From: a virus
Lineage: Duplodnaviria; Caudoviricetes
IMG/VR virus record: IMGVR_UViG_3300034176_000029
Coordinates: 1-57,968 of that record
Length of the DNA stretch: 57,968 nucleotides
Reading direction: 5' to 3' (one strand)
The position numbers and the translations under genes were made by a program. Positions 1-57,968 of this stretch are shown here, piece by piece. The notes under the pieces were generated by a model, which was not told the origin of the DNA, did no database searches, and worked only from the letters and a program-made list of their open reading frames with translations. Within the stretch, counting starts at the first letter, position 1; every line of letters starts with the position of its first letter.

Positions 1-126
1 CTTCCACCCGGTCAGCGATCTGCTGGCGCGTAACAACCTGTTCAACTCGCCCGGCTCGTTCTGTCTCTACGCCGGGTCGACGCCGAACTCGGGCAAGCCG
101 TACCCGGTGGCGACGGACATGCGCTA
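1..126. repeat. Terminal direct overlap, copy 1 (circular assembly signature)
   Basis: Bases 1-126 are identical to 57835-57960. Confidence 0.95.
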
Positions 127-295
127 CATCGACAACCTGTGGGGTCGAAAGTATGATCCCGGCCCCAAGCCCGGCCAGTCTGGTCCGAGGTGCGGCCAGT
201 TCGGGCCGGTGAGTCCGGGTACGTGGCAGTCGGGCGGGTCGTCCGTATGGACGGGCAACCGCTGGCAGGACGGCAGCGGGCCGGTGAACCCATGA
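1..295 (+). CDS. C-terminal part of the beta-helix protein that starts at 56807 (wraps across the ends)
   Basis: The overlap joins ...PYPVATDMR to YIDNLWGRK...GPVNP* in frame. Confidence 0.85.
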   Translation, partial: FHPVSDLLARNNLFNSPGSFCLYAGSTPNSGKPYPVATDMRYIDNLWGRKYDPGPKPGQSGPRCGQFGPVSPGTWQSGGSSVWTGNRWQDGSGPVNP

Positions 296-645
296 CCGAC
301 CCACTCGACGAAGCCGAGCCCGAAGGCATGAGCCTCGTCGTGCCGTTCATCGCCTGCGTGTCACACGGCGGCCAGTACGACGACGACGCGTTCGTGGCGG
401 GCTTCCAATGCGGCGAGATCGACAAGGCACTCGCCACGCTCGCCGCGACGGCGGGAAGTCTGTCGACGCGGATCTCGGCCCGCTGGACCGTGCGGACAGC
501 ACTACTGCCGCAGCTTGAGTTGCTGGCCATGAACCGCGGCTTCATGCACATCGAGGCCGAGGAGATCGGCGAGACCGAGGATCACGACGCGATGCCGGAG
601 TGGTCCGTCGTCACGTTCTCGACGGAAGGGCCGGTGAACCCGTGA
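292..645 (+). CDS. Hypothetical protein, 117 aa
   Basis: ATGA overlap with upstream stop; flanked by 19-bp direct repeats. Confidence 0.75.
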   Translation: MTDPLDEAEPEGMSLVVPFIACVSHGGQYDDDAFVAGFQCGEIDKALATLAATAGSLSTRISARWTVRTALLPQLELLAMNRGFMHIEAEEIGETEDHDAMPEWSVVTFSTEGPVNP

Positions 646-815
646 CGAGCATCGGCACGCGGACGCTCTGGCTGCGGGATGGCTCGATCGTCACCCCGGA
701 CCACCTGTGCCCGGACCTGCTGCGCTTCTCGCAGATCGGTCCGGCGGACAACGCACGAGGCCGCGTCGTGCGCGCCTTCTTCTGGCTGATGCGCATCTGG
801 CCAGTGAAGCGGTAG
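642..815 (+). CDS. Hypothetical protein, 57 aa
   Basis: GTGA overlap with upstream stop; followed by a terminator. Confidence 0.55.
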   Translation: MTSIGTRTLWLRDGSIVTPDHLCPDLLRFSQIGPADNARGRVVRAFFWLMRIWPVKR

Positions 816-857
816 CCTAAACTACGGCTACGACCAACTGGTGCTCTATCCCGATCG

Positions 858-890
858 CGCCCCTCAGCCTCGGCTGGGGGGCGTTGTCGT
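858..890 (+). terminator. Intrinsic terminator ending rightward late transcription
   Basis: 11-bp GC stem CGCCCCTCAGC/GCTGGGGGGCG (one G-U pair) followed by TTGTCGT. Confidence 0.6.
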
Positions 891-1014
891 ATGTCTGGGG
901 GTATGGTGAGCGCGCACGCGGGATATGTCGATGCAGTGTCCGGACGACGCGGCTTACACACTCCGCATCCCGCGCGCCTAACTTCATTGCAGGACTTTGG
1001 GCCTGCTTCAAGGC

Positions 1015-1063
1015 AAAAAAGGGGCACCACCCGCCTGTTGGTCGGGTGGTGCCCCTCTCCTTT
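1015..1063 (-). terminator. Intrinsic, probably bidirectional, terminator ending the leftward operon
   Basis: Perfect 14-bp stem AGGGGCACCACCCG/CGGGTGGTGCCCCT; A6 on + gives a U tract on -. Confidence 0.8.
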
Positions 1064-1106
1064 GTACCGAGCGGCCAACAGGACCGCTAGGCCCGCTGGC
1101 TTTACC

Positions 1107-1670
1107 TCACTGCGCTACCGCCGGGGAAACCGGCGCCACCCCTGCGACCTCGAGCATCCTGTTCGCCTCGACGTCGGTGTTCGGAGCCCTCGGCGTGCGC
1201 CGCTTGGTCGGGGTCGTCTTCCGGGAGGTCTGCTTGCGGGTCACTGCCGACTTCCGACCAGCCTGCACGCGCACCGGGTCCTTGGGCCGGGTACGAGCCC
1301 TGACCGCTGACGTCACGAACTCCGAAAGGAGGTAGGCGACGACGGTCCACAGGTTCGCAAACTTCGCTCCGAGTGTCCCGCCGGCGATGAAGTTCGCCGT
1401 ACCGGACACCGCGACGGCGAGGATCAGGACGATCAGGCTAGTCCAGAAGCCGCGCCGTGCCAGGTCAGGAATGTGCAGAGCGATGTTGCACGTGATGGCT
1501 AGCAGGTCGACGGTCAGCGGCACCGCGTACGAGGCCACGTCGTCAACGCCCCACGACTTCAGCAACGCGCGCTGGTGGCCGTAGGACACCGCCGCCGCGA
1601 CGACCATGATGAGCGTCGTCGAGAAGCGGGTTCGCTGGAACGCAGTGAGACTGCGTAGGTACTGGAACAT
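1107..1670 (-). CDS. DUF2637-like (SpdA-like) multi-pass membrane protein with a basic C-terminal tail
   Basis: About four hydrophobic helices; VSYGH, PLTVD and SGTAN motifs typical of DUF2637; RBS GGGAGGGAG. Confidence 0.7.
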   Translation of the reverse strand: MFQYLRSLTAFQRTRFSTTLIMVVAAAVSYGHQRALLKSWGVDDVASYAVPLTVDLLAITCNIALHIPDLARRGFWTSLIVLILAVAVSGTANFIAGGTLGAKFANLWTVVAYLLSEFVTSAVRARTRPKDPVRVQAGRKSAVTRKQTSRKTTPTKRRTPRAPNTDVEANRMLEVAGVAPVSPAVAQ

Positions 1671-1689
1671 CGTGGGTCTCCCTCCCACT

Positions 1690-2030
1690 GGCACCCCTCG
1701 GATGGGGGTGCGGGGTGCGAGCGCCGGGTGTGAGCCCGTCTGGGGAGATGCCTGCTCGCTGCCGCGGTGACTTCACGCGGCGTAAGTCTTAGGTGCCGGG
1801 ATCCGCTCCCGGCCGGCGGCGTCTGAGGCTGGCGACTGCTCCCGCGTTGGGATCTAGCTCTCTTCCTGGCTGTCCGTCTGCCTCGCCTCGGACTTGCTGC
1901 ATGGCCGTCGCCTGCTGGACCTTGCGCTGTATTCGTCCGCGCTCGCTTCGACTGGCCTCTGTTTACGTCACTAGCCTCTGACGTCGTGCCCGCCCGGGGC
2001 TCGCACCCGGGCGCCTGCTGGTCGGGCGAA
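1690..2030 (-). ncRNA. Candidate structured RNA domain B (intergenic)
   Basis: No credible ORF; U-poor on the - strand; several stems, a tRNA-minihelix-like element at 1988-2027 and long-range pairings. Confidence 0.4.
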
Positions 2031-2032
2031 CC

Positions 2033-2233
2033 TTATGAGTTGATAAAGCAGATTTGCTGCCATGTCCAGCCGCTTTCGAGGAGGATGCATAGCGCTTCCT
2101 CAGCATCCGAAACAGGGATCGGCTCTTTGCGTTTCCATGCTTCACGCTCAAGGGCTTTCAGGACCATCCGCTCACCGGCAAAGGTCTGATGCATCACTGC
2201 AATTGCCTTGCCGACTTCATCAATGCCCGTCAT
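2033..2233 (-). CDS. Hypothetical protein, 66 aa
   Basis: ATG preceded by GGAAGGAAG RBS; helical-looking sequence. Confidence 0.7.
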   Translation of the reverse strand: MTGIDEVGKAIAVMHQTFAGERMVLKALEREAWKRKEPIPVSDAEEALCILLESGWTWQQICFINS

Positions 2234-2239
2234 GTCGGT

Positions 2240-2552
2240 CTTCCTTCCGACGCTCCGCCGGGATGGCGGGGTGAGTGGACCTGGGTGGATTCGGACCACC
2301 CGCGGTGGACTTACGCCTCGGCGTTCGTTCAGGCTGCCTGGCCGTGCGTGCCTTGCGGTCCTTGGCCCTGGGCGCCGATCGCGCGCTGTGCGCTGCGTAC
2401 TCGTCGCTCCTGGGCTGGTGCCGGTGTCTCACCGGCTGGTTGGCCCGACTGTGTGCGTCGGATTCTCTGGTCGTCGGTCTGGTTCACGGCCTCGGGTCGA
2501 CTGCTTGCGCTGACCTGCACCCTGGGCGGTGGTCCGATCTCCTGTTGTTCTA
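2240..2552 (-). ncRNA. Candidate structured RNA domain A (long 5' leader)
   Basis: Starts just after a good promoter; closed by a 10-bp helix (2528-2537 with 2291-2300); GCAA tetraloops; T-loop-like hairpin at 2283-2301. Confidence 0.45.
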
Positions 2553-2557
2553 CCTTC

Positions 2558-2593
2558 ACTCTACCACTATCAACGGTACTAGCGCAAGTACCG
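2558..2593 (-). promoter_or_regulatory. Leftward sigma70/HrdB-type promoter overlapped by a palindromic operator
   Basis: TTGCGC-N18-TAGAGT; CGGTACT-N6-AGTACCG at 2574-2593 covers the -35 box. Confidence 0.6.
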
Positions 2594-2667
2594 GCATCAT
2601 ACCTTCGGTCAGAGTTCGCCAACGTTCGTACATTCGCGGGCACTAACGCCGGTGCTAGCCTTGACAC

Positions 2668-2892
2668 ATGACCGACCTCGACACCCTCGGCCGTCGCCAC
2701 CGCAAGTTGGTCGCCGACCTGGCCGAACTTCGCGAGCAACTCGCCGACGCCATGCGTACCGATCGTGAGGCCGGCGCAACCTATGTCGACCTGATGAACC
2801 GGTCCGGCTATACCAGCATCGAGACCGTCCGGCAGATCGTGAAGCCCGGCGCCCGCGAGACGGTCAACGCCGGCCGGCGGCGTACGGATTAG
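2668..2892 (+). CDS. Small HTH DNA-binding protein, probably leaderless
   Basis: Coiled N-terminus plus HTH-like ATYVDLMNRSGYTSIETVRQIV; -10 TAGCCT 6 nt before ATG. Confidence 0.7.
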   Translation: MTDLDTLGRRHRKLVADLAELREQLADAMRTDREAGATYVDLMNRSGYTSIETVRQIVKPGARETVNAGRRRTD

Positions 2893-2940
2893 CCGATCAT
2901 CCGACGCCACAACTTGCACGTGTCAGACACGCTAGGTTGT

Positions 2941-3342
2941 GTGACCAGACGCCGCATCGTCATCCTCGCCACCATCGCAGCCGTCCTCGCCGTCAGTGCG
3001 ATCAGCACCATCGCCGCCGCCAGCAAAGACGAACCCGTCCAGCAGTTGGGTACAGCGCCGTTCGACCAGGCAGCGTTCAACACGTGGTGGAACGACCCGG
3101 GCATCCTGCCCATCACCCGCCAGCACGTCACGGCCGTCGATTGGAACTCGGGAATTCTGGTGGCGCACACCAGCCTGTTCGCGGATGGCGACGCGGTCGA
3201 GCCGGCGTTAAAGATCTGCCAAGCCCTCGCCGCCTACTCCGCCGACAAGCCCGACTTCTACCCGGTGCAGGTGATGGACCGCGGCGATCTGATCCTGACA
3301 TCGCGGCACACCCGGGCCGACACATGCCAGTGGCGTAGATAG
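2941..3342 (+). CDS. Secreted or membrane-anchored protein (possible superinfection exclusion / lysogenic conversion)
   Basis: RRR followed by a hydrophobic signal/anchor; two Cys; sits beside the integrase. Confidence 0.65.
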   Translation: MTRRRIVILATIAAVLAVSAISTIAAASKDEPVQQLGTAPFDQAAFNTWWNDPGILPITRQHVTAVDWNSGILVAHTSLFADGDAVEPALKICQALAAYSADKPDFYPVQVMDRGDLILTSRHTRADTCQWRR

Positions 3343-3363
3343 GTTCAGGCTGGGGCTCTCCGA

Positions 3364-3416
3364 TTTGGCAGGAACCTGCCAGGCTTATGTTGTTGAACCT
3401 GGCAGGTCCTGTCAGG
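3364..3416. repeat. Four CCTGNCAGG-like units; candidate att/recombinase site or bidirectional terminator
   Basis: Units at 3364, 3375, 3398 and 3408; 10-bp inverted repeat ACCTGCCAGG/CCTGGCAGGT around a 14-bp AT-rich spacer. Confidence 0.5.
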
Positions 3417-3421
3417 CTGAT

Positions 3422-4282
3422 TTACGCCGCGTTTGCGGTGCCGCCGAGCTGGCTACCATCCAGCTCGGCGGTTCCCATGACGGGTAGGAAACGGATCGCC
3501 GCCGCGTGCCGGCGTTGGGCCACCTTGAGGTAGCCCATGGTTGTTGCCACTGACGCGTGGCCCATCAGCTGGCTCACAACCTCGAGGCCGACGCCTTGAT
3601 CACACAGAGTCGTTGCGAACCAGTGCCGGAATTTGTGCCAGTGAATATCTGGCAGGCCGATACGCTGCCAGTGCCTGCCCTGTGCTCGAGTCAACCAACC
3701 AGCCGTGACAGGGGATCCCTCGTTGTCGCGGATTATCGGGCCTTGCGGGAGTGTCTGAACATAGGCCCACACAACCGGGTGGGTAGGGATGAACCGACTT
3801 TTGCCGCCTTTGCCGTTGCGGACGTGCACGGAGTCTTCGGTCACGTCCGACCGGAGCAGGCGTGCGGCTTCGCCGCAACGCAGCCCTTCGTAGGCGCAGA
3901 GGATGATCGCGGCCCGCCACGGGTCGTCCGGCGAGTTATCGAGCGCCGCGGTCAGTTCACCGTCGGTGACGGGGTGGGGTGTGGAGTCGCCCGGCTTGGG
4001 TCTGGCCACCGTTGTCATCGGATTGAAGTCGATCTTCCCAACGTCGAGCATCGTGCTGTAGTAACTGTTCAGATGCGAGAAGTAGGTTGATCGGGTCCAG
4101 GGTTTACGGCAGGCGGCGAGGATGGCGGAGATCTCGTCGCCGCAGGCCCCGTTCAGGCCTTCGGGTAGGTCACGGTCGATGCGGCGTAGTGCCCGGCAGC
4201 GGGCTCCGATGGTTTCTGTGCTACGTCCGGCGGCTCGTAGCCGTTCGGTGTAGGCGTCGAGAAGGTCTGTCATCTTCGGCAT
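3422..4282 (-). CDS. int: Tyrosine integrase/recombinase, 286 aa, no arm-binding domain, C-terminal ANAA
   Basis: Catalytic set GLR, GKGGK, HKFRH, LMGH, TMGY; RBS AAAGGAG. Confidence 0.95.
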   Translation of the reverse strand: MPKMTDLLDAYTERLRAAGRSTETIGARCRALRRIDRDLPEGLNGACGDEISAILAACRKPWTRSTYFSHLNSYYSTMLDVGKIDFNPMTTVARPKPGDSTPHPVTDGELTAALDNSPDDPWRAAIILCAYEGLRCGEAARLLRSDVTEDSVHVRNGKGGKSRFIPTHPVVWAYVQTLPQGPIIRDNEGSPVTAGWLTRAQGRHWQRIGLPDIHWHKFRHWFATTLCDQGVGLEVVSQLMGHASVATTMGYLKVAQRRHAAAIRFLPVMGTAELDGSQLGGTANAA

Positions 4283-4292
4283 GCTGCTCCTT

Positions 4293-4757
4293 TCACGCTC
4301 TGCGCGTAAGCCCGTACGGGCTGTAGGTCTGACGTTCGGCGACACGGCTAGTCCTTGTCGACCCGTCGGGTTTGATTGATCCGGACGGATGCCCGATAGG
4401 CCGGCCGTCACCTGGCCGTGTAGAGATTCTTCGATTCATGGGACGACGTGACACGATCTTCGTCGGGAGAAATGTCTCGGTAACCCCTGATCTTCGACGC
4501 AGCCTCGACCCGGCCAGAAGCCAGCCGAAGTCACAACCGGTTCGCTCAGAGATCGTCGACGCGATCTCCACAACATCACGTGGAGCTCGGCCATCGCGCT
4601 CCCACCTGCGCCAACTCTCAACGGGAAGCCCGCATGCGTCCGCGGCTTCCTTGAGATTGCCCCAAGCCATGCGCTGCCGGATCAGAGCCAGACGGGCGCC
4701 GAACGTGGAGTCGTCGGCCACCCAGCCTGTCCGGTGCTCGCCAACCGAAGTGGTCAT
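4293..4757 (-). CDS. Immunity repressor (XRE-type HTH) with a long low-complexity C-terminal tail
   Basis: FGARLALIRQ..LKEAADACGLPVESWRRWE..FGWLLAG; divergent from cro; upstream of int. Confidence 0.85.
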   Translation of the reverse strand: MTTSVGEHRTGWVADDSTFGARLALIRQRMAWGNLKEAADACGLPVESWRRWERDGRAPRDVVEIASTISERTGCDFGWLLAGSRLRRRSGVTETFLPTKIVSRRPMNRRISTRPGDGRPIGHPSGSIKPDGSTRTSRVAERQTYSPYGLTRRA

Positions 4758-4764
4758 AACCGTC

Positions 4765-4792
4765 AGCGTACGTGTTTATGCCGGATGCGCAA
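4765..4792 (-). promoter_or_regulatory. Repressor promoter (leaderless transcript)
   Basis: TTGCGC-N16-TACGCT, 7 nt before ATG. Confidence 0.55.
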
Positions 4793-4814
4793 GGGGACAC
4801 GTCAAAAGTGGTGC

Positions 4815-4844
4815 TTGACACCGGGCGACTAGGGAGTTTACGGT
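4815..4844 (+). promoter_or_regulatory. Early lytic promoter (leaderless transcript)
   Basis: TTGACA-N18-TACGGT, 7 nt before ATG 4852. Confidence 0.75.
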
Positions 4845-4851
4845 CTGGTGC

Positions 4852-5049
4852 ATGACATCGCGTACGGCGCTTCTCACCACCAATGAGGTGGCTGATGAGT
4901 GCAAGGTAACCGCTGAAACTGTGCGGGTGTGGGTGCGAGATGGCCGACTCGCCGCGATCACCCTGCCGGGTGGATCCAAGCGGTTCCGCCGCGAAGACGT
5001 CGACAGGCTGCTCACCCCGACCGAGCCCACCACGGCTGGTGCGGCGTGA
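4852..5049 (+). CDS. Cro/excisionase-like HTH (HTH_17 type), C-terminal AGAA
   Basis: LLTTNEVADECKVTAETVRVWVRDGRL..LPGG..RF signature. Confidence 0.85.
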   Translation: MTSRTALLTTNEVADECKVTAETVRVWVRDGRLAAITLPGGSKRFRREDVDRLLTPTEPTTAGAA

Positions 5050-5381
5050 TCACCGCCGGTGGTCCCGGACCAACAGGCCCCCCCGGCCCGACACATCCCA
5101 CCGGACCCGCCGGCCCAGGACCGTCCGGCCCCGCCACTCCACGTCCGCCGTCACCGCCGAGCGGCCCGCCACGCGGCAGCCACAACGCGCCGCGTCCGGC
5201 GAAGGCGTTCTGGCTCGGCCAGACGACGTACGGAGACATTGTTCGCCGCCGTCGCTACGCCCGGTCCTTCAACGGCTGGAAGGCAGCGATGGCCGACTTG
5301 ATCGAAGCCACCATGCCGGTCCGGGTGTTCCGCGATCTTGGCAGGCAATGCGGCGAATACCGACGTGAGGCGATCCAATGA
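5046..5381 (+). CDS. Hypothetical protein with a Gly/Pro-rich N-terminus
   Basis: GTGA overlap; GPT/GPP/GPA repeats. Confidence 0.55.
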   Translation: MITAGGPGPTGPPGPTHPTGPAGPGPSGPATPRPPSPPSGPPRGSHNAPRPAKAFWLGQTTYGDIVRRRRYARSFNGWKAAMADLIEATMPVRVFRDLGRQCGEYRREAIQ

Positions 5382-5419
5382 CCAACCCCAACCCGCCACC
5401 GTCGGCGGTGACCCGGTGA
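5378..5419 (+). CDS. 13-codon mini-ORF coupling the flanking genes
   Basis: ATGA overlap upstream and GTGA overlap downstream. Confidence 0.35.
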   Translation: MTNPNPPPSAVTR

Positions 5420-5589
5420 ACATCCACGGCAGCGGCTGCCCAATCTGCGGCGACAACAACGCCGACCAACTGGCGCATGTGATGGCCGACCACTCGTGGC
5501 ATGAGCGGTGGCGGCTGTACTGGCAGACCCGCCAACACATGCGCGAGTTGCTGATCAGCCGCAAGGACAAGTCGGCAGGTGCGCGGTGA
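5416..5589 (+). CDS. Small putative Zn-binding protein
   Basis: CPICG..H....H pattern; coupled overlaps. Confidence 0.55.
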   Translation: MNIHGSGCPICGDNNADQLAHVMADHSWHERWRLYWQTRQHMRELLISRKDKSAGAR

Positions 5590-5867
5590 GCGCCGACGTT
5601 CAGCACGAACTGACCCACGCCGACTACGTCGACCAGGTCGACCAGCTCCGCGCAGCATTCGCGATCGTCGCCGATTTGGAGGTGGCCGAGATGCGTGCCC
5701 ACCACGACAAGCTCCGAGCCCTCGGGCCGCTGGATCCGGTCGCATGGGCCAAGCACGGCAAGCGCATTCAGGAGGAGCTGTACCTGATCGCGCTCGCTGA
5801 GGACGTGGTTGCGGTGATGGCTCGCCTCGGTTCCCCACCTGATCTCGCGTCGGCGCCCCCCGCCTGA
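5586..5867 (+). CDS. Hypothetical protein
   Basis: GTGA overlap; helical composition. Confidence 0.65.
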   Translation: MSADVQHELTHADYVDQVDQLRAAFAIVADLEVAEMRAHHDKLRALGPLDPVAWAKHGKRIQEELYLIALAEDVVAVMARLGSPPDLASAPPA

Positions 5868-6061
5868 CGCGTCGGGGCCGGCTCCCGGTGTGGGGATCGG
5901 AGCCGGCCCACCAAATCTCCCCGCACCGGATCTGCGACGACGAGGTAGCGGGTGAACGCGGAGTCCGGCCCTTGCTTCCCCGGGGGGCCGGGCACCGCAC
6001 CGAAGAAGAAGGCCCCGGATGAGACCCGGGGCCGCGGACACCGAATCGAAGGAGGGAACCG

Positions 6062-6289
6062 ATGTCCACACCGAGTATCGCAGACTACTTCGAGACCTGC
6101 GAACCGGCCTACCCGTGGGGCGAGCGGTACCAGCTGCACGCCGCCGCCGCAGCCGCCTACAGCCATGTGCTGCAGGGCAGCCGGGCCGAGGTTGAGGCCG
6201 TCCTGAAGGGACTCACCCCGCAGCAGCGCGAGCAGGTCAAGACTGCGGCGGCTGTTCTCGCCGCACTCGCGGGAGAGGTGTCGTCATGA
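6062..6289 (+). CDS. Hypothetical protein
   Basis: Strong RBS AAGGAGGG. Confidence 0.75.
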   Translation: MSTPSIADYFETCEPAYPWGERYQLHAAAAAAYSHVLQGSRAEVEAVLKGLTPQQREQVKTAAAVLAALAGEVSS

Positions 6290-6798
6290 GGTATCGACTG
6301 CCCGAGGTGCTCGGCGGGGGCGAGTACAACGGAACCCCGACGTCGTTCGCCGGCACCGAGTACCGATGCTTCGACGTGGACGGCGTGAACTTCTACGTCC
6401 GACTCGCCGACCTCACGGAAGCTAAGCCACCGCTACCGCCGGAGCCGCCGGTCCGTTCCGTCGTCCTCGCCGAAGCACCGTTCGCCACCCCGGTCGTGTT
6501 CTTCCGTTATCCGAACGGGTGGGCTGAGCCGGCCGGGTCGACGTACTACGACTGGGCCAAGGTCTGCTCGTACGGCACCCCGGTCCGTTACGTGCCGGAC
6601 CCGTTCGCCGAGCCGGTCACGTTGCCGTGGATGGGCATCAGCGACACTTCCGACGAGATCTTCGTCAACAGACACCTCGGCGCTGTCGCCAAATTGGTGT
6701 GGGTGGCGGTAGACGGCACTGAGCGGGCGGTCAAGGCGGACGTGGCCAAGGCGATGGCACGCGCACTGTGGGCGGCTGCCGATGAGGTGGCGTCATGA
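6286..6798 (+). CDS. Hypothetical protein
   Basis: ATGA overlap, GAGGTG RBS. Confidence 0.75.
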   Translation: MRYRLPEVLGGGEYNGTPTSFAGTEYRCFDVDGVNFYVRLADLTEAKPPLPPEPPVRSVVLAEAPFATPVVFFRYPNGWAEPAGSTYYDWAKVCSYGTPVRYVPDPFAEPVTLPWMGISDTSDEIFVNRHLGAVAKLVWVAVDGTERAVKADVAKAMARALWAAADEVAS

Positions 6799-7091
6799 CC
6801 CACACCCACGAAGCCCCCGCCAGCGTCCACTCATCCACCGAACCGCAAACGTTCGTCTCCGTGGCTGTGCGCCGCGCCTGGACCGGCGACATGGGCTGCG
6901 CCGAACAGTGGCTGAGGTACCTCGACGGCGACGACCTGCGTCACGCCTGCACAGTGCTGCGAAGGGTGGCCGTTTTGGCTGAGGCCATCCGGTTCGAAGG
7001 CCTGGCGCAGCGGGTGGTCGCGAGTCAGGGCTACATGGTCACCGGTCCGGCCGGCTCCGCCCACGGCGCGCCTGATTGGAGAGACGAATGA
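6795..7091 (+). CDS. Hypothetical protein
   Basis: ATGA overlap. Confidence 0.7.
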   Translation: MTHTHEAPASVHSSTEPQTFVSVAVRRAWTGDMGCAEQWLRYLDGDDLRHACTVLRRVAVLAEAIRFEGLAQRVVASQGYMVTGPAGSAHGAPDWRDE

Positions 7092-7348
7092 CCGGGTTCG
7101 ATGAGACGCCGCCGCCGTCGTGGCAGGAGATCGCCGAAGGGTTGGCCAACCAACTTCAAGAACTGCGGGAGGAATTGGCAACGGCGCGCACGTTGGCGAA
7201 CGCGACGATCAACGAGTGGCGTCCGGTCATCACTGCAGCCAAGGCATGGCGGGCGCAGTTCAGCAACTCAGCCGACACGAAGCTGCCGCGAATGTGGGCA
7301 CTCATCGAAGCCGTCGACAACCTCACGGCGGATGGCGGTGCCTCATGA
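7088..7348 (+). CDS. Hypothetical coiled-coil protein
   Basis: ATGA overlap. Confidence 0.7.
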   Translation: MTGFDETPPPSWQEIAEGLANQLQELREELATARTLANATINEWRPVITAAKAWRAQFSNSADTKLPRMWALIEAVDNLTADGGAS

Positions 7349-7488
7349 CCCCCACCCCGTCTGCCCGTCTCACCGCCCGTCAGGTGCAGGTTTTGCGCAT
7401 CCTCAACACACCCGCCGGGGTGTATGTGCGCGAGTCGCCGCTGCTGGATGCGGTGGCGTACGCCGAACGGATGAGGAGGCGGCGGTGA
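7345..7488 (+). CDS. Hypothetical protein, 47 aa
   Basis: Overlaps on both sides. Confidence 0.55.
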   Translation: MTPTPSARLTARQVQVLRILNTPAGVYVRESPLLDAVAYAERMRRRR

Positions 7489-8513
7489 CCCCGTACTACG
7501 CCGACGACTCGGTGACGCTGTACCACGGCGGCGCCCTGGATGTCCTGTGCGCGATGCCGAACGGCTCCGTCGACTGCTGCGTTACATCGCCGCCGTACTA
7601 CGGGCTACGGGACTACAGCGTGCCGGGACAACTCGGGCTTGAGCCCATGCCGGCCACGTACGTCTCGCGCATACGGGCTGTGTTCACCGAGGTCCGTCGT
7701 GTGCTGGCCAACGACGGGACCCTGTGGCTCAATCTGGGTGACTCGTATGTCACCAACGGCTCGGGTAGCCGCACCCACCCCGGCTACCTGGGTGGCCGGC
7801 CAAACGCCGTCACCACGCCGCAAGGCTTCGGCGCCAAGCCGGGTGTGCCGAAAAACCTGCTCGGCATTCCGTGGCGGGTGGCGTTCGCGCTTCAAGACGA
7901 CGGTTGGATCTTGCGCAACGCAGTGGTGTGGGACAAGCCGAACGCTATGCCCGAGTCGGTCACGGACAGGCTGGCAACGACGTACGAGCTCGTCTTCCTG
8001 TTCGCGAAGTCACCTCGGTACCACTTCGACCTTGACGCCATCCGCGAACCGCTCCTGTATCCCGATGCCCTCGACGGGACTCGCGTCTTCGGTGGCAAGT
8101 CCAATGGCGCTGGGGGGGTCGGAGCGACGGCCCGGCGGCGTGGAGCTCACCGCAGCGTCTACGGCGCAACCGGAATGCCGGAGCAGACCAACATGGGACC
8201 GACCGGCTCGCGGCACACCCACACCAGCGAGAAGGGCCGCAACCCCGGCGACGTGTGGACTATCCCCACCCAACCGTTCCCCGAGGCGCACTTCGCCGTC
8301 ATGGCGCCAGAGCTGGCACGTCGTCTCGTCGTGACCGGTTGCAAACCAGGCGGCACGGTGCTGGACCCGTTCTGCGGCGTCGGTACGACCGGCATGGTCG
8401 CCGGGCAGAACGGGCGCCGGTTCGTCGGCATCGACATCTCGTCCGAAACGCTGGACCTGGCTCTACGGACGCGCCTGGCGCAGGGCCCGCTGATTGAGGA
8501 GTCAGCGTCATGA
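7485..8513 (+). CDS. Beta-class amino DNA methyltransferase (N4-C or N6-A; SPPY suggests N4-C)
   Basis: VTSPPY motif IV precedes LDPFCGVGTTG motif I; H.A.M motif. Confidence 0.93.
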   Translation: MTPYYADDSVTLYHGGALDVLCAMPNGSVDCCVTSPPYYGLRDYSVPGQLGLEPMPATYVSRIRAVFTEVRRVLANDGTLWLNLGDSYVTNGSGSRTHPGYLGGRPNAVTTPQGFGAKPGVPKNLLGIPWRVAFALQDDGWILRNAVVWDKPNAMPESVTDRLATTYELVFLFAKSPRYHFDLDAIREPLLYPDALDGTRVFGGKSNGAGGVGATARRRGAHRSVYGATGMPEQTNMGPTGSRHTHTSEKGRNPGDVWTIPTQPFPEAHFAVMAPELARRLVVTGCKPGGTVLDPFCGVGTTGMVAGQNGRRFVGIDISSETLDLALRTRLAQGPLIEESAS

Positions 8514-8860
8514 CCGACTTCGAGTTCGCCGCGTCCGTCGCCGTCACCGTGCTGCTGGCGTTCTCCTGCACCCTGTACCTGATCGACCGGTGGGACCAGC
8601 GCAGATCGGCGCGTCAGGCCGTCGTGCTCGCCGACCAGATCGAGGCTGAGCGGGCGTGTGCACTCGCAGACCCGACCGGCATAGACGACGTGGTGGCCGA
8701 GCTGATGGCCAAGCGGGAGCTGGAACCGGCTGAGCCCATCGTCGGCGACACGTTGGTTCTCGTCGGCCCCGGCTTCGTGCATATGCGTTGTCGTAACGCA
8801 CGCAGAGACGCCGGCACACCATGCCCGGAATGCGCTCGGATTTTGGCGGTGAAGCGATGA
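8510..8860 (+). CDS. Membrane-anchored hypothetical protein with Cys pairs
   Basis: N-terminal hydrophobic helix; HxxC..CxxC. Confidence 0.65.
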   Translation: MTDFEFAASVAVTVLLAFSCTLYLIDRWDQRRSARQAVVLADQIEAERACALADPTGIDDVVAELMAKRELEPAEPIVGDTLVLVGPGFVHMRCRNARRDAGTPCPECARILAVKR

Positions 8861-9081
8861 CGGACACCGCGATCGACGTCAAGGTGGCCACCCGGCGGGT
8901 CACCGTCACCTTCATGGATGACCGCGAGGAGACCTTCGTCGGGGTAACGAGCACACACATCGAGGATGGCGTGCTTCGGCTGTTCGGGTACCGCGAAGAG
9001 TTCGGCTATCCGGACGCCATCTACCGAATGTGGGCGCTGCCGCTGGTCGGGATCCGCATGTGGACAAGGGAGCTTAAATGA
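8857..9081 (+). CDS. Hypothetical protein
   Basis: ATGA overlap. Confidence 0.7.
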   Translation: MTDTAIDVKVATRRVTVTFMDDREETFVGVTSTHIEDGVLRLFGYREEFGYPDAIYRMWALPLVGIRMWTRELK

Positions 9082-9464
9082 CCACCTTTCATCTCGGAGA
9101 CCTGCTGTCGGTCACGACTGGCAAGCTCGTCTCACCGTCGCACATTGCCGACGTTCACCGGCTCCTCGACCACATGACCGGCGACGAACTGTTCACCCAC
9201 CAGTTGCCCCGTGCTTTCGACGAATGCCGGCCGGCGCTGCTCGCTCAGTACCCGTTCCTCGCCGAGATCGAAGCGCCTGAGTTCCGCGACGAAGAACACG
9301 TCTGGCACTGGCTGGCTGAGCAGGTTCAGGCGCACGGCGCCGAGTTCGAGGTGCAACCGCTTGACCCGGCGGACCACACCTACATCAGCCCATTCGCAGA
9401 AATCCGGATAATGGCGCCGCACATGACGGTGATCCCGGTCGTCTTGGACGGAGAGCCGTCATGA
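9078..9464 (+). CDS. Conserved phage hypothetical protein
   Basis: LGDLLSVTTG..MTGDELFTHQLPR motif that I recognise from phage proteins. Confidence 0.75.
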   Translation: MTTFHLGDLLSVTTGKLVSPSHIADVHRLLDHMTGDELFTHQLPRAFDECRPALLAQYPFLAEIEAPEFRDEEHVWHWLAEQVQAHGAEFEVQPLDPADHTYISPFAEIRIMAPHMTVIPVVLDGEPS

Positions 9465-10006
9465 TCACCAAAGGGGAACGGGCCGAACTGCGGTCGCTGA
9501 TACGCCAACGATTCAAAGTGCTACGGGCCGACGTGCTGCAACGCGAGTCCGAGCTGTTCGCCGAACTCGAAGACCGCATGAACGAGCGGTACGCCGACGA
9601 CGACAAAGCCTGGGGCGACGTGGCGTTCATCATCGGCGAGGCGTCACGTGAGGCGAACCGTAAGGCCAACGACGCCGTCCGTGGCCTGGTCGGTCGGGAT
9701 GGTTGGCCCGATGAGCATTCGCTGATCCGGGCGGCTGACATCACCTCGATACGGCGCACCGTTGCCACGCCGGCACCTGACCGTGCCCAGTTGCGTCGGC
9801 AAGGACAGGCTCACATCACAGCCACGATCAAGGGCGCCCAGTTGTCGCTTGACCGGCAAGAGGTCGACCTCCTGACCCGTCTCGCAAGCGGAGCACTGGA
9901 GTCCGACGAGGCCCGAGCATTCCTCGGCGAGATCCCCACCGTATCCGCCTTGGTGCCAGCGGATCGGCTCCTCGAGCTGGAGCGCTCACTCAGGGACATG
10001 CCATGA
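9461..10006 (+). CDS. Hypothetical helical protein
   Basis: ATGA overlap. Confidence 0.75.
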   Translation: MITKGERAELRSLIRQRFKVLRADVLQRESELFAELEDRMNERYADDDKAWGDVAFIIGEASREANRKANDAVRGLVGRDGWPDEHSLIRAADITSIRRTVATPAPDRAQLRRQGQAHITATIKGAQLSLDRQEVDLLTRLASGALESDEARAFLGEIPTVSALVPADRLLELERSLRDMP

Positions 10007-10464
10007 CCGCCCTACTGTCCCAACTCTGGTTCGCCACCGTGTACGTGGCCGTCGTCGTCACCGTCGTCCTGGTACGGAACAACCGCCGACGCGGCGAGGC
10101 GTATGCGGACGACGAAGGGTACGTCGGCAGGCACCGGCCCGGCTGTGCCGTGCCCGACTACGAGCCGTTCGACTGGCAGGCCGACTTCGAGCACCGCATC
10201 GCCGCCATCCTCGCCGAAAAGAAGGCTGCCAAGGCTGCGCTCAAGGAACCGACACAAGAACTGCTCGTAGCGCCCGTCGACTCCAAGGTCGGCCCGTACG
10301 TCCACCACGGGGGCAGCGCCGGGTACGTCCACCTGCGCGACGCCGAGATGGACGCCGCCGCCGACTGGGCCGCCCTACTTGCCGAGAAAGGTTTGCGCCA
10401 CCCGTGGCCCACACCGGCCGACGTGGACGTGTGGGAAGAGGAACTGATCGGAGTGGCGACGTGA
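10003..10464 (+). CDS. Membrane-anchored hypothetical protein
   Basis: N-terminal TM helix, GRHR motif. Confidence 0.7.
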   Translation: MTALLSQLWFATVYVAVVVTVVLVRNNRRRGEAYADDEGYVGRHRPGCAVPDYEPFDWQADFEHRIAAILAEKKAAKAALKEPTQELLVAPVDSKVGPYVHHGGSAGYVHLRDAEMDAAADWAALLAEKGLRHPWPTPADVDVWEEELIGVAT

Positions 10465-10766
10465 CAACCAACGTCGAGCAGGAAATGGCAGCCGTCCGGG
10501 GCGGCCGTTGGCTCCGCCGCCGACGAGTTGACCAGTGCCTGCTGCGGGGCGGGGACTGGTTCGCGCTTGACCTGATGCGCTGCACCGGCCTGGGATCCGG
10601 TGCGGTCTACGTCCGACTGGCGCAACTTGAGGCGGCCGGATTCGTCACGTCGATGTTGTGCGCGGATGGCCGACGCCAGTACGTCATGGTCGACGAGACC
10701 CTGATCCGGCACTGCAAGCAGCGGTTCCATGCGGCGATGCAGCGCAACGACGAGGCGGTGTCCTGA
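10461..10766 (+). CDS. PadR-like winged-helix protein
   Basis: DLMRCTGLGSGAVYVRLAQLEAAGFVTS..RRQY. Confidence 0.7.
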   Translation: MTTNVEQEMAAVRGGRWLRRRRVDQCLLRGGDWFALDLMRCTGLGSGAVYVRLAQLEAAGFVTSMLCADGRRQYVMVDETLIRHCKQRFHAAMQRNDEAVS

Positions 10767-11002
10767 TGGCCATCATCCACATCGCCGACCGGGCCGTACC
10801 CCCGCCCACCCCGTGCCCGCAGTGCGGCGGCAGCCGCGTCGCTCCCATGACGTGGCTGGGCGGATCCGCCAGCAACTGGCGACACAACCCATGCCCCGAA
10901 TGCCGCTGCGAAATCTGCGGCCGGGCAACTGATACGCCGCCGGTGTGTGCGCGGTGCGACATCGCCGACGACGCCGCCGCGGTACGGAGGGCGGACGTAT
11001 GA
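10766..11002 (+). CDS. Cys-rich Zn-binding protein
   Basis: Four CxxC pairs. Confidence 0.65.
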   Translation: MAIIHIADRAVPPPTPCPQCGGSRVAPMTWLGGSASNWRHNPCPECRCEICGRATDTPPVCARCDIADDAAAVRRADV

Positions 11003-11154
11003 GCCGCCGCTACATCATCGCCCAACGCCGGGCCATCCTCTGCGGCACCACTGCTCAGCAGCGCGCCGAACAGGAACAGCACCGGCGGCTACGAGCCGAA
11101 GCATTGGAACGAGACCGGCGGCTGGCTGCAGCAATCAGGAAGGCGTCGCAATGA
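10999..11154 (+). CDS. Hypothetical protein, 51 aa
   Basis: ATGA overlaps on both sides. Confidence 0.55.
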   Translation: MSRRYIIAQRRAILCGTTAQQRAEQEQHRRLRAEALERDRRLAAAIRKASQ

Positions 11155-12482
11155 TCGGCACCACCAGTATTGAGCTGACCAAGCAGCAAGCCGAAGCCGG
11201 CGCCAAAATCAAGGCATGGTTCGTTGACGGCGACCAGGTCTTCCGCCTATTCGGCTACGCCGGCACCGGCAAAACATCCACCGCTCGGTACCTAATCGAC
11301 CAGCTCGGCGTGAACGATGTCCAGTTCGCCGCCTACACCGGCAAAGCCGCCTACGTCCTGCGCACCAAGGGCTGTGCCGCCGCGTCCACCATTCACAGCC
11401 TCGTCTACCTGCCATCGGAGAAAGCCCGAGCCCGGCTCGCCGAACTCACCGAAAAGCTCGACAACGAAACCAGCGACGCAAAGCGTGCCATCCTTACGCG
11501 CCAGATCGACGCCGAGAAACGCAAGCTCGAATCCCCGAACTGGATACTGCGCGAACCCGAAGACACCATACTCCACGGCGCCGACCTGCTCGTCATCGAC
11601 GAGGTATCGATGGTTGGCGAACGAGTTGCCCTGGACCTGCTCTCGTTCGGTGTCAAAACACTAGTGCTGGGCGACCCGGCACAACTCCCGCCCGTCGACG
11701 GCGGCGGATGGTTCATCGACGCCCAACCCGACCACCTGCTCACCGAGATTCACCGGTCCGCGCTCGATTCACCCGTCACCCGCATAGCCACTACCGTGCG
11801 AGGCGCCCAGGTGGGCGAACGCGACTACGGCATCACGGGCCTCGACGGCGACTCAGGCCGGATCGACCGGATCCGCATCGGTGACCTCCTCGAATACGAC
11901 CAGGTGCTGTGCGGCACCAACAAAACCCGCTGGCAAGCCATCCACCTACTCCGCGCGCTGCGCGGCCTGAGTAGCAACATGCCCATGGTTGGCGACCGCA
12001 TCATGGTTCTCGCCAACTCCGGCAGCGCCGAGGTGTTCAACGGCCAACAGTTCGCCGTACGCGAAGCCAACGACGTGGCCGGCAAAGAGGATCGGATCCG
12101 GCTCGAGGTTACCGACGACGAGGGCCACGACCGCGAACTCACCTGCTGGCGAGCCGGCTTCACCGGAATGGAGGGTGAGCGGCAGGCCAAGCGCGACGGT
12201 CGCGGCTCCATCGCCGCCGCCACATTCGGACAAGCCATCACCGTCCACAAAGCACAAGGTTCACAGTGGGAACGGGTCCTGGTCGTCGACGAGTCCAACG
12301 TGTTCGCCAACATCGAGTCCAAGACCGAATTTCAGGCCCGCCGCAGAATGGGCCTACCCGACGACGGACACTCCCGCGCAGCCGGCCATCGCGCAGGACA
12401 ACGCTGGCTCTACACCGCGGCAACCAGGGCGGCCGAGCAAATCATCATCGTGCCTCGGCTCAACGGATCGATCACCCCATGA
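11151..12482 (+). CDS. Dda/RecD-like SF1B helicase
   Basis: GYAGTGKT, VIDEVSM, GDPAQLPPV, ITVHKAQGSQW, YTAATRA. Confidence 0.95.
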   Translation: MIGTTSIELTKQQAEAGAKIKAWFVDGDQVFRLFGYAGTGKTSTARYLIDQLGVNDVQFAAYTGKAAYVLRTKGCAAASTIHSLVYLPSEKARARLAELTEKLDNETSDAKRAILTRQIDAEKRKLESPNWILREPEDTILHGADLLVIDEVSMVGERVALDLLSFGVKTLVLGDPAQLPPVDGGGWFIDAQPDHLLTEIHRSALDSPVTRIATTVRGAQVGERDYGITGLDGDSGRIDRIRIGDLLEYDQVLCGTNKTRWQAIHLLRALRGLSSNMPMVGDRIMVLANSGSAEVFNGQQFAVREANDVAGKEDRIRLEVTDDEGHDRELTCWRAGFTGMEGERQAKRDGRGSIAAATFGQAITVHKAQGSQWERVLVVDESNVFANIESKTEFQARRRMGLPDDGHSRAAGHRAGQRWLYTAATRAAEQIIIVPRLNGSITP

Positions 12483-12682
12483 AGCGATACCGAAAGCGGT
12501 TCGTCATCGTGCACCGGTCGCGAACGCAGCTCATCGAGCCAGGAATCCATTGGGCGCATAACGCCCCAGGCGGTCGCTTGTTGCTGAAGACGCAGATCTC
12601 ATGGCGCACCATTTCTGGCATCATCCTGCGGGCCGGATCGCTGGTCGTATGGCTTTACTTCCGGAGGAGGCCCACGCTGTGA
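12479..12682 (+). CDS. Hypothetical basic protein
   Basis: Overlaps on both sides. Confidence 0.55.
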   Translation: MKRYRKRFVIVHRSRTQLIEPGIHWAHNAPGGRLLLKTQISWRTISGIILRAGSLVVWLYFRRRPTL

Positions 12683-13485
12683 TCACTGATCCGGACGCCC
12701 CACTATCGACCGTCGCCGTCATGCGTGACGTGCTCGCCGACCTCGACGCGGACCGGCCGCGTAGCCAACAAACCTCCCTCGGACCGTCCGAGCTCGGGAC
12801 CCCGTGCCAGCGTCAGATCGCGATGAAGCTGGCCGGCGTACCCCGTCAGCCGGACAAACGTCCACCATGGGCGCCGATGCAAGGCACCGCCATGCACGTA
12901 CTGATGGAGGAGGCCTGCCGCTTCCACAATACGCAGCTGGGTCGTGAGCGGTGGATCGTCGAGCAGAAACTACAGATCGACTTCGACGGCGACATCACCG
13001 GCCACGGCGACGCCTACGACACCGACGACAGCATGGTCGTGGACTGGAAGTACGTAGGCTCCACCACGCTGCGAAAAGTCAAGCGCAAGACGATCCCCAT
13101 CGCCGAGCTCGTGAAGGTCGACTACCGGGTGCAGGGCCACCTGTACGGCTACGGACATTGGCGTGCCGGCCGTGACGTCCAATGGGTCCGGCTCGTCTTC
13201 CTGGCCCGCTCACACGACTACGACGAGTCCGCCGAATGGACTGAACGCTGGGACATGGACATCGCAGTCAACGCGATCGTCCGCTATTACGCGACCCGCG
13301 ACCTCGTAAACGCCCTACCGCTAGTAGATCAGCCCAGCTTATGGGGCGCCGTGCCGGCCGCACCGTCTGACGAGACATGCGGCTGGTGCCCCTTCCGACG
13401 CACAGGCGGGGCAGCTGACGGCACCGGCTGCCCCGGCAACACCGCAGCAAAGATTGAAAAGCAAACCGCAGGCATCCTCGCCTGA
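12679..13485 (+). CDS. Cas4-like PD-(D/E)XK exonuclease
   Basis: GPSELG.PC, GTAMH, D..VDWK, Q..LY, CxxC..C Fe-S-type cysteines. Confidence 0.88.
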   Translation: MITDPDAPLSTVAVMRDVLADLDADRPRSQQTSLGPSELGTPCQRQIAMKLAGVPRQPDKRPPWAPMQGTAMHVLMEEACRFHNTQLGRERWIVEQKLQIDFDGDITGHGDAYDTDDSMVVDWKYVGSTTLRKVKRKTIPIAELVKVDYRVQGHLYGYGHWRAGRDVQWVRLVFLARSHDYDESAEWTERWDMDIAVNAIVRYYATRDLVNALPLVDQPSLWGAVPAAPSDETCGWCPFRRTGGAADGTGCPGNTAAKIEKQTAGILA

Positions 13486-13504
13486 ACCCGAAAAGGAGCA
13501 CAGC

Positions 13505-14155
13505 ATGACCCAAGACGCCAACGACCTGCTCATGTCCGGTGGAATCCTCGGCTACAAATGGGTCGCCATCGGCGATACCGTGATCGGCACCATCGTCGAG
13601 GAACCCAAAGTCGCACAATCCACCGACACCAAAACGGGCGAAGCGCAGTTCTGGCCCTCCGGTGACCCCAAAATGAACATCGTCGTCATCCTGCAAACCG
13701 ACTTACGCGACCCGGCCGACTCCACCGACGACGGCAAGCGGCGTCTCTACATCTCTTCCCGCATGATGCCCGCAGTCCGCGACGCAGTGAAACGTGCCGG
13801 CGCCAAAGGCATCGCCGTCGGTGGTCGTATCGCCGCACGGTGGGTCAGCGGTTCAGGCCAGGGCGAAGGCAACGCCCGCGAATACGCCGCCGACTACGCC
13901 CCCCCAACCGTCGACCCAGGATCGCTACTTACGGCGACGCCTGCGCAGGTAGTTGCAGCTGCCCCATTGACTGCAGCACCCGTGGCCACACCGGTAAACG
14001 GCTCCCTGCTGTCAATGGCCGTACCCACCCCTACCGCCAACATGGCACCACCACTTGGTGTCGACCCTGCCGTCTGGGCTGTCCTGCCCGAAGCACAGCG
14101 ACAGGCCGTCCTCGCCTCCCTCGTCAACCCGGCCGCCACCGCCCCCCCGTTCTGA
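13505..14155 (+). CDS. Putative single-stranded DNA-binding protein
   Basis: OB-fold-like beta-rich N-domain, low-complexity tail ending PPF; between exonuclease and primase. Confidence 0.7.
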   Translation: MTQDANDLLMSGGILGYKWVAIGDTVIGTIVEEPKVAQSTDTKTGEAQFWPSGDPKMNIVVILQTDLRDPADSTDDGKRRLYISSRMMPAVRDAVKRAGAKGIAVGGRIAARWVSGSGQGEGNAREYAADYAPPTVDPGSLLTATPAQVVAAAPLTAAPVATPVNGSLLSMAVPTPTANMAPPLGVDPAVWAVLPEAQRQAVLASLVNPAATAPPF

Positions 14156-14170
14156 TCCGAGACGCAAACC

Positions 14171-14205
14171 CGGCCCGTGCCGTTCTCCGTCGTCGGCACG
14201 GGCCG
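14171..14205 (+). terminator. 12-bp stem-loop after the SSB gene
   Basis: CGGCCCGTGCCG/CGGCACGGGCCG; no U tract. Confidence 0.4.
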
Positions 14206-14252
14206 CAAGCCCATCCATCAGTCGATCAATGCACATGAATGGGGGTGATACG

Positions 14253-17126
14253 TTGTACGACGAACAGGCGGTACGTGACTGGCTGACACTGCTGCACAGC
14301 CAGGCGCCCGGCCTCACCCACATCTGCTCCACCGGCGATTGGACCGGCCACGCACACACCGAACTCGAAGCCGCAGTCCGCCGCGTCACCTACCTCAACG
14401 GTGAAGGCCGCGAAGGCATCTATGCCCGCGTCACTACCCTCAAAGCCGCACTAGCACCCGGCAGTCGAGGTGGTGCCGCCGACACCCTCGCCCTGCCCGG
14501 CCTATGGGCAGACGTCGACCTGGCCGGGCCCGGCCACCTGCACGACCCCACCAAATACGACGGTCGGGTACTACCGCCCAACGAAGATGCCGGCCGGGCC
14601 CTCATCGCCATCTCCGGCCTACCCGCACCCACCTTGTGGATCCACTCCGGTGGAGGGCTATACCCGATCTGGCTCCTCGACACCCCATACATCCTGCCCA
14701 ACGACGACCACGCCCGCGGTGCACTCATCCACCTGGCCGCCACCTGGCAGAAAGTTATCGCTGCTGCCAGCAAGACGATCGGCTGGCACTACGGCTCCGG
14801 CGTAGGCGACCTCGCCCGCGTCCTACGCATCCCCGGCACAGTCAACCGCAAAGCCGGCCTACAACGCCCCTGCCGCATCATCGAGCACACCGGGCCCCGA
14901 TACACCCTGCTCGACCTGAGGGCCGCCCTCGCACGCGCCAGCGCCGCACTGACACCCGAACCCGCGCCACCATCACTGCTGACCGTCGCGACACCCGCCA
15001 CAGCGTCAGGGCCACGCACCGCAGCCGATCCCGGAGTCGACTTCAACGCCCGGACAACCTGGCCCGCCATCCTCACCCCGCACGGCTGGACCGAGCACTA
15101 CCGAACCGACGACGGAGCCACCCACTGGACCCGGCCCGGCAAAACCACCGACACCTCAGCCACCACCAACGCACTGGGCACCGACCGCCTCCACGTGTTC
15201 TCCACCAACGCACCACCATTCGAAGCCAACGAGAGCTACCACAAGTTCGCCGCCTACACCCTGCTCAACCACCGCGGCGACTACACCGCAGCAACCCGCG
15301 AACTCGCCCGCGCCGGATACGGCGAACAGATCAACTACGGCGCCCGACAAGCCGAACTCCTTACCGGCATCCTCGGCCCCGACCGTGCCGCCGAAAACAA
15401 GCCGCCCTCGGCCAACGAGCCCAAAACAGTACGAGCTAAAGGTCCGCCCTCAAGGTACTTCGACGCCAACGGCTCCCTGTTCGCCCGCGTCCTCGCCGAC
15501 GACGTCCTCACCCTCGGCCCGGTCGCAACCGGCGGAGACGACCTGCCCTGGTCATACCACGGCGGCGTCTGGTCGCCCGCCAAGCACATCGTCCGCAACC
15601 GCGTTACCGAACTGCTCGGCGACCGGTACCGCCCCACCCACCGCAGCACCGTCGAAGACATCGTCCGCGCCCTCGCCCGGCACATCACCTGCGACCCCGT
15701 CCCCGATCTGATCAACTTCAGCAACGGCCTGCTCGACTGGCACATCGGAACACTCCGCGATCACACACCCGACATCGCCACCACCGTGCAAGTCGGCGTG
15801 CCCTGGCGACCCGATGCGACCTGCCCACGCTTCGACGCCTTCCTGACCGAAGTCGTGCCCCTGGACATGGTCGAGGTCGTGTGGGAACTCATCGGCTACC
15901 TGATGTACTCGGGCAACCCGCTCCACAAGGCCGTGATGCTCATGGGCACCGGCCGCAACGGCAAAGGCACCCTGCTGCGCGCCATCGTCGCCCTGCTCGG
16001 CAAGCGCAACGTCACCGCGGTCAGCCTCCAGGACCTGGTCTCCACCCGATTCACCACCGCCAGCCTATTCGGGAAGATCGCCAACATCGCAGGCGACATC
16101 GACGCCACCTACCTGGAGTCGACCGCAATCTTCAAAGCCATCACCGGCCAGGATCAGATCAGCGCCGAGCACAAAGGACGCGACCGGTTCGATTTCACAC
16201 CGTGGGCCGTGCCCGTATTCTCAGCCAACGAAATCCCGCCATCCTCCGACACCACCGTCGGCTACCTGTCCCGCTGGCTCCTCATCCCATTTCCACACTC
16301 ATTCATTGGCAAAGAAGACCGCGATCTAGACGCCAAACTCCACGCCGAACTACCCGGCATAGCCGTTAAAGCAATCACCGCACTACGTCGACTAATGGAC
16401 CGTGGAGAATTCGAACAACCTGAATCCGCCCGTGCCGCACAGGACGAGTTCGCCCGCCGAGTCGATCAGATCCGCTCATGGCTCGGCGACTGCTGCGAGC
16501 TCACCCCGGCACCACACGACCCCGCAGCGGATCCGTTGGTGCCGAGGACTGCGCTCTACCAGGCGTACCGGCAATGGTGCGCAAGGGACGGTCACAAGGC
16601 CATGGCGGCGTCGAAGTTCTTCGATCGGTTGGAGCATGCCGGGGCGACGGCTGCGATTGTCCGGGGGTGCAGAGGCTTCCGCGGGGTACGGATCGTGGAT
16701 CAGGCAGACCCGCCGCGCCTACTCGATACCGCTACCCAACGTATTTGGGGTGACACGGATAGTGTTGGGGGTGCAGGTGGGGTGCAGGTTGGGGTGCAGC
16801 TTTTTGACCCCCAGCTGCACCCCCAAATGGCTGCACCACCTGCACCCCACAACGAATCACCCCAGGTCACGCAGGGTCCCCCCAGAACAGACGATCAAGG
16901 GGGTGCAGAGGGTGCAGCTTTTACAAACCCTTTACGCACGTACGCGGGTGACACGCGCGTATACACGCGTATAGGGGGGGTTAGCGAAAAGCTGCACCCC
17001 CTGCACCCCCCTGCACCCTTGATCAATTCCTGCTCTGTCTGCGGCCGCGAGCTCGATCCGGCGCTCGCGCCAAAGTGGCACGACCTCAACATCCATCCAA
17101 GCTGCCACACCGAGGCAGCCACATGA
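14253..17126 (+). CDS. DNA primase (RepB/AEP-like) fused to a D5/P4-type SF3 helicase
   Basis: WADVD, HSGGG, RVLRIPGT primase motifs; GTGRNGKGT Walker A; FSAN motif C; alternative start 14235. Confidence 0.93.
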   Translation: MYDEQAVRDWLTLLHSQAPGLTHICSTGDWTGHAHTELEAAVRRVTYLNGEGREGIYARVTTLKAALAPGSRGGAADTLALPGLWADVDLAGPGHLHDPTKYDGRVLPPNEDAGRALIAISGLPAPTLWIHSGGGLYPIWLLDTPYILPNDDHARGALIHLAATWQKVIAAASKTIGWHYGSGVGDLARVLRIPGTVNRKAGLQRPCRIIEHTGPRYTLLDLRAALARASAALTPEPAPPSLLTVATPATASGPRTAADPGVDFNARTTWPAILTPHGWTEHYRTDDGATHWTRPGKTTDTSATTNALGTDRLHVFSTNAPPFEANESYHKFAAYTLLNHRGDYTAATRELARAGYGEQINYGARQAELLTGILGPDRAAENKPPSANEPKTVRAKGPPSRYFDANGSLFARVLADDVLTLGPVATGGDDLPWSYHGGVWSPAKHIVRNRVTELLGDRYRPTHRSTVEDIVRALARHITCDPVPDLINFSNGLLDWHIGTLRDHTPDIATTVQVGVPWRPDATCPRFDAFLTEVVPLDMVEVVWELIGYLMYSGNPLHKAVMLMGTGRNGKGTLLRAIVALLGKRNVTAVSLQDLVSTRFTTASLFGKIANIAGDIDATYLESTAIFKAITGQDQISAEHKGRDRFDFTPWAVPVFSANEIPPSSDTTVGYLSRWLLIPFPHSFIGKEDRDLDAKLHAELPGIAVKAITALRRLMDRGEFEQPESARAAQDEFARRVDQIRSWLGDCCELTPAPHDPAADPLVPRTALYQAYRQWCARDGHKAMAASKFFDRLEHAGATAAIVRGCRGFRGVRIVDQADPPRLLDTATQRIWGDTDSVGGAGGVQVGVQLFDPQLHPQMAAPPAPHNESPQVTQGPPRTDDQGGAEGAAFTNPLRTYAGDTRVYTRIGGVSEKLHPLHPPAPLINSCSVCGRELDPALAPKWHDLNIHPSCHTEAAT
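16766..17018. repeat. Iteron array, candidate replication origin inside the primase-helicase gene
   Basis: Eleven GGTGCAG units in two converging clusters around palindromic purine-pyrimidine tracts. Confidence 0.75.
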
Positions 17127-17416
17127 GCCGGCACCTGATCACCACCACCGCCAAGCCGGCCACCTGCCCTGGCTGCCGAGGTCCGATCCTGCGCGGCATC
17201 GCCGAAGGCCGAACCGTCACCGTCGAGCCCGAACCGATCGAACCCACCACGGAAACATCCGCGCTACTCACCGGCGCGATGACATTCACACTTGCTAGCA
17301 ATGACGAACTTATCCACCGTGACGCCGACCGAATCCGCCGCGGACATCTCCGCGGAACAATTCACATTAAACACCTGTGCCGGCAGCAAATGCTCGGAGG
17401 TGGCAATGATATTTGA
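17123..17416 (+). CDS. Hypothetical protein, putative Zn-binding
   Basis: CxxC..HxC. Confidence 0.65.
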   Translation: MSRHLITTTAKPATCPGCRGPILRGIAEGRTVTVEPEPIEPTTETSALLTGAMTFTLASNDELIHRDADRIRRGHLRGTIHIKHLCRQQMLGGGNDI

Positions 17417-17585
17417 CCCTGAGCTCTCAACCGCATGGGATAAACGACTACGCGAAAAGACCGAGCAATACGTTGAGAAACGAAGGCGTAAAGAAATGCA
17501 ACGACTAGCGCTCAGGCAGGCACGCGAAGCCGGTAAAGCGGCACGACACAGCGCACGCGAGCACCGACGGGAGGTCGACAGCTGA
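17406..17585 (+). CDS. Hypothetical basic protein
   Basis: GGAGGTG RBS. Confidence 0.6.
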   Translation: MIFDPELSTAWDKRLREKTEQYVEKRRRKEMQRLALRQAREAGKAARHSAREHRREVDS

Positions 17586-17944
17586 TGACCCACTACGCCG
17601 ACGGCACCCGATTCGAACACAAGACCCGGGCGCACCTAGCCGATAACGGCTACGAGGTCATCCGGGCCGCCGGCTCCAAAGGCTCAACCAAGGCAGACCT
17701 CGTCGCACTCAAACCAGGGCAGCTGCTCCTCGTCCAATGCAAACGCAGCGGCACCCTGCCACCCGACGAATGGGATCGGCTCGTCGAGGTCGCAGGATGG
17801 GTCGGCGCGATCCCTGTACTGGCCGCTAACGGCCTAAAGGGCCGCGGCGTGGTCTACACCCGCCTTCTGGCCCCCAAGCGCCGTGGCGCCCGCACACAGC
17901 CGGCAGAGCCGTTCCTGCTCGACCTGATCGACGGTGCGCCGTGA
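17585..17944 (+). CDS. Holliday junction resolvase (Hjc-type PD-(D/E)XK)
   Basis: G..FE, GYEVIRAAGSKG, ADLVA, VQCK. Confidence 0.85.
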   Translation: MTHYADGTRFEHKTRAHLADNGYEVIRAAGSKGSTKADLVALKPGQLLLVQCKRSGTLPPDEWDRLVEVAGWVGAIPVLAANGLKGRGVVYTRLLAPKRRGARTQPAEPFLLDLIDGAP

Positions 17945-18117
17945 ACGAGCTCGAGCAGGAAATCGAAGACACCGCCCAAACCGCCACCTGCCCCACCTGC
18001 GGCGCTCAACCCGGCCACCCATGCCGCGACTGGTCCGCCCGGTTCAAATCCAAGACGTCGGCCCAGAACTACTCACACCAAAGCCGGCTCAACACGGCAC
18101 GGGGTGAAACGCCGTGA
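17941..18117 (+). CDS. Small phage Zn-finger DNA-binding protein (not in the ORF track)
   Basis: CPTCGAQPGHPC..H..R; GTGA overlaps on both sides. Confidence 0.7.
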   Translation: MNELEQEIEDTAQTATCPTCGAQPGHPCRDWSARFKSKTSAQNYSHQSRLNTARGETP

Positions 18118-18428
18118 CCACCCTCACCCGCACCGCCTGGGGCCTGGACCTGGCGAAGGATGATCAAATCTGGCGGCAGAACGCCAACTGCGGCCCGGCC
18201 GTCGCCGACTGGTTCTGGCTCGTCGGCGGATCCAACGGCCGCGGCAACCACACACCGCGACTCACCGGCGACAACAAGGCCGCGTTGGCCCTGTGCGATC
18301 ACTGCCCGGTCCTGGCGCAGTGCCTGGCCGACGAACTGGCCCACCCCACGCCGTATGCCCACATCGGCGCCGGACGGGTGTGGACGGCGCGCGACCTGAC
18401 GCTGGTGGCCAAGGACGGGCAGCGATGA
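18114..18428 (+). CDS. whiB: WhiB-family transcription factor
   Basis: C..ALALCDHCPVLAQC four-Cys pattern and a degenerate HIGAG turn. Confidence 0.8.
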   Translation: MTTLTRTAWGLDLAKDDQIWRQNANCGPAVADWFWLVGGSNGRGNHTPRLTGDNKAALALCDHCPVLAQCLADELAHPTPYAHIGAGRVWTARDLTLVAKDGQR

Positions 18429-19069
18429 AACCCAAGATCCTTGATCTCTACTGTGGTGCCGGTGGAGCTGCTATGGGATACCACCAAGCCGGCTTCGACG
18501 TGGTTGGTGTCGATCATGTGCCTCAGCCGCGGTACCCGTTCGAGTTCCACCAGGCCGACGCGATGACGTTTCCGCTGGACGGGTACGACGCCATCCACGC
18601 CTCGCCGCCGTGCCACGACCACTCGCCGTTGCGCTCTCGAGCTGGCGAGCACGGAACCGGCTGGATGCTCGACGCCACGTTGACGCGACTGGCGAATCAG
18701 CCAGCCGTCTGGGTTGTTGAGAACGTGAGCTCCGCGCACAACCGGGCCGACTTCCTGCTGTGCGGCGAGATGTTCGGCCTGCGCACCATCCGGCACCGCC
18801 GGTTCACCGTCGACCCTCGTTTCGGCGCGCTACTTGCCGTCCCTCCACACGAACGGCACCGCCGGCCGACGCGTACGAAGAAGCGGCGCGTCTGCCTCGA
18901 CGCTGGCATGAACATCTCGGTCACCGGCGATGTCGGCAACTACGTCGGACCGCTGTGCATGGGCATCGACTGGATGACCGGCGACGAGCTCAGCCAGGCC
19001 ATTCCGCCGGCATACACCCGCTTCATCGGTGAACAGTTGCTGGCCGCCGGCGAGAGGACCGCCGCATGA
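18425..19069 (+). CDS. C5 cytosine DNA methyltransferase (short phage type)
   Basis: LDLYCGAGG, ASPPC, VENV, R.R.F, AIPP. Confidence 0.88.
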   Translation: MKPKILDLYCGAGGAAMGYHQAGFDVVGVDHVPQPRYPFEFHQADAMTFPLDGYDAIHASPPCHDHSPLRSRAGEHGTGWMLDATLTRLANQPAVWVVENVSSAHNRADFLLCGEMFGLRTIRHRRFTVDPRFGALLAVPPHERHRRPTRTKKRRVCLDAGMNISVTGDVGNYVGPLCMGIDWMTGDELSQAIPPAYTRFIGEQLLAAGERTAA

Positions 19070-19443
19070 ATATCCCCGAATCCACGATCCAAGCCGCGGC
19101 GCGGGCGCTCTACGGCTTCGTCAAACCACTCGACGACGAAGGCCGATTCGACGACTACGACACCGACGACCCGGCCGTGCAGAGAACCTGCCGCGAAGGC
19201 GCCGCCGCAATCCTCGTCGCCGCCCTGGCCACCTGCACCGTCCGCGAACAGTGGCGGGCGAAGATCGCGCATGCGAGCGGAAGTGTCAGCGTCACCATGT
19301 GGTTCGGCCAGCAGGAACACGCCGCCGACGAAGCCACATGGCTGCAGTCGCGCTACCCCGACGCGCGGTACGCCTCCGTCGAGTCCCGGCTTGTGATCGA
19401 GACGGCCGCTATCCCCCAACCCGAGAGGACCACCGGTGAGTGA
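19066..19443 (+). CDS. Hypothetical protein
   Basis: ATGA overlap. Confidence 0.7.
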   Translation: MNIPESTIQAAARALYGFVKPLDDEGRFDDYDTDDPAVQRTCREGAAAILVAALATCTVREQWRAKIAHASGSVSVTMWFGQQEHAADEATWLQSRYPDARYASVESRLVIETAAIPQPERTTGE

Positions 19444-19693
19444 CCTACGAGAGCGGCTGGCGGCCGCTGCAACTCCGATCGCGACATGGACGGTTGAGGT
19501 CGGTCAGGCCGTCTCGGTCGATAAAGCCGTCACCGTCGTCGCCGCTTGGCTGCGCGACGAGGCGGCCGAACTTGACCGGCAGTGCGAAGAATCCGACGAC
19601 TGGGCGATCAGGCGTTATATCGCCACCGAGGCCATTCGGGTCCTCGAGCTCGCCGACGCCATCGACCCCCAACCCGAGAGGACCACACCATGA
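19436..19693 (+). CDS. Hypothetical protein flanked by 21-bp direct repeats
   Basis: GAGAGG RBS lies within the repeat. Confidence 0.7.
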   Translation: MSDLRERLAAAATPIATWTVEVGQAVSVDKAVTVVAAWLRDEAAELDRQCEESDDWAIRRYIATEAIRVLELADAIDPQPERTTP

Positions 19694-21075
19694 GCGACGA
19701 ACCGGCGTGGAAGGTCTGCGAGTACCACGGGCGCGTGTTCGTCTGGACGCTGTTCTCCGACGGGTGGGCTCGGGGACATCTCGACCGTCCACGTCTCAGC
19801 CTCGCCCAGGCCGAGGAGATCGACGGACCGCTGACAGCCATGGACTACATCGGCACCGCCGCCGCAATCCTCGCCGAGATCGCAAGGCTCCAGTCGCTGA
19901 CCACCATGCTCGGCGCCAACGTCAACGCCATGGAGGCCGAGATCGGAACGCTCACCGCCGAACGGGACCGGCTGCGGGAGTTGGCCGCGACATGCTCATG
20001 CGGCACTTCGCCGATGACGTACGAGGGGCCGGAGCCAGACTGCGCAGTCCACGGCGCGGTGCGGGCATTCAACGAGGCATCCGCCGAGCTAGCCGAGGCG
20101 TACCGAATGCGGAACGAGACCATGGCCGTGCTTCGGCGGATGTGCGCCGAGCGTGACGCCGCCCTCGCCGCAATGGAGCGCGCGGTGGAGGAGCGCGACC
20201 GGATGGAACGGGTCGCGGCTGAGAAGACGGCGGCCGAGTTCGAACGCAATCAGCTGCGGGACGAACGGGACCGGCTGCGGCTGTCGGAGGCGAAGTTGAC
20301 CGAGACGATCCGTGCGTTCCCCGACGCGAACAACGCGGCCAACATCGCGCACGCCCGGTCGCAGCGTGACGCCGCCCTCGCCAGCCTCGCCGAAGCTGAG
20401 GCTGGTCGGGCAGCGCAATACGCAGAAGTCCAGCGGCTCCGCGAGGATGTCATCCCGGCACTACGCGCCGAGCGGGTCGAGGAGCGGAAGCAGACAGCAC
20501 GGATGCCCAAGTCGCTTGTCGCTGAGTTGCAGCGCTGGGCATCGCTCGCGCCCGGGGATGACTGGGGCGAGACCATGGCCGACACCATGAAGGCCGACAT
20601 GGCTCGATGGATCCTTGGCCAGATCGACGGCCTTGACGCCGCAGCAGCGCCGGATGAGCAGACAGCACTGCGCGATGCGGTGGTGGACGGCTCAATTTTG
20701 TCGCCGAGCTACCTGAACCTGCTCGATCGACTGGAGAAGCACTTCACCGAACAGGGAGGCGTGACGCTGCCGCTCCAGCTAATCAAGATTCAGGAGGAAC
20801 TAGGCGAAGCCGCCGAAGCGTACGTGGGCATGACGGGATCCAACCCGCGTAAGGGTGTCACCCATACGGCTGCTGACGTCGCCATGGAGTTGGCGGATGT
20901 GGCGCTCACGGCCATGTTGGCGATTCGATACGCGGGGCACGACGTAGAGGCCGTGCTTACTGCGCAGGCGGTCAAGACCGAGCAACGGCTCGATGAATAT
21001 GACCAGCGACCCGCCATCGACGCCCTTGACGCTGGGGCGGCTGCGGGTGGGGAGGACAGCAATGCCACTGCATGA
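19690..21075 (+). CDS. Mosaic coiled-coil protein with a C-terminal MazG-like NTP pyrophosphohydrolase domain
   Basis: KIQEELGEAAEA..ELADV (ExxE..ExxD); repeated ERDRLR/RDAALA linkers. Confidence 0.8.
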   Translation: MSDEPAWKVCEYHGRVFVWTLFSDGWARGHLDRPRLSLAQAEEIDGPLTAMDYIGTAAAILAEIARLQSLTTMLGANVNAMEAEIGTLTAERDRLRELAATCSCGTSPMTYEGPEPDCAVHGAVRAFNEASAELAEAYRMRNETMAVLRRMCAERDAALAAMERAVEERDRMERVAAEKTAAEFERNQLRDERDRLRLSEAKLTETIRAFPDANNAANIAHARSQRDAALASLAEAEAGRAAQYAEVQRLREDVIPALRAERVEERKQTARMPKSLVAELQRWASLAPGDDWGETMADTMKADMARWILGQIDGLDAAAAPDEQTALRDAVVDGSILSPSYLNLLDRLEKHFTEQGGVTLPLQLIKIQEELGEAAEAYVGMTGSNPRKGVTHTAADVAMELADVALTAMLAIRYAGHDVEAVLTAQAVKTEQRLDEYDQRPAIDALDAGAAAGGEDSNATA

Positions 21076-21261
21076 GTTCGACCCGATGACCTATCCAACG
21101 ACGGCGGCTATCCCGCTGGGTTCAGTGCGCCGTGAAGCTCGGCCCGGGTGCCGTTCTCATGCTTACGCCGACCGCGGGTGGGCAGGGTGGGACGGCGTGA
21201 TACGAGGAAGTAACACCCCATGAGTGCTGGAACCCGGTGCAACCCCGTGGCAAGATCATAA

Positions 21262-21900
21262 GTGTGTGACCCAATTGGCAACCCCAAAAAGTGCGGCCAC
21301 TACGGCACCCGCCGCAAGGACGGAACCCCGTGCTGTGGATGGGTCGTTGCTGGCACGAAGCGTTGCATCCTCCACGCGGGCATACCGAGGTGGAAGGCTA
21401 AGGCTCGAGGGCAGGTGATTATGGAACTCCAACGCTGGGGCCTCGACGGCCACTCGACCATGCGCGACGCCGGCGAAGTGCTGCTCAAGCTGGTTACACA
21501 GGCCGCGTACCGGGTGGAGCTCTACAGCAACCTCCTCGCCGAGGCGTATGAGCTGGCCGAACGTGGCGAAGAGTTAGACCCTGTGATGCGTAAGGGCGGG
21601 GTTGGTGTCCTCATCGGCTACCGGTACGGAGTGGACCGGGAAGGCAACCGGTTCGCGATTGAGGAAGCCATCCGCGGCTTGGTCCGGCTTGAGGCTGAGG
21701 AACGGGACCGGTGCGCCAACTTCGCTACGAAGGCCATTGCGGCCGGCCTGGCGGAGCGTCAGGTCCGTTTGGCCGAGCAGCAGGGTGCAATGCTGTATAG
21801 CGTCATCTCGGCCGTCCTGGGCGATCTGAGGCTGTCTGCGGAGCAGGAGGCGTTGATCGGTGAAGTGGTGCCGCGGCGTCTGCGCGAGATTCTGGGCTAG
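21262..21900 (+). CDS. terS: Terminase small subunit
   Basis: C..G.PC..C..HAG N-terminal motif; directly upstream of terL. Confidence 0.75.
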   Translation: MCDPIGNPKKCGHYGTRRKDGTPCCGWVVAGTKRCILHAGIPRWKAKARGQVIMELQRWGLDGHSTMRDAGEVLLKLVTQAAYRVELYSNLLAEAYELAERGEELDPVMRKGGVGVLIGYRYGVDREGNRFAIEEAIRGLVRLEAEERDRCANFATKAIAAGLAERQVRLAEQQGAMLYSVISAVLGDLRLSAEQEALIGEVVPRRLREILG

Positions 21901-23390
21901 TGACCCTCACCGCCTGGGAAGTCGCCGCCCGCAGCTTCGAACGCCGCCGCTGGTTATACGACCCGGCCAGGTGGGCTGACGACTGCATCGACTTCGGCCC
22001 CGACGGCGGGTTGGCCGGGTATCAGCGGCAGACCATGGCCGACCTTGTCGAGAAACGCCGAGTCGCGGTGAGGGCACCGCACGGCACCGGCAAGACAACC
22101 ACCGTGGCGATTGTGGTGCTCTGGTTCGCCACCACGAGGAACGCAGCCGGCATCGAGTGGAAGGTCATGACTACCGCATCGGCGTGGCGGCAACTGACCC
22201 TCTACCTGTGGCCCGAGATTCACAAATGGGTCCGCCGGATCCGGTGGGATGTCCTTGGCCGGAGCCCGTTCGACCGTCGCGAGTTGCTTGACCTGCACTT
22301 GAAGCTCGACCAAGGCCTAGCCGCCGCGGCAGCGTCCGACAACTCGGCGTCGATTGAAGGCGCCCACGCCGACAGCCTCCTGTACGTGTTCGACGAGGCG
22401 AAGACCATCCCAGCCAACACGTTCGACGCCGCTGAAGGTGCGTTCTCCGGCGGCCGTAAGACAGGTTTGCCGGAGGCGTTTGCGCTGGCCATGTCCACAC
22501 CGGGGGCGCCGCAGGGCCGGTTCTACGACATTCACCGCCGCGGCCGCGGTTTGGAGGACTGGGTACCGCGGCACATCACCCTCGAGCAGGCGATTGATGC
22601 TGGTCGTATCACCCGGGAGTGGGCTGACCAGCGTGCGGAATTGTGGGGGCCGGAGTCGGCCATTTTCGCTAACCGTGTCCTGGGCGAGTTCCACGCCGGC
22701 GCGGAGGACGCATGTATCCCGTTGTCTTGGGCTGAGGCGGCGGTGGAACGGTGGCGTGCATGGGACGACGCAGGTCGGCCACCGCTGGACGAACCCCACG
22801 TGTTGGGTGTGGATGTGGCTCGGGGTGGTGGTGACCAGACCGTCCTTGCGCACAGGCAAGGCCCGTGCATTGTCGAGCTCGAGGTGCACCACGCTGAGGA
22901 CACGATGCGCACCACAGCCCGTGTCCAGGTCGGCCTAGCGAAGGGTTACGGGAAGGCAATTGTCGACTCGATCGGTGTGGGTGCTGGTGTGGTGGACCGG
23001 CTGCGGGAGTTGAAGGAACCTGTCACCCCGTACACGGGGTCGGCGAAGACGACGGCGAAGACCCGGTCGCGGGAGCATGGGTTCACGAATACGAGGTCGG
23101 CGGCGTGGTGGCGGGTGCGGGAGTTGTTGGATCCTGCGTTTGATCCGCAGGTGATGTTGCCGCCGGATGAGCAGTTGTTGGCGGATTTGACGGCGCCGAC
23201 GTGGGGGGAACTGACCGGTATCCCACCGAAGATCAAGTTGGAGGCGAAGGAGGAGTTGGTGGCCCGGCTGGGTCGGTCGCCGGATAAGGGGGATGCGGTG
23301 GTGATGGCGTTCTGGTCGCAGACTGCGTTGGGGTCAATGGCGGGTGCTCAGATTTTGAGCGACACGGACCTGCTTGGTTGGCGCAGGTGA
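21900..23390 (+). CDS. terL: Terminase large subunit
   Basis: APHGTGKT Walker A, YVFDE Walker B, STP coupling motif, LGVDVA and SPD.GD nuclease motifs. Confidence 0.95.
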   Translation: MTLTAWEVAARSFERRRWLYDPARWADDCIDFGPDGGLAGYQRQTMADLVEKRRVAVRAPHGTGKTTTVAIVVLWFATTRNAAGIEWKVMTTASAWRQLTLYLWPEIHKWVRRIRWDVLGRSPFDRRELLDLHLKLDQGLAAAAASDNSASIEGAHADSLLYVFDEAKTIPANTFDAAEGAFSGGRKTGLPEAFALAMSTPGAPQGRFYDIHRRGRGLEDWVPRHITLEQAIDAGRITREWADQRAELWGPESAIFANRVLGEFHAGAEDACIPLSWAEAAVERWRAWDDAGRPPLDEPHVLGVDVARGGGDQTVLAHRQGPCIVELEVHHAEDTMRTTARVQVGLAKGYGKAIVDSIGVGAGVVDRLRELKEPVTPYTGSAKTTAKTRSREHGFTNTRSAAWWRVRELLDPAFDPQVMLPPDEQLLADLTAPTWGELTGIPPKIKLEAKEELVARLGRSPDKGDAVVMAFWSQTALGSMAGAQILSDTDLLGWRR

Positions 23391-23532
23391 GGGTGTTTTG
23401 TCCTAGCTTTGAAGATCGTTCTTACCCGGAAACGCGGGGCTGAGACCCGAAACCACGGCCCGTGTTTGACACCGACCGGGACACGCCGTTGGGTTGAGGT
23501 TTCGTCCGACGGCGAAAGGTAGTGTGACACGC

Positions 23533-23718
23533 ATGTCAGACAGCACGGTGGTGGACAAGACACGGCACACCCCGGCGATCGCCGTGCGGGTGAAACGGAC
23601 CGGCATTGACGTGTTGAATGAGCGGGCCCGGGTTGAGGGTGTGAAGCGGTCGGAGCTTGTCAGGCGGATGTTGGCGTTCGCGTCGGCGCATATGCCTGTG
23701 GGTTGGCGGCCACTGTGA
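23533..23718 (+). CDS. Ribbon-helix-helix DNA-binding protein, probably leaderless
   Basis: IAVRV strand then two helices with RSELVR; -10 TAGTGT 7 nt upstream. Confidence 0.75.
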   Translation: MSDSTVVDKTRHTPAIAVRVKRTGIDVLNERARVEGVKRSELVRRMLAFASAHMPVGWRPL

Positions 23719-24074
23719 CTGGTGTCCCGCCTTCGCGTCGCGGTGTCATCACTGAGCCGATCAACGCGGGTAGTCCGTTCTCAGAGTTCCGGTTGCCGGA
23801 CGGATCGTTGGTCACCGACGGGCGTACGTTCATCGCCGAGTACCTGATTCAACGGTATGGGTGGATCGACGATCGGCGTCTGGATCCGCAGTCGAACAGT
23901 GCGCAGGCTTTTGCCCGTGATGTGTACCTGCGTTACCCGGCGATCACTTCGGACGAGCACAAGATGATTTCGGATCTGGTCAACATCGTCTTGGCAACCA
24001 ATGATGATCCGCACGACACAGATCTCCTGGGGACGGCGCTGGACCTGCTCGAGTACATCGAGGGGGTCTTGTGA
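23715..24074 (+). CDS. Hypothetical protein
   Basis: GTGA overlap. Confidence 0.65.
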   Translation: MTGVPPSRRGVITEPINAGSPFSEFRLPDGSLVTDGRTFIAEYLIQRYGWIDDRRLDPQSNSAQAFARDVYLRYPAITSDEHKMISDLVNIVLATNDDPHDTDLLGTALDLLEYIEGVL

Positions 24075-24388
24075 TTGCGGCGTGGCCTCCTGTTGGTGTG
24101 CCGGGTGGTGAACCACCCACCATCCCGATGTGCCCCACGGTCGGCTGGCGGTGTGTGGTGAACCTGCCCCTCGGCCGCGTGGATCTGGATCATTATCCGT
24201 CGCAGTGGACTGTGGGTTCGAGGGTGATGGACTATCCGGCACACCAGGCCATGTTGATGTTCGCGCCGACAGTCGGGTTGTTGCGGGCGGCGCAGCGGGC
24301 GGGTGTGCAGGGGTCGTTCCGGCGGAAGGTGCCGGGGTTGGTTGAAGTGTTGGAGCGGGCCGGGTTGAAGGTTGGGGAGGCGTCATGA
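24071..24388 (+). CDS. Hypothetical protein
   Basis: GTGA overlap. Confidence 0.6.
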   Translation: MIAAWPPVGVPGGEPPTIPMCPTVGWRCVVNLPLGRVDLDHYPSQWTVGSRVMDYPAHQAMLMFAPTVGLLRAAQRAGVQGSFRRKVPGLVEVLERAGLKVGEAS

Positions 24389-24567
24389 TGGATGAGTCTG
24401 AGCGTGATACGGCCAGGTATCACACACCGGGCAGGCCGGCGCTTTTCAGCGATCGCCCGGTGAAACAGTCGCCTCCGTTGACGTGGCCGCATGTCGGCCT
24501 GGTCGCCGTGATCGCACTCGCCATGGTGGCGGTTGCTTTCGCCTGCGCATGGGGGATCAAAGGATGA
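24385..24567 (+). CDS. Small membrane protein
   Basis: C-terminal TM helix. Confidence 0.65.
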   Translation: MMDESERDTARYHTPGRPALFSDRPVKQSPPLTWPHVGLVAVIALAMVAVAFACAWGIKG

Positions 24568-24854
24568 ACGAGGATACGGCGAAGACTGAGCTCAGTTGGG
24601 AGATCCGTGACGTTGGAAAGCCCCGCCTCATATGGATCTACGGTGGGCATTTGACGGAGTTGCTGCCGGTGGCGGTCAGGCTTGAGGTGGCGAGTTTGCC
24701 GCCGCGGCCGGAGTTGGATGTGCTGCTGGCTATGCTGCGGTTCCTCCTTGAGCGGGTGGAGGTTGTGATTGATCCGCCGCTGAGGTTGGCTGAGTTGAGA
24801 AACGCGTTGGCAGGGCAAGTCGTGACTGGGCTGACGCCAGGGTCGCAGCCATGA
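24564..24854 (+). CDS. Hypothetical protein
   Basis: ATGA overlap. Confidence 0.65.
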   Translation: MNEDTAKTELSWEIRDVGKPRLIWIYGGHLTELLPVAVRLEVASLPPRPELDVLLAMLRFLLERVEVVIDPPLRLAELRNALAGQVVTGLTPGSQP

Positions 24855-25306
24855 CCGTCCTTCTGGTGCTTGGTCTGATCTTTGCGACGTGGCGTGTGAC
24901 GCGTTTGTTGGTGGTGGATGAGTTCCCGCCGGTCAAGGCACTCAGGGAGTGGACGGTTCGTACGTTTGGTGTGGTGGATGGGGAAGGCAAGCTTGTTGGT
25001 GGGCGTGGTCCTGGCTGGGGTGCGAAGGCTGCTGAGGCGACGGTGGGAACGCATCTTGCTCGAGCGGCCGCGGCGTTGGTGCGGGGTGTGGCGCATGCGG
25101 TGGCGTATGTGTGGACGTGTCCGTGGTGTATGTCGGTGTGGGCCGGGGCAGCGTTGGTAGCTGCTGCGGATTGGCGGTTGTCGGTGCCTTACCCGTGGCT
25201 GATTGTGGCTGCGGGGTCGGCTCTGTCGGGGGCTATGTCGTGGGTTGAGGCCGAGCATGATCAGCGGTGGGAGTTGCGGCAGCGGGAAGTGGAGAGGGGA
25301 CGCTGA
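24851..25306 (+). CDS. DUF1360-like membrane protein
   Basis: ATWRVTRLLVVD..CPWCMSVW motif. Confidence 0.75.
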   Translation: MTVLLVLGLIFATWRVTRLLVVDEFPPVKALREWTVRTFGVVDGEGKLVGGRGPGWGAKAAEATVGTHLARAAAALVRGVAHAVAYVWTCPWCMSVWAGAALVAAADWRLSVPYPWLIVAAGSALSGAMSWVEAEHDQRWELRQREVERGR

Positions 25307-25605
25307 TGAGTGGCATCTTGTGGGCGTTGCTCGTGGTCGCGTTGATGTCCTCCATGTCGGCGTTGGTGCTCAGCACGGCAACAGCTAGCCAGGACGTCAA
25401 GCCTCTAATGGATGCGTTGAGACGACAGCGCCCGAAGCTGGCGGTTCGCGCTGGGGTTGTCATGACGCTGTGCGCTGCCGTGAACGTGGCGTTGTGGCTT
25501 TGGCTGGCTATCGAGGTCGGGGACTGGCGGTTTGCCGCCGTTTCATGGGTGCCGTTTCTAGGTGGGTTACTAGGGCGGCTCGTTCGGGGGAAAGCTGATG
25601 GCTGA
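25306..25605 (+). CDS. Three-TM membrane protein
   Basis: Three hydrophobic segments. Confidence 0.65.
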   Translation: MSGILWALLVVALMSSMSALVLSTATASQDVKPLMDALRRQRPKLAVRAGVVMTLCAAVNVALWLWLAIEVGDWRFAAVSWVPFLGGLLGRLVRGKADG

Positions 25606-25984
25606 CGTGGATCACATCCGTCGGGACACGCTGCGTCTCGTTGAGGCCCTTGTCCGGGCGAAGGTTGAGGCGCGCCGGGCGGAGCTCGCCTTCGCCAACG
25701 GGTGTGAAGCGTCGGCCGCGAGGGCGTTTGAGGACGGCAGGCTGGCCGTGGTCGAGGCGGACATGTGGCAGGCGGTCGGATTGGCGAAAGAGACCCGCCC
25801 GGGGGATCTGGTGTTTGGCGACCCGTGTTCTGTGTGCGGGAAGGATGGGTGGCCGGCGGGGTCAGCGGGCAATGCTCGACGGATTCATGAGTTGGATCAG
25901 CATGAGGGCGATCCGCGGATCGAACCGCGGTGGAGACAAGCGCCCGCGGACGAGGGCGGGTTACTTGGTGGTAGCACACAATGA
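25598..25984 (+). CDS. Hypothetical protein
   Basis: CxxC..H...H in the C-terminal half. Confidence 0.65.
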   Translation: MADVDHIRRDTLRLVEALVRAKVEARRAELAFANGCEASAARAFEDGRLAVVEADMWQAVGLAKETRPGDLVFGDPCSVCGKDGWPAGSAGNARRIHELDQHEGDPRIEPRWRQAPADEGGLLGGSTQ

Positions 25985-26157
25985 CCGAGCCGGAGTGCCG
26001 TTGCGGCGATACGGGATGCGAGTGCCACCGCACGGCACCGGATGTGCTGCTGGGTGTTGGAACACCGGAGGGCCGGTCGGAGTTCGTGGCCGCGTTCGCG
26101 GAGCTCGCCGATCTACTGGCGAGGGCTGACACGCCGGACCCCCAGCCCGAAGGCTGA
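25981..26157 (+). CDS. Small Cys-rich protein, 58 aa (not in the ORF track)
   Basis: ATGA overlap; CRC..CECH. Confidence 0.55.
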   Translation: MTEPECRCGDTGCECHRTAPDVLLGVGTPEGRSEFVAAFAELADLLARADTPDPQPEG

Positions 26158-26302
26158 GGGTCCGGTTGTCTCGGCGCAGGCTGGCACTGTCCCGTTGAAA
26201 CTCCAGGGGCCCAGGGGTATCGGTTCTGTAGGGTCCCAGCCTTTGGAGCGGAGGGTGTTCCGTGGCGCCCCTGGTGACTCCGTTGACGCCGTCGTGACGT
26301 AT

Positions 26303-26656
26303 CTACTCGTCGGCCCCGTACGCGGAATTCCGGGCTCGGCGCAGGACCCGAATCAACTGGTTGACTTGGTGCCGGTCGAACGTTCCCCACAGGCCGGTGA
26401 ACTGGGCTGGTTCGTCTTCGGTTTCGCCGTTGGCGCTCTCGGTGGGGCTGAGTTGCTTCACCTCGGGAACGAACCGGCCTGGGTCGGCGTCGGGCCATTC
26501 GGTGGCTGGCTTCTTTGACGGTCCGAGGCCGAGCATGCGGGCGATGGGGTGGCCTTCGTGGGTTGTGACGCCGACTTGGACGTACGTTTTTTCGCCGGAC
26601 CACGCAACGGCTACGTCGAACATGCTGGCGTTGTCGCGGATGACTTCTTTGGGCAT
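26303..26656 (-). CDS. Hypothetical protein, the only reverse-strand gene in the late arm
   Basis: RBS GAAGGAG; ends LIRVLRRARNSAYGADE. Confidence 0.75.
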   Translation of the reverse strand: MPKEVIRDNASMFDVAVAWSGEKTYVQVGVTTHEGHPIARMLGLGPSKKPATEWPDADPGRFVPEVKQLSPTESANGETEDEPAQFTGLWGTFDRHQVNQLIRVLRRARNSAYGADE

Positions 26657-26923
26657 CTCTGTTCTCCTTCACGGCGCCCCGTCGCGGGGCTGCTGTCAGG
26701 ATAGGCTGCGGTTGGTGTGGAAGCTGGGCAGGACCCGACCGACACAACAGCGGTGTCAGACACCGGCTAGCTGACTGGACACCTGACCTTCAACCGCCCG
26801 CAGGTTAGGTGTCGCACAGACCCCCGGAAGCGTCACGGCCCGTCCGGGGGTCTGCTGCGTAGGTAGATCCGTGCTCGCGGTCTACGATGAGTCCACCGTC
26901 TCGGCTGATCACGGGGGTGAGCA

Positions 26924-28483
26924 GTGCCGGACAGTTTGCGTCTGCCTGCCCGCCGCCCTGCTGCGATCACCGCCGCCGCCCAGCCGTACACACCCGACCT
27001 GTGGCAGTCCAGTTCGTTGTTTGGTTCGCGGCCGTGGCAGACCGAGGCGTGGGCCTTCCGCCGGACGATGGGCGAGTTCGGGCAGGCTGTCGACTGGCAG
27101 GCCCGCGCCATGTCCCGCATCCGACTGTTGGCCGCTGAGGTTGTGCCGGGTGGCGACGAACCCGAACCGTTGGATGAGGGTCCGGCCTCGCAGCTGGTTG
27201 AGGACTTTTGCGGCGGCGGACCCAGCCACTCCGCATTCCTCCGCGCGATCACACCTCATCTGCTGATTCCGGGTGAGGGTTGGCTGATCGCCGAACGGGA
27301 CGACCCCCGTCTGCCGTTGGCGGCGTGTGAGTGGGGCATCTTCTCCACCGAATGTGTGCAGGTCCGCGGTGGGGTGTTCTGGGTCCGGGTCGGCGAATCA
27401 CTCTGGCGGCCGCTGCTCCCGGACGCCCTGCCGATGCGGATCTATGAGCCGGACCCGCAATACCCGTGGCTGGCCACGTCGAACGCTGAGGCCGCCGTAC
27501 CCATCTTGCGGCGCATCTTCCTGATCGATTCGCGGATCATCGCCATGATGGTGTCCCGGCTGGCCATGAACGGACTGTTGCTCATCCCGCAGGAGGGCAT
27601 GTTCACGGTGCCGGCGCAGTACATGGAAGCGCCGGATCCGCTGGTGGCCATGTTCATCGACATCGCGGCGAAGAACGTCGCCAACCCCGGCAACGCATCA
27701 GCTGCGATTCCGATCCCGATCCGGTTCACCGCCGACCTGATCGACAAGTGGAAGCTGCTCAAACAGGACGACCCGCTCGACGAATGGCTTCTGAAAGAGC
27801 GGGAGGACGAACTCGGCCGCCTGGGTGACACGTTGGGCATCGCCCGGGAGCGGGTGTCGGGTGGGATGGGTGAGCAGAACCATTGGGGTGCTGCGATCGC
27901 GTCGGAGGAGGAAGTCCGGATCACGTTCGCCTCCCTGGCTGAAACCATCTGCGGGGGTGTTACTAAGGCGTATCTCCACCCCATGCTCCGCAACGCCGGC
28001 CTCAGCCTGGTTGGGCCTAATGGTGGCCGGTTGATTGTCTGGTATGACACGTCCGAACTGACCGCGAAGGTGGACAAGTCGGATGCGGTGGTGAAGGCGT
28101 ATGACCGCCTGGAGGCCAACGGGGCTGCGTTGCGGCGTGAGCTTGGTTTGGACGAGTCGGATGCTCCGGTCGGGGCTGAGCTCGCGGAGATGCTGTGGAA
28201 GAAGTTGGCCGCCACAGAATCGTTGGCACCGACCGCGATCAGTAATCTGATCGGCGCGCAGACTCCGGGGGTGGGTGTGTCGGCTCCCCCAGCCGATGGA
28301 CCCGGTGACGGCGCGGCCCCCCAGCCGCTCGATACACCTGCCCCCGGCCCAAACAATCAACCCCCACGAGCACTTCAGCCTGCCACGAACGAGGTGCCGG
28401 CCAGGATTGCGGCTGCGATGAAAGTTCTCGCGACGGTGAATGGCAACGGTAACGGTCATGCGACTCGTCACCGGCCTAACTGA
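26924..28483 (+). CDS. Portal protein
   Basis: 519 aa; WQTEAW, GEGWL and NHW motifs; first gene of the head operon. Confidence 0.88.
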   Translation: MPDSLRLPARRPAAITAAAQPYTPDLWQSSSLFGSRPWQTEAWAFRRTMGEFGQAVDWQARAMSRIRLLAAEVVPGGDEPEPLDEGPASQLVEDFCGGGPSHSAFLRAITPHLLIPGEGWLIAERDDPRLPLAACEWGIFSTECVQVRGGVFWVRVGESLWRPLLPDALPMRIYEPDPQYPWLATSNAEAAVPILRRIFLIDSRIIAMMVSRLAMNGLLLIPQEGMFTVPAQYMEAPDPLVAMFIDIAAKNVANPGNASAAIPIPIRFTADLIDKWKLLKQDDPLDEWLLKEREDELGRLGDTLGIARERVSGGMGEQNHWGAAIASEEEVRITFASLAETICGGVTKAYLHPMLRNAGLSLVGPNGGRLIVWYDTSELTAKVDKSDAVVKAYDRLEANGAALRRELGLDESDAPVGAELAEMLWKKLAATESLAPTAISNLIGAQTPGVGVSAPPADGPGDGAAPQPLDTPAPGPNNQPPRALQPATNEVPARIAAAMKVLATVNGNGNGHATRHRPN

Positions 28484-31400
28484 CCAGCAGCTCACCGACT
28501 ACGAGCTGCACGCCGAACTCGCCACCGTCGAAGCGCTTCAAAAAGTCGCCGACACCATCGCCGACCGCATCGGCCAAATTCAAGTCGCCTCGGCCCGTGT
28601 CAGGTGGGATGGCTGCCCGTACGGGTTGCACCCGGCGCACGCCGGCCCCTGCACGTTGATTGCAGCCGACGACTTCCCCGACGATGGGTTACCGCCGGGT
28701 CAGCCGTACGTGTCCCCGGATGATTTGGCCGCTATTTCGCCTCTGTGGGCGGAGGCCGCTGCGCAGACGATTCTGCCGGTGGTGGCGGAGGTGTGGCAGG
28801 CCTCGTCCGGATCCGTCTACGCACAACTGGTTGACGCGACAAACATATCGGCGTTGCCGTCAGTCGGCTCACTGGCCGCTGAACAGTACTTAGCGCAGGC
28901 CGCCAACACCTTCGCTGAGGTCGGGGACGACCTGTGGGCCACCGCCCGGACCCAGCTGTTGGAAGGGTTTGAGCAGGGCGAATCCATCCCCCAACTAGCA
29001 GCACGGGTTCGCGGCTCGGCCGGGCTGACCGCGAAGACCGCCACGCTGGTCGCCAGGACGCAGGTGCTTGACGCTTCAAACGCCGGGTCGTATGCAACCG
29101 CGCAAGTGTCCGGACTGGACCTGAACAAAGGCTGGCTCGACACCCCTGACCTGCGGACCAGACCCAGCCACCGGATCGCCGGCGAAACGTACGGCTCCGA
29201 CGATGGCATGATCCCGTTCGGCGACCAATTCACCGTCGGCGGATTCCAGTGCGACCGTCCACACGACCCGGGTCTGCCGGCAGAGGAGCGGTACAACTGC
29301 CGATGCACCTTGGTGTATTCGATGCCCGAGCGGGCCGTCAAACAGGCCGTCAAAGATGCGGAACCGGAACCACCCCTCCCCGGCACCTCCGGTGTGGATG
29401 ACATCGCCGCGCAACAGTCTGCTGAGGTGGAACGGGTTTTCGGCGAGGTTGATGAGGCGTTTAAGGGGTTGGGGTTGCCACCGGTGCGTCCGCCGGGTGG
29501 GTTACCTAGAGGTATCCCGTCACCGCAAGGCATCCCTGGCGGAACGGCGGCAGTCCGGATTGTCCGGCCAGCCATCGCCGCGCCGCGCAGCGTGAAGGAT
29601 CTGCAGGTTGCGTTCCGGGCCGAAGTGCAGCGGGTCACCGGCAGAGACGTCCTCATCCAACTCCCCGACGATGTCTCCCTGGCGACGATGAAGCAGTACG
29701 CCGAAGGTGTCTTGACGGGCATGGAACGGTTCCCCGACACGAAGATCCGTCAGATCGCGTGGTGGTACCGCGAACACGGGCACTATGCGGAGGCTGGGGC
29801 GGATGAGATCCTGTTCAACCGCTGGTGGTCTACGACGGCCCGACGGCCGGCGTTGTTGAAGGCTGTCCGTGGTGATGTGGCCGGGTGGGAGACGCCCGGT
29901 CTGCGAGGTTGGATGCCGCGGGGTTCGGGGTCTCCGGATGCGATCGGTCTTCACGAGTTCGGCCACACCGTTCATCTTGGGTTGGGGGCGGACGCGGCGA
30001 AGGTGTCTTCGCGGGCGTTGACTGCGGTGCAACGCCGGGCTGCGCTCGACGGTGTAACCCCGGATGAGCTGATCTCGAGGGAGATGGGCGCTTACGCGTC
30101 GTCGGACGAGTTTGAGCTCGTGGCGGGTGCGTTCACTGACGCCGTCATCAACGGCCAGTTGGCTTCGCCGTTGTCCCGCGAGATTTACGCCCTGTTGGAG
30201 GACGCATACAGGGCGGGTGGGAAACGCGTTGGTATCACCTCGACTGTGGCGAGGGCGGTGCCGGCGCCTAAGCCTCTGGCGCGGATGACTGTTGCTGAAC
30301 TTCGCACGGAAGCTGGTGCGCGGGGTGTGGTTGTTCCGGCCGGGGCACGGAAAGCAGACATCGTACGGCTACTCGACGAAGGTGTACCGCGGCCGCAACC
30401 TCAGGCTGGTCTTTTGGCGAAGCTCGAAACGAGTCTGACCGCAGACGAACAGGCTCGGGTCACTCGCCTGGTAAATCGTGATCCGCAGATCTTTGCCACA
30501 GTTCAGGACCGGTTCGGGTCGATATCAACTTCGGGCAACCTCGATGCGGCGGATGCCGCATGGCTGCAGCGCATCTATCAGCGTGATCGGGCTTTCGTGG
30601 AGCGCGCAGTTCAAGATGCGAGCATCAAGCAAGAGATCGCTGACGCTGCGAAGAAGGCCGGCCAGACGCCGACTGAATACCGCGCGGCGGCAGCGGCCAA
30701 GCTAAAAGACCTACTAGACGACAAGCCGATTGCGGTTCGCGTTCGCGACGAGGCTGCGCTCCGCGACATCATCTCCGGCGGTCGATTCAAGACTCAACTA
30801 GAGGGCGCGAAGCGGGCGCCAGGGCTAGGGGCAGATCCCGCCAAGCGGCGACTCGGCGAACAGATCCAAGGCGTACCCACCGACCTGGCAGTCGGCGAGC
30901 GGCCGGTCTACGGCTACGTCGCCATCGGCGATATCGAGCCGGCGCTTTCGGCCGGGCGCAGAATCCCGGGCATACGCGAACTTGAGGGCCAAGAAGACGT
31001 CCTGAGCTCCTATGGCCGCGTGCAGGTTGTCCTGAAGCCAGAGGTGCGGGCCAGGACGACGGCGACGGTTGGCGACAGCCTGGACGAGATCGGCTTCCTG
31101 CGCCCCTCGCCGGTCGATGCCCCGACGGCCGAATCTCTCGGATTTCGCACGCTTGACGACGTTTCAAAGCCAGGTTGGACGCGACGCGGCTATGTCGAGG
31201 CGCAGATTCACGGCGGGGTGCGTGCCGATGACATCGCTGCGGTCGTCTTCGCTGAAGCGCCAAACGAGGCCACGATCGCAGCACTGACGCGGCAAGGAAT
31301 CCCGTGGCGGGTGCTGGGTAAGGGCGACTCGCCGCTGCGCCTGGTGGACTTCGGAGTTGCGCCGACGCCGACCGCTACCCGCACTGTCGCCCAACTTCGC

Positions 31401-34112
31401 GCGCTGGCCAAAGAGCGCGGCATTGTGGTGCCGCCCGGCATTCGCAAGCCGGATCTGGTGCGGCTACTCGACGAGGGTGCGCCGGCGCCGCCGCGGGTTG
31501 TGAGGGCGCGTCCCGGTTCGACTATCGGCGACGTCGAGCTCGGCCCGACCGTCGGGCAGGTGGCACTAGGCGATGCCCCGTTGGTCAGGCGCCCCATCGG
31601 TGACTTCGCCGAGCGAGCATATGACGGGCCGACCGGCGTCGTACTCGCTCGCGGTGAACCATTGCCCGCTGGATTCAAGAGCGAACTGCCGGCAATCCGT
31701 CGCGGCGAGTTTGAATTGAGGCCAGGTCTCACCGCGGACGAGAGCCGGGCGCTGGACCGCTACGCTCTGAGTCGCGTCGCGGATCCGCTGAACACCGGTC
31801 TGCGGGAAGGCAGGACGTCCGGCTTCGGCACGGCGAAGATCGTCGATCAGGTTGTCGATCTCGACGAGGAAATGCGGCTATTGGATTCGGCGATTGACGC
31901 CGGACAACTGGCCCGGGACACAGAGCTTTTCCGCGGTGCGCTTATGCGTCCTGCCGACATCGGTAGGCTCCAGGTCGGTGCTATCACTAGCGAGAGCGGC
32001 TACCTGTCCACCGCGACGGAGATGGGCAACGCCTTCCAGATCATCAATTGGCGAGCGCCCGGCGCCCCAGCCGGCCAGTCGCGTGTCGTGTTCAAGATCC
32101 TTACACCGAAGGGCACGCGCGCGGGTATCGGCCACATTGCCGAGCATGAAGTACTGCTAGCGCGTGGCCGCCGGATGCGTGTCGTTGATATTTTGCGACC
32201 AACACAGCGGGGCGACACAAGGGTAATCACGCTCGAGTTGCTGCCGGATGTTTCGACTACGACCGTCACCCGCACGGTCACCCAGTCCACCGCCCGGCAG
32301 AAGCTGATCGACAAGCGACGGCAGACGGCCGACTTCAACGCCGACACACTCGCAGCGCTGCTCGACGCGCAGGTTGACACTGATGTGTTGGTGCGCACGA
32401 TTCAGCAATCCGCCGCCCGCAACGCGATTCCGAAGCGCACTGTCGACTCGCTGGTCACGGCGGCCCGGTCCGGGGATCCGGCCAAGGTTGAGGCCGCGAT
32501 CGCGCGGATCTCCCGTACCGGCAAGGTTCAGCCGCTGGCCCGTACGACGGACATCGTCGCCTTCGACCCGAAGACGATGCAGGCGCTGGAACGGGTCCGG
32601 CCGGGGCAGAAGGTCCGCGTGATACGGCCCGGCCACACGGCTGATGTCAACGGCGAACAAGTGCAACTGTCCAAGTCCGTCGTCGAGGTGCTGTCGGCGC
32701 AGGAGATCCGCGACATTGAGGGCCGGGCGTTGCGCGCGGCGGCGCGCGAGACGAACCGGCTGATCGAAGCCCGTACCGGCACCGCCAAGCTGCTGGCTGA
32801 GGTTGACGAACTCATCTCCAAGGGCGCGTCGAAGGCGACGATCGCGCAACGCCTTGACGTGAAACTGGTCGCGCCGGAGCAGATTTTCGCCGGTGCCGAC
32901 CCGGCTGTCGTCAAGGCGTTGGCGGACGCGCTTGCGTCCGGTGACATGGCCAAGCTGCGCAGTGCGATCACGCGGGCGGGGACGAAGGCGAAGATCAAGC
33001 CGATCTCCCGCGCGGGGGCGAAGGCCAAGTTCGACCCGGATCTGATGGAGCCGTTCGCTGGTGACATTCCGGCCGGGGCGCAGGTGGTTGTGGTGACGCG
33101 TGGCTCGGCGTTGACGCTGCCGGACGGCACCGTTTTGCAGTTGACTAAGGCGCGGGTGCAGCCGGTGCCGGCCAAGGCGGCGGCTAAGTTCCCGCTTTCG
33201 ATCGTCAAGCCGGTTAGGACGAAGACGGCCCGGGCGGTCGAGATCGCGGACGCGAAGAAGAAACTCCCGTCCGCCCGCGCCCGGCTGCGGGACATGTCCG
33301 TAGACAACCCACGCCGGGCCGACCTTGAGCGGCAGATCGCGCACTACCAAGCGGTCATTGACCAGAAACCCGGGCCACACCAGTACAACTGGTCGTCGCC
33401 CAGTTGGGACGAACCGGCATCGGCGGTTGGCAGGTTCGTCACCGAGCCGACCACCGAGCAACTAGCGGCCCACGTGGATTCAATCGTCGGCCCGGCAACC
33501 AGCGGCTGGACAAGATCCGAAGTTGTCCACGAGCTGAACCGGCAAGCCGCGATCACACCACGGACCATGGCCAGCCTACGTACCGTCGGAAAGTCCACGA
33601 CATGGGGCGGAGACGACATCTACGCCGAGTACGACACGGCCTGGCGAGAAATTCGGTTCAGCCCGAAATGGTCTGACCGGGGGAAGTTGGACGAGTCGCT
33701 GCGACGTGGAATCGACACGCATTTCCACCCACCGACGGGCGGCTCCGTGTTTGACTCGGTGACCGCGCACGAGTACGGCCACCACGTCACCTATCGGATA
33801 CTTGAAGCATCCGCAGCGCAACAGCGAAGGGTGGTCGAGGCCGTAGACGAGGCGCTGCGGCTCGACGGATGGCTGGTCAAGCAGTACCGCCGGTCGCCCG
33901 ACCTCCAGGGCGTCATGAACGACTTCCTGGCCTCCTACCTTGCAACCGGACGAGTGGACCGAGTCAGTGGCTACGCCAAGAAAAACTATCAGGAGTTCTT
34001 CGCCGAGGTGTGGTCGGAGTTCACCACCGGCAACCCTCCACGGCCACACATCCGGCGTATCGGTGAGATGATGAGAGATGTGGCGGAGAGCGTAGATACG
34101 GTGCCGCTGTGA
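28458..34112 (+). CDS. Giant MuF-type minor head protein with polyvalent effector domains (two HExxH peptidase-like, DUF3626-like, R-S-E ADP-ribosyltransferase)
   Basis: MuF motifs K.W..D.RTR..H..NCRC; HEFGH at 29952; RPVYG/YVEAQIHG; LFRG..YLST..EHE; HEYGH..EFFAE at 33768-34007. Confidence 0.85.
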   Translation: MRLVTGLTDQQLTDYELHAELATVEALQKVADTIADRIGQIQVASARVRWDGCPYGLHPAHAGPCTLIAADDFPDDGLPPGQPYVSPDDLAAISPLWAEAAAQTILPVVAEVWQASSGSVYAQLVDATNISALPSVGSLAAEQYLAQAANTFAEVGDDLWATARTQLLEGFEQGESIPQLAARVRGSAGLTAKTATLVARTQVLDASNAGSYATAQVSGLDLNKGWLDTPDLRTRPSHRIAGETYGSDDGMIPFGDQFTVGGFQCDRPHDPGLPAEERYNCRCTLVYSMPERAVKQAVKDAEPEPPLPGTSGVDDIAAQQSAEVERVFGEVDEAFKGLGLPPVRPPGGLPRGIPSPQGIPGGTAAVRIVRPAIAAPRSVKDLQVAFRAEVQRVTGRDVLIQLPDDVSLATMKQYAEGVLTGMERFPDTKIRQIAWWYREHGHYAEAGADEILFNRWWSTTARRPALLKAVRGDVAGWETPGLRGWMPRGSGSPDAIGLHEFGHTVHLGLGADAAKVSSRALTAVQRRAALDGVTPDELISREMGAYASSDEFELVAGAFTDAVINGQLASPLSREIYALLEDAYRAGGKRVGITSTVARAVPAPKPLARMTVAELRTEAGARGVVVPAGARKADIVRLLDEGVPRPQPQAGLLAKLETSLTADEQARVTRLVNRDPQIFATVQDRFGSISTSGNLDAADAAWLQRIYQRDRAFVERAVQDASIKQEIADAAKKAGQTPTEYRAAAAAKLKDLLDDKPIAVRVRDEAALRDIISGGRFKTQLEGAKRAPGLGADPAKRRLGEQIQGVPTDLAVGERPVYGYVAIGDIEPALSAGRRIPGIRELEGQEDVLSSYGRVQVVLKPEVRARTTATVGDSLDEIGFLRPSPVDAPTAESLGFRTLDDVSKPGWTRRGYVEAQIHGGVRADDIAAVVFAEAPNEATIAALTRQGIPWRVLGKGDSPLRLVDFGVAPTPTATRTVAQLRALAKERGIVVPPGIRKPDLVRLLDEGAPAPPRVVRARPGSTIGDVELGPTVGQVALGDAPLVRRPIGDFAERAYDGPTGVVLARGEPLPAGFKSELPAIRRGEFELRPGLTADESRALDRYALSRVADPLNTGLREGRTSGFGTAKIVDQVVDLDEEMRLLDSAIDAGQLARDTELFRGALMRPADIGRLQVGAITSESGYLSTATEMGNAFQIINWRAPGAPAGQSRVVFKILTPKGTRAGIGHIAEHEVLLARGRRMRVVDILRPTQRGDTRVITLELLPDVSTTTVTRTVTQSTARQKLIDKRRQTADFNADTLAALLDAQVDTDVLVRTIQQSAARNAIPKRTVDSLVTAARSGDPAKVEAAIARISRTGKVQPLARTTDIVAFDPKTMQALERVRPGQKVRVIRPGHTADVNGEQVQLSKSVVEVLSAQEIRDIEGRALRAAARETNRLIEARTGTAKLLAEVDELISKGASKATIAQRLDVKLVAPEQIFAGADPAVVKALADALASGDMAKLRSAITRAGTKAKIKPISRAGAKAKFDPDLMEPFAGDIPAGAQVVVVTRGSALTLPDGTVLQLTKARVQPVPAKAAAKFPLSIVKPVRTKTARAVEIADAKKKLPSARARLRDMSVDNPRRADLERQIAHYQAVIDQKPGPHQYNWSSPSWDEPASAVGRFVTEPTTEQLAAHVDSIVGPATSGWTRSEVVHELNRQAAITPRTMASLRTVGKSTTWGGDDIYAEYDTAWREIRFSPKWSDRGKLDESLRRGIDTHFHPPTGGSVFDSVTAHEYGHHVTYRILEASAAQQRRVVEAVDEALRLDGWLVKQYRRSPDLQGVMNDFLASYLATGRVDRVSGYAKKNYQEFFAEVWSEFTTGNPPRPHIRRIGEMMRDVAESVDTVPL

Positions 34113-34363
34113 CCGGCCAACTGCCGGCACAGTGCTTCGCCTGCAGTCGACTGATGCCGACCCAGTCTCCGACGGGAACCGTGACCGCCGTCCGGTGTGC
34201 CGCATATCCGGACGACATCCCTGAGGATATTTCGCTGTTCTGCGCCGACCACCGTGTGCCGCGCGGTGACGAGCGCGACGGGCTCGTCTTCGAGCGCGCT
34301 TCCGGTCCTGTCGCCGACGACGCATGGACCTGGTGGACACGGTACGCAGGGAGTTCCCCGTGA
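34109..34363 (+). CDS. Small Cys-motif protein (CxAYPxxIP..DH), candidate MuF-toxin immunity/partner
   Basis: CxxC..CAAYPDDIP..DHR..DGLVFE; coupled to the MuF stop. Confidence 0.75.
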   Translation: MTGQLPAQCFACSRLMPTQSPTGTVTAVRCAAYPDDIPEDISLFCADHRVPRGDERDGLVFERASGPVADDAWTWWTRYAGSSP

Positions 34364-35247
34364 CTTCCCGGGTTCAGTCTCAGTGCACCCCGTCGTGTAC
34401 GAGGTTCCTGTCACCGTTCAACCCGGCCAACACGACTGGCGTGAAGGCGTGCGCCGCTTTTCCGGCGGGGATACCAGAACGGGTGTGGAACAACGAATTG
34501 GATCATCGGGAGCCGATCGACGGCGACCACGGCCTGCGCTGGGAAGCGAACGAAGGCTACGAGTTCCCCACCTATGCGTTCGCCCCGGACGCGTTGGGTG
34601 TGGGGACGGTGGTGGCGGCGGCGGGGGTTACTGGTGAGTTACACACCGGAGCCATGATCGCCCTGATCCCCGCCGACCCGGAAGCGCTCGCCGTCGAGGG
34701 TGGGGAACCGGCCGAAGAACTCCACTGCACGCTCCTGTTCCTGGGCGAAGCGGACAAGGTCGACGACGAACGCCGGACCCAGATCCTGGAGATCTGCCAA
34801 ACCGTCGCCGCCGGCTGGTACGAGTTCGAAGCCGAAGGTTTCTCCCTGGCCATGTTCAACCCCTTGGGTGATGAGCCGTGCATCGTGCTCGGGCTGTCCG
34901 GTGTCGAACTGGCCGACCTGCACGACGACATCGAAGCTGAAATTGAAGCCGACGAGGATCAGCACCAGCCTTGGGTTCCACATATCACCCTGGCGTATAC
35001 CGATGACGCGATGCTGATCGGTGACCTGTTGGACCGTTGCGGCCCGGTCGTGTTTGACAGGCTGCGGGTAGCGTTCGGCGACCAGGTCACAGACATCCCG
35101 TTGGGCGACGAGGAGCCGGATGAGCCCGACGAGGATGACGAACCTGTCGAAGAGCTCCCGGTGGTCGCGTCGCGGGTGCAGTGGGACGGGTGTCCGCGGT
35201 GCAGCAATCCAGTCCACGACGGTCCGTGCACCGCTATGGCGGTCTGA
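34360..35247 (+). CDS. CxAFPxGIP domain fused to a 2H phosphoesterase (Acb1-like)
   Basis: CAAFPAGIP..DHR..GLRWE N-domain; two HxT motifs (HCTL, HITL). Confidence 0.8.
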   Translation: MTSRVQSQCTPSCTRFLSPFNPANTTGVKACAAFPAGIPERVWNNELDHREPIDGDHGLRWEANEGYEFPTYAFAPDALGVGTVVAAAGVTGELHTGAMIALIPADPEALAVEGGEPAEELHCTLLFLGEADKVDDERRTQILEICQTVAAGWYEFEAEGFSLAMFNPLGDEPCIVLGLSGVELADLHDDIEAEIEADEDQHQPWVPHITLAYTDDAMLIGDLLDRCGPVVFDRLRVAFGDQVTDIPLGDEEPDEPDEDDEPVEELPVVASRVQWDGCPRCSNPVHDGPCTAMAV

Positions 35248-35286
35248 GAGGGTTACGATCACCGCAACACTCACGGGGGTGATGTG

Positions 35287-36675
35287 GTGCCGTGGCATGT
35301 AGAAGACGACAACCCTGACTGCCCAGGCTGGGCTGTGGTCAAGGATGATGACGCCTCGGTTGCGGGATGCCATGACACTGAGGCCGAGGCCGACGCCCAG
35401 GTCGAGGCCCTCTATGCCCAAGAGGTAATGGACGGCGGAGCACCTGAGGAGATGTCGGGTACGGCGTGGGCTGGTGTGTTGGCCGTTGAGGGTGAGTGGA
35501 CCGGCGACGGGCGCATGTTCGCCCCCGGCTCCCTCGAGTGGGCTGATCTGCCGCTGCCGTTGAAGTGGCAACCCGCCGAATCGGAAGGCCACACCGGCGC
35601 GGTCATTGTGGGGCGGATCGACACGATCGTCCGGGACGGGAAACTGATCCGCGGCGCCGGGATCATGGACGACGACGGGCAGATGGGTGCTGAAGCGGTC
35701 CGGTTGATGCGTAAGCGGATGCTCCGCGGCACGTCGATCATGGCCGACGATACGGAAGACGAAGACATCGAATTCGTCTACGCCGCCGACGACACGGAAC
35801 CGGTAGAGGCACCCGAGGAGCCGGCCGACGGTGAAGAGGTCGAGGTGGTTCCGTTGGGGCCGTCGAAGATGGTCGTCCACCACGGCCGCATCCGGTCCTC
35901 CACCCTCCTGGCCGAACCAGCGTTCGTCGAGGCCACGATCGAACTCGACGAACTGATGACGGCCGCCGCCTATACGGTAACCATTCCGGAGGTGTGGCCG
36001 GAGTGGTGGTTCCAGGAACCTGCAGAGCAGCCACCGTTCGGCGCGCTGCACATCACCCCCGAAGGCAGAGTTTTCGGCTATCTCGGCCCGGCGAAAGTCC
36101 CCCACCGCGCCTTCCGGGCCTCCGGCCGGTCCATCACGATCCCCCGCGGTGTGGACTACACCGAGTTTCAGAACAAACCGTGTCTGGTGGCTGGGGCGGA
36201 TGGGCATGTCTATCGGATCAACGCTGGGAATGTGACGTTCGACTGCGGCCACCCATCCCCGTACGACACCCGCCGCGAAGACCCCAGTTGGGCGATGCAG
36301 CACTACGACAACTCGTGCAGTGTGGCCGCCAGGATCAGGGTGGGTGAAAACGGCCACGGGACGTGGGTGGCTGGCGGGCTGTTGCACGGCATCACCCCGG
36401 ATGCGTTTGAACGGATGATGGCCTGCGCACTGTCCGGCGATTGGCAGGGCGGCAAGTTGAACGCCGCCTTGCTGGTGCCGGTGGAAGGATTCCCCGTCGC
36501 CGCCGCCAGTATCCGGGTCCGGGACGATGCTCTGGTGGCGTCGACGGTGCCGATCGTGTACGACGCGCCCGGTCCGGGGCCGGACACCCGGGCGACGTTG
36601 GAACGCATCGCCCGCAGCGTCGGCCGAGACGCCACCACCCGGTTCAAACTGCTACGGCAACGGGCCGGGAGGTGA
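35287..36675 (+). CDS. Capsid maturation protease (multi-domain)
   Basis: GDGR, LPLPL, GH..A..VG.I, S.MAD, PAF motifs; between portal/MuF and capsid. Confidence 0.8.
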   Translation: MPWHVEDDNPDCPGWAVVKDDDASVAGCHDTEAEADAQVEALYAQEVMDGGAPEEMSGTAWAGVLAVEGEWTGDGRMFAPGSLEWADLPLPLKWQPAESEGHTGAVIVGRIDTIVRDGKLIRGAGIMDDDGQMGAEAVRLMRKRMLRGTSIMADDTEDEDIEFVYAADDTEPVEAPEEPADGEEVEVVPLGPSKMVVHHGRIRSSTLLAEPAFVEATIELDELMTAAAYTVTIPEVWPEWWFQEPAEQPPFGALHITPEGRVFGYLGPAKVPHRAFRASGRSITIPRGVDYTEFQNKPCLVAGADGHVYRINAGNVTFDCGHPSPYDTRREDPSWAMQHYDNSCSVAARIRVGENGHGTWVAGGLLHGITPDAFERMMACALSGDWQGGKLNAALLVPVEGFPVAAASIRVRDDALVASTVPIVYDAPGPGPDTRATLERIARSVGRDATTRFKLLRQRAGR

Positions 36676-36681
36676 CTCCCA

Positions 36682-36747
36682 ATGTGCGCATGTGGCAAGA
36701 CGACACCCCCACCACCGCCTCCACCGCCCCCAGACACACCCCAATGA
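36682..36747 (+). CDS. 21-aa MCACG-polyproline micropeptide
   Basis: RBS GGGAGGTGA; MCACGKTTPPPPPPPPPDTPQ. Confidence 0.5.
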   Translation: MCACGKTTPPPPPPPPPDTPQ

Positions 36748-36861
36748 GGGTTTGTGTGACTATGATCTGAGATCACAGCCGTCTACCATGAGCGGCAAAC
36801 AATCTTCCTGGGGCCATCCAGGTGCAGACAGGTAGTTGTCTTCACTTCACGGGGGCTCCAC

Positions 36862-38679
36862 ATGGCAAAGACCACGAGCGGCGGCGCTGGCGCCTCGGAC
36901 GCCCCGTTCACACTTCCCGCCGACCTCACAAACCTCACCGGCGAGCAGCTCGAGGAGTTGCGGGTCAAGGCTGAGGCCGAGTTCGACGCAATCTACGACC
37001 AGGACGGCGGACCGCACGCCGACCAACTCGCCCGTGCAACCGAACTTGCCGACGGTTTGGACAAGGTCCGGGAACGGGTGTCGGCGATCGAAACCGCCGC
37101 AGCGGAGACGCAGGCCAAGTTCGACGAGTTGCGTTCCCGCCGCGCACCCGCGGTTGAGGAAGATCCCGAGGCTGAAGAGGTCATCGAGGACCCAGAGCCG
37201 GTGGAGGGCGAAGTCCTCCCCGCCGTGCCGCAGCTCGTGACCGCAGCCGGCAGGCCGCGGGGCGGGGCCGTCACGGCCTCCCGCGACATCGGCGGCCTGT
37301 CCGGACCTAGGCACCGCATCAACCCGTCACTATCCGGGGCGCGTGCTGTCGCACCTGTGCAGGAACCGGGCAAGCTCGAGCTCGCGATCACCGCATCGGT
37401 CGGTCTGCCGGGCCAGTTCGAACCCGGCGCGAAGATCAGTGACATGCGTGCGCTCGGGGATCTGATCGAGAACCGTGCCCGGACCATGGGCGACGCCGGA
37501 GCCGGCAGCAGCCGCCGTAAGCGCAAGGGGTCGGAGCACTGGGGCGGCACGCAGGTCGCGTCCATCCGCAACGAATGGGCCGACAAGCTGTCGGAGACGT
37601 CGACCGCCGACGCGGTGCAGGCCTACATCGAGAAGGTGCAGGGCAACCGGACCGCGTCCAAGTTCGAAACCCTGGTCGCCGGTGGCGGCTGGTGTGCACC
37701 GTCGCAGAACCGGTACGACTTCTTCAACATCGCCTGCGAAGGCGGCGGAATTGACCTGCCCACGTTCGGTGTGGAACGCGGCGGAATCAACTTCCCCGTC
37801 AGCCCAAGCCTGGCGGACACGTTCGTCCCGGCCCTGCCATGGACGGTGCCGTTCAGCAACGCGACGGTGCCGTGGCTGTGGACCGAAACCGACGACATCC
37901 TCACCGTCACCGGGTCCACGAACAAGCCGTGCATCCGGGTGCCCTGTAGCTCGATGACCAACGTCCGGCTGGAGTGCTACGGCATCTGCCTCACCGCCGG
38001 CAACCTGGCCGACAACGCCTGGCCTGAGTCGACCCGCAACTTCCTGCGGCTGCTCATGGCTGCCCATTTCCACGCCGCCAATGCTCGGTACATCGCGCAG
38101 ATCGTCACCGCCGCCGGCACGGCCATCACCGGCTGCACCCCGATCGGCGAAGGCGCCGTCGCGCCGCTGCTCGGAACGGCGGAGATGGGTGCGTGGGACT
38201 ACCGCAGCCGGTTCGGCATGTGCGACGACGACGTGCTCGAATGGATCCTTCCGTCGTGGTCGAAGGGTCTGATCCGGGCCGACCTCGCGAAGCGGACCGG
38301 CGTGTCCGATTTCATGTGCGTGCCGGACGCGGACATTGCCCGCTGGTTCGACTGCCGCAACCTTCGGGTCCAGTTCGTGGACGACTTCCAGGTTCGCTCC
38401 ACCGGCCAGCCCGGTGCCGCGACCGCCATCACCTCCTACCCGGCGGTGGTCAACGGCCTGCTGTATGCGGCCGGGACGGTGGCCCGCGGCAACGGCATGA
38501 CCCTGGACCTGGGTGTCGTGCGGGACTCCACCCTGAACGCGGAGAACGACTTCACCGCGGCGTGGATGGAGGAGTGCCACCTGATCGCCCAGTTCGGGCA
38601 TCAGGTCCGCAATTACCGCATGAACACCTGCCCCGACGGCACCACCGGCGCGAACGACATCACCGGCTGCTGCCCGTAA
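36862..38679 (+). CDS. Major capsid protein with an N-terminal scaffold domain
   Basis: Coiled-coil N-terminus; LVAGGGWCAPS; DSTLNAENDF..W.EE. Confidence 0.9.
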   Translation: MAKTTSGGAGASDAPFTLPADLTNLTGEQLEELRVKAEAEFDAIYDQDGGPHADQLARATELADGLDKVRERVSAIETAAAETQAKFDELRSRRAPAVEEDPEAEEVIEDPEPVEGEVLPAVPQLVTAAGRPRGGAVTASRDIGGLSGPRHRINPSLSGARAVAPVQEPGKLELAITASVGLPGQFEPGAKISDMRALGDLIENRARTMGDAGAGSSRRKRKGSEHWGGTQVASIRNEWADKLSETSTADAVQAYIEKVQGNRTASKFETLVAGGGWCAPSQNRYDFFNIACEGGGIDLPTFGVERGGINFPVSPSLADTFVPALPWTVPFSNATVPWLWTETDDILTVTGSTNKPCIRVPCSSMTNVRLECYGICLTAGNLADNAWPESTRNFLRLLMAAHFHAANARYIAQIVTAAGTAITGCTPIGEGAVAPLLGTAEMGAWDYRSRFGMCDDDVLEWILPSWSKGLIRADLAKRTGVSDFMCVPDADIARWFDCRNLRVQFVDDFQVRSTGQPGAATAITSYPAVVNGLLYAAGTVARGNGMTLDLGVVRDSTLNAENDFTAAWMEECHLIAQFGHQVRNYRMNTCPDGTTGANDITGCCP

Positions 38680-38727
38680 CCATCACGGTGACAATCAACC
38701 GTTTCGAGGGTGAGGGGGTGACATCGG

Positions 38728-39639
38728 ATGCCTGGACCTAGGCAACTGGTGGAACCCCCCACCTTCACCGACCGCAACTTCGGCCTCCTGTCCGTCGTAC
38801 AGGCCAGGTATGACGAGCCCGATTCGCATTGGCGTAACGGGGTCACGTTCCAAACCCTGTGCGGTATGGGCTCATCCACGTATGACCCGTTCTGCATCGA
38901 ACCCGACCCCGCCACCAAAGCCGCCACGCACACCACCCCGATCCGCGGGGCGCAGCCGTTCACCCCGTTCGCTGAGGTGGACTGCTCACCCGTCGGCTAT
39001 GACCAAGCCCTGCAACGCGCCCGCGGTGTCGACGCGTTGACCCGCTCGGAGCCGTGGCAGGTCGAAAACGTGTTCTGGACCGGCACGGCAGGCGGCGACG
39101 CGAACGCCGTCTACCCCCACCTGGCCGCCAACGAAAACGTGTTGGACAGCGGTACGGTGCCGACGATTCTGCTGCAATGCGCCGCCTCCACCGTCACCGG
39201 CTCCACCGTCCTCGACGTCGTTGAAGGCATCGGCCGGCTCGAAAAAGCCCTCGGGGATTGCTACAACGGTCAAGGCGTACTGCACATCCCGCTGATCCTT
39301 GGTGAGCAGTTGTTCCGGGCCGGTGTGGTAAAGGCCGACGGTGCCCAGTTGAAAACGCAGGCCGGCAACCTTGTCGCGCTCGGTGCCGGGTACACCGGGT
39401 CCGGGCCGGACGGCACGTTCATCTCCAACGCCGTATGGGTTTATGTGACCGGTCCGGTGTTCGCCTACCGGTCCGGCATTGAGGCGTTCAACTTCCGGGA
39501 AACGTTCGACCGCACGAATAACACGGTCAAAACCGTCGCCGAACGTACCTACGTGCTCGGGTTTGACTGCTGCTGCCTGTTCGCCGTCCCAGTTTCTGTC
39601 GGTGGCATCGTCACCGGCCAACCCCTGTCCCCGTTCTAG
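38728..39639 (+). CDS. Minor capsid/decoration protein
   Basis: Directly after the MCP; FGLLS..W..GV..AERTY pattern. Confidence 0.7.
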   Translation: MPGPRQLVEPPTFTDRNFGLLSVVQARYDEPDSHWRNGVTFQTLCGMGSSTYDPFCIEPDPATKAATHTTPIRGAQPFTPFAEVDCSPVGYDQALQRARGVDALTRSEPWQVENVFWTGTAGGDANAVYPHLAANENVLDSGTVPTILLQCAASTVTGSTVLDVVEGIGRLEKALGDCYNGQGVLHIPLILGEQLFRAGVVKADGAQLKTQAGNLVALGAGYTGSGPDGTFISNAVWVYVTGPVFAYRSGIEAFNFRETFDRTNNTVKTVAERTYVLGFDCCCLFAVPVSVGGIVTGQPLSPF

Positions 39640-39657
39640 CCCTGGAAGGGGTTGACG

Positions 39658-40317
39658 ATGGTAAACCTTCTCTGCGACAGCCCAGCTCAGGGACTCGTCG
39701 TCCGCGTCATCAAATTGGACTCGTGCGGTGTGCCGGTGACGGGGGCGGCGTCGGCGCAGATCGTCATGGACGGCTTCACACAGGTCGCTGTATCACCTCA
39801 GTACGACACCGGCGACCGGAAAATCACCCGCAAAGCCAACGGCACCCTGTGCCAAAACTACAAACTGCCCGACCAGTTCACCAACGACGAAGTCACCGTC
39901 GACTTCTGCGTCTGGAACCCCGGCCTGATCGTCAACACCATCGGCGCCCGACTACTCACGGGTAGCTTCTCGCCGACGGGGGCCGGGTTTGCGCACGGCA
40001 CCTGGTCCAACGTCACCCCTGCGCACTGGTCGCTCGAGCTGTGGGGGCCTCCGTCGGCGGACAGTTGCGCCACCGGCGTGCCGCTGTATTCGTACTGGTT
40101 CTGGCCGCACCTGGCCGATGCGAAGAAGGGCGACTACACCATCGGCGCTGACCCGACCATGCTGCAAATCATCGCCAACACCTATGACGGATCGGCGTTG
40201 TGGACGGCGGGTGCTGCGTGGTTGGCTGCGGCGATTGTGGCGGGGGATCATCAGGGGAAGCTTTTGACACCTGTGGCCCCGCCGGCGTCGACGTGCAATA
40301 TTCTCGCCTATCCGTGA
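39658..40317 (+). CDS. Major tail protein
   Basis: RV..LDSCG.P..ANG.LC..SLELW..YWFWP; followed by a terminator. Confidence 0.8.
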   Translation: MVNLLCDSPAQGLVVRVIKLDSCGVPVTGAASAQIVMDGFTQVAVSPQYDTGDRKITRKANGTLCQNYKLPDQFTNDEVTVDFCVWNPGLIVNTIGARLLTGSFSPTGAGFAHGTWSNVTPAHWSLELWGPPSADSCATGVPLYSYWFWPHLADAKKGDYTIGADPTMLQIIANTYDGSALWTAGAAWLAAAIVAGDHQGKLLTPVAPPASTCNILAYP

Positions 40318-40339
40318 TCTAGGCTTCCGGGGGGAAGTG

Positions 40340-40383
40340 GGCCGGCGACCGTACCACGGGGGCGGTCGCCGGCCTAATTTTTG
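40340..40383 (+). terminator. Intrinsic terminator after the major tail gene
   Basis: 12-bp stem GGCCGGCGACCG/CGGTCGCCGGCC followed by TAATTTTT. Confidence 0.8.
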
Positions 40384-40397
40384 AGAGGAGGCCTCAG

Positions 40398-41195
40398 GTG
40401 ACCGCGACGATGGGGCCGTGTGCGGCGTGGGATGGCATCTTCTGCTGCACACTCACCCCCGAATCGGCGGCCATCACCGGCCAAGCACTCCTCGCCGCAA
40501 CCGAAGTCCTGTACCACCTCAGCGGGCAGCGGTTCGGGTTGTGTGAGTTCACGTTCCGGCCGTGCCGGCACGACTGCTACGGCAACTCGTGGCCCTTCGA
40601 CGGTGGCAGCTGGTGGCAGTGGGGCGGCTACTACCCACGGCCGGTGCTGTTTGACGGGGCCTGGTTCAACCTCACCTGCGGCTCCTGCGCAGGGTCCTGC
40701 TCCTGCGGCCCGTTGGAGGAAGCCTGGTTGCCAGGCCCAATCAACACCGTCATCAGTGTGAAGCTGGACGGGCAGACCATGCCCGCCTCCGCCTACCGGG
40801 TGGACGACTTCCGGAAACTGGTGCGGGTCGATGGCGGCATGTGGCCCGTCTGCCAAGACCTCTCCGCAGCCGACACCGAGGACAACACCTGGTCCGTCAC
40901 GCTCACCATCGGGGAGGAAGTGCCGACGATTGGGAAGATGGCCGTCGGTGAACTGGCCTGCGAAATCATCAACTCCTGCTTGGGTCTGACCTGCGTCCTG
41001 CCCAAAAACGCCACCTCCGTCAGCCGGCAGGGCATCACCATCGACTTCCCCACCTTCACCGAACTCCTGTCGTCCGGCATGCTCGGGCTGCGGTGGACGG
41101 ACATGTTCATCGCCACCTACAACCCTCAGAGGTTGAAGGCGGCGCCGATGGTGTTTGACGTGGACGGGTATCTGTACCGGCGCGCGGGCACATGA
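40398..41195 (+). CDS. Head-to-tail adaptor
   Basis: L..LSG..FG.C..RP, WP.CQ, ELACE, SRQG motifs; synteny. Confidence 0.75.
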   Translation: MTATMGPCAAWDGIFCCTLTPESAAITGQALLAATEVLYHLSGQRFGLCEFTFRPCRHDCYGNSWPFDGGSWWQWGGYYPRPVLFDGAWFNLTCGSCAGSCSCGPLEEAWLPGPINTVISVKLDGQTMPASAYRVDDFRKLVRVDGGMWPVCQDLSAADTEDNTWSVTLTIGEEVPTIGKMAVGELACEIINSCLGLTCVLPKNATSVSRQGITIDFPTFTELLSSGMLGLRWTDMFIATYNPQRLKAAPMVFDVDGYLYRRAGT

Positions 41196-41731
41196 TTGTC
41201 AACCTGGCTCTGTCGCCGGCGCCGATCGTCACCGGCATCGGGGCCTGCATCGTCGACGCCCTCGCACAGACCCCGGCCGGTGCGCCCGGCCGGCAGTGTC
41301 TGTTGCTGCCGACGTTTCAGATCCCGTGGGACAACTGCGACTGCGACGGGCAGATCGCGTTGGCCATCCAGTCGGTGTACGGGTCGGACAGCTTCCCGGC
41401 CCCGTTCGTCAGGGACTGGCACCCCTGCGGCCCGCACTGGCAGGTTGTGCAAGCCATCGTGTCGGTCACCCGGTGTGTGCCGACGATGGACGACCAAGCC
41501 ATCCCGCCGCCCTGCCCAGAGGAGCTGGCGGCTGCGGTGACGTTGGAGAATGACCGGACCGCGGTCCGGCAGGCGTTGGTGTGCTGCCTGACCGAATTGA
41601 AGACAGCCCTGCCTCCGCGGATCGGTCCGTGGGCGGTGCAGCCGTCCATCACGGTCGGCGAGTCCGGCGCCTGCGCCGGGGTGGAGACGGTGTTCCTGTT
41701 CAGCCTGCCGTCGCCGTGCCTGTGCGGCTGA
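41192..41731 (+). CDS. Cys-rich tail terminator/neck protein
   Basis: WDNCDC, RC.P, G.CAG; synteny. Confidence 0.6.
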   Translation: MIVNLALSPAPIVTGIGACIVDALAQTPAGAPGRQCLLLPTFQIPWDNCDCDGQIALAIQSVYGSDSFPAPFVRDWHPCGPHWQVVQAIVSVTRCVPTMDDQAIPPPCPEELAAAVTLENDRTAVRQALVCCLTELKTALPPRIGPWAVQPSITVGESGACAGVETVFLFSLPSPCLCG

Positions 41732-41732
41732 C

Positions 41733-42212
41733 ATGGCCACCGTCTCGTTCTCCCACCGCCTGGACCTTTCCGCTGTGCGTACGTTGTTGACGTCGCCGCA
41801 GGGCGGTGTCATACGCGATCTGCTGCGGCGTGGTTTGTTGGTGGAGACGCAGGCGAAACGGAACCTGGGCGGTATCGGCGGGCCGAAACGCATCGACACC
41901 GGACGGCTGAGGGCTTCCATCGCCACCCAGGTGGTTCGCCGTAACGGCGACCCGGCCGTGCTGGTAGGTACCAATGTGAATTACGCCTTGGCGGTGCACG
42001 ATGGCACTGGGATCTATGGGCCGAAGGGCAGGCCGATCAAACCTCGCCACGGCAAGTTCCTGCGCTTCAAGGCGAAGCCAGGCGGTAAATCCCAGCCGCC
42101 GGGGAAGAAGCCCAAGAAAAAGGGCTCCGGAGGGTACGTCTATGCCCGATCGGCGAAGGGCATGCAACGCAACCAGTTCCTGAAGAACGCCCTCACGGCG
42201 GCGAGAGGTTGA
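41733..42212 (+). CDS. HK97 gp10-like neck/tail-completion protein
   Basis: DTGRLRASI..YALAVHDGT..FL..AL. Confidence 0.8.
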   Translation: MATVSFSHRLDLSAVRTLLTSPQGGVIRDLLRRGLLVETQAKRNLGGIGGPKRIDTGRLRASIATQVVRRNGDPAVLVGTNVNYALAVHDGTGIYGPKGRPIKPRHGKFLRFKAKPGGKSQPPGKKPKKKGSGGYVYARSAKGMQRNQFLKNALTAARG

Positions 42213-42238
42213 ACACTCATGGACCTAGAGTGGTGGGT

Positions 42239-42676
42239 ATGACCGAACCCCGTGACTTCACCCTGCCGATGGAACCCAAACAGTTCCGCATCGACGCCGA
42301 CGTGTTCAAAGCCCCCGCCATCATCTCCCCCGTCGCGCTCAAAAAACTGTCCGCCCTCCACGCCGAACTCGGCGACGGCGTTGGAGCCAACATCGACCAG
42401 TCGCTCAACCTGATCGCCGACATGTTCGCCATCCTCCTACCCGGCCCATCAGGGGAACGGTTCAAAGAACGGCTCCTGTCCGAAACCGAACCCATCGACC
42501 TGCAACGCCAAGCCCTCCCAGCCCTGTACTGGCTGCTGGAGGAGTACGGGGTCCGCCCTACCGAGCCGTCCTCGCCCTCGCCGAATGGGTCGACGGACGG
42601 GCAGACGGACACCCCGAACGGTGGCACCTCTTCAACGGATGGTGCCTCAGCAGAAACATCCGCCACCTCGAGCTAG
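42239..42676 (+). CDS. Tail assembly chaperone (short form)
   Basis: Upstream of the tape measure gene; WL.E.YG.RPT..S motif. Confidence 0.75.
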   Translation: MTEPRDFTLPMEPKQFRIDADVFKAPAIISPVALKKLSALHAELGDGVGANIDQSLNLIADMFAILLPGPSGERFKERLLSETEPIDLQRQALPALYWLLEEYGVRPTEPSSPSPNGSTDGQTDTPNGGTSSTDGASAETSATSS

Positions 42677-42912
42677 CCACCCCGGACTGGCTGGACCTAA
42701 TCCACCACTACCTAGCCGAAAGGACCCCACCGGATAAACAAGACCAACTGAACCGGGCGTTGACCGGCGAACTCGATACCTTCATGACGTTGATGAAGAA
42801 ACCCGACGAGCCGACACCGACCCAACCCGCCTTGCCGCGGCCGCCGCCGTGGTCAACCATCAGAACAGCCGACATAGCCAGAATGGCCCGCACACGCGCT
42901 GAGACGCAGTAG
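42556..42912 (+). CDS. Tail assembly chaperone, -1 frameshifted extension
   Basis: 119-codon open -1 frame beginning at C-CCT-AC, with no start codon near its 5' end. Confidence 0.7.
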   Translation, partial: PYRAVLALAEWVDGRADGHPERWHLFNGWCLSRNIRHLELATPDWLDLIHHYLAERTPPDKQDQLNRALTGELDTFMTLMKKPDEPTPTQPALPRPPPWSTIRTADIARMARTRAETQ

Positions 42913-42937
42913 GGCTAGACGCCACGGGGGTGGCCTG

Positions 42938-44977
42938 TTGAGCACACCGATCGACACCGCATCCGTCGCGATCGTCCCCGACTTCTCCGGCTTCGCCCGG
43001 GAAGTATCACGGGGCATCGACGCGGCGCTTCGCAGTGTCCTGTCGGATGTGCGGCAAGCCTTCGCACAAGTCGAACGGACAGCGGCCGACGCCGGTCGGG
43101 AGGTCGGGCAGGACTTCCAACGCGGCGGCGAAACAGCCGAACGGGCACTGCGGGAAGTGGCCACCACCGCCACCACATCCATGGCCCAAGTTTCGGCCAG
43201 CGCCACCACCGCCAGCGCCTCACTGTCCACCAGACTGGCGGGCGCTGCCGCCATAGCTAAGGGCGCCCTACTCGCGCTCGGTGTGGCTGCCGGTGTCGGC
43301 TTGGCGGCGATCGTCGGGTTCGGGTTGAAGTCGGCGGCGTCGATCGAACAGGTGCAGATCGGATTCGAAGCGCTCCTCGGATCCGCCCAGGCCGCCAAGT
43401 CGTTCATGGAAGAACTTCAATCCTTCGCTGCGTCTACCCCGTTCGAGTTTGCCGGTGTCGCCGACGCGTCCCGCCGGATTTTGGCATTCGGCCAGTCAGT
43501 GGGGATCGCCAAAGACGAGGTCATTCCCGTCATCACCACCATCGGCAACCTTGTCTCCGTATTGGGCGGCACGCAGGAGTCTGTGGATGCGGTAGTTCGG
43601 GCGTTTGGTCAGATCGCGTCCAAGGGTCGGTTGATGGGCGGCGAAATTCTGCAAATCGCCGAAGCGTTGCCGGGGTTCAACGCCAACCAGGCCATAGCCT
43701 CGGCGCTCGGTCTCAGCGTGGCTGATGCGATGGCGGCGCAGGAGGCCGGCACGGTCGATGCGACCACCGCCATCAACGCCCTCCTCGTCGGCATGGCCCA
43801 GTTCCCCGGCGCCGCGGGTGCGATGGAGAAACAAGCCCAAACCCTCCTCGGTGTGTTCTCCACATTCAAAGACACCATCTCAATCGCGTTGACGAACGCG
43901 TTCCAGCCAGTCATCCCCGAAATCAAAACCGCCCTGGCTGAGCTGACGCCGATCATCGGCGAAGCTGTGGGTGAGCTCGCGCCGTCGTTGGGTGGGGCGT
44001 TGTCGGCGATCCTGCCGGTCATCGGTCAACTCATCAAGGCGATCGTCCCGATCCTCACCCCCATCCTCGACGCCCTCGGGCCCGCCCTGGACGCCTTGGG
44101 TCCGTCGCTAGTTCCGTTGGGTGAAGCCATCGGACAAATCCTCGTCGCCCTGTCGCCGATCCTGCCGTTGGTGGCCGAATTCGTCGGCGTCCTCGCAATC
44201 CTCCTCGTGCCCGTCCTGCAGCTACTGGCGCTGGTGTTGCGGCCATTGACGCCGATCCTTCAGTTCCTGGCCGATTCGGTTGCGCTGGTGGGCGACGAAC
44301 TGATGAAGATCGACTGGGCTGCGATCGGCGCTGCGATCGGCGGGTTCTTCGTCGACGCGTGGAACAAGATCAAACAGTTCTTCTCGTTCATCGGCAAAGC
44401 GTTCTCCGAGTTCCCGGAGAACGTGAAGATCGTTTTCGGGTTGGTGCGTGACCGGATAGTCGAAAAGATCACCGAAGTCATTGCGTTCGTCCAAGCCCTG
44501 CCCGGCCGGATCCTGCAAGCCATTGGCGACTTCGGTGCCCTGCTGCTCCAAAAGGGCAAAGACCTGATCATCGGCCTGTGGAACGGCATCTCCGGCATGG
44601 GCAGCTGGCTCTGGGGCAAAATCAAAAGCTTCGTTCAGGACAACATCCTCGGCCCGGTGGCGCAGTTCCTGGGCATCTCGTCCCCGTCGACTGTGTTCCG
44701 GGATCAGATCGGTAAGCAGATCACCGCCGGCATCGGCGAAGGCATCGGCCTGGGTATACCCAACCTGCAGTCGTTGATCTCACCGATCGTCCCAGCAGCC
44801 AACGGCGGTAACTCGACCAGTAGCAGTGTCGTGTTCGGAGCAAACTCCATCAACGTCATGTTCTCCGGTGGGACACCCACTCCGGCGGAAGCTGCCCAGA
44901 CCGGACGTCAGGTCGGCGCCGGCATCGCCGGCGCGCTGCAACGCCGCAACATCGGCCTCGCGGTAAGGACCACCTGA
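42938..44977 (+). CDS. Tape measure protein, 679 aa
   Basis: FAASTPFEF N-terminal motif, amphipathic Ala/Leu/Pro repeats, ISSPS. Confidence 0.92.
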   Translation: MSTPIDTASVAIVPDFSGFAREVSRGIDAALRSVLSDVRQAFAQVERTAADAGREVGQDFQRGGETAERALREVATTATTSMAQVSASATTASASLSTRLAGAAAIAKGALLALGVAAGVGLAAIVGFGLKSAASIEQVQIGFEALLGSAQAAKSFMEELQSFAASTPFEFAGVADASRRILAFGQSVGIAKDEVIPVITTIGNLVSVLGGTQESVDAVVRAFGQIASKGRLMGGEILQIAEALPGFNANQAIASALGLSVADAMAAQEAGTVDATTAINALLVGMAQFPGAAGAMEKQAQTLLGVFSTFKDTISIALTNAFQPVIPEIKTALAELTPIIGEAVGELAPSLGGALSAILPVIGQLIKAIVPILTPILDALGPALDALGPSLVPLGEAIGQILVALSPILPLVAEFVGVLAILLVPVLQLLALVLRPLTPILQFLADSVALVGDELMKIDWAAIGAAIGGFFVDAWNKIKQFFSFIGKAFSEFPENVKIVFGLVRDRIVEKITEVIAFVQALPGRILQAIGDFGALLLQKGKDLIIGLWNGISGMGSWLWGKIKSFVQDNILGPVAQFLGISSPSTVFRDQIGKQITAGIGEGIGLGIPNLQSLISPIVPAANGGNSTSSSVVFGANSINVMFSGGTPTPAEAAQTGRQVGAGIAGALQRRNIGLAVRTT

Positions 44978-44979
44978 TC

Positions 44980-47628
44980 ATGGGAAATTACAACCCCAGG
45001 GCGCCGTACATTCTCGGCGAGGAGTGGGTGCCGATCCGCAACGAACTCGTCACCTTCTCACCCGGCGTCAACACGATCGAACGCGGCCACGGATTCACCC
45101 TGGCCACGGCCCGGCAGGTCCGTGACGGCCGTTACTACATCGACACCCTGCCGCCGGAGCCGACCGGCAGTCAGGTGTCTTTGATCGGCGTCTACCCGGC
45201 CGGATCCGAAGACCAGACCGGACCGATAAGCAGCGTCATCATCCCCTGCAACAACGGTGCAATCACCGGCACTGGCATGTCACTGTTCGGCTCTGACGCT
45301 CCAGCCACCGTAGCCGCTGCTCTGGCATCACCGGTTGACTCAGCCTGGGTCAGGTCCGTCTTCTCCAGCGGTACGCCACAAGACCTGTCCATGTTTTTCG
45401 CCGTCAACCAGTATCCGCACCTGGCCGACAAACGGATCCTGAACGTGTCGCTGATTTATGCCGGGGTGGTTTCCGACGGGATCGCGGTCACACCGTTTGT
45501 GGCGCCGTTCGTCAACCCGGATCCGTTCAGTCCGTTGACCACGCTCAGTCTGCGCAATGACAGCGCGTCGCAGGTCGTCAACTACTTCCCGGCCACCAGC
45601 GCCAACACCGGTTCGTTGGACAAGCTGAGTACGACAATCAACCCGGTCAGCCTCAACGTATTCGACGATCAGGAAGTCGTCGAACTGAACATAGGCGACG
45701 TCAACGCGTTCTGGAGTCTGGCCCTCGGCCCGTCCGGAACAACCAACCGGATGCCGTGGCGGTATGTCGACCTGCAACGCCTTGAGGCGTCGGCGGCGAA
45801 CCGGCTGCACATCCACCTTCGGGTGGTGGTGCCAACCACTGCGAATGGAACCGGTACCGACCTCAGACTCAGCTATGTGGCGTTGCGGGTTACATACTGC
45901 GAAGAGAAGCGGGTCATCTACGGCGGGAACAATTCGTCGCCGTACAAGTATTCGGCCAACATAATCCCGATGCGGGACCTGGTCCACAACGCTGATCCCA
46001 TCCTGCCGGCGGGTCAGTATGTGGTTACGTTGTCGTCGGTCAACCCCGGCGACGTCGACAACGGTCAGGGAACCGCAGCCCCGTTCCCGACACTCAACGC
46101 CCTGCGTGAGTTGTATCAGATCCCTCCGCACCCCGGCCTTGACGTCAACATCCCATTTCCGCTGGAGGACCATCTCGGCGAAACATTCTCCAGCACTGTG
46201 ACGCACATCCTGCCGCAGCTGTCGTTGCACGCCTCGGGTGGGACGTTGACTGAGCCGCACGTGTACGGCAGGCAGGCCGCGGCGCAGGTCTATGGCGTGA
46301 ACACAGCCACCCAGGACATTTACGACGACATCTCCGGTGTGGCAGCATCATATCCGCAGGTGCGTTTCTACGCCCGCCGGTTCGGCGACACCACCATCCC
46401 GCTCACCCTGACCGGGGTGGGGGGCCTGGCCGGCTCAACTGTCTCAATCACCGCCGCTGACTTCGACCTGTTGGCCGAAATTTTGGACGGCTGGAAGGAA
46501 GTCACCCTTCGGTTCGCGTCTCCGCCGTCGATGGGTGCCGTGGCTGGCGACCCTGCCTGGACCTGGTCTGCTACGTCGGAGACATCGGGGAACCGGTGGG
46601 AGATTATGGGTGCCTGCGCGCCGGCGATCTCCGGCGTCCCCGGGAACCTGTTCAGCCTGGTTCCGGCACCCAACCAGCTCGGCACAGCCACCTACCAGCC
46701 GCCGTCAGGTGACACCGTCGAGTTGACGTGGATGCCGCAAGGGGTTGGCTCACCCTATGTGACCGGGGCTACTGCCGATGCGACCTGCGACGCTGTACTC
46801 ATCTTCTCGCAGGACCCGCCCACCGTCACCGGCGTCGGCCTCACCCAACTGTCCCAAACCGTGACCGGGATCGGGTTGGATTGCGGCAGCCTGCCGTGCT
46901 GCATCCCGTCTGGTATCGGCTATCAGCGCATCGCATGGTCCGCCACAAGCCTGCCGTCGACTGGGTTCGGCGCCTACGAGCTGCAGCGGTGGGACCATTT
47001 GCAGGCCGACTTCGAAACCATCATGCTCGCCACCAACCCTGCGCTGGTCGGATTCAACGACTACGAAGCCCGCGTCGGCATCAACTCCGTGTATCGGATC
47101 CGGACGTTGAATGTGCTCAACTTCGCCGGCGCCTGGTCCGCCCAGGTCACCGGGGCACCCCCCATCCCAGGGGTGACGGGCGGGTGTGACGATCAGACCG
47201 GTGCGCTGATATTCACATCCAACGCTGATCAGTCCGGTGGGTCGAATGCGGCGTATGTGATGCAGTGGGAACGCGACCCGGCCGAGGAGTTCAACCTTCC
47301 AGAGGCGGGTCAGGTGCAGTTCCAGCCTATGTACGGCAGGGACGGGTCGGTCGCTTTCCACGGCACCGAACGCGGCTTGGAGGCGTTCACCCGGACGGTG
47401 CTGTTGCAGGCCGCCGCGATCGACCCCATCCGCCTCGCCGACGCAGCCACCCTGCGGGACTTGGCGTGGGCTGATCTGCCGTATGTATGTGTGCGGGACG
47501 AGATCGGGGACCGTTGGTTCGCGAATGTGCGGGTGCCGCAGGTGTCCGTGCGTCACAACCGGACCAAGTACATGGCCCGCATCGAAATCACCGAAACCAC
47601 CGTCTGCCCGTTTGCGGTGGACCCGTGA
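44980..47628 (+). CDS. Large minor tail protein
   Basis: Follows the TMP; beta-rich; C-terminal Dit-like VCVRD..G.RW. Confidence 0.7.
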   Translation: MGNYNPRAPYILGEEWVPIRNELVTFSPGVNTIERGHGFTLATARQVRDGRYYIDTLPPEPTGSQVSLIGVYPAGSEDQTGPISSVIIPCNNGAITGTGMSLFGSDAPATVAAALASPVDSAWVRSVFSSGTPQDLSMFFAVNQYPHLADKRILNVSLIYAGVVSDGIAVTPFVAPFVNPDPFSPLTTLSLRNDSASQVVNYFPATSANTGSLDKLSTTINPVSLNVFDDQEVVELNIGDVNAFWSLALGPSGTTNRMPWRYVDLQRLEASAANRLHIHLRVVVPTTANGTGTDLRLSYVALRVTYCEEKRVIYGGNNSSPYKYSANIIPMRDLVHNADPILPAGQYVVTLSSVNPGDVDNGQGTAAPFPTLNALRELYQIPPHPGLDVNIPFPLEDHLGETFSSTVTHILPQLSLHASGGTLTEPHVYGRQAAAQVYGVNTATQDIYDDISGVAASYPQVRFYARRFGDTTIPLTLTGVGGLAGSTVSITAADFDLLAEILDGWKEVTLRFASPPSMGAVAGDPAWTWSATSETSGNRWEIMGACAPAISGVPGNLFSLVPAPNQLGTATYQPPSGDTVELTWMPQGVGSPYVTGATADATCDAVLIFSQDPPTVTGVGLTQLSQTVTGIGLDCGSLPCCIPSGIGYQRIAWSATSLPSTGFGAYELQRWDHLQADFETIMLATNPALVGFNDYEARVGINSVYRIRTLNVLNFAGAWSAQVTGAPPIPGVTGGCDDQTGALIFTSNADQSGGSNAAYVMQWERDPAEEFNLPEAGQVQFQPMYGRDGSVAFHGTERGLEAFTRTVLLQAAAIDPIRLADAATLRDLAWADLPYVCVRDEIGDRWFANVRVPQVSVRHNRTKYMARIEITETTVCPFAVDP

Positions 47629-48743
47629 CCAGCCTGCCGGTGATCGGGCCGGACTGGCCGGGCAACCGTCCACTGGTCACCGATACCAGCAATCTTGATC
47701 TCGACCTGGATGAGTGCGTCGGCCAGCGCCAAGCCACGTTCCGGTTCGTGCTGTCCGACGCGGTCAGCGGCGAACAGTTGGGTGAGATTCATCCGATCCG
47801 TGAAGCGTCGCTGTCACACGACACCGGCTCCACCACGAAACGCACCCTCAGCCTCAGCCTGGGGAAGGCTGACACGGCGGATGTGAACGCGTTGACCGAT
47901 CGGGTCGAGCCGTTCATGGTGTTCCCCAACTTGACCAACCCGGACCATTCCAGTGGTGATTGGCCGCTGGGCAAGTATATGTGGGCGGACAATCCGCGGA
48001 GGGTGTCGACCGGCGGCCGCCTGGCTCAGCCGCAGTTGACGGACGAAATGTTCCTCGTCGATCAGCAGATCTTGGCCGGTGTCTCCGGCGTCGGCCTCGG
48101 TGTCACCGCCGTCCTCTTGGAGGTACTGGAAGGTTTGCCGATCACGTTCAACCTGGAACCGTCGTCGTTCACGTCAGCCGATTCGTGGGGTGTTGGCGCC
48201 AGCCGCGGCCAAATCCTGGAAACCCTGTCCGTGGCTGGCGATTGGTGGTCGCCGTGGTTTGACAACAATGGTGTGTTGCGGTTCCGGCGGACCTTCGATC
48301 CGGCTGCGGCTGTTGTCGACATCGACTTGGACGCCGGTTTCCGCGTCTTCCAGGACAGCATCATGGAAACGGATGAGCTGCTGACCGCACCCAACACGAT
48401 TGTTGTCATATCAAACAACGCTAGTGACAGCAGCACGCCCGTCGTTGGTGTCGCAACCGTGCCGGTTAACGCACCCAACTCTGTCCCCAACCGTGGTTTC
48501 GCCATCCCCGCCGTATTTGATCTGCAATTGTCCGATGCCACCCAAGCTGCTGCCGTCGCGCAAGGCCTGGCGCAGCGGCAGGGCATTTTCGAAATGGTGC
48601 AGTTGTCGACGCCGCCGGATCCGCGTCACGACTCGTACAACGTGATCCGGTGGCAAGGCTCCAACTGGCTGGAGCTCGGTTGGTCGATGCCGCTGGTTGA
48701 AGGGGCAGCCATGTCGCATAGTCTGCGTCGGAGCTACCGATGA
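47625..48743 (+). CDS. Minor tail / baseplate hub protein
   Basis: WPLG.Y, WFDNNG, PN..VV; synteny. Confidence 0.7.
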   Translation: MTSLPVIGPDWPGNRPLVTDTSNLDLDLDECVGQRQATFRFVLSDAVSGEQLGEIHPIREASLSHDTGSTTKRTLSLSLGKADTADVNALTDRVEPFMVFPNLTNPDHSSGDWPLGKYMWADNPRRVSTGGRLAQPQLTDEMFLVDQQILAGVSGVGLGVTAVLLEVLEGLPITFNLEPSSFTSADSWGVGASRGQILETLSVAGDWWSPWFDNNGVLRFRRTFDPAAAVVDIDLDAGFRVFQDSIMETDELLTAPNTIVVISNNASDSSTPVVGVATVPVNAPNSVPNRGFAIPAVFDLQLSDATQAAAVAQGLAQRQGIFEMVQLSTPPDPRHDSYNVIRWQGSNWLELGWSMPLVEGAAMSHSLRRSYR

Positions 48744-49540
48744 CTGAACCTGGACCGGTCGGTGACGCCGCGGCCACCGCGCAGGCGATCGTCGAAAACG
48801 CGCAACGGTTGGGCCTGACGTGGACTTTGCGGTTGGCCACCGTCGTCGACGGCTCCAACGCCGGCGCCATCGTGGCCACCTATGACGGGGACACGATTCC
48901 GATCGCCATGACATCCATGATCGGCACACTTAGCGTCGGGCAGCGGGTCTACGTAATTCAGGTGCCGCCGTCAGGGAACTTCATCACAGGGTTCGCGACA
49001 GAAAATCAGATCGGCAGAGTCTTTGTAAAACGGGTAGTTCTGTCAGCATCCGCTACAAGTATCACGATTGATGGCATCCCACCGGATATTCTTTCGCTTG
49101 ACGTTGACTGGACCTTGCGAAGCGACGAAGGGCCGGCGACCTTCAGCGGTGGCTTCTTCATTCTCAATAACATTATTGCGGCGGGATACATCACACGATA
49201 CTGGACACTGGCCAACGCTAGCGGATCGGCCGGCGTTCACACGCAAACATTCGGCTCCACAAATACAACGATCGGCGCTTACGCCACAGGCACGGCGACA
49301 GCAGGTCGCTTTGCTGGAGGTCGAATCAGTTTCCCCGCATGGAACAGCCCTCATGCCGGTTCGGTAAATTGGCTCTTCCGGTCGGGTGTTGAGACTGCGG
49401 CTAACGTCGGGAACTTCACCACGGGCGAAGGAACCTTGACTGTCGCTGGACCATACACAAGCATCACGCTGCTTCCAGGGTCGGGAGGAAGTTTCGTAGC
49501 GGGTAGCCAGGTCTGTGCTCATGGATTCTTTGCGTCTTAG
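48740..49540 (+). CDS. Tail tip/fibre protein with an AT-richer C-terminal domain
   Basis: OB-like N-domain (ATV..VGQRV); composition shift after ~48990. Confidence 0.65.
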   Translation: MTEPGPVGDAAATAQAIVENAQRLGLTWTLRLATVVDGSNAGAIVATYDGDTIPIAMTSMIGTLSVGQRVYVIQVPPSGNFITGFATENQIGRVFVKRVVLSASATSITIDGIPPDILSLDVDWTLRSDEGPATFSGGFFILNNIIAAGYITRYWTLANASGSAGVHTQTFGSTNTTIGAYATGTATAGRFAGGRISFPAWNSPHAGSVNWLFRSGVETAANVGNFTTGEGTLTVAGPYTSITLLPGSGGSFVAGSQVCAHGFFAS

Positions 49541-49558
49541 CGTAGGGGGGTTAGGAAA

Positions 49559-50242
49559 ATGAACCGGGCCGCGATCGTCCTCACCCACAACCGGCCCGAA
49601 CTGCTGGCAGAGTGTGTGGCGGCGATCGGCCCCCAGGTCGATGTGGTGCTGGTCATCGACAACGCCTCACAACCAGCCGTCACGCTCGAGGTGCTGGCCC
49701 CCGGGTTTGATGATCAGCATCGGGTGGTGTTGATGACCGTGCCGGATCAGCCACCCAACCTTGCGCGGCTGTGGAATCTCGGGATCGACGCCCTCACCGA
49801 GATCCGCGGCGGCGAGACCGGGCCGTGGTGGATCGGGTTTCTGTGCGACGACGCCATCACACCGCCCGGATGGTTCCAAGCCGTCGTCGACGGAATGACC
49901 CAGACTGGTGCCGCCGCCGGCTGCTCCAACCCTTGGGGCAACCAACACCCACCCCAAGTGAAGACCGAGATGGATTCAGACCTCATGGGCCGCCTGGTCG
50001 GCTGGGCATTCGTCCTCGACGCATTCCGAGGGCTGCGGGCTGACGAGTCCATGATGTGGTGGTGGCTCGACTCTGATCTTGACATCCAGGCCCGCCACGC
50101 TGGGGGGATGGTTATGGTGGGAGGCTTCCCGGTACCGAACCGCCTGCCGAACGACTACACGTGCAGCAAGCCGGAGCTCGGCCAGCAGGCCGGCGACGAC
50201 GGCCGCACCTTCGAAGCCAAGTGGGGTCGGCGCCCGTGGTAG
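49559..50242 (+). CDS. Glycosyltransferase, GT2/GT-A fold
   Basis: IVLTHNR, VIDNAS, WN.G, LCDD, W..DSD. Confidence 0.85.
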   Translation: MNRAAIVLTHNRPELLAECVAAIGPQVDVVLVIDNASQPAVTLEVLAPGFDDQHRVVLMTVPDQPPNLARLWNLGIDALTEIRGGETGPWWIGFLCDDAITPPGWFQAVVDGMTQTGAAAGCSNPWGNQHPPQVKTEMDSDLMGRLVGWAFVLDAFRGLRADESMMWWWLDSDLDIQARHAGGMVMVGGFPVPNRLPNDYTCSKPELGQQAGDDGRTFEAKWGRRPW

Positions 50243-50847
50243 TCGTCTACGGAACGTGTGTCGGCTCGTGGGACAAACTCCAGGCCAATGTGATCCCCCG
50301 CGTGACCGGCCCGCTGCTGGCACTGTCCGGGCAGACGTCGATCTGCGTCGCGTACAACAGCATCCTCGACGCCTACCAGGACCGCAGCCTGGACGCGCTG
50401 ATACTCCTGCATGACGACCTTGAGATCACCGATCCGGACTGGGAAACGAAACTGGTAGCGCCGTTGACTGATCCGCATGTGCTACTCGTCGGAGTAGCCG
50501 GCGGCGACGGCCAGCACGGTTTGGCGTGGTGGAACCACAATCCGGTCGGGCATCAACAAACCGACGTCATGAACATCGACTTCGGTGTCCGCACCGGCGA
50601 CGTCACACTGTTGGAAGGATCCGTGTTGGTGTTCTCGCCGGCCGCGATCAAAACACTTCGCTTTGATACCCGCTTCCCCGGCTTCCATGGCTACGACGAA
50701 ATCGGCATGCAAGCCGCCCAAATGGGCCGCGTCGTCGTCGCCGACGTTGATACTCACCATCACAGCAGCATGGGCTTCAAATCAGATGAGAGCCACAGTC
50801 AGTGGCTAGAGGCGGACCGGCTGTATCGGGAGAAGTGGGGATTATGA
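50236..50847 (+). CDS. Glycosyltransferase, GT-A fold
   Basis: AYN, LLHDD, FD.RF.GFHGYD. Confidence 0.8.
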   Translation: MVVVYGTCVGSWDKLQANVIPRVTGPLLALSGQTSICVAYNSILDAYQDRSLDALILLHDDLEITDPDWETKLVAPLTDPHVLLVGVAGGDGQHGLAWWNHNPVGHQQTDVMNIDFGVRTGDVTLLEGSVLVFSPAAIKTLRFDTRFPGFHGYDEIGMQAAQMGRVVVADVDTHHHSSMGFKSDESHSQWLEADRLYREKWGL

Positions 50848-52022
50848 AACGCACCACCTGCTCAGCCTGCGGACACACCGACCTCGACGAGTTTCTCGAC
50901 CTCGGTATGTCACCCATCGCGGACGCCTACACCGCCACACCGGACGAGGCGTCGCCCACCTATCCGCTGCAGGTTGCGGTGTGCGCCAAGTGCCGGCTGG
51001 TGCAACTCCTCGAGGTGGTCGACCACACCATCCTGTTCGGCACCGGCTACAGCTTCTACTCCTCGGCCTCGCCGCCGCTGTCGGCGTATCACGCCCGGTA
51101 CGCCGCCGACGTCCTCACACGTCACGGCGATTTGGCCGCCCGGGGGGTGGTTGAGGTTGGCTGCAACGACGGTGACATGCTGCGCCACTTCACCGCCGCC
51201 GGGCACCGAGCCCTGGGTGTTGACCCTGCGGCCGGTCCGGTTGAGGTCGCTCGTAGCCGCGACCTGGACGTTCGGATCCGGCCGTTCAGCCTCGCCTTCG
51301 CGAAAGACCTCCGGGACAGTTTGGGGCCGCGAGGGCTGATCGTCGCCAACCATGTTCTCGCCCATGTCGAAGACGTATTCGACGTCCTCGCCGGCGTCGC
51401 CAACCTGCTAGCTGATGATGGTGTGGCCATGGTGGAGGTGCAGTACCTGCCCGACCTGCTGGTCAACAACGCGTTCGACTTGGTGTATCACGAGCACCGC
51501 AACTTCTTCTCCCTCACGTCGCTCGAGCAGGCAGCGCTGCGGCACGGTCTGAACATCGTCGACGCTGAGCTGACCGACCGGCAGGGCGGATCCCTCCGCG
51601 TCACCATCGCCAAACAGCCCCGGCCGAATGACACGGTGGACCGGCTGCGCACGTCGGAGGCGTGGCTTGACAGCTTCTGCGCCTACGAGGCGATGCAGGG
51701 CCGGGCCGAACGGATCCGTGACCGGCTGCGGGATCTGGTCTCAGCTCAACCTGGTATCACTGCGGTCTACGGTGCACCCGCAAAGGCGACTACGCTGCTC
51801 AACTTTTGCGAGCTGACCGCCGCGGATCTGTCGTGGTGCGTAGACAGCACCCCCGCGAAACAAGGTCGTCACATCCCGGGAACTGGCATTCCGATCGTCG
51901 CTCCGGACTTCATGGGCGCCGCGACCTACGTTCTCGCGGCATGGAACTACACCTCGGACATCATGCAACGCAATCCCCACAAGCAGTGGATCGTGCCGCT
52001 CCCCGCTCCGGTCCTCCTATGA
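50844..52022 (+). CDS. NDP-hexose C-methyltransferase-like enzyme
   Basis: N-terminal CxxC..CxxC Zn ribbon, EVGCNDG, NHVLAH, YHEH, YGAPAKA, KQG..IPG, AWNY. Confidence 0.88.
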   Translation: MKRTTCSACGHTDLDEFLDLGMSPIADAYTATPDEASPTYPLQVAVCAKCRLVQLLEVVDHTILFGTGYSFYSSASPPLSAYHARYAADVLTRHGDLAARGVVEVGCNDGDMLRHFTAAGHRALGVDPAAGPVEVARSRDLDVRIRPFSLAFAKDLRDSLGPRGLIVANHVLAHVEDVFDVLAGVANLLADDGVAMVEVQYLPDLLVNNAFDLVYHEHRNFFSLTSLEQAALRHGLNIVDAELTDRQGGSLRVTIAKQPRPNDTVDRLRTSEAWLDSFCAYEAMQGRAERIRDRLRDLVSAQPGITAVYGAPAKATTLLNFCELTAADLSWCVDSTPAKQGRHIPGTGIPIVAPDFMGAATYVLAAWNYTSDIMQRNPHKQWIVPLPAPVLL

Positions 52023-52513
52023 AGATCAATTTGGGGTGTGGCGACAGGTATGCCGACGGTTGGCACAATGTGGACTGGGCCGGGTCGCCGCATCGGAAAG
52101 ACGAAACACTCGACCTGCTGATGCCGCTGCCCTGGACCGGCATCACGCACGCCTACGCCGGGCACATCCTCGAACATTTACGCGTCGGGGACTGTCTAGT
52201 CGTACTCCGGCGGCTGCGGGAATGCATGGCCTCAAGCGGCGAGTTGATGGTTGTCGGCCCGGACGTGTTGATCGCCCAAGGCATGGCCGTTGCCGGCACC
52301 CTGGATGTCACCATGGATTCACTCACCCAGGGCGGGCATCGTTGGCATGGCGATGAACACCGCTGGCATTGCACTACGTTCGACGTTGAAGAACTCCTCC
52401 GTTCGGCCGGCTGGCGTCAGGTGACCCGGGTGGGGATCCCGAATGTGCCCGACATGTGGCCGGTCGCCGACCGGGGCCCACGCTGGCAGTGCGCCGTGTC
52501 GGCCCGGCCATGA
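52019..52513 (+). CDS. Class I SAM-dependent methyltransferase
   Basis: KINLGCG..GW.NVD..HILEH. Confidence 0.85.
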   Translation: MKINLGCGDRYADGWHNVDWAGSPHRKDETLDLLMPLPWTGITHAYAGHILEHLRVGDCLVVLRRLRECMASSGELMVVGPDVLIAQGMAVAGTLDVTMDSLTQGGHRWHGDEHRWHCTTFDVEELLRSAGWRQVTRVGIPNVPDMWPVADRGPRWQCAVSARP

Positions 52514-53163
52514 CCCCGTGCGTCGTCATCATCCGCGACCGGGCCGCCTTTACCCGGCTGTCCGTGGCCAGCTTGGAACAGTTCCCCGACCTGGATATTC
52601 ACCTCGTTGACCACGGCACAACGTACGGGCCGATGCTCGACTATTTCGACGGATCACCGCACCCCGTGCACAGGTTGGGGGACCGTCCGCCGCGGGCGTT
52701 GTGGGACTGGGACGGCCTCGCCCGAATAGTCGGGACACGCCGCGAATATGTAGTAACCGACCCCGACCTAACCTTCGACGACAACTGCCCAGCGGACTGG
52801 CTCACACAGTTGCGGGAGCACCTGGCATGCAACCCCACCTCAACCGCCAAAGTCGGCATGGGCCTACGGCTGGACGACCTGCCTAACACACCGTTGGCTG
52901 AGAAGGTCCGGGCCTGGGAGTGTCTGTTCTGGACCGCCCGCGGCATCGGCCACACCTGGCGCGCACCTGTCGACACCACATTGGCGTTGTATCCCCCTTT
53001 GCACGGACAGCCCGCGTTCGTGCTCGCCCCGGCGGTGCGTATGGACGCCCCATACTTGATGCGTCATCTACCGTGGTATGACGACCCGGCGCCGGAGGAA
53101 ACCGTCTACTACCGGGACCACGCCCTGGAGGGCACATCGCATTGGATCAACGGCGGCTGGTGA
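52510..53163 (+). CDS. Glycosyltransferase-like protein, GT-A fold
   Basis: IIRDR, LVDHGTTY, VTDPD, A.VDTT, HLPWY. Confidence 0.75.
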   Translation: MTPCVVIIRDRAAFTRLSVASLEQFPDLDIHLVDHGTTYGPMLDYFDGSPHPVHRLGDRPPRALWDWDGLARIVGTRREYVVTDPDLTFDDNCPADWLTQLREHLACNPTSTAKVGMGLRLDDLPNTPLAEKVRAWECLFWTARGIGHTWRAPVDTTLALYPPLHGQPAFVLAPAVRMDAPYLMRHLPWYDDPAPEETVYYRDHALEGTSHWINGGW

Positions 53164-53186
53164 CAGCCCCGTCGGAAAGGTCGGCC

Positions 53187-53843
53187 ATGACCCGCCCCAC
53201 AGTTTCGGTGATCATCGCCGCGCACCCGGCCCGCGCCCGCAACGGCATGCTGCAAGCCGCCATCAACTCGGTACTTGAACAGACCCGTCTACCTGATGCG
53301 ATCCACGTCGCGATGGACAACGATCGGGAAGGCGCCGCCGCGACCCGCCAGCGGGCACTGATGGCCGCGTCGACAGACTTCACCGCCGTGTTGGACAGTG
53401 ACGACCTACTGCTGCCGAAACACCTTGAGTGGCTGTTGCGCCACCAAGAGGAAACCGGGGCAGATCTTTGCTACGCCTGGTTTAAGGTGCTGCAGCAGTT
53501 CGCCGACGGATCCACCCGCATCCTCGAGGGCGACGAAAACGGCGATGGAGTCTTCCCGCTCAGCCACTACCTGAACCCGTTCGATCCGGCTGATCCGATC
53601 GAAACCACCATCACAGTCCTCGTCCGTACCGAACTCGCCCAGCAGGTCGGATACAAAGAGCTCGACCGTGGTGAGGCCAACACCGGCGAAGACCGTTACT
53701 TCACCCTCGCGTGTCTCGAGGCGGGTGCGAAGATCTCGCATCTGGTGCGCAAGTCGTGGCTATATCGCCACCACCAGCTACCGGGCGGCGTGCCTGGTAA
53801 CTCCTCAGGCTTCGCCAACCGCGGGGATGCCCGGCTGGGCTGA
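53187..53843 (+). CDS. Glycosyltransferase, GT2
   Basis: VSVII, SVLEQT, LDSDD, GED. Confidence 0.88.
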   Translation: MTRPTVSVIIAAHPARARNGMLQAAINSVLEQTRLPDAIHVAMDNDREGAAATRQRALMAASTDFTAVLDSDDLLLPKHLEWLLRHQEETGADLCYAWFKVLQQFADGSTRILEGDENGDGVFPLSHYLNPFDPADPIETTITVLVRTELAQQVGYKELDRGEANTGEDRYFTLACLEAGAKISHLVRKSWLYRHHQLPGGVPGNSSGFANRGDARLG

Positions 53844-53945
53844 CACAAGGGTGATGCCCCCACGGGGGTCGCAGGGGCATCAGGGGGGAACCCAGGCCGG
53901 GGAGGACCTGAACACCACACTGGAATTTTACACGGGGGTGTTCAG

Positions 53946-55025
53946 GTGGTCGTGTATGTGTACCCGGCGGATGTCTACGGTTGTGGCCACACGAGATTGA
54001 TCTGGGTTGCCGAGGCTTTGAAGGCGCAGGGTCATGACGTCAGGTTGATGATGCCGGCGATGCGCAACGGCATCGGCGGTGAGATCGACTCACGCACCGG
54101 CCGGCTCGTCGGCGCCAACGTCCCGCCGGACGCGGATGTGATCGTCATGCAACGCGTCTCACTCGCCCACCTCTCTAGCGCGATTCCGCTGATCCGGGCC
54201 AAAGGCGTCGCAGTGGTGGTCGACATGGACGACGACTTGACCAAAATTGACCCCAGCAATCCTGCGTTTTGGGCGATGCGCACCGACACCGGCGACCGGC
54301 GGCATACGTGGCGCAACGCCCACCAAGCCTGCCTACAAGCCACCCTCGTCACCGTGTCCACGCCGGCGCTGCTGCCGGTGTATGCGCCGCACGGCCGCGG
54401 TGTGGTGATCGAAAACCGGATCCCCGCCCGCTACCTGAACACACCACACGACGTGTCGAACACGGCGATTGGCTGGGCCGGATCAACCCACTCCCACCCA
54501 CTCGACCTGCAGGAAGTCGGACCCGCCGTCGCACGGTTACTGCGGGAAGGGCAGACCTACCGGGGTGTCGGTCCGGTTGACGGCCTGCGTGACGCTTTGG
54601 GCTTGACGGAGGATCCGCCCGTCACGGGATCGGTTGACCTCATCGACTGGGCTGCTGAGGTGGCGTCGATCGGTGTGGGGTTGGTGCCGTTGGCGGACAC
54701 CGCGTTTAACGCCGGGAAGTCTTGGCTGAAGGGGCTGGAGATGTCGGCGTGTGGTGTGCCGTGGGTCGCGTCCCCCCGCGCCGAATACACCAAGCTCGCC
54801 AAGACGCTGGGGGTCGGTTTGCTGGCGGACCGGCCGAAGGACTGGTACCGGCAGGTCAAACGGTTGTGCACCGACGACGCGTTGCGTGTCGAACAATCGC
54901 AGGTGGGTCGGGAAGCAGCCCGGGGGTGGACCATCGAGGGCAACGCGTATCGCTGGCTCGAGGTGTGGGAGAAGGCGCAGGCCATGCAACGCGCTACAAC
55001 GCCGCGGCCGCTGTTGGCCGTATGA
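53946..55025 (+). CDS. Glycosyltransferase, GT-B (GT4-like)
   Basis: G..R, VVDMDD, VSTP.L, IGWAGS..H, FN..KS.LK.LE..ACG.P. Confidence 0.85.
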   Translation: MVVYVYPADVYGCGHTRLIWVAEALKAQGHDVRLMMPAMRNGIGGEIDSRTGRLVGANVPPDADVIVMQRVSLAHLSSAIPLIRAKGVAVVVDMDDDLTKIDPSNPAFWAMRTDTGDRRHTWRNAHQACLQATLVTVSTPALLPVYAPHGRGVVIENRIPARYLNTPHDVSNTAIGWAGSTHSHPLDLQEVGPAVARLLREGQTYRGVGPVDGLRDALGLTEDPPVTGSVDLIDWAAEVASIGVGLVPLADTAFNAGKSWLKGLEMSACGVPWVASPRAEYTKLAKTLGVGLLADRPKDWYRQVKRLCTDDALRVEQSQVGREAARGWTIEGNAYRWLEVWEKAQAMQRATTPRPLLAV

Positions 55026-55054
55026 TCAATCAAGATCGCCTAACGGGGGGTTGT

Positions 55055-55315
55055 ATGACACAGGTCAACCTTCACGAACCGCAGCACTGTCAGATCCTCA
55101 TGTACGGAGCCGACGGTGCCCTGATTCGCGCCGGCGAAAGCGAAGACGTATCACCAGAGCAACTAGCCCATATGTCGCTGCACTCCGATGGTGTTGTCTG
55201 CGTTCAGATCTCAGTGCTCAACCCGGACGGTGCACCTGAGTGGCTTCCGGTGATACAGCGCTGTGACCCGGGCCTGGACTTCGGCACGGTGGTTGGCAAT
55301 GGCCCGCTGGGGTGA
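55055..55315 (+). CDS. Hypothetical protein
   Basis: RBS GGGGGG; alternative start 55022. Confidence 0.55.
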   Translation: MTQVNLHEPQHCQILMYGADGALIRAGESEDVSPEQLAHMSLHSDGVVCVQISVLNPDGAPEWLPVIQRCDPGLDFGTVVGNGPLG

Positions 55316-56138
55316 CATTGCCGTTTGGCGCGGTCCGACACCCAACCAGGGCGGCCCGATGCAGGAGCAGCGCGGTCTGATCCTGCACATCATGCAAGGC
55401 TCCTACGAGGGCTCCATCTCCTGGGGCAAGAACCCGGCCTCAGGCGTGTCTTTCCACTTCGCCACCGCCAAGGACGGACGCTGCGGCCAACTCGTCGACA
55501 CAGACGTCACGGCCTGGACGCAGGTCCAGGGCAACAGCCACTGGCTCAGCGTGGAGAACGAGGACTTCAACACCAACCCGCTCTCGCCGCAGCAACTGGA
55601 GAACGTGGCCCGGATCTACGCCCGCGGCGTGCAGGTGTACGGCTGGCCGCTGCAATCCACCGACTCGGTCAACGGCCGCGGTTTGGGTTGGCACGGCATG
55701 GGCGGGGTTGCTTGGGGAAACCATCCGTTCTGCCCCGGCGAACCCATCAAAGCGCAACGACCAGCGATTCTCGCTAGAGCCGCGCAGATCCTGGGCGGAT
55801 CAGGTCCAACACCCGAGGAGGAAGACGGCATGCACAGAGTTCGTTCCGGTGCCGGCGATGGATCTATTTATCTGGTTCCCGGCTACGCAGCACCTAGCGG
55901 GTTAATGGTCGCGTTCCCTCTGGACGGACCGAAGAACACAACCTATGCGTCGGTACCGCTGTATCAGTTGCCGAGCGGGGTGACCGTTGGCGGGTCGGGC
56001 TACTACGACATCAACCCGCAGCCGTGGCAAACCCTCAACGGCGGGGGCGCATCCGGCCCGGTGAACCTGACCGAGGAAGCGTTGGACGCCGTTGAGGACC
56101 GGGCGTTCGAAGGCGCACAACGCGCCGAAGACGCATAG
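55299..56138 (+). CDS. Endolysin, N-acetylmuramoyl-L-alanine amidase (Amidase_2 type)
   Basis: ILH, S.HF, AW..GN, SVENE, GWH..CPG. Confidence 0.9.
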   Translation: MARWGDIAVWRGPTPNQGGPMQEQRGLILHIMQGSYEGSISWGKNPASGVSFHFATAKDGRCGQLVDTDVTAWTQVQGNSHWLSVENEDFNTNPLSPQQLENVARIYARGVQVYGWPLQSTDSVNGRGLGWHGMGGVAWGNHPFCPGEPIKAQRPAILARAAQILGGSGPTPEEEDGMHRVRSGAGDGSIYLVPGYAAPSGLMVAFPLDGPKNTTYASVPLYQLPSGVTVGGSGYYDINPQPWQTLNGGGASGPVNLTEEALDAVEDRAFEGAQRAEDA

Positions 56139-56507
56139 GTGCTTCCTGTGGGCCAGACAGTCGCAGGCATCCTCCTCGCCGCAGCCATCCTCGCCGCCCT
56201 GGCCGTCATCGGCCGGGCAGTCGCATGGCTGTGGGACGTGCTGCGAAAACTTGGCCGCCTGGCCGACGACCTGACTGGGGAGCCGCCGAGGCCGGGTTTT
56301 CCCCAGGGCCGGCCCGGCGTGCTGGACCGGCTCACGGCGATCGAGACGGCGCTCGGAGCGGTGGCCACACTCACGGCACTGGCCGCCATCGAGCTGCGGC
56401 TGGCGGCGGTCGAGGCCCAATTGCATCCGGACCGCGGAACGTCGCTACGTGACGCCGTTGACCGGCTCGCCCCACCTGAGGCCGCGGCACTGACATCCAT
56501 CGAGTAG
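56139..56507 (+). CDS. Lysis-cassette membrane protein
   Basis: N-terminal TM; GTSLRDAVDR motif. Confidence 0.7.
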   Translation: MLPVGQTVAGILLAAAILAALAVIGRAVAWLWDVLRKLGRLADDLTGEPPRPGFPQGRPGVLDRLTAIETALGAVATLTALAAIELRLAAVEAQLHPDRGTSLRDAVDRLAPPEAAALTSIE

Positions 56508-56519
56508 AGGAGCAGCACC

Positions 56520-56810
56520 ATGAGCCTCATCGAACTATCGGCCCTGGTTGGTGTGTTTCTGCCGACCCTGGTCGCGATCGTGAACCAGCCGCGCTGGCCA
56601 TCATGGGTGCGTGCTGTTGCAACCGCCGCGGTGTGCATTGTGGCCGGCGGCGTCACCGCCGCAGCCAGCGGAGAGCTGACGGGTAAGCGGTGGTTCGAGG
56701 CGGCCGTAGTGGTCTTCGGCGCGGCGTTGGCGACCTACCACGCCTGGTGGAAGCCGTCAGGCATCACGAACGCCATCGAGAAGGCTACGGCGGTTGGCGG
56801 ATCCGAATGA
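56520..56810 (+). CDS. Holin
   Basis: 96 aa, three TM helices, WKP.G motif. Confidence 0.75.
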   Translation: MSLIELSALVGVFLPTLVAIVNQPRWPSWVRAVATAAVCIVAGGVTAAASGELTGKRWFEAAVVVFGAALATYHAWWKPSGITNAIEKATAVGGSE

Positions 56811-57960
56811 GCGACCGCTACGCAGGCCGGCACAAGCCGAGTAGACAGACCTCCCGGCTAGCCGCCGGTATCACCGCGGTCCTCGTCGCATTGCTCCTCG
56901 TCGCCGGTGCGCTGTCTCTGTCCCACCGGTCCGGGCCGCAGACAGCGCCCGTCGATTTGGTGCTGCCGATCGGCGCGCCGACCGAGCTCGGCCAGTGGTG
57001 TGTGGACCACAACACGGCCGCATTCCGGGCCACCCTGACATCGGCCGGGCGGAACCTACTAAAGGGCTGCGTCGAGCTGTGGGGCGTAGGGCTCGTCCCG
57101 TCGCCGAGCCCGTCCGGTAGCCCAACGCCGACCCCCAGCGCCACGCAGAGCCCCTCACCGACGCCAAGCCCGAGCGCTACAACACCCTCGCCGTCGTCTT
57201 CTGTCTCGCCCACGGCCACTACAGCCCCGCCGACGACACCTCCAGCGACCACACCACCGCCAAGCCCCAGTCCGACGGTGAGCCCAAGCCCGTCGCCGAC
57301 GATCGGCCCGACCTCACGTACCTGCGCACCGTTCCCGGCCATGCCCGACGCGGCCTGCACCGGGCCGCAGCCGGGGACCGTGTTCAAGTCCTGCCCGAAC
57401 CTGCTCAGCCCGAACACGGTCTACGACTCATGCCTGTGGCAGAACACCAACGTGCTCGGCGCCAAAGGCGCGGTCGTCCGCAACTCTCGTCTGGTCGGCG
57501 GCGTGATGATGCTCGGCTATGACTCCAGCCTGGGCATGGTCATTACGGACACTGAGATCGACGGCACCGGCTACAACGACCCAGCCAGCTACGCCGCCAT
57601 CGGCCAGAGCGGCTACACCTGCGTGCGGTGCAACATCCATCACACCGGCATGGGCGCGCGGTACGACTTTAACGTGACCATTCGGGACAGTTGGCTGCAC
57701 GACTTCCGCCAACTCGACCCAGGTGCGCACATGTCGGGCATCGGCTCCAACGGCGGCAGCCACAACGCCATCGAACACAACGTGATCGACTGCCCGATGA
57801 TGGCCTGCTCCGGCGCGATGGTCGCCTACGGGGACTTCCACCCGGTCAGCGATCTGCTGGCGCGTAACAACCTGTTCAACTCGCCCGGCTCGTTCTGTCT
57901 CTACGCCGGGTCGACGCCGAACTCGGGCAAGCCGTACCCGGTGGCGACGGACATGCGCTA
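56807..57960 (+). CDS. Membrane-anchored protein with a Pro/Ser/Thr linker and a right-handed parallel beta-helix domain (continues at 127-295)
   Basis: GRH plus TM helix; SPSPT repeats; VRNS, ITDTEI, CNIHH, IRDSWLHD, IEHN, ARNN beta-helix rungs. Confidence 0.8.
57835..57960. repeat. Terminal direct overlap, copy 2
   Basis: Identical to 1-126; the last 8 nt (57961-57968) diverge. Confidence 0.95.
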
Positions 57961-57968
57961 GTTCGGCG

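Follow-up and report, generated by a model that had tools for sequence, protein, structure and literature searches.

The leftward operon of a temperate phage of soil actinobacteria (Micromonosporaceae) opens with a structured, non-coding RNA leader on the minus strand, the conserved core of which contains a tRNA-shaped cloverleaf supported by covariation. The operon lies near the integrase in the window, by which we mean the whole 57,968-nt stretch of viral DNA analyzed here, and is ordered as promoter, leader, optional small genes and then a gene for a DUF2637 membrane protein. The leader RNA, termed M1, was recovered from 27 distinct loci in phage, metagenome and Micromonosporaceae contigs, in part by a family search centered on the genome holding L076 (handles of this form denote individual loci). 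It appears to be an undescribed RNA family.

A preliminary description of the region had recognized two U-poor blocks of about 300 nt flanking a 66-aa ORF (ORF66), and the composition is as it said: block A (2234-2552) and block B (1695-2032) have 6.6% and 8.0% U, respectively, and no other 300-nt stretches of the window are as poor in U, with the 300-nt intervals at 2251 and 1701 ranking first and second for lowest plus-strand A across the entire 58 kb. The intervening ORF66 has 21.4% T. Folding z-scores are -4.13 for block A and -4.12 for the whole region, while block B by itself reaches only -1.55. A pairwise MAFFT identity of 72% between the blocks might be taken to mean that they are diverged duplicates; however, this is an effect of composition, and a search of the window with the M1 model detects no further copy.

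The core of M1 (2274-2419), which lies in block A, comprises a 51-nt hairpin (SL5) followed by the cloverleaf (TLS) of about 87 nt, with the following parts:

2365-2415, minus strand: SL5, a long irregular hairpin forming the first half of the core (single-sequence folds)
2275-2361, minus strand: the tRNA-like cloverleaf, TLS (covariation, MFE)
2357-2361 (GGACC) with 2277-2281 (GGUCC), minus strand: acceptor-like helix of the TLS (covariation)
within 2275-2361, minus strand: second arm of the TLS, a short variable hairpin
within 2275-2361, minus strand: 'anticodon-like' arm of the TLS with a 12-nt loop and a GUAA bulge (covariation)
2283-2301, minus strand: T arm of the TLS, the hairpin GGGUGG-UCCGAAU-CCACCC (covariation)
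2275-2276, minus strand: 3' tail AC of the TLS

Covariation among the homologues is strong for this core (26 homologues). In a MAFFT alignment of 20 sequences, which was not fitted to structure, 91.6% of the cells assigned to cloverleaf pairs are indeed paired, against 77.7 ± 1.3% in shuffled alignments (0/500) and 25-50% in slid controls, with ten pairs showing double changes. The covariance model alignment of all 27 sequences yields 93.5% paired cells versus 75.9% upon shuffling (0/500), double changes in 15 of 19 pairs and a covariation score of 0.439 versus 0.114. The folding energies of the TLS are ordinary (z from +0.59 to -2.55), and single-sequence MFE folds recover the acceptor and T arm in most cases. 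SL5 was judged by single-sequence folds rather than column-wise covariation: each of the 20 homologues folded alone forms the same single extended hairpin, with z-scores ranging from -0.38 to -4.15 (19 of 20 below -1.5). The loop of the 'anticodon arm' (CGAnCACCG) and the GNRA-like bulge are recognizable in the seven homologues whose selection did not depend on that motif. The 3' strand of the acceptor is conserved across phages and the T stems vary, and the T content lies between 5.7 and 11.4% in all M1 cores. Two candidates (L017 and L018), together with most of 60 matches to a looser pattern, are chance occurrences and served as negative controls for the model.

By its shape, the predicted fold is that of a tRNA-like structure, namely a four-way junction with a closing helix that would stack coaxially on a T-loop-like hairpin with a 7-nt loop. 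In tRNAs the stack of T stem and acceptor spans 12 bp; here it measures 11-13 bp in 14 of 20 sequences, the other six having been mis-scored by a column-anchored script. The acceptor-like helix has 5-7 bp, the 'anticodon' loop 12 nt, a 1-nt spacer separates T stem and acceptor in 12 of 20, and the helix is followed by the AC tail in 24 of 27 (counted from the alignment). The T loop is UUCGA in 11 of 20 and non-canonical in nine, including the UCCGAAU of the window itself; neither a D loop with GG nor a 7-nt anticodon loop is present in the TLS. T-arm-like hairpins occur exactly twice in the window when both strands are counted (1.12 ± 1.0 expected), both times in the leftward transcript. Five relatives carry further same-strand T-arm hairpins 3' of M1, and such hairpins follow shortly after a stop codon in the window, L061 and L011 (the latter two read by eye).

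Searches do not identify the element as a bona fide tRNA: ARAGORN reports no gene in the window, and RF00005 has no match at E ≤ 10 between 1400 and 2900 and none on the M1 copies of 15 loci, in a search that evidently works since it detected a real tRNA elsewhere in L087. Rfam 15 gives no match at gathering threshold across the whole window, only two weak plus-strand matches in the region (E = 0.53 and 6.8), and nothing significant on the M1 copies of 15 loci. No Rfam model of a self-cleaving ribozyme, hammerhead or other, matches; the word CUGAACGA resembles a hammerhead core only superficially (by eye). tRNA-like structures as such are well known from plant RNA viruses, tmRNA, Y RNAs and MALAT1. 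We found no description, in Rfam 15 or in the literature searched, of a covariation-supported cloverleaf as a conserved 5' leader of DNA-phage operons. The view of the preliminary description that this is a structured non-coding minus-strand RNA with tRNA-like elements, of a kind absent from Rfam 15 and from the literature searched, is upheld.

Upstream of the core, the leader begins with the following elements:

2558-2587, minus strand: putative promoter (-35 TTGCGC at 2582-2587, 18-nt spacer, -10 TAGAGT at 2558-2563)
2481-2535, minus strand: SL1, a long 5' hairpin, which holds the 5' strand of a proposed 'closing helix' (RNAalifold; see below)
2445-2461, minus strand: SL2, hairpin CCGAC-GCACACA-GUCGG (RNAalifold, comparison with relatives)
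2421-2435, minus strand: SL3, hairpin CCGGUGAGACACCGG (alignment read by eye)

We place the transcript start near 2551-2553 (GGUAGAAC). The -10-like hexamer and the G(G)UAGAAC that follows it (GGUAGAAC) are conserved in L077, L078, L081, L086, L093 and L097. The site was earlier called a good promoter; its -10 region stands up in the relatives, but a consensus scan of 1000-3500 called no sigma-70-like site and, by eye, only three of the six positions of the proposed -35 match. Hence, judging from sequence, this is a plausible rather than a strong candidate for the operon's promoter. A small divergent ORF (2668-2892) without a known family adjoins it. The RNAalifold consensus of SL1 and SL2 (the window, L078, L077 and L097) has 22 pairs, six of them with compensatory changes; SL2 is kept in L078 and appears as CCGGC/GCCGG in L077, a compensatory exchange of A-U for G-C. 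As read from the alignment, SL3 takes the form CCGGCGAGA(A/G/C)GCCGG in L069, L079, L081, L091 and L093.

Downstream of the core lie a translation-start module and the genes of the operon:

2234-2269, minus strand: translation-start module A, 5' of the AUG at 2233
2255-2269, minus strand: hairpin CCGCC-AUCC-CGGCGG of start module A
2234-2251, minus strand: hairpin GUCGG-AAGGAAGA-CCGAC with the Shine-Dalgarno (SD) in its loop, abutting the AUG at 2233
2033-2233, minus strand: ORF66, an orphan small ORF of 66 aa, with the SD hairpin directly before its AUG
1107-1670, minus strand: gene for a DUF2637-family membrane protein, the recurrent cargo (Pfam PF10935, E = 4.6e-10)

Each cistron start follows the same plan, with a small hairpin and then a 5-bp hairpin presenting the SD in its loop directly before the AUG; we count 16 instances of the SD hairpin, among which four stems covary by compensating changes. 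In 23 of the 27 loci, SD and AUG lie 35-47 nt 3' of the end of M1, and in 21 of these the distance is 38-42 nt. A generic scan of the window for an SD in a hairpin loop reveals no enrichment (35 versus 25.8 ± 6.4), and only the conserved, covarying SD hairpins count as evidence. The DUF2637 protein has tblastn matches on nine other M1-bearing loci, lying downstream of M1 by coordinates (by eye). ORF66 is present as the preliminary description had it; it belongs to no Pfam, PHROG, NCBIfam or PADLOC family, matches only itself among about 5.8 billion proteins, has no relative in viral contigs, and its GC3 is about 0.53 as against 0.8-0.97 in the DUF2637 gene. Since ORF66 is an orphan insertion, the bipartite arrangement of two blocks around an ORF, as first proposed, is not what has been conserved: the block-A RNA of L091 stands immediately 5' of the DUF2637 gene, and in L079 a block-A-like module is followed by a block-B-like one with no ORF between. 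In an expression look-up covering contigs from four public runs, the single RNA-library contig, of 156 nt and from a metatranscriptome library of a kind that can contain DNA, covers 1468-1623 inside the DUF2637 gene; no contig falls on the leader, a result that has no bearing on whether the leader is expressed. One DNA contig hints at a relative that skips 1697-2445, but was left out of account, its shorter side being only 20 nt and its likeness below 95.

Between ORF66 and the DUF2637 gene, block B falls into a minihelix, a spacer and a second module:

1986-2027, minus strand: acceptor/T-arm minihelix, starting 6 nt after the ORF66 stop codon
2023-2027 (GCCCG) with 1988-1992 (CGGGC), minus strand: closing helix of the minihelix
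1846-1985, minus strand: lineage-specific U-poor spacer of block B, with no similarity to any fetched locus
1965-1984, minus strand: hairpin ACGUCA-GAGGCUAG-UGACGU within the spacer
about 1668-1845, minus strand: M2, a second conserved leader module, comprising the 3' ~170 nt of block B
1796-1812, minus strand: M2 hairpin CCGGGA-GCGGA-UCCCGG
1754-1759 (GCGAGC) with 1717-1722 (GCUCGC), minus strand: M2 helix P_x
1725-1738, minus strand: M2 hairpin HP-a
1691-1711, minus strand: M2 hairpin HP-b
1672-1688, minus strand: M2 SD-in-loop hairpin GUGGG-AGGGAGA-CCCAC, followed by the AUG at 1668-1670

The minihelix consists of the closing helix, a linker on the 5' side, a T-arm-like CCGGG-UGCGAGC-CCCGG and the tail AC. 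Its T arm is one of the two T-arm-like hairpins of the window. Over 44 nt it is 93% identical to an intergenic stretch of Actinomyces phage xhp1, and 12 other actinophage records (xhp1 and 11 viral contigs) carry it almost unchanged, so that it is common to phages of Micromonosporaceae and of Actinomyces/Schaalia. Relatives lack both ORF66 and the minihelix. M2 has homologues in L002, L003 (two copies), L009, L010 and L079, and its consensus fold contains 23 pairs, nine with compensatory changes in seven sequences.

Among the functions that the preliminary description listed for the RNA, processing at tRNA-like elements would fit this anatomy best. It may well be, though the chance is somewhat short of even, that the tRNA-like modules serve as punctuation for processing by RNases P and Z and for stabilization of the mRNA. 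Under such a model, the enzymes that mature host tRNAs would recognize them: cleavage by RNase P would fall where each acceptor-like helix begins on its 5' side, before G2361 and before G2027, and an activity of the RNase Z type would cleave 3' of the discriminator-like A, at A2276 and A1987. The leader would thereby be detached from the message, and each mRNA would begin at a fixed position some 40 nt upstream of its AUG, with a protective hairpin as a cap and an open SD, while the depletion of U and the dense G+C pairing would protect the long untranslated stretches from Rho and from endonucleases that attack single strands. There is a precedent in YrlA of M. smegmatis, a tRNA-like RNA that is not a tRNA, which RNase P cuts in vitro and which is cleaved and CCA-tailed in vivo (PMC4201824). 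A wider and rather more doubtful proposal is that actinophage mRNAs carry an unrecognized class of tRNA-mimic punctuation, embodied in the M1 cloverleaf and the minihelix, which would recruit RNase P, RNase Z and possibly the CCA-adding enzyme of the host tRNA-maturation machinery to cut phage messages, shield their ends and perhaps tag them; once released, the mimics might also serve as decoys for tRNA-directed defenses. A model of processing alone gives no function to the conserved loop of the 'anticodon arm' or to the GNRA-like bulge, which point to an additional specific partner.

The same loop and bulge, being kept in homologues that were not motif-selected, suggest a sequence-specific partner, and this would suit a leader that works in cis on elongation or translation, for instance as a put- or nut-like antitermination RNA or a site for a phage or host protein. 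We regard such cis-regulation as unlikely; in it, cloverleaf and loop would form a recognition surface, and the G+C-rich post-stop hairpins would be U-less terminators to be overridden. The leader starts at the inferred transcript start right after the promoter, hairpins stand directly 3' of the stop codons of small ORFs, and the divergent ORF adjoins the promoter, all of which it would accommodate; against it, no terminator-like site was called on the minus strand between 1000 and 3500, no candidate RNA-binding protein was identified, no relation in sequence or Rfam to known antitermination RNAs was found, and the acceptor/T-arm geometry of the modules is left without an explanation. In another reading, the cloverleaf and minihelices, whether released or still in place, would be tRNA mimics acting in trans, as a decoy or sponge for a tRNA-binding factor (a tRNA-targeting defense nuclease, a modification enzyme or the CCA-adding enzyme could be the target) or as a stable Y-RNA-like ncRNA; we consider this quite unlikely. 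The covariation of a tRNA-shaped fold speaks for it, the near-invariance of the minihelix among phages whose actinobacterial hosts are distant from one another agrees with its being recognized by a conserved host factor, and the operon lies near the integrase, as prophage genes acting on other phages often do. Bacterial Y RNAs offer a precedent for tRNA mimicry (PMC4201824). However, the window has no Ro60/TROVE gene, no PADLOC family is found among the neighboring proteins, and the fixed spacing of 38-42 nt to the AUG argues for a role in cis.

The preliminary description had listed a set of pairings, and besides the hairpin at 2283-2301 and the minihelix at 1988-2027 all its long-range ones are present on the minus strand: 2528-2537 (UCGGACCACC) with 2291-2300 (GGUGGUCCGA), the 'closing helix' competing with the T-arm hairpin (10/10); 1713-1722 (GCUCGCACCC) with 1999-2008 (10/10) and 1724-1737 with 1997-2010 (13/14), the alternative partners within block B; and a link between blocks A and B, 2308-2317 with 1779-1788 (10/10). 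Perfect long-range complementarities of at least 10 bp number three in the region, against 0.33 ± 0.58 in 300 dinucleotide shuffles (the fraction reaching three is 0.003), and the MFE fold of block A does use the closing helix. A conformational switch, in which helices between 5' leader and T arm, blocks A and B, and minihelix and M2 compete with local hairpins to gate processing or translation, is nevertheless improbable. The closest relative, L078, keeps nine of the ten closing-helix pairs, three as G-U; however, this decays to 7, 4, 6, 6 and 2 of 10 in the other five relatives, and both strands retain conserved local partners with compensatory changes, the 5' strand as part of SL1. The A-B link does not exceed chance expectation (0.06), and none of 15 other loci has an equivalent. 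The two block-B partners of the minihelix likewise have conserved local partners of their own, 1713-1722 including the 3' strand of P_x and 1724-1737 being HP-a, and their complementarity to the minihelix may simply arise because two helices share the word GCGAGC; moreover, relatives dispense with both ORF66 and the minihelix. Very improbable, too, is an explanation at the DNA level, in which host tRNA genes gave rise to attachment sites (attP) whose remnants or cores are now seen as the tRNA-like parts. In its favor, a T arm and the acceptor 3' strand are what elements integrating at tRNA genes have in their attP, and a tyrosine integrase is encoded within a few kb of M1 in the window, L084, L085, L094 and L069. 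Yet compensatory changes preserve the RNA helices, including the 5' acceptor strand and the non-tRNA arm; the constancy of the acceptor 3' strand amid variable T stems is the opposite of what copies of different host tRNAs would show; composition is strand-specific and the distance to the AUG fixed; and M1 is intact in contigs from three Micromonosporaceae assemblies. That the blocks encode a low-complexity protein, or that their structure is fortuitous, is scarcely credible. Long open frames do cross the region (e.g. 2329-2919 and 2220-2432) because U-poor sequence has few stop codons, but block A has a stop in every frame, frame 2329-2919 has no Pfam match, close pairs of homologues differ by 1- and 2-nt indels, and there is no three-base periodicity; chance structure is excluded by the covariation statistics.

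Returning to punctuation by tRNA-like modules, several known systems provide points of comparison. The tRNA punctuation of polycistronic transcripts is known from mitochondria, from bacterial tRNA-mRNA co-transcripts such as the tufB operon and from the tRNA region of phage T4; there, as here, tRNA-shaped elements lie on the same strand between or before the cistrons of one transcript, but the phage elements are minimal mimics (cloverleaf or acceptor/T minihelix) and not functional tRNAs. mascRNA of MALAT1 and viral tRNA-like structures likewise place a tRNA-like fold inside a longer transcript, where processing would define the flanking ends; unlike these eukaryotic or RNA-virus elements, the phage element lacks CCA, has an acceptor of 5-7 bp and carries a large 'anticodon' arm that is not of the tRNA type, and the faint match of the mascRNA model to the L087 copy (E = 3.7, far below the gathering score) is not significant. 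The tRNA-like domain of tmRNA, too, combines a T arm and acceptor helix with an insert foreign to tRNA where the anticodon arm would be; however, ARAGORN and Rfam are negative for tmRNA, and the phage domain is about 87 nt long. G-U at 3:70 is the alanine identity pair; the equivalent phage pair (78:179) is A:U in 23, C:G in three and G:C in one of the 27 sequences. Phage lambda nut and HK022 put, which are one or two simple stem-loops, resemble the leader in being structured RNA that closely follows an early or leftward promoter and recurs behind the first small gene, but no relation in sequence or structure to this cloverleaf with its T loop was found. YrlA-type Y RNAs, of which phage-encoded examples exist, are also non-tRNA RNAs with a tRNA-like domain of T arm and acceptor-like stem, and the motif of their Ro-binding stem is GNCGAAN0-1G (PMC4201824). 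YrlA differs in being a free RNA of about 100 nt with a Ro-binding stem, whereas the phage element is an mRNA 5' leader at a fixed distance from the start codon; PF05731 (Ro60/TROVE) was not found in the window (positive controls in 2 of 14 genomes), and Rfam has no match to YrlA or Y RNA at E ≤ 10 in the region or E ≤ 5 in the 15 loci.

With 27 sequences, a covariance model and cleavage sites predicted to the nucleotide, the M1 family is now defined well enough for direct testing. If its modules are processing signals, they would form a new class of natural substrates for RNases P and Z, would mark a group of temperate phages, and would offer a compact, portable means of setting mRNA ends and stability in high-G+C, industrially relevant actinobacteria. 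If they are instead decoys or protein-binding sites, they would point to a new phage-host interaction around a DUF2637 membrane protein. Should the punctuation reading hold true, these modules would give bacterial viruses their own equivalent of the tRNA punctuation of mitochondria.

The IMG/VR record (57,968 bases, linear, ~81% complete) is a high-G+C temperate phage, and its host family is probably Micromonosporaceae because the named matches in genome contigs are two MAGs, one of Actinoplanes and one of Micromonosporaceae. The leader region is on the - strand, to the left of the integrase, and the predicted transcript would run from ~2551, through an ORF of 66 codons (ORF66, 2233-2033), into a gene for a DUF2637 membrane protein.

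Genes around the leader and in the rightward early region
1670-1107, - strand, DUF2637 membrane-protein gene (Pfam E = 4.6e-10)
3422-4411, - strand, tyrosine integrase
4293-4757, - strand, repressor-like HTH protein
4852-5049, + strand, excisionase-like HTH_17 protein
7101-8513, rightward early region, N6/N4 DNA methylase
10947-12482, rightward early region, SF1 (PIF1/UvrD-like) helicase
14055-17126, rightward early region, D5-type primase-helicase
18293-19069, rightward early region, C5 cytosine methylase

Between the leader promoter and the integrase are two rightward ORFs (2668-2892 and 2914-3342, + strand) for which Pfam, PHROGs, NCBIfam and PADLOC gave no family. The former (74 aa), divergent from the promoter of the conserved leader RNA described here (M1), could be a candidate regulator of that promoter, and the latter (142 aa) has a 43% identical relative in one related locus (L013). 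A 151-aa ORF (190-645, + strand) of PHROG 21481, a family of unknown function, shares 79% identity with an ORF beyond the DUF2637 gene of another (L085); hence, phage DNA rather than host flank makes up the window's left end.

The preliminary description reported two U-poor blocks flanking ORF66 and a set of pairings, all of which are literally present in the sequence. Block A (2234-2552) has 6.6% U and block B (1695-2032) 8.0%, the two lowest values of all 300-nt windows in the record, and the ORF between them has 21.4% T. Three perfect long-range complementarities of 10 bp or more occur in the region, versus 0.33 +/- 0.58 in 300 dinucleotide shuffles, an excess that may partly come from helices sharing words such as GCGAGC. 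Relative to shuffles, folding is strong for block A (z = -4.13) and the whole region (z = -4.12) and weaker on the opposite strand (z = -2.90), while block B alone is no better than its shuffles (z = -1.55). The promoter called good in that description was not picked up by a consensus scan, but relatives share its -10-like TAGAGT (2558-2563) and the GGUAGAAC that follows.

Using the DUF2637 protein as a query, we recovered two distinct related phage loci, and conserved words from their upstream regions were then searched in viral, genome and metagenome contigs. After removal of duplicates and chance matches, this left 20 distinct copies of M1, which corresponds to the 3' two-thirds of block A. 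A covariance model built from them (R1) was run on 683 kb of fetched DNA that included dozens of unrelated loci. It matched these copies and nothing else; in the window there was no second one. In a sample of 151 genomes, all from the family to which the genome holding copy L076 belongs, R1 found M1 in three, one of them new and divergent (L097). A pattern scan anchored in the 5' hairpin rather than the 'anticodon' arm, combined with R1, added six further copies for a total of 27.

RNA elements of the leader region (all - strand)
2535-2481, leader hairpin SL1
2461-2445, leader hairpin SL2
2435-2421, leader hairpin SL3
2419-2274, M1 core, limits by model, in two parts (SL5, then cloverleaf)
2415-2365, SL5, one long irregular hairpin
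2361-2275, cloverleaf, starting two to three bases after SL5
2301-2283, T arm of the cloverleaf
2269-2255, small hairpin downstream of the cloverleaf
2251-2234, Shine-Dalgarno (SD) hairpin, 5-bp stem, the 7-8 nt loop being the SD, abutting the AUG
2027-1986, acceptor/T-arm minihelix, first 42 nt of block B, six bases past the ORF66 stop
1845-1668, M2, a second conserved module, last ~170 nt of block B

SL5 takes the same fold in all 20 homologues folded singly, with z < -1.5 in 19; single-sequence folding energies of the cloverleaf are not unusual (z +0.59 to -2.55). The cloverleaf is closed by an acceptor-like helix GGACC/GGUCC (variants GGACU/AGUCC and GCCCC/GGGGC), followed by a short variable hairpin and a two-part arm with a conserved 12-nt loop and a GNRA-like bulge (GUAA, GGAA). 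Seven of the 27 sequences have G:C instead of a C:G pair in this arm, and divergent members replace the inner helix GCC/GGC with GGC/GCC or GUCC/GGAC. The T loop is UUCGA in 11 of 20 copies; the T stem and acceptor stack to 11-13 bp in 14, the remaining six being mis-scored by a column-anchored script. AC forms the two bases after the cloverleaf helix in 24/27. In a MAFFT alignment, which is not structure-fitted, 91.6% of cells are paired versus 77.7 +/- 1.3 in shuffles and 25-50% with slid partners, with double changes in 10 of 19 pairs. The model-fitted alignment of all 27, biased towards structure by construction, gives 93.5% paired versus 75.9%, double changes in 15/19 pairs and a covariation of 0.439 versus 0.114; none of 500 shuffles reaches any of these measures.

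Downstream of M1 the distance to translation is fixed: the SD and AUG follow its end by 35-47 nt in 23 of 27 loci (38-42 nt in 21 of these); of the other four, two are cut by the locus end and two have long spacers. Across operons we found 16 SD hairpins, whose stems take four mutually compensating forms, GUCGG/CCGAC (6), GUGGG/CCCAC (5), GGUGG/CCACC (3) and GUCCG/CGGAC (2); three more rows of the scan, outside the 16, resemble chance.

In the minihelix opening block B, GCCCG and CGGGC form the closing helix, CCGGG-UGCGAGC-CCCGG a T-arm-like hairpin and AC the tail; the minihelix thereby has the acceptor/T geometry of the cloverleaf without its other arms. Only two T-arm-like hairpins occur in the window on either strand, this one and that of M1 (~1.12 +/- 1.0 expected by chance). 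It shares 93% identity over 44 nt with an intergenic stretch of Actinomyces phage xhp1 (L098 1501-1544), in the sense of the flanking genes, and is near-invariant in 11 more viral contigs (L099-L109; G+C 0.62-0.68), where it is always found in U-poor intergenic leaders, on our reading ~55 nt before a start codon. The minihelix appears to be a separate RNA family of wider range. The ~140-nt spacer that follows (1985-1846) has no match among the fetched loci. M2 comprises a hairpin, the helix P_x, the hairpins HP-a and HP-b, and an SD hairpin; compensatory changes affect 9 of 23 pairs in seven sequences, P_x changing from GCGAGC/GCUCGC to GCGCCC/GGGCGC in one copy.

These elements are combined variously. 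M1 stands directly upstream of the DUF2637 gene in L091; in L079 M1 is followed by M2 with no ORF in between and a second T-arm element in the spacer; other relatives have different small ORFs; and ORF66 has no homologue. Hence, what is conserved is a system of leader modules, not the bipartite RNA around ORF66 that was initially proposed. The codon-position G+C of ORF66 is foreign (GC3 ~0.53 versus 0.8-0.97 in the adjoining gene). The DUF2637 protein has tblastn matches on nine other M1-bearing loci, which on our reading of the coordinates lie downstream of M1, with integrases close by in four; M2 stands before DUF2637 genes and before other genes. On our reading of L061 and L011, same-strand T-arm hairpins lie shortly past small-ORF stop codons. 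A DNA contig from a soil run joins 1696 to 2446 (749 nt skipped), its shorter side being only 20 nt, and would tentatively represent a relative that lacks both ORF66 and block B. The same operons also contain second and third tRNA-like elements (L087 1500-1600 and 1744; L079, oriented, 600-700), whose T stems are 5 bp long and whose loops read UUCGA; in L087, one of them seems to combine an acceptor-like helix of 7 bp with an 'anticodon' stem capped by a tetraloop. Two conserved intergenic words are also shared by relatives, UGACACCUCCGGUGGGGC...GCCCACGCCGUGGCCGUCAGGCC right after stop codons and AAGGCYUAGCCGCUGAGCC after the cloverleaf (between them at L002 2618-2680 and 2680-2710, L003 2303-2360, and just after M1 in L078, L079 and L062), which points to a larger repertoire of RNA modules that are shuffled.

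The competing helices proposed earlier as a switch are not conserved as such. The closing helix (2528-2537/2291-2300) keeps 9 of 10 pairs, three as G-U, in the nearest relative and 7, 4, 6, 6 and 2 in others; both strands lie in local hairpins, the 5' strand in SL1 and the 3' strand in the T arm, and SL1 and SL2 show both-sided changes in 6/22 pairs (four sequences). The link between the blocks (2308-2317/1779-1788) has a chance probability of ~0.06 and no equivalent in 15 other loci, and the alternative partners of the minihelix (1713-1722 and 1724-1737) are P_x and HP-a of M2. A lineage-specific switch in this phage is still compatible with these data. A coding reading of the blocks was rejected, as indels of 1 and 2 nt separate close homologues, and these show no codon periodicity. 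M1 cores have 5.7-11.4% T throughout, and paired cells with G-U outnumber those with A-C 11 to 4, mildly favoring the - strand. A role as attP is unlikely: compensatory changes keep helices absent from any tRNA, the acceptor 3' strand is constant and the T stems vary, and M1 is intact in contigs of three bacterial assemblies. In L087, a genuine tRNA gene (3057-3127, - strand; Rfam 47.7 bits), ~2 kb from M1 and on the opposite strand to it, is a possible marker of where that phage integrates. The Rfam comparison suggested at the outset gave no family match at gathering level in the window, the region having only two weak opposite-strand matches; ARAGORN called neither tRNA nor tmRNA in the window, and no Ro60 neighbor was found.

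Acceptor/T-arm mimics recur along a single transcript, all on the same strand, and every closing helix is followed by a discriminator-like A; behind the cloverleaf is a 5' UTR of fixed length (~40 nt), capped by a hairpin, and the SD is held in a hairpin loop. These features agree best with a model in which host tRNA-maturation enzymes would process the transcript at the mimics, and the processed cistrons would then be stabilized and each efficiently initiated. From the properties of RNase E and Rho, U depletion may confer resistance to single-strand endonucleases and Rho. A precedent for processing is known from actinobacteria: YrlA of M. smegmatis, a tRNA-like non-tRNA, is an RNase P substrate in vitro, and in vivo it undergoes cleavage and CCA-tailing (PMC4201824). 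The same paper names a 7-bp acceptor as a major determinant of cleavage (PMC4201824); the 5-7 bp of the acceptor-like helix here count against processing. Further, conservation of the loop and of the GNRA-like bulge in the third arm points to one more specific partner, and models of the leader as a regulatory element or a decoy therefore stay alive. A literature search covering few subscription journals found no such element, and a term search of PMC13578794 was likewise negative. Structures resembling tRNAs embedded in longer RNAs are a known kind, and M1 belongs to it as a well-defined family with a covariance model and testable predicted cleavage sites.

Follow-up and report, generated by a model that had tools for sequence, protein, structure and literature searches.

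A MuF-family head protein of an uncultured tailed phage with two predicted zincins, two predicted ADP-ribosyltransferases and GrpE-like repeats

In a 57,968-nt stretch of DNA from an uncultured tailed phage (the whole of the DNA analyzed, hereafter the window), we examined a gene for a protein of 1890 aa, denoted P0001. The protein is likely a polyvalent minor head protein of the MuF family, in which a chassis carries a cargo of two ADP-ribosyltransferases (ARTs) and a second zincin, and which would be ejected at infection. From the N-terminus, the modules are MuF, zincin, HeH, SopF-type ART, HeH, R-S-ExE ART, two modules with an FDP motif and zincin 2. With two zincins and two ARTs, all predicted, on a MuF anchor, the protein falls within the definition of a polyvalent protein. 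The chassis of the family consists of MuF, zincin, HeH, variable cargo, HeH, one or more GrpE-like modules and more variable cargo, and hundreds of uncultured viral proteins share a MuF-zincin-...-GrpE-like chassis. Across hundreds of such proteins, the GrpE-derived module is the most constant part other than MuF. P0001 belongs to the known MuF-anchored polyvalent kind (Iyer et al., 2017), with a GrpE-like ingredient that appears to be undescribed.

All motifs listed in an initial annotation of this DNA were recovered, each in its place, in the 1890-aa ORF. That annotation had set the gene at 28458-34112; the single ORF and its end stand, but 28458 is the second in-frame ATG (Met7) and the upstream ATG at 28440 is also a possible start. 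The relatives P0002 and P0003 begin at the residue corresponding to Met7 of P0001, leaving both positions as possible starts. The gene lies directly 3´ of the portal gene within the head-morphogenesis module (Table 1), the neighborhood expected for a MuF protein. Given the tyrosine integrase gene in the window, the phage is probably temperate. No near-identical DNA was found among GenBank phage records, and the 1890-aa protein had no meaningful match among PDB sequences. A scan of genome contigs returned two loci only, one in an Actinoplanes sp. MAG (53%) and one in a Micrarchaeia MAG (31%), and the host assignment is therefore weak; we regard the source as an uncultured tailed phage that is probably temperate and actinobacterial.

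Table 1. Features of the P0001 gene and its surroundings (nucleotide positions in the window; residue numbers in P0001).
Feature	Residues (aa)	Position (nt)	Strand	Basis or remark
Tyrosine integrase		3515-3955	-	65.6 bits
TerL		21864-23390		Head-morphogenesis module
Portal gene		26924-28483		phrog_776, E 2.7e-87; 3´ end overlaps start of P0001 gene
MuF-anchored polyvalent head protein (P0001), whole gene	1-1890	28440-34112	+	1890 aa, single uninterrupted ORF
N-terminal Cys/His motif, WDGCP..H..H...C	52-72	28593-28655	+	Self-match within the window, E 6.8e-7
MuF (SPP1 gp7-like) minor head protein domain	90-300	28707-29339	+	Terminates in NCRC
Zincin 1, lethal-factor/PPEP-like metallopeptidase (predicted)	381-605	29580-30254	+	Alignment, profile, AF2 model; key residues H505, E506, H509, Y552, E559
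HeH/SAP/Rho-N helix-extension-helix module 1	606-650	30255-30389	+	Pfam HeH aa 616-647, E 1.1e-8
SopF-type (DUF3626) ADP-ribosyltransferase (predicted)	651-965	30390-31334	+	Key residues Y824, Y858, E920
HeH/Rho-N module 2	973-1015	31356-31484	+	Second Pfam HeH stretch; Rho_N aa 982-1007, E 0.0046
R-S-ExE ART (Alt/VIP2/C3-type, predicted) with N-terminal extension	1016-1275	31485-32264	+	Pfam ADPrib_exo_Tox; key residues R1165, S1190-T-A, E1235-x-E1237
GrpE-like module 1	1283-1426	32286-32717	+	FDP at aa 1375; matches GrpE-like family HMM
GrpE-like module 2	1435-1584	32742-33191	+	FDP at aa 1531; AF2, Foldseek, VIA, hhalign
Zincin 2, homologue of zincin 1 (predicted)	1651-1890	33390-34109	+	hhalign to zincin 1 alignment; key residues H1777, E1778, H1781, Y1845, E1852
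Small ORF, 84 aa		34109-34363		GTGA overlap with stop codon of P0001 gene
Protease-like ORF		35284-36675		Downstream of P0001 gene
Major head protein		36862-38679		Downstream of P0001 gene

The MuF domain, which the initial annotation had ended at NCRC near 29305, was matched by the Pfam Phage_Mu_F model (PF04233) over aa 170-291 (E 1.1e-11; 45.9 bits against a cut-off of 29.6), and the NCRC motif is found at aa 286 (nt 29295-29306). The region also matched phrog_2468, annotated 'head morphogenesis' (E 1e-29), and PF04233 was matched by all 22 of 22 aligned relatives. The Cys/His motif near the N-terminus is also present at the C-terminus of a 2H protein encoded downstream, and by blastp this C-terminus matches the N-termini of P0001, P0002, P0003, P0006, P0011, P0014 and P0020. 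Pfam searches with the N-terminus of P0001, the 84-aa ORF and the N-terminus of the 2H protein gave no match.

Relatives of P0001 comprise 35 metagenomic proteins of 1045-2954 aa in which the modules are shuffled. Among the 36 proteins of the whole-query set, 26 hold MuF; a zincin comes immediately after MuF in 22 of these 26, and a GrpE-like module likewise is present in 22/26. At E ≤ 0.001, the GrpE-like profile collected 567 cluster representatives, mostly proteins of 1000-3700 aa. In a census of 137 relatives of 900 aa or more, which is biased because many members were retrieved with the GrpE-like profile, tandem GrpE-like pairs occurred in 62, at least four zincin, ART or SopF modules were present in eight, and the exact domain combination of P0001 was unique. 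The earlier count of four catalytic modules on one MuF is upheld (two zincins and two ARTs), but calling this number unusual was an overstatement given those 8/137 and the description by Iyer et al., 2017, of polyvalent proteins that range from 2 to 15 domains and contain from one to five zincins (PMC5512222). The enzymes carried as cargo in the family include the two kinds of ART, PI3/PI4-kinase-like domains and a papain-fold deamidase.

A MuF protein with C-terminal enzymes could also be a polymorphic toxin (Jamet et al., 2017), with the C-terminal toxins harming bacteria that lack the cognate immunity and the small downstream ORF serving as the immunity gene. The integrase fits the temperate phage that this explanation calls for, the 84-aa ORF is coupled to the large gene by the GTGA overlap, and metallopeptidase domains (20%) and ARTs (14%) are reported by Jamet et al. 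(PMC5576092). However, the 84-aa ORF and the N-terminal domain of the 2H protein, the product of the next gene, are paralogues (36% identity, E 5e-8). The ORF also matches the N-terminus of the SopF-bearing protein P0029 (1429 aa; 47% identity, E 1.7e-21), and with such relatives it looks more like a common domain for structure or targeting than a specific antidote. A multi-enzyme architecture with a conserved chassis also contrasts with one N-terminal carrier and one C-terminal toxin. We consider the polymorphic toxin improbable, and the two framings overlap, delivery when the DNA is injected being part of the proposal of Jamet et al. as well (PMC5576092).

Alternatively, the protein beyond MuF, or all of it, might stay unpackaged and have its function in the producing cell at a late stage, remodeling of host proteins during assembly being one example. 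The gene sits among late genes, and P1 DdrB is described as processed before packaging, with some zincin-bearing proteins cut (PMC5512222). Against late action, SopF-type and GrpE-like modules also are joined to portal-type N-termini (PF06074 or PF04860 in precomputed Pfam lists): P0025 has the SopF module only, P0028 has SopF and GrpE-like modules, and P0034 has GrpE-like and ART modules. Fusion of the same modules to a portal-type N-terminus points to the capsid interior as their common address. For MuF-fused ARTs of the Alt/VIP2 family, moreover, the published inference is packaging in the head and delivery along with the DNA (PMC9503650), and we judge late action to be improbable for P0001.

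The two HExxH..Y..E modules had been proposed as lethal-factor-like zincins, a proposal that gained a structural match to lethal factor (LF) and PPEP for zincin 1 and a homology match for zincin 2. In zincin 1, HEFGH begins at aa 505 (nt 29952-29966) and GAYA at aa 550, and the HExxH, Tyr and Glu residues are invariant across a 36-sequence alignment. The profile of these 36 sequences gave a borderline match to the catalytic region of anthrax LF with HEFGH, Y and E in register (E 0.0011-0.015, where the best value, 0.0011, is for an LF fragment and longer LF chains gave 0.008-0.015). A five-sequence zincin 1 profile had no match in the PDB, and neither zincin module had a match in Pfam. The AF2 model of zincin 1 (pLDDT 95.5) has an LF/PPEP-like fold: in VIA, LF (1yqy_A) ranked at the top with Z 10.7, rmsd 3.8 and 175 aligned residues, followed by PPEP-3 with Z 8.9, and these were the sole chains with Z of at least 8 among 48,161. 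Foldseek gave no row at E 0.001 for the same model, and the closest cluster in the ESM atlas was 'Pro-Pro endopeptidase family' (score 0.95-0.96). As in LF and the PPEPs, the helix after the HExxH carries a Tyr and, seven residues on, a Glu, though identity to these enzymes is only about 10-13% and the accessory domains of LF are missing. Anthrax LF and the Pro-Pro endopeptidases belong to MEROPS family M34.

Zincin 2, with HEYGH at aa 1777 and EFFAE at aa 1852, was connected to zincin 1 by hhalign of six zincin 2-type modules against the zincin 1 alignment (98.8%, E 8.9e-17, 132 columns; controls P 0.053-0.49), and HE[YF]GH and Y-x6-E are kept in all six sequences. Close relatives of zincin 2 were found in five other proteins only (P0022, P0023, P0105, P0138 and P0201), and a search for near-length homologues of zincin 2 returned none. 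Both HExxH modules are thus assigned as predicted LF/PPEP-like zincins. For zincin 1, a role as a processing protease is likelier than one as an effector chosen freely, given its place directly after MuF in most MuF holders. In the polyvalent proteins of phages and conjugative elements, the zincin is said to occur more often than any other domain and probably to act in processing, and these zincins form clades of their own (PMC5512222).

The initial annotation of a complete R-S-ExE ART held, with Pfam above the cut-off and the catalytic residues in register with the Vis toxin. The ADPrib_exo_Tox model (PF03496; cut-off 23.4) scored 27.1 bits on the whole protein and 33.2 bits (E 4.2e-8) on the module alone. 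By phmmer the module matched Vis (4xzj) at E 1.4e-4, with FRG/YRG, STA/STS and EHE/EAE aligned. The LFRG motif is at aa 1163 (nt 31926), YLST at aa 1188 (nt 32001) and EHE at aa 1235 (nt 32142), and the STS motif has Ala in place of its final Ser. We conclude that the R-S-ExE ART is real. An ADPrib_exo_Tox-family R-S-ExE ART joined to a head protein likewise is seen in T4 Alt and the MuF-ART fusions of the Alt/VIP2 family. The ART of P0001 differs in having a conserved N-terminal extension of ~80 aa, which it has in common with P0007, P0009, P0012, P0016 and P0032.

What had been called a DUF3626-like domain is a predicted second ART, of the SopF type, a sharper assignment than the earlier one. 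RPVYG is located at aa 821 and YVEAQIHG at aa 918. Pfam DUF3626 (PF12294) scored 13.3-15.9 bits on this sequence alone, below the cut-off of 27, and 40 of 52 near-length homologues of the module carry PF12294. As a single sequence the module had no match in the PDB; the match needed the family profile, which found the SopF structures 7dn8 (E 6.5e-7) and 7dn9 (E 1.8e-5). Y824, Y858 and E920 of the phage module align with Y224, Y240 and E325 of SopF, residues required for ADP-ribosylation (PMC11937434). Across the family alignment neither the first of these Tyr residues nor the Glu varies, and conservation of the second Tyr is 90% or higher. The assignment as an ART follows from this homology by family profile together with the three catalytic residues; compared with SopF, the phage module is low in identity and has no Pfam match of its own above the cut-off. 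SopF depends on host ARF GTPases, and bacteria have neither these nor its V-ATPase target, so the target and activation of the phage ART must differ from those of SopF. The SopF target is a subunit of the eukaryotic V-ATPase (PMC11937434).

A counterpart in a cultured phage is gp9 of Mycobacterium phage Tierra (OR475288.1), annotated 'capsid maturation protease and ADP-ribosyltransferase', which likewise is encoded in the head module directly after the portal gene and bears DUF3626 (35.7 bits, above the cut-off). Tierra gp9 differs in its length of 727 aa and in having a VG15 N-terminus in place of MuF, and Pfam at E 0.01 gave no MuF, HeH or ART domain for it. In P0001, the two HEH/Rho-N-like modules of the initial annotation were both found by Pfam as HeH stretches; the first also has a weak SAP match, and the two are 64% identical by internal blastp. 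P0001 shares with the polyvalent proteins described by Iyer et al., 2017, the many enzymatic domains on one virion-linked polypeptide with a MuF or portal anchor, the zincin as hub domain, sometimes in several copies, the occasional Rho-N/SAP HeH DNA-binding domains and ARTs as the commonest protein-modifying cargo. The prototype ART in that work is of the H-Y-D type, in contrast to the R-S-ExE and SopF-type ARTs of P0001.

The two FDP-containing segments had been noted as beta repeats. The two are genuine copies of one repeat within the protein (E about 6-8e-6; 89 aa aligned at 32.6% identity), but their relationship to GrpE had been missed. By hhalign, the GrpE-like family profile aligned with GrpE at 97.3% (E 2e-11) over 80 columns, compared with P 0.28 for the reversed alignment, P 0.14-0.77 for ten column shuffles and P 0.34-0.35 for unrelated profiles. 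The alignment spans the last helix and the beta domain, including the FDP motif; only these C-terminal ~80 columns are alignable by sequence, and the N-terminal helical half is not. With the GrpE-like family HMM, 26 of 27 GrpE ORFs ranked above all 570 other ORFs from the same loci (597 ORFs). The AF2 model of module 2 (pLDDT 79.5) has a long helix, three helices and then the beta domain, the order of elements matching that of GrpE. Foldseek placed GrpE at ranks 1-10 for this model, with a best E of 4.9e-3, none at E 0.001 and TM values of 0.3-0.4. In VIA, GrpE structures gave Z 6.5-7.5, close to the helical-bundle background of Z 6.6-7.0, and a second look put the GrpE chain 8gb3_E in first place (Z 7.5, rmsd 3.2, 102 aligned). 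We conclude that the FDP modules are, as judged from profile alignment and the HMM ranking, homologous to the C-terminal half of GrpE. Unlike GrpE, the phage modules are embedded in giant proteins, often in tandem.

Several other searches did not return this relationship. The Pfam GrpE model (PF01025) had no match in the six-frame translation of the window at E up to 10, while control genomes were matched; hmmscan of the separate modules at E up to 10 gave no GrpE row; and Pfam on the separate modules of unassigned type gave no credible match. Against PDB sequences, the GrpE-like profile recovered designed alphaRep/HEAT-like repeats over the helical half and no GrpE, matches that we read as repeat-driven since every stretch had E ≥ 6. 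The best E for the GrpE-like model in the BFVD viral fold library was 0.09, not a credible match. The 'GrpE-like' label on tail fibers of Pseudomonas phages refers to a coiled coil only, different from the FDP module (PMC12625404).

One possibility is that the two ARTs are the sole effectors, the zincins acting on the protein itself and the GrpE-like modules forming a dimerizing or spacer scaffold for capsid assembly that never touches DnaK. The zincin directly after MuF and the near-universal GrpE-like module are chassis-like rather than cargo-like, and Iyer et al. favor autoproteolytic processing for the zincins of polyvalent proteins (PMC5512222). GrpE itself is a dimer with long helices and a four-helix bundle (PMC10803776), the frequent tandem pairs fit an intramolecular pseudo-dimer, and the sequence alignment to GrpE is limited to the C-terminal half. 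Zincin 2, on the other hand, occupies a variable C-terminal cargo position and has few close relatives, and the part conserved with GrpE is the beta domain, which in the complex from M. tuberculosis is the main point at which the DnaK nucleotide-binding domain is contacted (PMC10803776). We see this restriction to the ARTs as conceivable, if somewhat unlikely.

On a more speculative and rather doubtful reading, the GrpE-derived modules would let the head proteins of this family, delivered by the virion and ejected, imitate the Hsp70 co-chaperone and dock on host DnaK. The unfolded chain would pass through the tail and the modules, often as a tandem pseudo-dimer, would dock on the nucleotide-binding domain of DnaK. 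DnaK cycling might then be harnessed to draw the effector train into the cell and refold it, or DnaK might be held for modification by the adjacent ARTs or zincins. A complex prediction for the tandem GrpE-like modules with residues 1-370 of Streptomyces coelicolor DnaK, run without controls, gave no verdict (score 0.01; mark 0.32) and counts neither for nor against this reading. If the mimicry is true, a phage would here for the first time be seen to inject an Hsp70 exchange-factor-like domain of its own.

For the favored reading, an ejected polyvalent head protein, we envisage that MuF would anchor the protein at the portal inside the capsid and that the remaining chain would exit together with the DNA at infection. 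The chassis zincin might cleave the chain into separate modules or trim it, either in the head or after entry, while the HeH modules could keep the chain on DNA. The two ARTs would consume host NAD+ and modify different host proteins early in infection, and the GrpE-like modules might engage host DnaK or act as a dimerizing core. The idea of an injected multi-effector agrees with published inference on MuF fusions and polyvalent proteins (PMC5512222, PMC9503650, PMC5576092). GrpE, DnaK and Hsp70 have no occurrence in the main text of Iyer et al., 2017 (PMC5512222), and the FDP module may be one of the 40 unnamed domains of that study.

Neither the zincin nor the GrpE-like modules are in Pfam. 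In tblastn searches with zincin 1, zincin 2 and the GrpE-like module, no match was found at E 0.01 in 50,697 GenBank phage records, and the biology of this chassis has therefore so far been invisible to culture-based work. Polyvalent head proteins are thought to act as the first strike of a phage on the host cell, and to our knowledge hardly any has been examined in laboratory experiments. The family forms a clean modular system, with a fixed MuF/zincin/HeH/GrpE-like chassis and swappable enzymes. An ART type known from a Salmonella effector that acts on eukaryotic proteins recurs here as predicted phage cargo that would be aimed at bacteria, and the GrpE-derived module points to a possible connection, amenable to testing, of protein ejection with the host Hsp70 system.

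P0001, the MuF-anchored head protein, lies on a linear record of 57,968 bases with an estimated completeness of 81% and a G+C content of 61-67%. The existence of a giant MuF protein with many domains, proposed by the initial annotation, was borne out by a single ORF in the head-morphogenesis block, and all of the motif coordinates reported for it were recovered. Since two close relatives start at Met7, starts at both 28440 and 28458 (Met7, the start chosen initially) are possible. Between terminase and portal, the stretch 24001-26000 showed an unusually strong strand bias (GC skew +0.27, AT skew -0.22) and holds only small ORFs without assigned function.

Positions of P0001 and other genes of the window
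Feature	Position	Strand	Remark
Tyrosine recombinase/integrase	3515-3955	-	PF00589, 65.6 bits
Large terminase	21864-23390		Head-morphogenesis block
Portal	26924-28483		Head-morphogenesis block, gene preceding P0001
P0001 gene	28440-34112	+	ORF, 1890 residues
84-aa ORF	34109-34363	+	GTG start overlaps TGA stop of P0001 gene (GTGA)
2H-phosphoesterase gene	34324-35247	+	Head-morphogenesis block, after P0001
Protease-like gene	35284-36675	+	Head-morphogenesis block
Major head protein	36862-38679		Head-morphogenesis block
Tape measure	42878-44977		Head-morphogenesis block

Pfam searches of P0001 detected Phage_Mu_F (aa 170-291, E 1.1e-11) and ADPrib_exo_Tox (aa 1095-1263; 33.2 bits with the module scanned alone), both above cut-off, and HeH twice (aa 616-647 and about 982-1007). 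The R-S-ExE ADP-ribosyltransferase (ART) matched the Vis toxin structure 4xzj (E 1.4e-4) with the Arg (FRG), Ser-Thr (STA vs STS) and Glu-x-Glu (EHE) motifs in register, and the triad R1165, S1190 and E1235/E1237 is thus intact.

DUF3626 (PF12294) scored 13-16 bits on the P0001 sequence alone, below the Pfam cut-off of 27, and was present in 40 of 52 near-length homologues found with aa 651-965. A profile of 31 sequences from these homologues (A1) matched PDB entries 7dn8 (E 6.5e-7) and 7dn9 (E 1.8e-5), which the depositors call just "putative cytoplasmic protein" and whose codes fit SopF entries. We take both to be SopF because, at each of the three mutated positions, the surrounding chain sequence corresponds to the peptides of SopF mutagenesis primers (PMC11937434), and because SopF has DUF3626 (PMC6682159). 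SopF is described, in PMC11937434, as an ART whose activity is largely blocked by Y224A, Y240A and E325A. These residues pair with P0001 Y824 (RPVYG), Y858 (SSYG) and E920 (YVEAQIHG); within A1 every sequence has the first Tyr and the Glu, and conservation of the second Tyr is 90% or higher. As judged by its sequence, the DUF3626-like part of P0001 is a second ART, of the SopF type; with these catalytic residues kept and the R-S-ExE ART alongside, P0001 has two ARTs of different types. Gp9 of the cultured Mycobacterium phage Tierra, encoded just after the portal gene, also has a DUF3626 domain, and its existing annotation is ADP-ribosyltransferase. Nocardia has standalone DUF3626 relatives, and the mentions of DUF3626 found in a literature search did not concern phages.

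For zincin 1, an alignment of 36 sequences from IMG/VR contigs (A5) had H505, E506, H509, Y552, E559 and D567 as invariant residues. Its profile matched the catalytic region of anthrax lethal factor (E 0.0011 for a 106-residue fragment, 0.008-0.015 for longer chains), with alignment of HEFGH and of the Tyr and Glu that lie seven positions apart. When the AF2 model (pLDDT 95.5, pTM 0.92) was compared with 48,161 representative chains in a structural search, just two reached a Z of 8 or more, namely lethal factor (Z 10.7; 175 aligned at rmsd 3.8) and PPEP-3 (Z 8.9); Foldseek ranked the same families, with no row reaching E 0.001. In a language-model atlas the cluster closest to both zincins was "Pro-Pro endopeptidase family" (score 0.95-0.96), which we regard as a lead only. 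Six modules of the zincin 2 type aligned with A5 at 98.8% (E 8.9e-17, 132 columns; unrelated-profile controls, P 0.053-0.49), and all six keep HE[YF]GH and Y-x6-E. Of 115 zincin modules in the collected proteins, 114 carry HExxH.

The two FDP modules of P0001 (aa 1283-1426 and 1435-1584) share 33% identity. In an AF2 model based on a ten-sequence alignment (A2; pLDDT 79.5), one long helix is followed by three shorter ones and a beta domain of seven strands. Foldseek placed only GrpE or GrpEL1 chains at ranks 1-10, with alignments of about 150 columns (best E 4.9e-3, probability up to 0.97, TM 0.3-0.4). The top match of a second structural search was Mycobacterium tuberculosis GrpE (8gb3_E; rmsd 3.2, 102 aligned), with a Z of 7.5 that is about one unit over the helical-bundle background, and a wide search placed 1dkg_B at rank 10 (Z 6.5). 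Counting against GrpE relatedness, the Pfam GrpE model had no match in the window, nor did the A2 profile match GrpE among PDB sequences. We compared GrpE of 27 published actinobacterial genomes, excluding loci of flagged unpublished genomes, with 148 non-redundant GrpE-like modules from the collected proteins. With hhalign the two matched at 97.3% (E 2e-11, 80 columns) in a region that spans the final helix plus the beta domain and contains FDP..H and V.VV.PGY, vs P 0.28 for the reversed GrpE alignment, 0.14-0.77 for ten column shuffles and 0.34-0.35 for unrelated profiles. The module HMM was run on the complete set of 597 six-frame ORFs (≥80 aa) from the 27 GrpE loci, and 26 of 27 GrpE ORFs, with E 1.6e-8 to 0.021, came out ahead of the best non-GrpE ORF (0.027). 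Also on the negative side, the N-terminal helical half of the modules gave no sequence alignment with GrpE. We conclude that the FDP modules derive from the C-terminal half of GrpE. In the GrpE-DnaK complex of M. tuberculosis the GrpE beta domain is, according to PMC10803776, the major contact to the DnaK nucleotide-binding domain; the FDP modules may still bind DnaK.

A whole-protein search found 35 relatives of P0001 (1045-2954 aa) that share its modules in varying order and number. MuF is present in 26 of the 36 proteins; among these 26, a zincin directly follows MuF in 22, a GrpE-like module is found in 22 and an ART or SopF in 21. Portal-type N-termini replace MuF in the relatives P0025, P0028 and P0034 (precomputed Pfam lists), and other cargo in 22 MuF relatives included PI3_PI4_kinase (three) and a papain-fold glutamine deamidase (one). 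By eye, the MuF domain of another relative, P0015 (1653 aa), appears to be split right before the CRC motif by an insertion of ~260 residues (about aa 285-545) with intein-like ends (N-C-F... ...V-V-R-N-C). Among 1.84 billion, the GrpE-like profile matched 567 cluster representatives at E ≤0.001 (301 at ≤1e-10), mostly proteins of 1000-3700 aa. In a census of 137 collected proteins of at least 900 aa, biased to holders of GrpE-like modules, the number of zincin, ART and SopF modules per protein was 0 in 17, 1 in 47, 2 in 47, 3 in 18, 4 in 6 and 5 in 2, and only P0001 combined MuF, two zincins, SopF and ART.

The neighbouring 2H phosphoesterase (307 aa) matched 2_5_RNA_ligase2 (E 6.4e-9) and LigT_PEase (E 1.1e-5), and weakly the anti-CBASS family Acb1 (17.4 bits, below the cut-off of 27); two H-x-T motifs were seen by eye. 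Its last ~25 residues (VASRVQWDGCPRCSNPVHDGPC) resemble P0001 aa 47-72 and the N-termini of six P0001 relatives, and this shared peptide may be a capsid-targeting or zinc-knuckle element. The 84-aa ORF, with no Pfam family match, is a Cys-rich paralogue of the 2H-protein N-terminal domain (36% identity, E 5e-8) and shares 47% identity with the N-terminus of the SopF-bearing protein P0029 (1429 aa). The Cys-rich domain again opens the gene after the polyvalent gene in four related viral contigs (L003-L006), with a 2H domain in that gene in L004 and L006, a recurrence indicating that the gene pair is conserved. The 463-aa protease-like protein, encoded between the 2H and major head protein genes, matched phrog_859 (E 9e-68) and phrog_18402 (E 1.5e-17), which carry a portal fusion or head maturation protease annotation, and no Pfam family at E 0.01.

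The high G+C, the matches of the MuF part to phages of Actinoplanes, Streptomyces, Gordonia and Rhodococcus (25-41% identity), an Actinoplanes sp. MAG as the sole good match among species genomes (53%), and the Nocardia DUF3626 relatives weakly point to an actinobacterial host. The tyrosine integrase suggests a temperate phage.

P0001 belongs to an already known kind of protein, given the published polyvalent, MuF-ART and MuF-toxin proteins. Polyvalent proteins are defined with 2-15 domains, the zincin, a proposed chain processor, is the domain they carry most often (one to five copies), ARTs are their commonest protein modifiers, and MuF and portal are listed as anchors (Iyer et al., 2017, PMC5512222); Alt/VIP2 ARTs are frequently fused to MuF (Iyer et al., 2022, PMC9503650); and MuF toxins of temperate phages are described (Jamet et al., 2017, PMC5576092). 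The multi-effector interpretation was right in kind, but it overstated rarity, as 8 of the 137 proteins have at least four catalytic modules. GrpE, DnaK and Hsp70 do not occur in the main text of Iyer et al. (2017), nor SopF in Iyer et al. (2022). Literature pairing GrpE with MuF and phage was irrelevant, judged by title and abstract, and the "GrpE-like" of phage literature was rejected as the same module, its relevant uses meaning a tail-fibre coiled coil. No publication that we found describes a GrpE-derived module in polyvalent or MuF proteins, though an unnamed equivalent may sit in supplementary lists. Past domain identity, the function of P0001 is something we infer; what the analysis adds is the recognition of the second ART type and of the GrpE-derived chassis modules.

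Follow-up and report, generated by a model that had tools for sequence, protein, structure and literature searches.

A Cys3-His domain family associated with zincin-like peptidase domains of MuF-type phage head proteins

Two consecutive genes of a tailed phage encode a Cys3-His domain, which belongs to a large unannotated family and is the new element of the DNA analysed here (the window; 57,968 nucleotides, IMG/VR record IMGVR_UViG_3300034176_000029). The conserved genomic partner of this domain is the zincin-like (HExxH...E) domain of MuF-type, virion-packaged proteins of the 'polyvalent' or polymorphic-toxin kind. It is quite possible, though by no means assured, that the Cys3-His domain is a cognate, immunity-like partner of the MuF-borne zincin peptidase, and that the copy fused to a 2H phosphoesterase tethers this enzyme.

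The MuF protein and the two genes behind it

All features described here lie on the + strand. A portal protein gene (26924-28483; phrog_776 portal protein, E 2.7e-87) precedes the gene of a 1890-aa MuF head protein of the polyvalent/polymorphic-toxin type (28440-34112). Its domain order according to Pfam and our own HMMs is MuF, zincin-1, HeH, an unknown region, HeH, ADP-ribosyltransferase (ART), a conserved region and zincin-2; the own HMMs alone give the architecture M-Z-A-Z. Pfam recognises Phage_Mu_F (45.9 bits, cut-off 29.6), HeH and ADPrib_exo_Tox (27.1 bits, cut-off 23.4). Two peptidase domains had been named in the preliminary description and both are found, zincin-1 at 29577-30233 with HEFGH at residue 505 (29952-29966) and zincin-2 at 33414-34106 with HEYGH at residue 1777 (33768-33782). 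The end of zincin-2 is 3 nt from the first Cys3-His gene. In an alignment of 40 sequences the H, E and H of the motif and a downstream E are invariant, and neither of the two window domains matched MPTase-PolyVal or any peptidase family in Pfam. The second ART domain mentioned in that description is not confirmed, because Pfam (31722-32228, residues 1095-1263, E 3.2e-6) and our own HMM each find a single one.

The first Cys3-His gene (34109-34363) encodes a free domain protein of 84 aa, P0001, and its GTG start (34109-34111) overlaps the TGA stop of the MuF gene (34110-34112). The second gene, which encodes the 295-aa protein P0002, is open throughout 34360-35247 and carries the Cys3-His domain at its N-terminus (34360-34584), as recognised by BLASTP against P0001 and by the family profile. 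Its GTG (34360-34362) overlaps the stop of the free copy (TGA, 34361-34363), so that the proposed GTGA coupling of both genes holds at 34109-34112 and 34360-34363. The P0002 start is backed by 26 full-length homologues beginning with MT(S/T)R.Q(S/A)QC; the homologues lend no support to ATG 34324 as the start, and a shorter database call of 268 aa (P0008) is likewise unsupported. Both reading frames are genuine late genes in the head module of a tailed phage with high GC content, and behind them lies a gene of the capsid maturation protease/scaffold type (35284-36675; phrog_859, E 9.3e-68; phrog_18402, E 1.5e-17).

P0001 and the N-terminus of P0002 are paralogous, as had been supposed. They share 24 of 67 residues (36%, E 5e-8 in BLASTP), the P0002 N-terminus (E 5.5e-7) is the sole non-self match below E 0.08 in a six-frame tblastn search of the whole window with P0001, and the family profile matches both copies (E 3.4e-27 and 4.6e-21). 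The domain comprises about 65 residues, is acidic and has three invariant cysteines and one near-invariant histidine; among 67 family members C9, C12, C30, A32, P34 and P38 are invariant and I37, D47, H48 and G58 nearly so. We infer that it holds one structural zinc. When 1.84 billion representatives were searched with the profile, 1482 Cys3-His proteins or clusters had E<=1e-3 and 69 had E<=1e-10; the family occurs in tailed viruses and proviruses of both bacteria and archaea. The motif CxxC...CxA(F/Y)P..IP...H is present in 129 of the 145 new proteins listed, 17 of which contain at least two copies. The family matched nothing in Pfam, PHROG or NCBIfam, and the AlphaFold2 model of P0001 (pLDDT 92.4) had no neighbour in a fold comparison with the PDB, zinc ribbons and fingers included.

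DNA binding is attributed to MuF proteins of the SPP1 type. Together with the four-ligand Cys/His pattern and the small size of the domain this would fit a nucleic-acid-binding zinc finger, acting as a late-gene regulator or as a binder of DNA ends in the head. Such a role appears extremely improbable for a family with a pI below 7 in 57 of 67 members, a median pI of 5.07, a median net charge of -4 and no zinc-finger fold match.

Some family members are fused to other modules, namely to a capsid-protease-like C-terminus (P0143; the latter judged by eye), to PG_binding_1 and ART (P0147), or, as two Cys domains, to MuF (P0167) or to a HEFTH protein (P0265). These fusions are consistent with co-packaging.

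Genomic partners of the Cys3-His domain

Two sets of 80 loci were compared, viral IMG/VR loci picked by the Cys domain alone and loci picked by the 2H domain alone. By HMMs for zincin, ART, MuF and HNHP, which were built from the very loci scanned and may miss distant versions, the domain directly before the first Cys copy of the Cys-selected viral loci is a zincin within 150 nt in 38 cases and beyond 150 nt in 14. At up to 150 nt, an E..HNHP..S.S..D domain takes this place in 18 loci and ART in 6, and the remaining 4 have another domain or none. The Cys domain is not exclusive to zincins, as the HNHP (18/80) and ART (6/80) loci show. For Cys loci from prokaryote genomes no upstream domain was recognised by the HMMs in 44 of 80, and ART is directly upstream in three. 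Pfam finds Phage_Mu_F in 26 of the 49 upstream neighbours scanned, while downstream neighbours match scaffold, protease and major-head PHROGs. Among phages with names, Flavobacterium phage lotta8-1 encodes MuF plus zincin (gp28) followed by a Cys domain (gp29), and in Brevibacillus phage Jenst a zincin protein without a MuF match (gp075) is separated by one gene from the Cys domain protein gp077, outside the head module.

The preliminary description had proposed to compare the family with the MuF domain types. In the 2H-selected loci the Cys domain is present in 11 of 12 with a zincin and in none of the 68 without; these zincin-negative loci contain seven HExxH strings in 332,699 residues, none of them plausible as a zincin. 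It is also missing from all 38 loci that have MuF and no zincin (15 of these with ART). The loci in which the two occur together are clustered in phylogeny: the 2H tree requires five changes of the zincin label and four of the Cys label, with only one independent zincin/Cys contrast on well-supported branches and five on all branches.

A general head-assembly factor, or a capsid-targeting or chaperone module that binds MuF, portal or scaffold instead of the peptidase, would explain why Cys domains also stand behind HNHP- or ART-ending MuF proteins (24 of the 80 viral loci) and are fused to several kinds of packaged protein, and it would fit their conserved surface motifs. The proximity of zincins would then merely mirror that such proteins end in a zincin more often than in any other C-terminal domain; zincin MPTases are described as the domain that most often forms the hub of polyvalent proteins (PMC5512222). 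We consider this rather unlikely in view of the 38 MuF loci just mentioned, the position of the Jenst gene, the repeats of the type Z|c|Z|c in L175 and L249, and the closest relative of the window, L004, which retains MuF and has neither zincin-2 nor the free copy.

L004 is 81-87% identical to the window in the flanking DNA, but has no counterpart of 33183-34360, the part with zincin-2 and the free copy, and instead carries a different MuF C-terminus and an unrelated 75-aa reading frame at that site. The joint absence of zincin-2 and the free copy is a cassette swap. In addition, all loci with a Cys domain of at least 60 bits against the fused-copy type carry a zincin of at least 63 bits against zincin-1, an association of subtypes for which shared ancestry alone may be the cause. 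The two are directly adjacent in L126 and L136, and also in L102, where the Cys domain reaches only 47 bits and the zincin 75.

Complex prediction, suggested earlier for Cys and MuF domains, was run for zincin-2 with the free copy and yielded an ipSAE of 0.50 (0.48, 0.51 and 0.50 in single runs) against 0.00 for the best of three controls; contacts agree by at least 71% between runs and the partner pLDDT is at least 81. Of 80 solved complexes 58 pass the mark used for such predictions, as do 2 of 110 mismatched pairs, and the passing scores of 0.60 or less belong to 7 of the 80 solved complexes and to both mismatches. The score of the predicted binding falls into this weak band and supports the pairing weakly.

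The idea that the Cys domains are partners of two MuF domains stands for the zincins, in view of co-occurrence, L004, subtype tracking and the predicted complex, but neither for ART nor as a rule of copy number. Zincins and Cys domains are present at 2:1 in L005 and L006, 4:1 in L109 and 1:4 in L101, which speaks against a general one-to-one match. A link to ART was not borne out either: none of the 24 2H-selected loci with ART and no zincin has a Cys domain. A binder and an enzyme form the immunity pair behind a prophage MuF-type ART toxin (PMC11699363), and ART is directly upstream of the Cys domain in some viral and genome loci, as stated above. By analogy to Bsi and BAH of Bxa, the two Cys domains could serve as ART immunity and the 2H domain as an immunity enzyme, undoing or processing the product of ART. 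Against this stand the single ART beside two Cys domains in the window, 52 of 80 2H-selected loci without ART, and 16 changes of ART on the 2H tree, none of which the Cys domain follows. No 2H activity is known to strip ADP-ribose off proteins either, and we regard ART immunity as very unlikely.

The surface motifs AFP.GIP and DHR.P..GD.G are strongly conserved, which may indicate a conserved target and not a variable peptidase; this counts against an immunity role, because immunity proteins usually diversify. Motifs of this non-diversifying kind would suit proteins that are themselves ejected as effectors, such as small zinc proteins binding to a factor of the host, and the 2H fusion would then be a further polyvalent combination with no contact to the zincin. 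Arrays of three to six Cys domains (L180, L191, L237) would also fit, and solo polyvalent-protein domains near virion genes are seen as likely early-invasion factors (PMC5512222). Nevertheless we find this distinctly unlikely, since the Cys domain tightly adjoins the zincin and moves with it as a cassette, and its free forms of 60-90 aa have neither MuF nor another known packaging domain.

The 2H phosphoesterase and the C-terminal knuckle of P0002

P0002 indeed continues into a 2H (LigT-like) phosphoesterase domain with two HxT motifs (34636-35121), recognised by Pfam (2_5_RNA_ligase2, 36.5 bits, cut-off 27; LigT_PEase, 26.1 bits, cut-off 23.3), by Foldseek (top match 1vdx, E 3.6e-8) and by a PDB profile (1vdx, E 0.0022). 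The motifs are H122-C-T124 (34723-34731) and H208-I-T210 (34981-34989); H122, T124 and H208 do not vary in 27 P0002 homologues, and T210 hardly does. The fold is of the LigT type, with 41.1 bits against TIGR02258 (below the cut-off of 65.7). The earlier label 'Acb1-like' does not hold as family membership, since Pfam Acb1 scores 17.5 bits (cut-off 27) and Acb1 ranks 20th among the structural neighbours, behind LigT-type enzymes.

The commonest architectures in the 80 2H-selected loci are a MuF-2H fusion or MuF followed by 2H. The domain is found in 293 GenBank records of actinophages, often within a 'capsid maturation protease and MuF-like fusion protein'. Degradation of nucleotide signals by MuF- or portal-linked 2H domains was predicted earlier (Iyer 2017, PMC5512222; Iyer et al. 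2022, PMC9503650), and with this published prediction both a role of the P0002 domain against CBASS or type III CRISPR and its putative packaging into the capsid agree plausibly. The 2H domain could otherwise repair RNA or process RNA ends in the producing cell, for example by healing tRNA cut by host anticodon nucleases, instead of degrading signals after injection. LigT and 2',3'-cyclic phosphodiesterases are its nearest structures and profiles, and many homologues are recorded as 'RNA ligase'. Its place in the head module, often in fusion with MuF or capsid protease, makes RNA repair unlikely, and according to Iyer et al. (PMC5512222) these 2H versions are never associated with RNA ligases.

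A stretch of 22 residues at the C-terminus of P0002, behind an acidic linker, forms a CCHC knuckle (W.GCPRC....H.G.C; 35167-35232) which was overlooked in the preliminary description. R272, G277, C278, H286, G288 and C290 are invariant in the 27 homologues. A similar C..H..H...C knuckle is present near the MuF N-terminus (about residues 51-72; 28590-28655; tblastn E 6.7e-7 against the P0002 C-terminus, knuckle HMM E 5.1e-10), and a regular expression matched it only in the window and in L004.

Relation to known systems and proposed role

Small zinc metallopeptidase inhibitors and prodomains include cysteine-switch prodomains, TIMPs and the Streptomyces SMPI. Like these, the Cys3-His protein is small, bears cysteines and would, as proposed here, silence a zinc peptidase by binding it, but it has no similarity to them in sequence or fold.

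Small reading frames trail 89.4% of 191 MuF toxin genes, and metallopeptidases make up 20% of these toxins (Jamet et al. 2017, PMC5576092); the MuF-type ART toxin Bxa of a prophage is neutralised by the binder Bsi and the enzyme BAH (PMC11699363). As described there, a small gene directly follows a MuF gene with C-terminal toxin or enzyme domains. The exchange of the C-terminal domain and the next gene as a cassette and the tandem arrays also resemble MuF-toxin immunity genes, and two downstream proteins, one bearing an enzyme, resemble the case of Bxa. Unlike the unrelated short frames behind MuF toxins, the Cys3-His domain is one conserved family across bacterial and archaeal viruses; it is associated chiefly with a zincin peptidase rather than with nucleases or ART, frequently occurs in fusion with packaged proteins, and its neutralising activity is putative. 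The enzyme is a 2H phosphoesterase and not an ADP-ribosylhydrolase as in Bxa.

The giant late-cluster MuF protein, which joins MPTase, ART and DNA-binding-type modules and has more than one MPTase per polypeptide, corresponds to the polyvalent proteins of Iyer et al. 2017 (PMC5512222). Among the domains described there, the uncharacterised LPD28 is linked to an MPTase. The Cys3-His domain matched no Pfam family, the LPDs among them, but may be identical with LPD28 or another LPD; it is mostly a separate gene and not a polyprotein domain. With the MuF- or portal-fused phage 2H domains (PMC5512222, PMC9503650) and with Acb1 (PF23474; PDB 7t27), the P0002 enzyme shares the 2H fold with two HxT motifs, the place in the head module and the prediction that it is injected and degrades nucleotide signals. 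It differs from Acb1 in lying nearer to LigT-type structures, and from the fused forms in that its proposed link to MuF is non-covalent, via the Cys domain. As a head-packaged, signal-degrading 2H was already proposed in these two papers, the novelty here is the Cys3-His domain.

In the reading that we tentatively favour, in which binding, inhibition, tethering, packaging and the 2H substrate are inferred, each Cys3-His domain would bind the peptidase domain encoded shortly before it. The free copy would pair with the C-terminal zincin-2 and act as an immunity-like inhibitor, a safety catch during protein synthesis and assembly. The N-terminal copy of P0002 would pair with zincin-1 and may thereby anchor the LigT-type 2H domain to MuF, as a non-covalent counterpart of the MuF-2H fusions of many related phages. 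The anchored enzyme would be packaged and ejected with the DNA, its predicted substrates for hydrolysis being 2',3'-cyclic or 2'-5' phosphodiesters, either nucleotide immune signals or RNA ends.

The Cys3-His genes behind the MuF gene

In the window (estimated completeness 81%, G+C 64.9%) a portal gene (26924-28483, +; phrog_776, E 2.7e-87) is directly followed by the gene of a 1890-aa MuF protein (28440-34112, +; Phage_Mu_F 45.9 bits against a cut-off of 29.6). Two ORFs with a Cys3-His domain come next, and the head module continues with a capsid-protease/scaffold-type gene (35284-36675, +) and a 605-aa ORF (36862-38679, +), which by its position may be the major capsid gene. A possible further small Cys/His motif (..DNPDCPGW..20 aa..GCHD..) is seen at the N-terminus of the protease/scaffold-type protein (window 35284-35420).

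The two ORFs at 34109-34363 and 34360-35247 (both +) are indeed open, and their GTG starts overlap the preceding stop codons at 34109-34112 and 34360-34363, which bears out the GTGA overlaps of the preliminary description. The paralogy proposed there was also recovered: the 84-aa product of the first ORF (P0001, the free copy) matches the first 66 residues of the 295-aa product of the second (the fused copy) with 36% identity (E 5e-8, BLASTP), and when all six frames of the window were searched with the 84-aa protein, this N-terminus alone matched below E 0.08 apart from the protein itself. An ATG at 34324 could be ruled out as the start of the 295-aa gene, because 26 full-length homologs begin at the position of GTG 34360.

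The Cys3-His domain of the 295-aa protein is followed by a 2H domain, an acidic linker and a C-terminal W.GCPRC....H.G.C knuckle, which had gone unmentioned before and has six invariant positions across 27 homologs. A similar element occupies residues ~51-72 of the MuF protein (E 6.7e-7). The two elements of ~22 residues, at 35167-35232 (+; C..C....H...C) at the C-terminus of the 2H protein and at 28590-28655 (+; C....H..H...C) in the N-terminal region of the MuF protein, are each preceded by VAS.R, and the MuF-type copy was found only in the window and in L004, its closest relative among the compared loci. The knuckle could be a docking, targeting or processing signal.

A word-index search with the free copy gave four close relatives only. 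A profile of five sequences, compared exhaustively with 1.84 billion representatives, retrieved 1482 proteins at E<=1e-3, of which 69 reach E<=1e-10, at least two of the top rows (P0128 and P0144) being repeat artefacts. The motif CxxC...CxA(F/Y)P..IP...H is present in 129 of the 145 new proteins listed, and in at least two copies in 17. Most members are solo proteins of 60-100 aa, and the family is acidic (median pI 5.07). Among 67 aligned members C9, C12, C30, A32, P34 and P38 are invariant and I37, D47, H48 and G58 nearly so; C9, C12, C30 and H48 would provide the four Cys/His ligands of a putative zinc mini-domain.

No matches to the free copy were found in Pfam, PHROGs and NCBIfam, nor in Pfam to four further solo or tandem members. 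The AlphaFold2 model of the domain is confident (pLDDT 92.4). A known zinc-binding fold could not be assigned to it: Foldseek gave no PDB entry at E<=1e-3, VIA-align none with Z>=2 among 48,161 chains, BFVD just two uncharacterised phage proteins of ~65 aa (E 0.024 and 0.18), and the ESM Atlas unnamed viral clusters only (scores <=0.87).

Three high-GC members yielded nothing useful from 50,697 GenBank phages by tblastn (a lone match at E 0.9), and searches with low-GC members retrieved 6 and 7 records. Of the 7 stretches that fit a degenerate DNA pattern for DHR.PRGDE, 1 is a genuine family member. With a single peptide pattern 247 confirmed stretches were obtained from IMG/VR, from which 80 loci spanning 34-74% G+C were kept. 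The GTDB genomes contain 172 confirmed stretches; the 80 loci kept carry record titles of Actinomadura, Nonomuraea, Streptomyces, Planctomycetota, Chloroflexota, Armatimonadota, Bacillota and Pseudomonadota, as well as of the archaeal Methanospirillum, Methanolobus, Methanoregula and Methanosarcinales.

The family and its link to phage-borne zincins appear to be undescribed. No description of the domain was found in the literature, although the supplements of Iyer 2017 and Jamet 2017 may hold it. The uncharacterised domain LPD28 is described as associated with an MPTase in the main text of Iyer et al. 2017 (PMC5512222); the Pfam LPD models gave no matches to the Cys3-His domain, and for LPD28 the comparison is with the text of that paper. 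Metallopeptidases make up 20% of the MuF toxins according to the passages on these toxins in Jamet et al. (PMC5576092), where those on the MuF-toxin ORFs describe no family.

The 2H domain of the fused protein

The two HxT motifs noted earlier are found as H122-C-T124 and H208-I-T210 in two pseudo-symmetric lobes (block pLDDT 86-96). H122, T124 and H208 do not vary across 27 homologs, and T210 hardly does. The domain matches PF13563 (36.5 bits, cut-off 27) and PF02834 (26.1 bits, cut-off 23.3), and its neighbors by fold and profile are LigT-type 2',3'-cyclic phosphodiesterases (1vdx, Foldseek E 3.6e-8; 1iuh; E. coli LigT 5ldm, E 3.2e-6), plant CPDase and Usb1. It reaches 41.1 bits with the equivalog model TIGR02258, which is below the cut-off of 65.7, and is therefore not an ortholog of cellular LigT/ThpR. 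The description as Acb1-like did not hold as a family assignment either. With 17.5 bits against a cut-off of 27 for PF23474 the domain is not a member of the Acb1 family, and the Acb1 structure 7t27 comes only at rank 20 (E 3.5e-5), behind the LigT-type enzymes, plant CPDase and Usb1. A precomputed PF23474 label is attached to 3 of 120 homologs.

This 2H domain is also present in 293 actinophage records of GenBank, often annotated as 'RNA ligase' or inside a 'capsid maturation protease and MuF-like fusion protein', and IMG/VR contains 228 confirmed stretches with it. The 80 loci retained from IMG/VR most commonly have MuF fused to 2H, or MuF with 2H behind it. For MuF- and portal-linked 2H domains, packaging, injection and a role in the degradation of nucleotide signals or as RNases were proposed in the relevant passages of Iyer et al. 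2017 (PMC5512222), and likewise in passages of Iyer et al. 2022 (PMC9503650). Nothing about the 2H part is new by itself; it is an ordinary further member of an already predicted kind. No paper on the phosphodiesterase structure of Burkholderia phage BCSR5 was found in our literature search.

In L046/L047 the Cys3-His and 2H domains lie in different overlapping frames (9857-10255 and 10132-11034) and not in one ORF; a frameshift or an error in sequencing may be the cause, or the two may be truly split. Another arrangement is seen in L019, where a 2523-aa ORF (5148-12716) contains a 2H domain and a C-terminal zincin, with a P0001-type Cys gene 3 nt further on.

Association of the Cys3-His domain with zincins

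The MuF protein contains two HExxH sites, at residues 505 (zincin-1, HEFGH) and 1777 (the C-terminal zincin-2, HEYGH). A 40-sequence alignment shows no variation at H119, E120, H123 and E194 and very little at E198, which agrees with the HExxH helix of zincins and with a Glu further on that serves as their third zinc ligand. A Pfam scan at E<=0.1 revealed no peptidase family in the MuF protein, and ATLF was matched by 2 of 49 upstream neighbors in other loci (E 1.8e-4). Both Pfam and a local HMM identified a single ART domain and not two, as had been considered. The giant MuF proteins of the window (28440-34112) and L004 (4651-9774) are domain-shuffled: window residues 665-961 align to the L004 C-terminus (1415-1708) and residues 1275-1580 to 1095-1400, and two HeH/SAP-like motifs (~residues 616-647 and 982-1007) flank the shuffled blocks.

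The 80 loci picked by the 2H domain are a selection blind to zincin and Cys3-His domain alike. The Cys3-His domain is present in 11 of the 12 loci with a zincin, the sole exception being L064, and in none of the 68 zincin-less loci, which include 24 with ART and 38 with a recognisable MuF. The suggested co-occurrence with MuF domain types is thus seen for the zincin but not for the ART domain, and the alternative that the Cys domains are partners of ART is contradicted by their absence from all 24 loci with ART and no zincin. The zincin-negative loci contain only 7 HExxH strings in a total of 332,699 residues, which is about the chance number, and none is plausible; they are therefore not a blind spot of the HMM. 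On the 2H-domain tree the zincin requires 5 changes, the Cys domain 4 and ART 16, and the Cys domain never follows ART. Well-supported branches provide a single independent zincin/Cys contrast, so that due to kinship no significance test of the co-occurrence is possible.

A comparison with L004 (flanking DNA 81-87% identical, 2H protein 91%) points in the same direction. L004 has no counterpart of window 33183-34360, which comprises the MuF end with zincin-2 and the free Cys gene; in that place its MuF protein has another C-terminus, and the 75-aa ORF present is unrelated. Its MuF protein has one zincin and is followed by the fused Cys-2H gene, whereas in the window zincin, ART and zincin are followed by the free and then the fused copy. 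The joint absence of zincin-2 and the free copy from L004 is that of a cassette which is inherited or exchanged as a unit, and the co-occurrence counts agree with this, on few independent contrasts.

The subtypes appear to be coupled as well. Across loci a Cys domain with at least 60 bits against the fused-copy type always accompanies a zincin with at least 63 bits against zincin-1. In L126 and L136 the two are directly adjacent as separate genes, and L102 has the same adjacent pair with a Cys domain of only 47 bits and a zincin of 75. The only clearly P0001-like copy elsewhere (L019; 49 versus 10 bits) lies 3 nt after a zincin, which scores weakly higher against zincin-2 than against zincin-1 (14 versus 6). 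The tracking of subtypes can partly be explained by shared ancestry.

Where the Cys domain was the only criterion of choice (80 IMG/VR loci), its gene directly follows a long ORF, often with a 4-nt overlap. The 49 upstream neighbors scanned, which are those shorter than ~950 aa, match Phage_Mu_F (26), Phage_min_cap2 (2) and portal families (2); the 21 other unique ones (16 above 1000 aa and five near-duplicates or fragments) were covered by the local HMMs, outside the Pfam scan. Downstream neighbors match scaffold, maturation-protease and major-head PHROGs in a scan that left out 5 of 66. According to the local HMMs, which were seeded from the two HExxH regions of the window MuF protein and iterated on the fetched loci, the first Cys gene is preceded within 150 nt by a zincin in 38 of the 80 loci, by an E..HNHP..S.S..D domain in 18 and by ART in 6, while a zincin is farther away in 14 and another domain or none is found in 4. 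Together with the GTGA overlaps, the zincin-adjacent loci fit the small, translationally coupled downstream gene expected of an immunity or cognate partner protein. For the 80 loci from prokaryote genomes the adjacent domain is HNHP in 15, zincin in 13 and ART in 3, and 44 have no upstream domain recognised by the local HMMs.

HNHP is a second unannotated C-terminal domain of MuF proteins, located in their last ~200 aa, with E, G, HNHP, S.S..D and Y invariant (alignment A8). Examples upstream of a Cys gene are L095, L103, L107, L117, L120, L134 and L138, and further L145, L159, L161, L111 and L086. Six of the seven HNHP proteins scanned individually had no Pfam match, and a PDB profile search with A8 gave spurious repeat matches only. 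We take the domain to be reminiscent of RadC/JAB metallo-enzymes (E...HxH...S..D). Methanogen titles are carried by L172, L173, L179, L182, L184, L186, L188 and L190, and further by L196, L197, L202, L203, L212, L214, L244 and L250. Three of these (L173, L179 and L244) have an upstream MuF-HNHP protein, and MuF-type effector modules are therefore indicated in archaeal tailed proviruses.

Two cultured phages contain the pair. Gp28 of the Mu-like Flavobacterium phage lotta8-1 (MuF and zincin, HEFGH) is followed by gp29, a Cys-domain protein of 66 aa. In Brevibacillus phage Jenst gp075, a 373-aa 'virion structural protein' with a zincin and no MuF match, is encoded among DNA-metabolism genes, and the Cys-domain protein gp077 one small gene beyond. 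That small gene, gp076 (L252 5761-5970), encodes a Cys-containing hypothetical protein of 69 aa, which the family HMM does not match.

A proposed partner of injected metallo-enzymes

The simplest interpretation makes the Cys3-His domain a predicted cognate binding partner of the metallo-enzyme domain that ends MuF-type effectors. Under it the free copy would pair with zincin-2 and the fused copy with zincin-1. That the Cys domain also follows HNHP and ART domains speaks against such a partnership, as do the limited reach of the local HMMs and the few independent contrasts. The observation made in the preliminary description is confirmed and its interpretation supported in part: two partners for two peptidases agree with the zincin pairing, but a general one-to-one rule does not follow. 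L005 and L006 combine two zincins with one copy, L109 four with one and L101 one with four.

Complex prediction was applied to a single pair, zincin-2 with an alignment of 40 rows and the free copy with one of 67 rows. It gave an ipSAE of 0.50 (runs 0.48, 0.51 and 0.50), and the best of three controls reached 0.00. The runs agree in at least 71% of contacts with a partner pLDDT of at least 81. The result is rated as weak support, and the output named no interface. Of 80 solved complexes 58 reach the ipSAE mark, as do 2 of 110 mismatched pairs; among those that reach it, just 7 of the solved complexes but both mismatches score 0.60 or less. Given the genomic prior, the modeled complex may raise the odds of binding a little, and it bears on binding and not on inhibition.

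The partner may inhibit (immunity-like), activate or only dock. Effector-partner pairs after MuF toxins are of a known kind, while the Cys3-His family itself appears to be new. A prophage MuF-type ART toxin is neutralised by a binder and an enzyme, as stated in the part of Alexei et al. 2024 (PMC11699363) that deals with it. Genome loci L175 and L249 show repeats in which zincin and Cys genes alternate (zincin, Cys, zincin, Cys), and L180, L191, L237, L204 and L101 contain tandem arrays of three to six Cys3-His genes, with six in L191 (a Fimbriimonadaceae MAG) and four in the viral contig L101. Such gene arrays are familiar among the immunity genes of polymorphic toxins, and the Cys3-His arrays resemble these poly-immunity arrays. 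Against immunity it can be said that the surface motifs are unusually conserved for an immunity protein.

Docking is attractive because the Cys domain is fused to packaged proteins. P0143 combines it with a C-terminus like that of the window protease ORF (by eye; zero Pfam matches) and P0147 with PG_binding_1 and ART, while two Cys domains end a MuF protein in P0167 and an HEFTH protein in P0265. The Cys-2H protein of the window would then ride on zincin-1 into the capsid, which parallels the covalent MuF-2H fusions of related phages.

In an extended version, which we regard as rather improbable, the Cys3-His domain would be a fold-orphan regulatory subunit, pan-viral in range, that serves injected metallo-enzymes (zincin, HNHP-type) and doubles as a non-covalent docking tag. 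It would cover tailed viruses from Actinomycetota to methanogenic archaea. Fused cargo (2H, ART, peptidoglycan-binding modules, even a capsid protease) would be loaded onto the MuF peptidase, enter the capsid and then reach the next host. If true, this would be a modular plug-in substitute for covalent MuF fusions.

The phage proteins considered to act earliest in the newly infected cell are MuF-linked effectors and polyvalent proteins. To our knowledge, no mechanism has been described by which their peptidase domains are controlled or unfused cargo is loaded into the capsid. One conserved partner family that accompanies these peptidases in viruses of bacteria and archaea is a concrete handle on both, and lotta8-1 and Jenst offer the pair in cultured phages. 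The family would annotate well over 1000 'hypothetical' protein clusters, and its gene would mark head modules which carry active metallopeptidase effectors.
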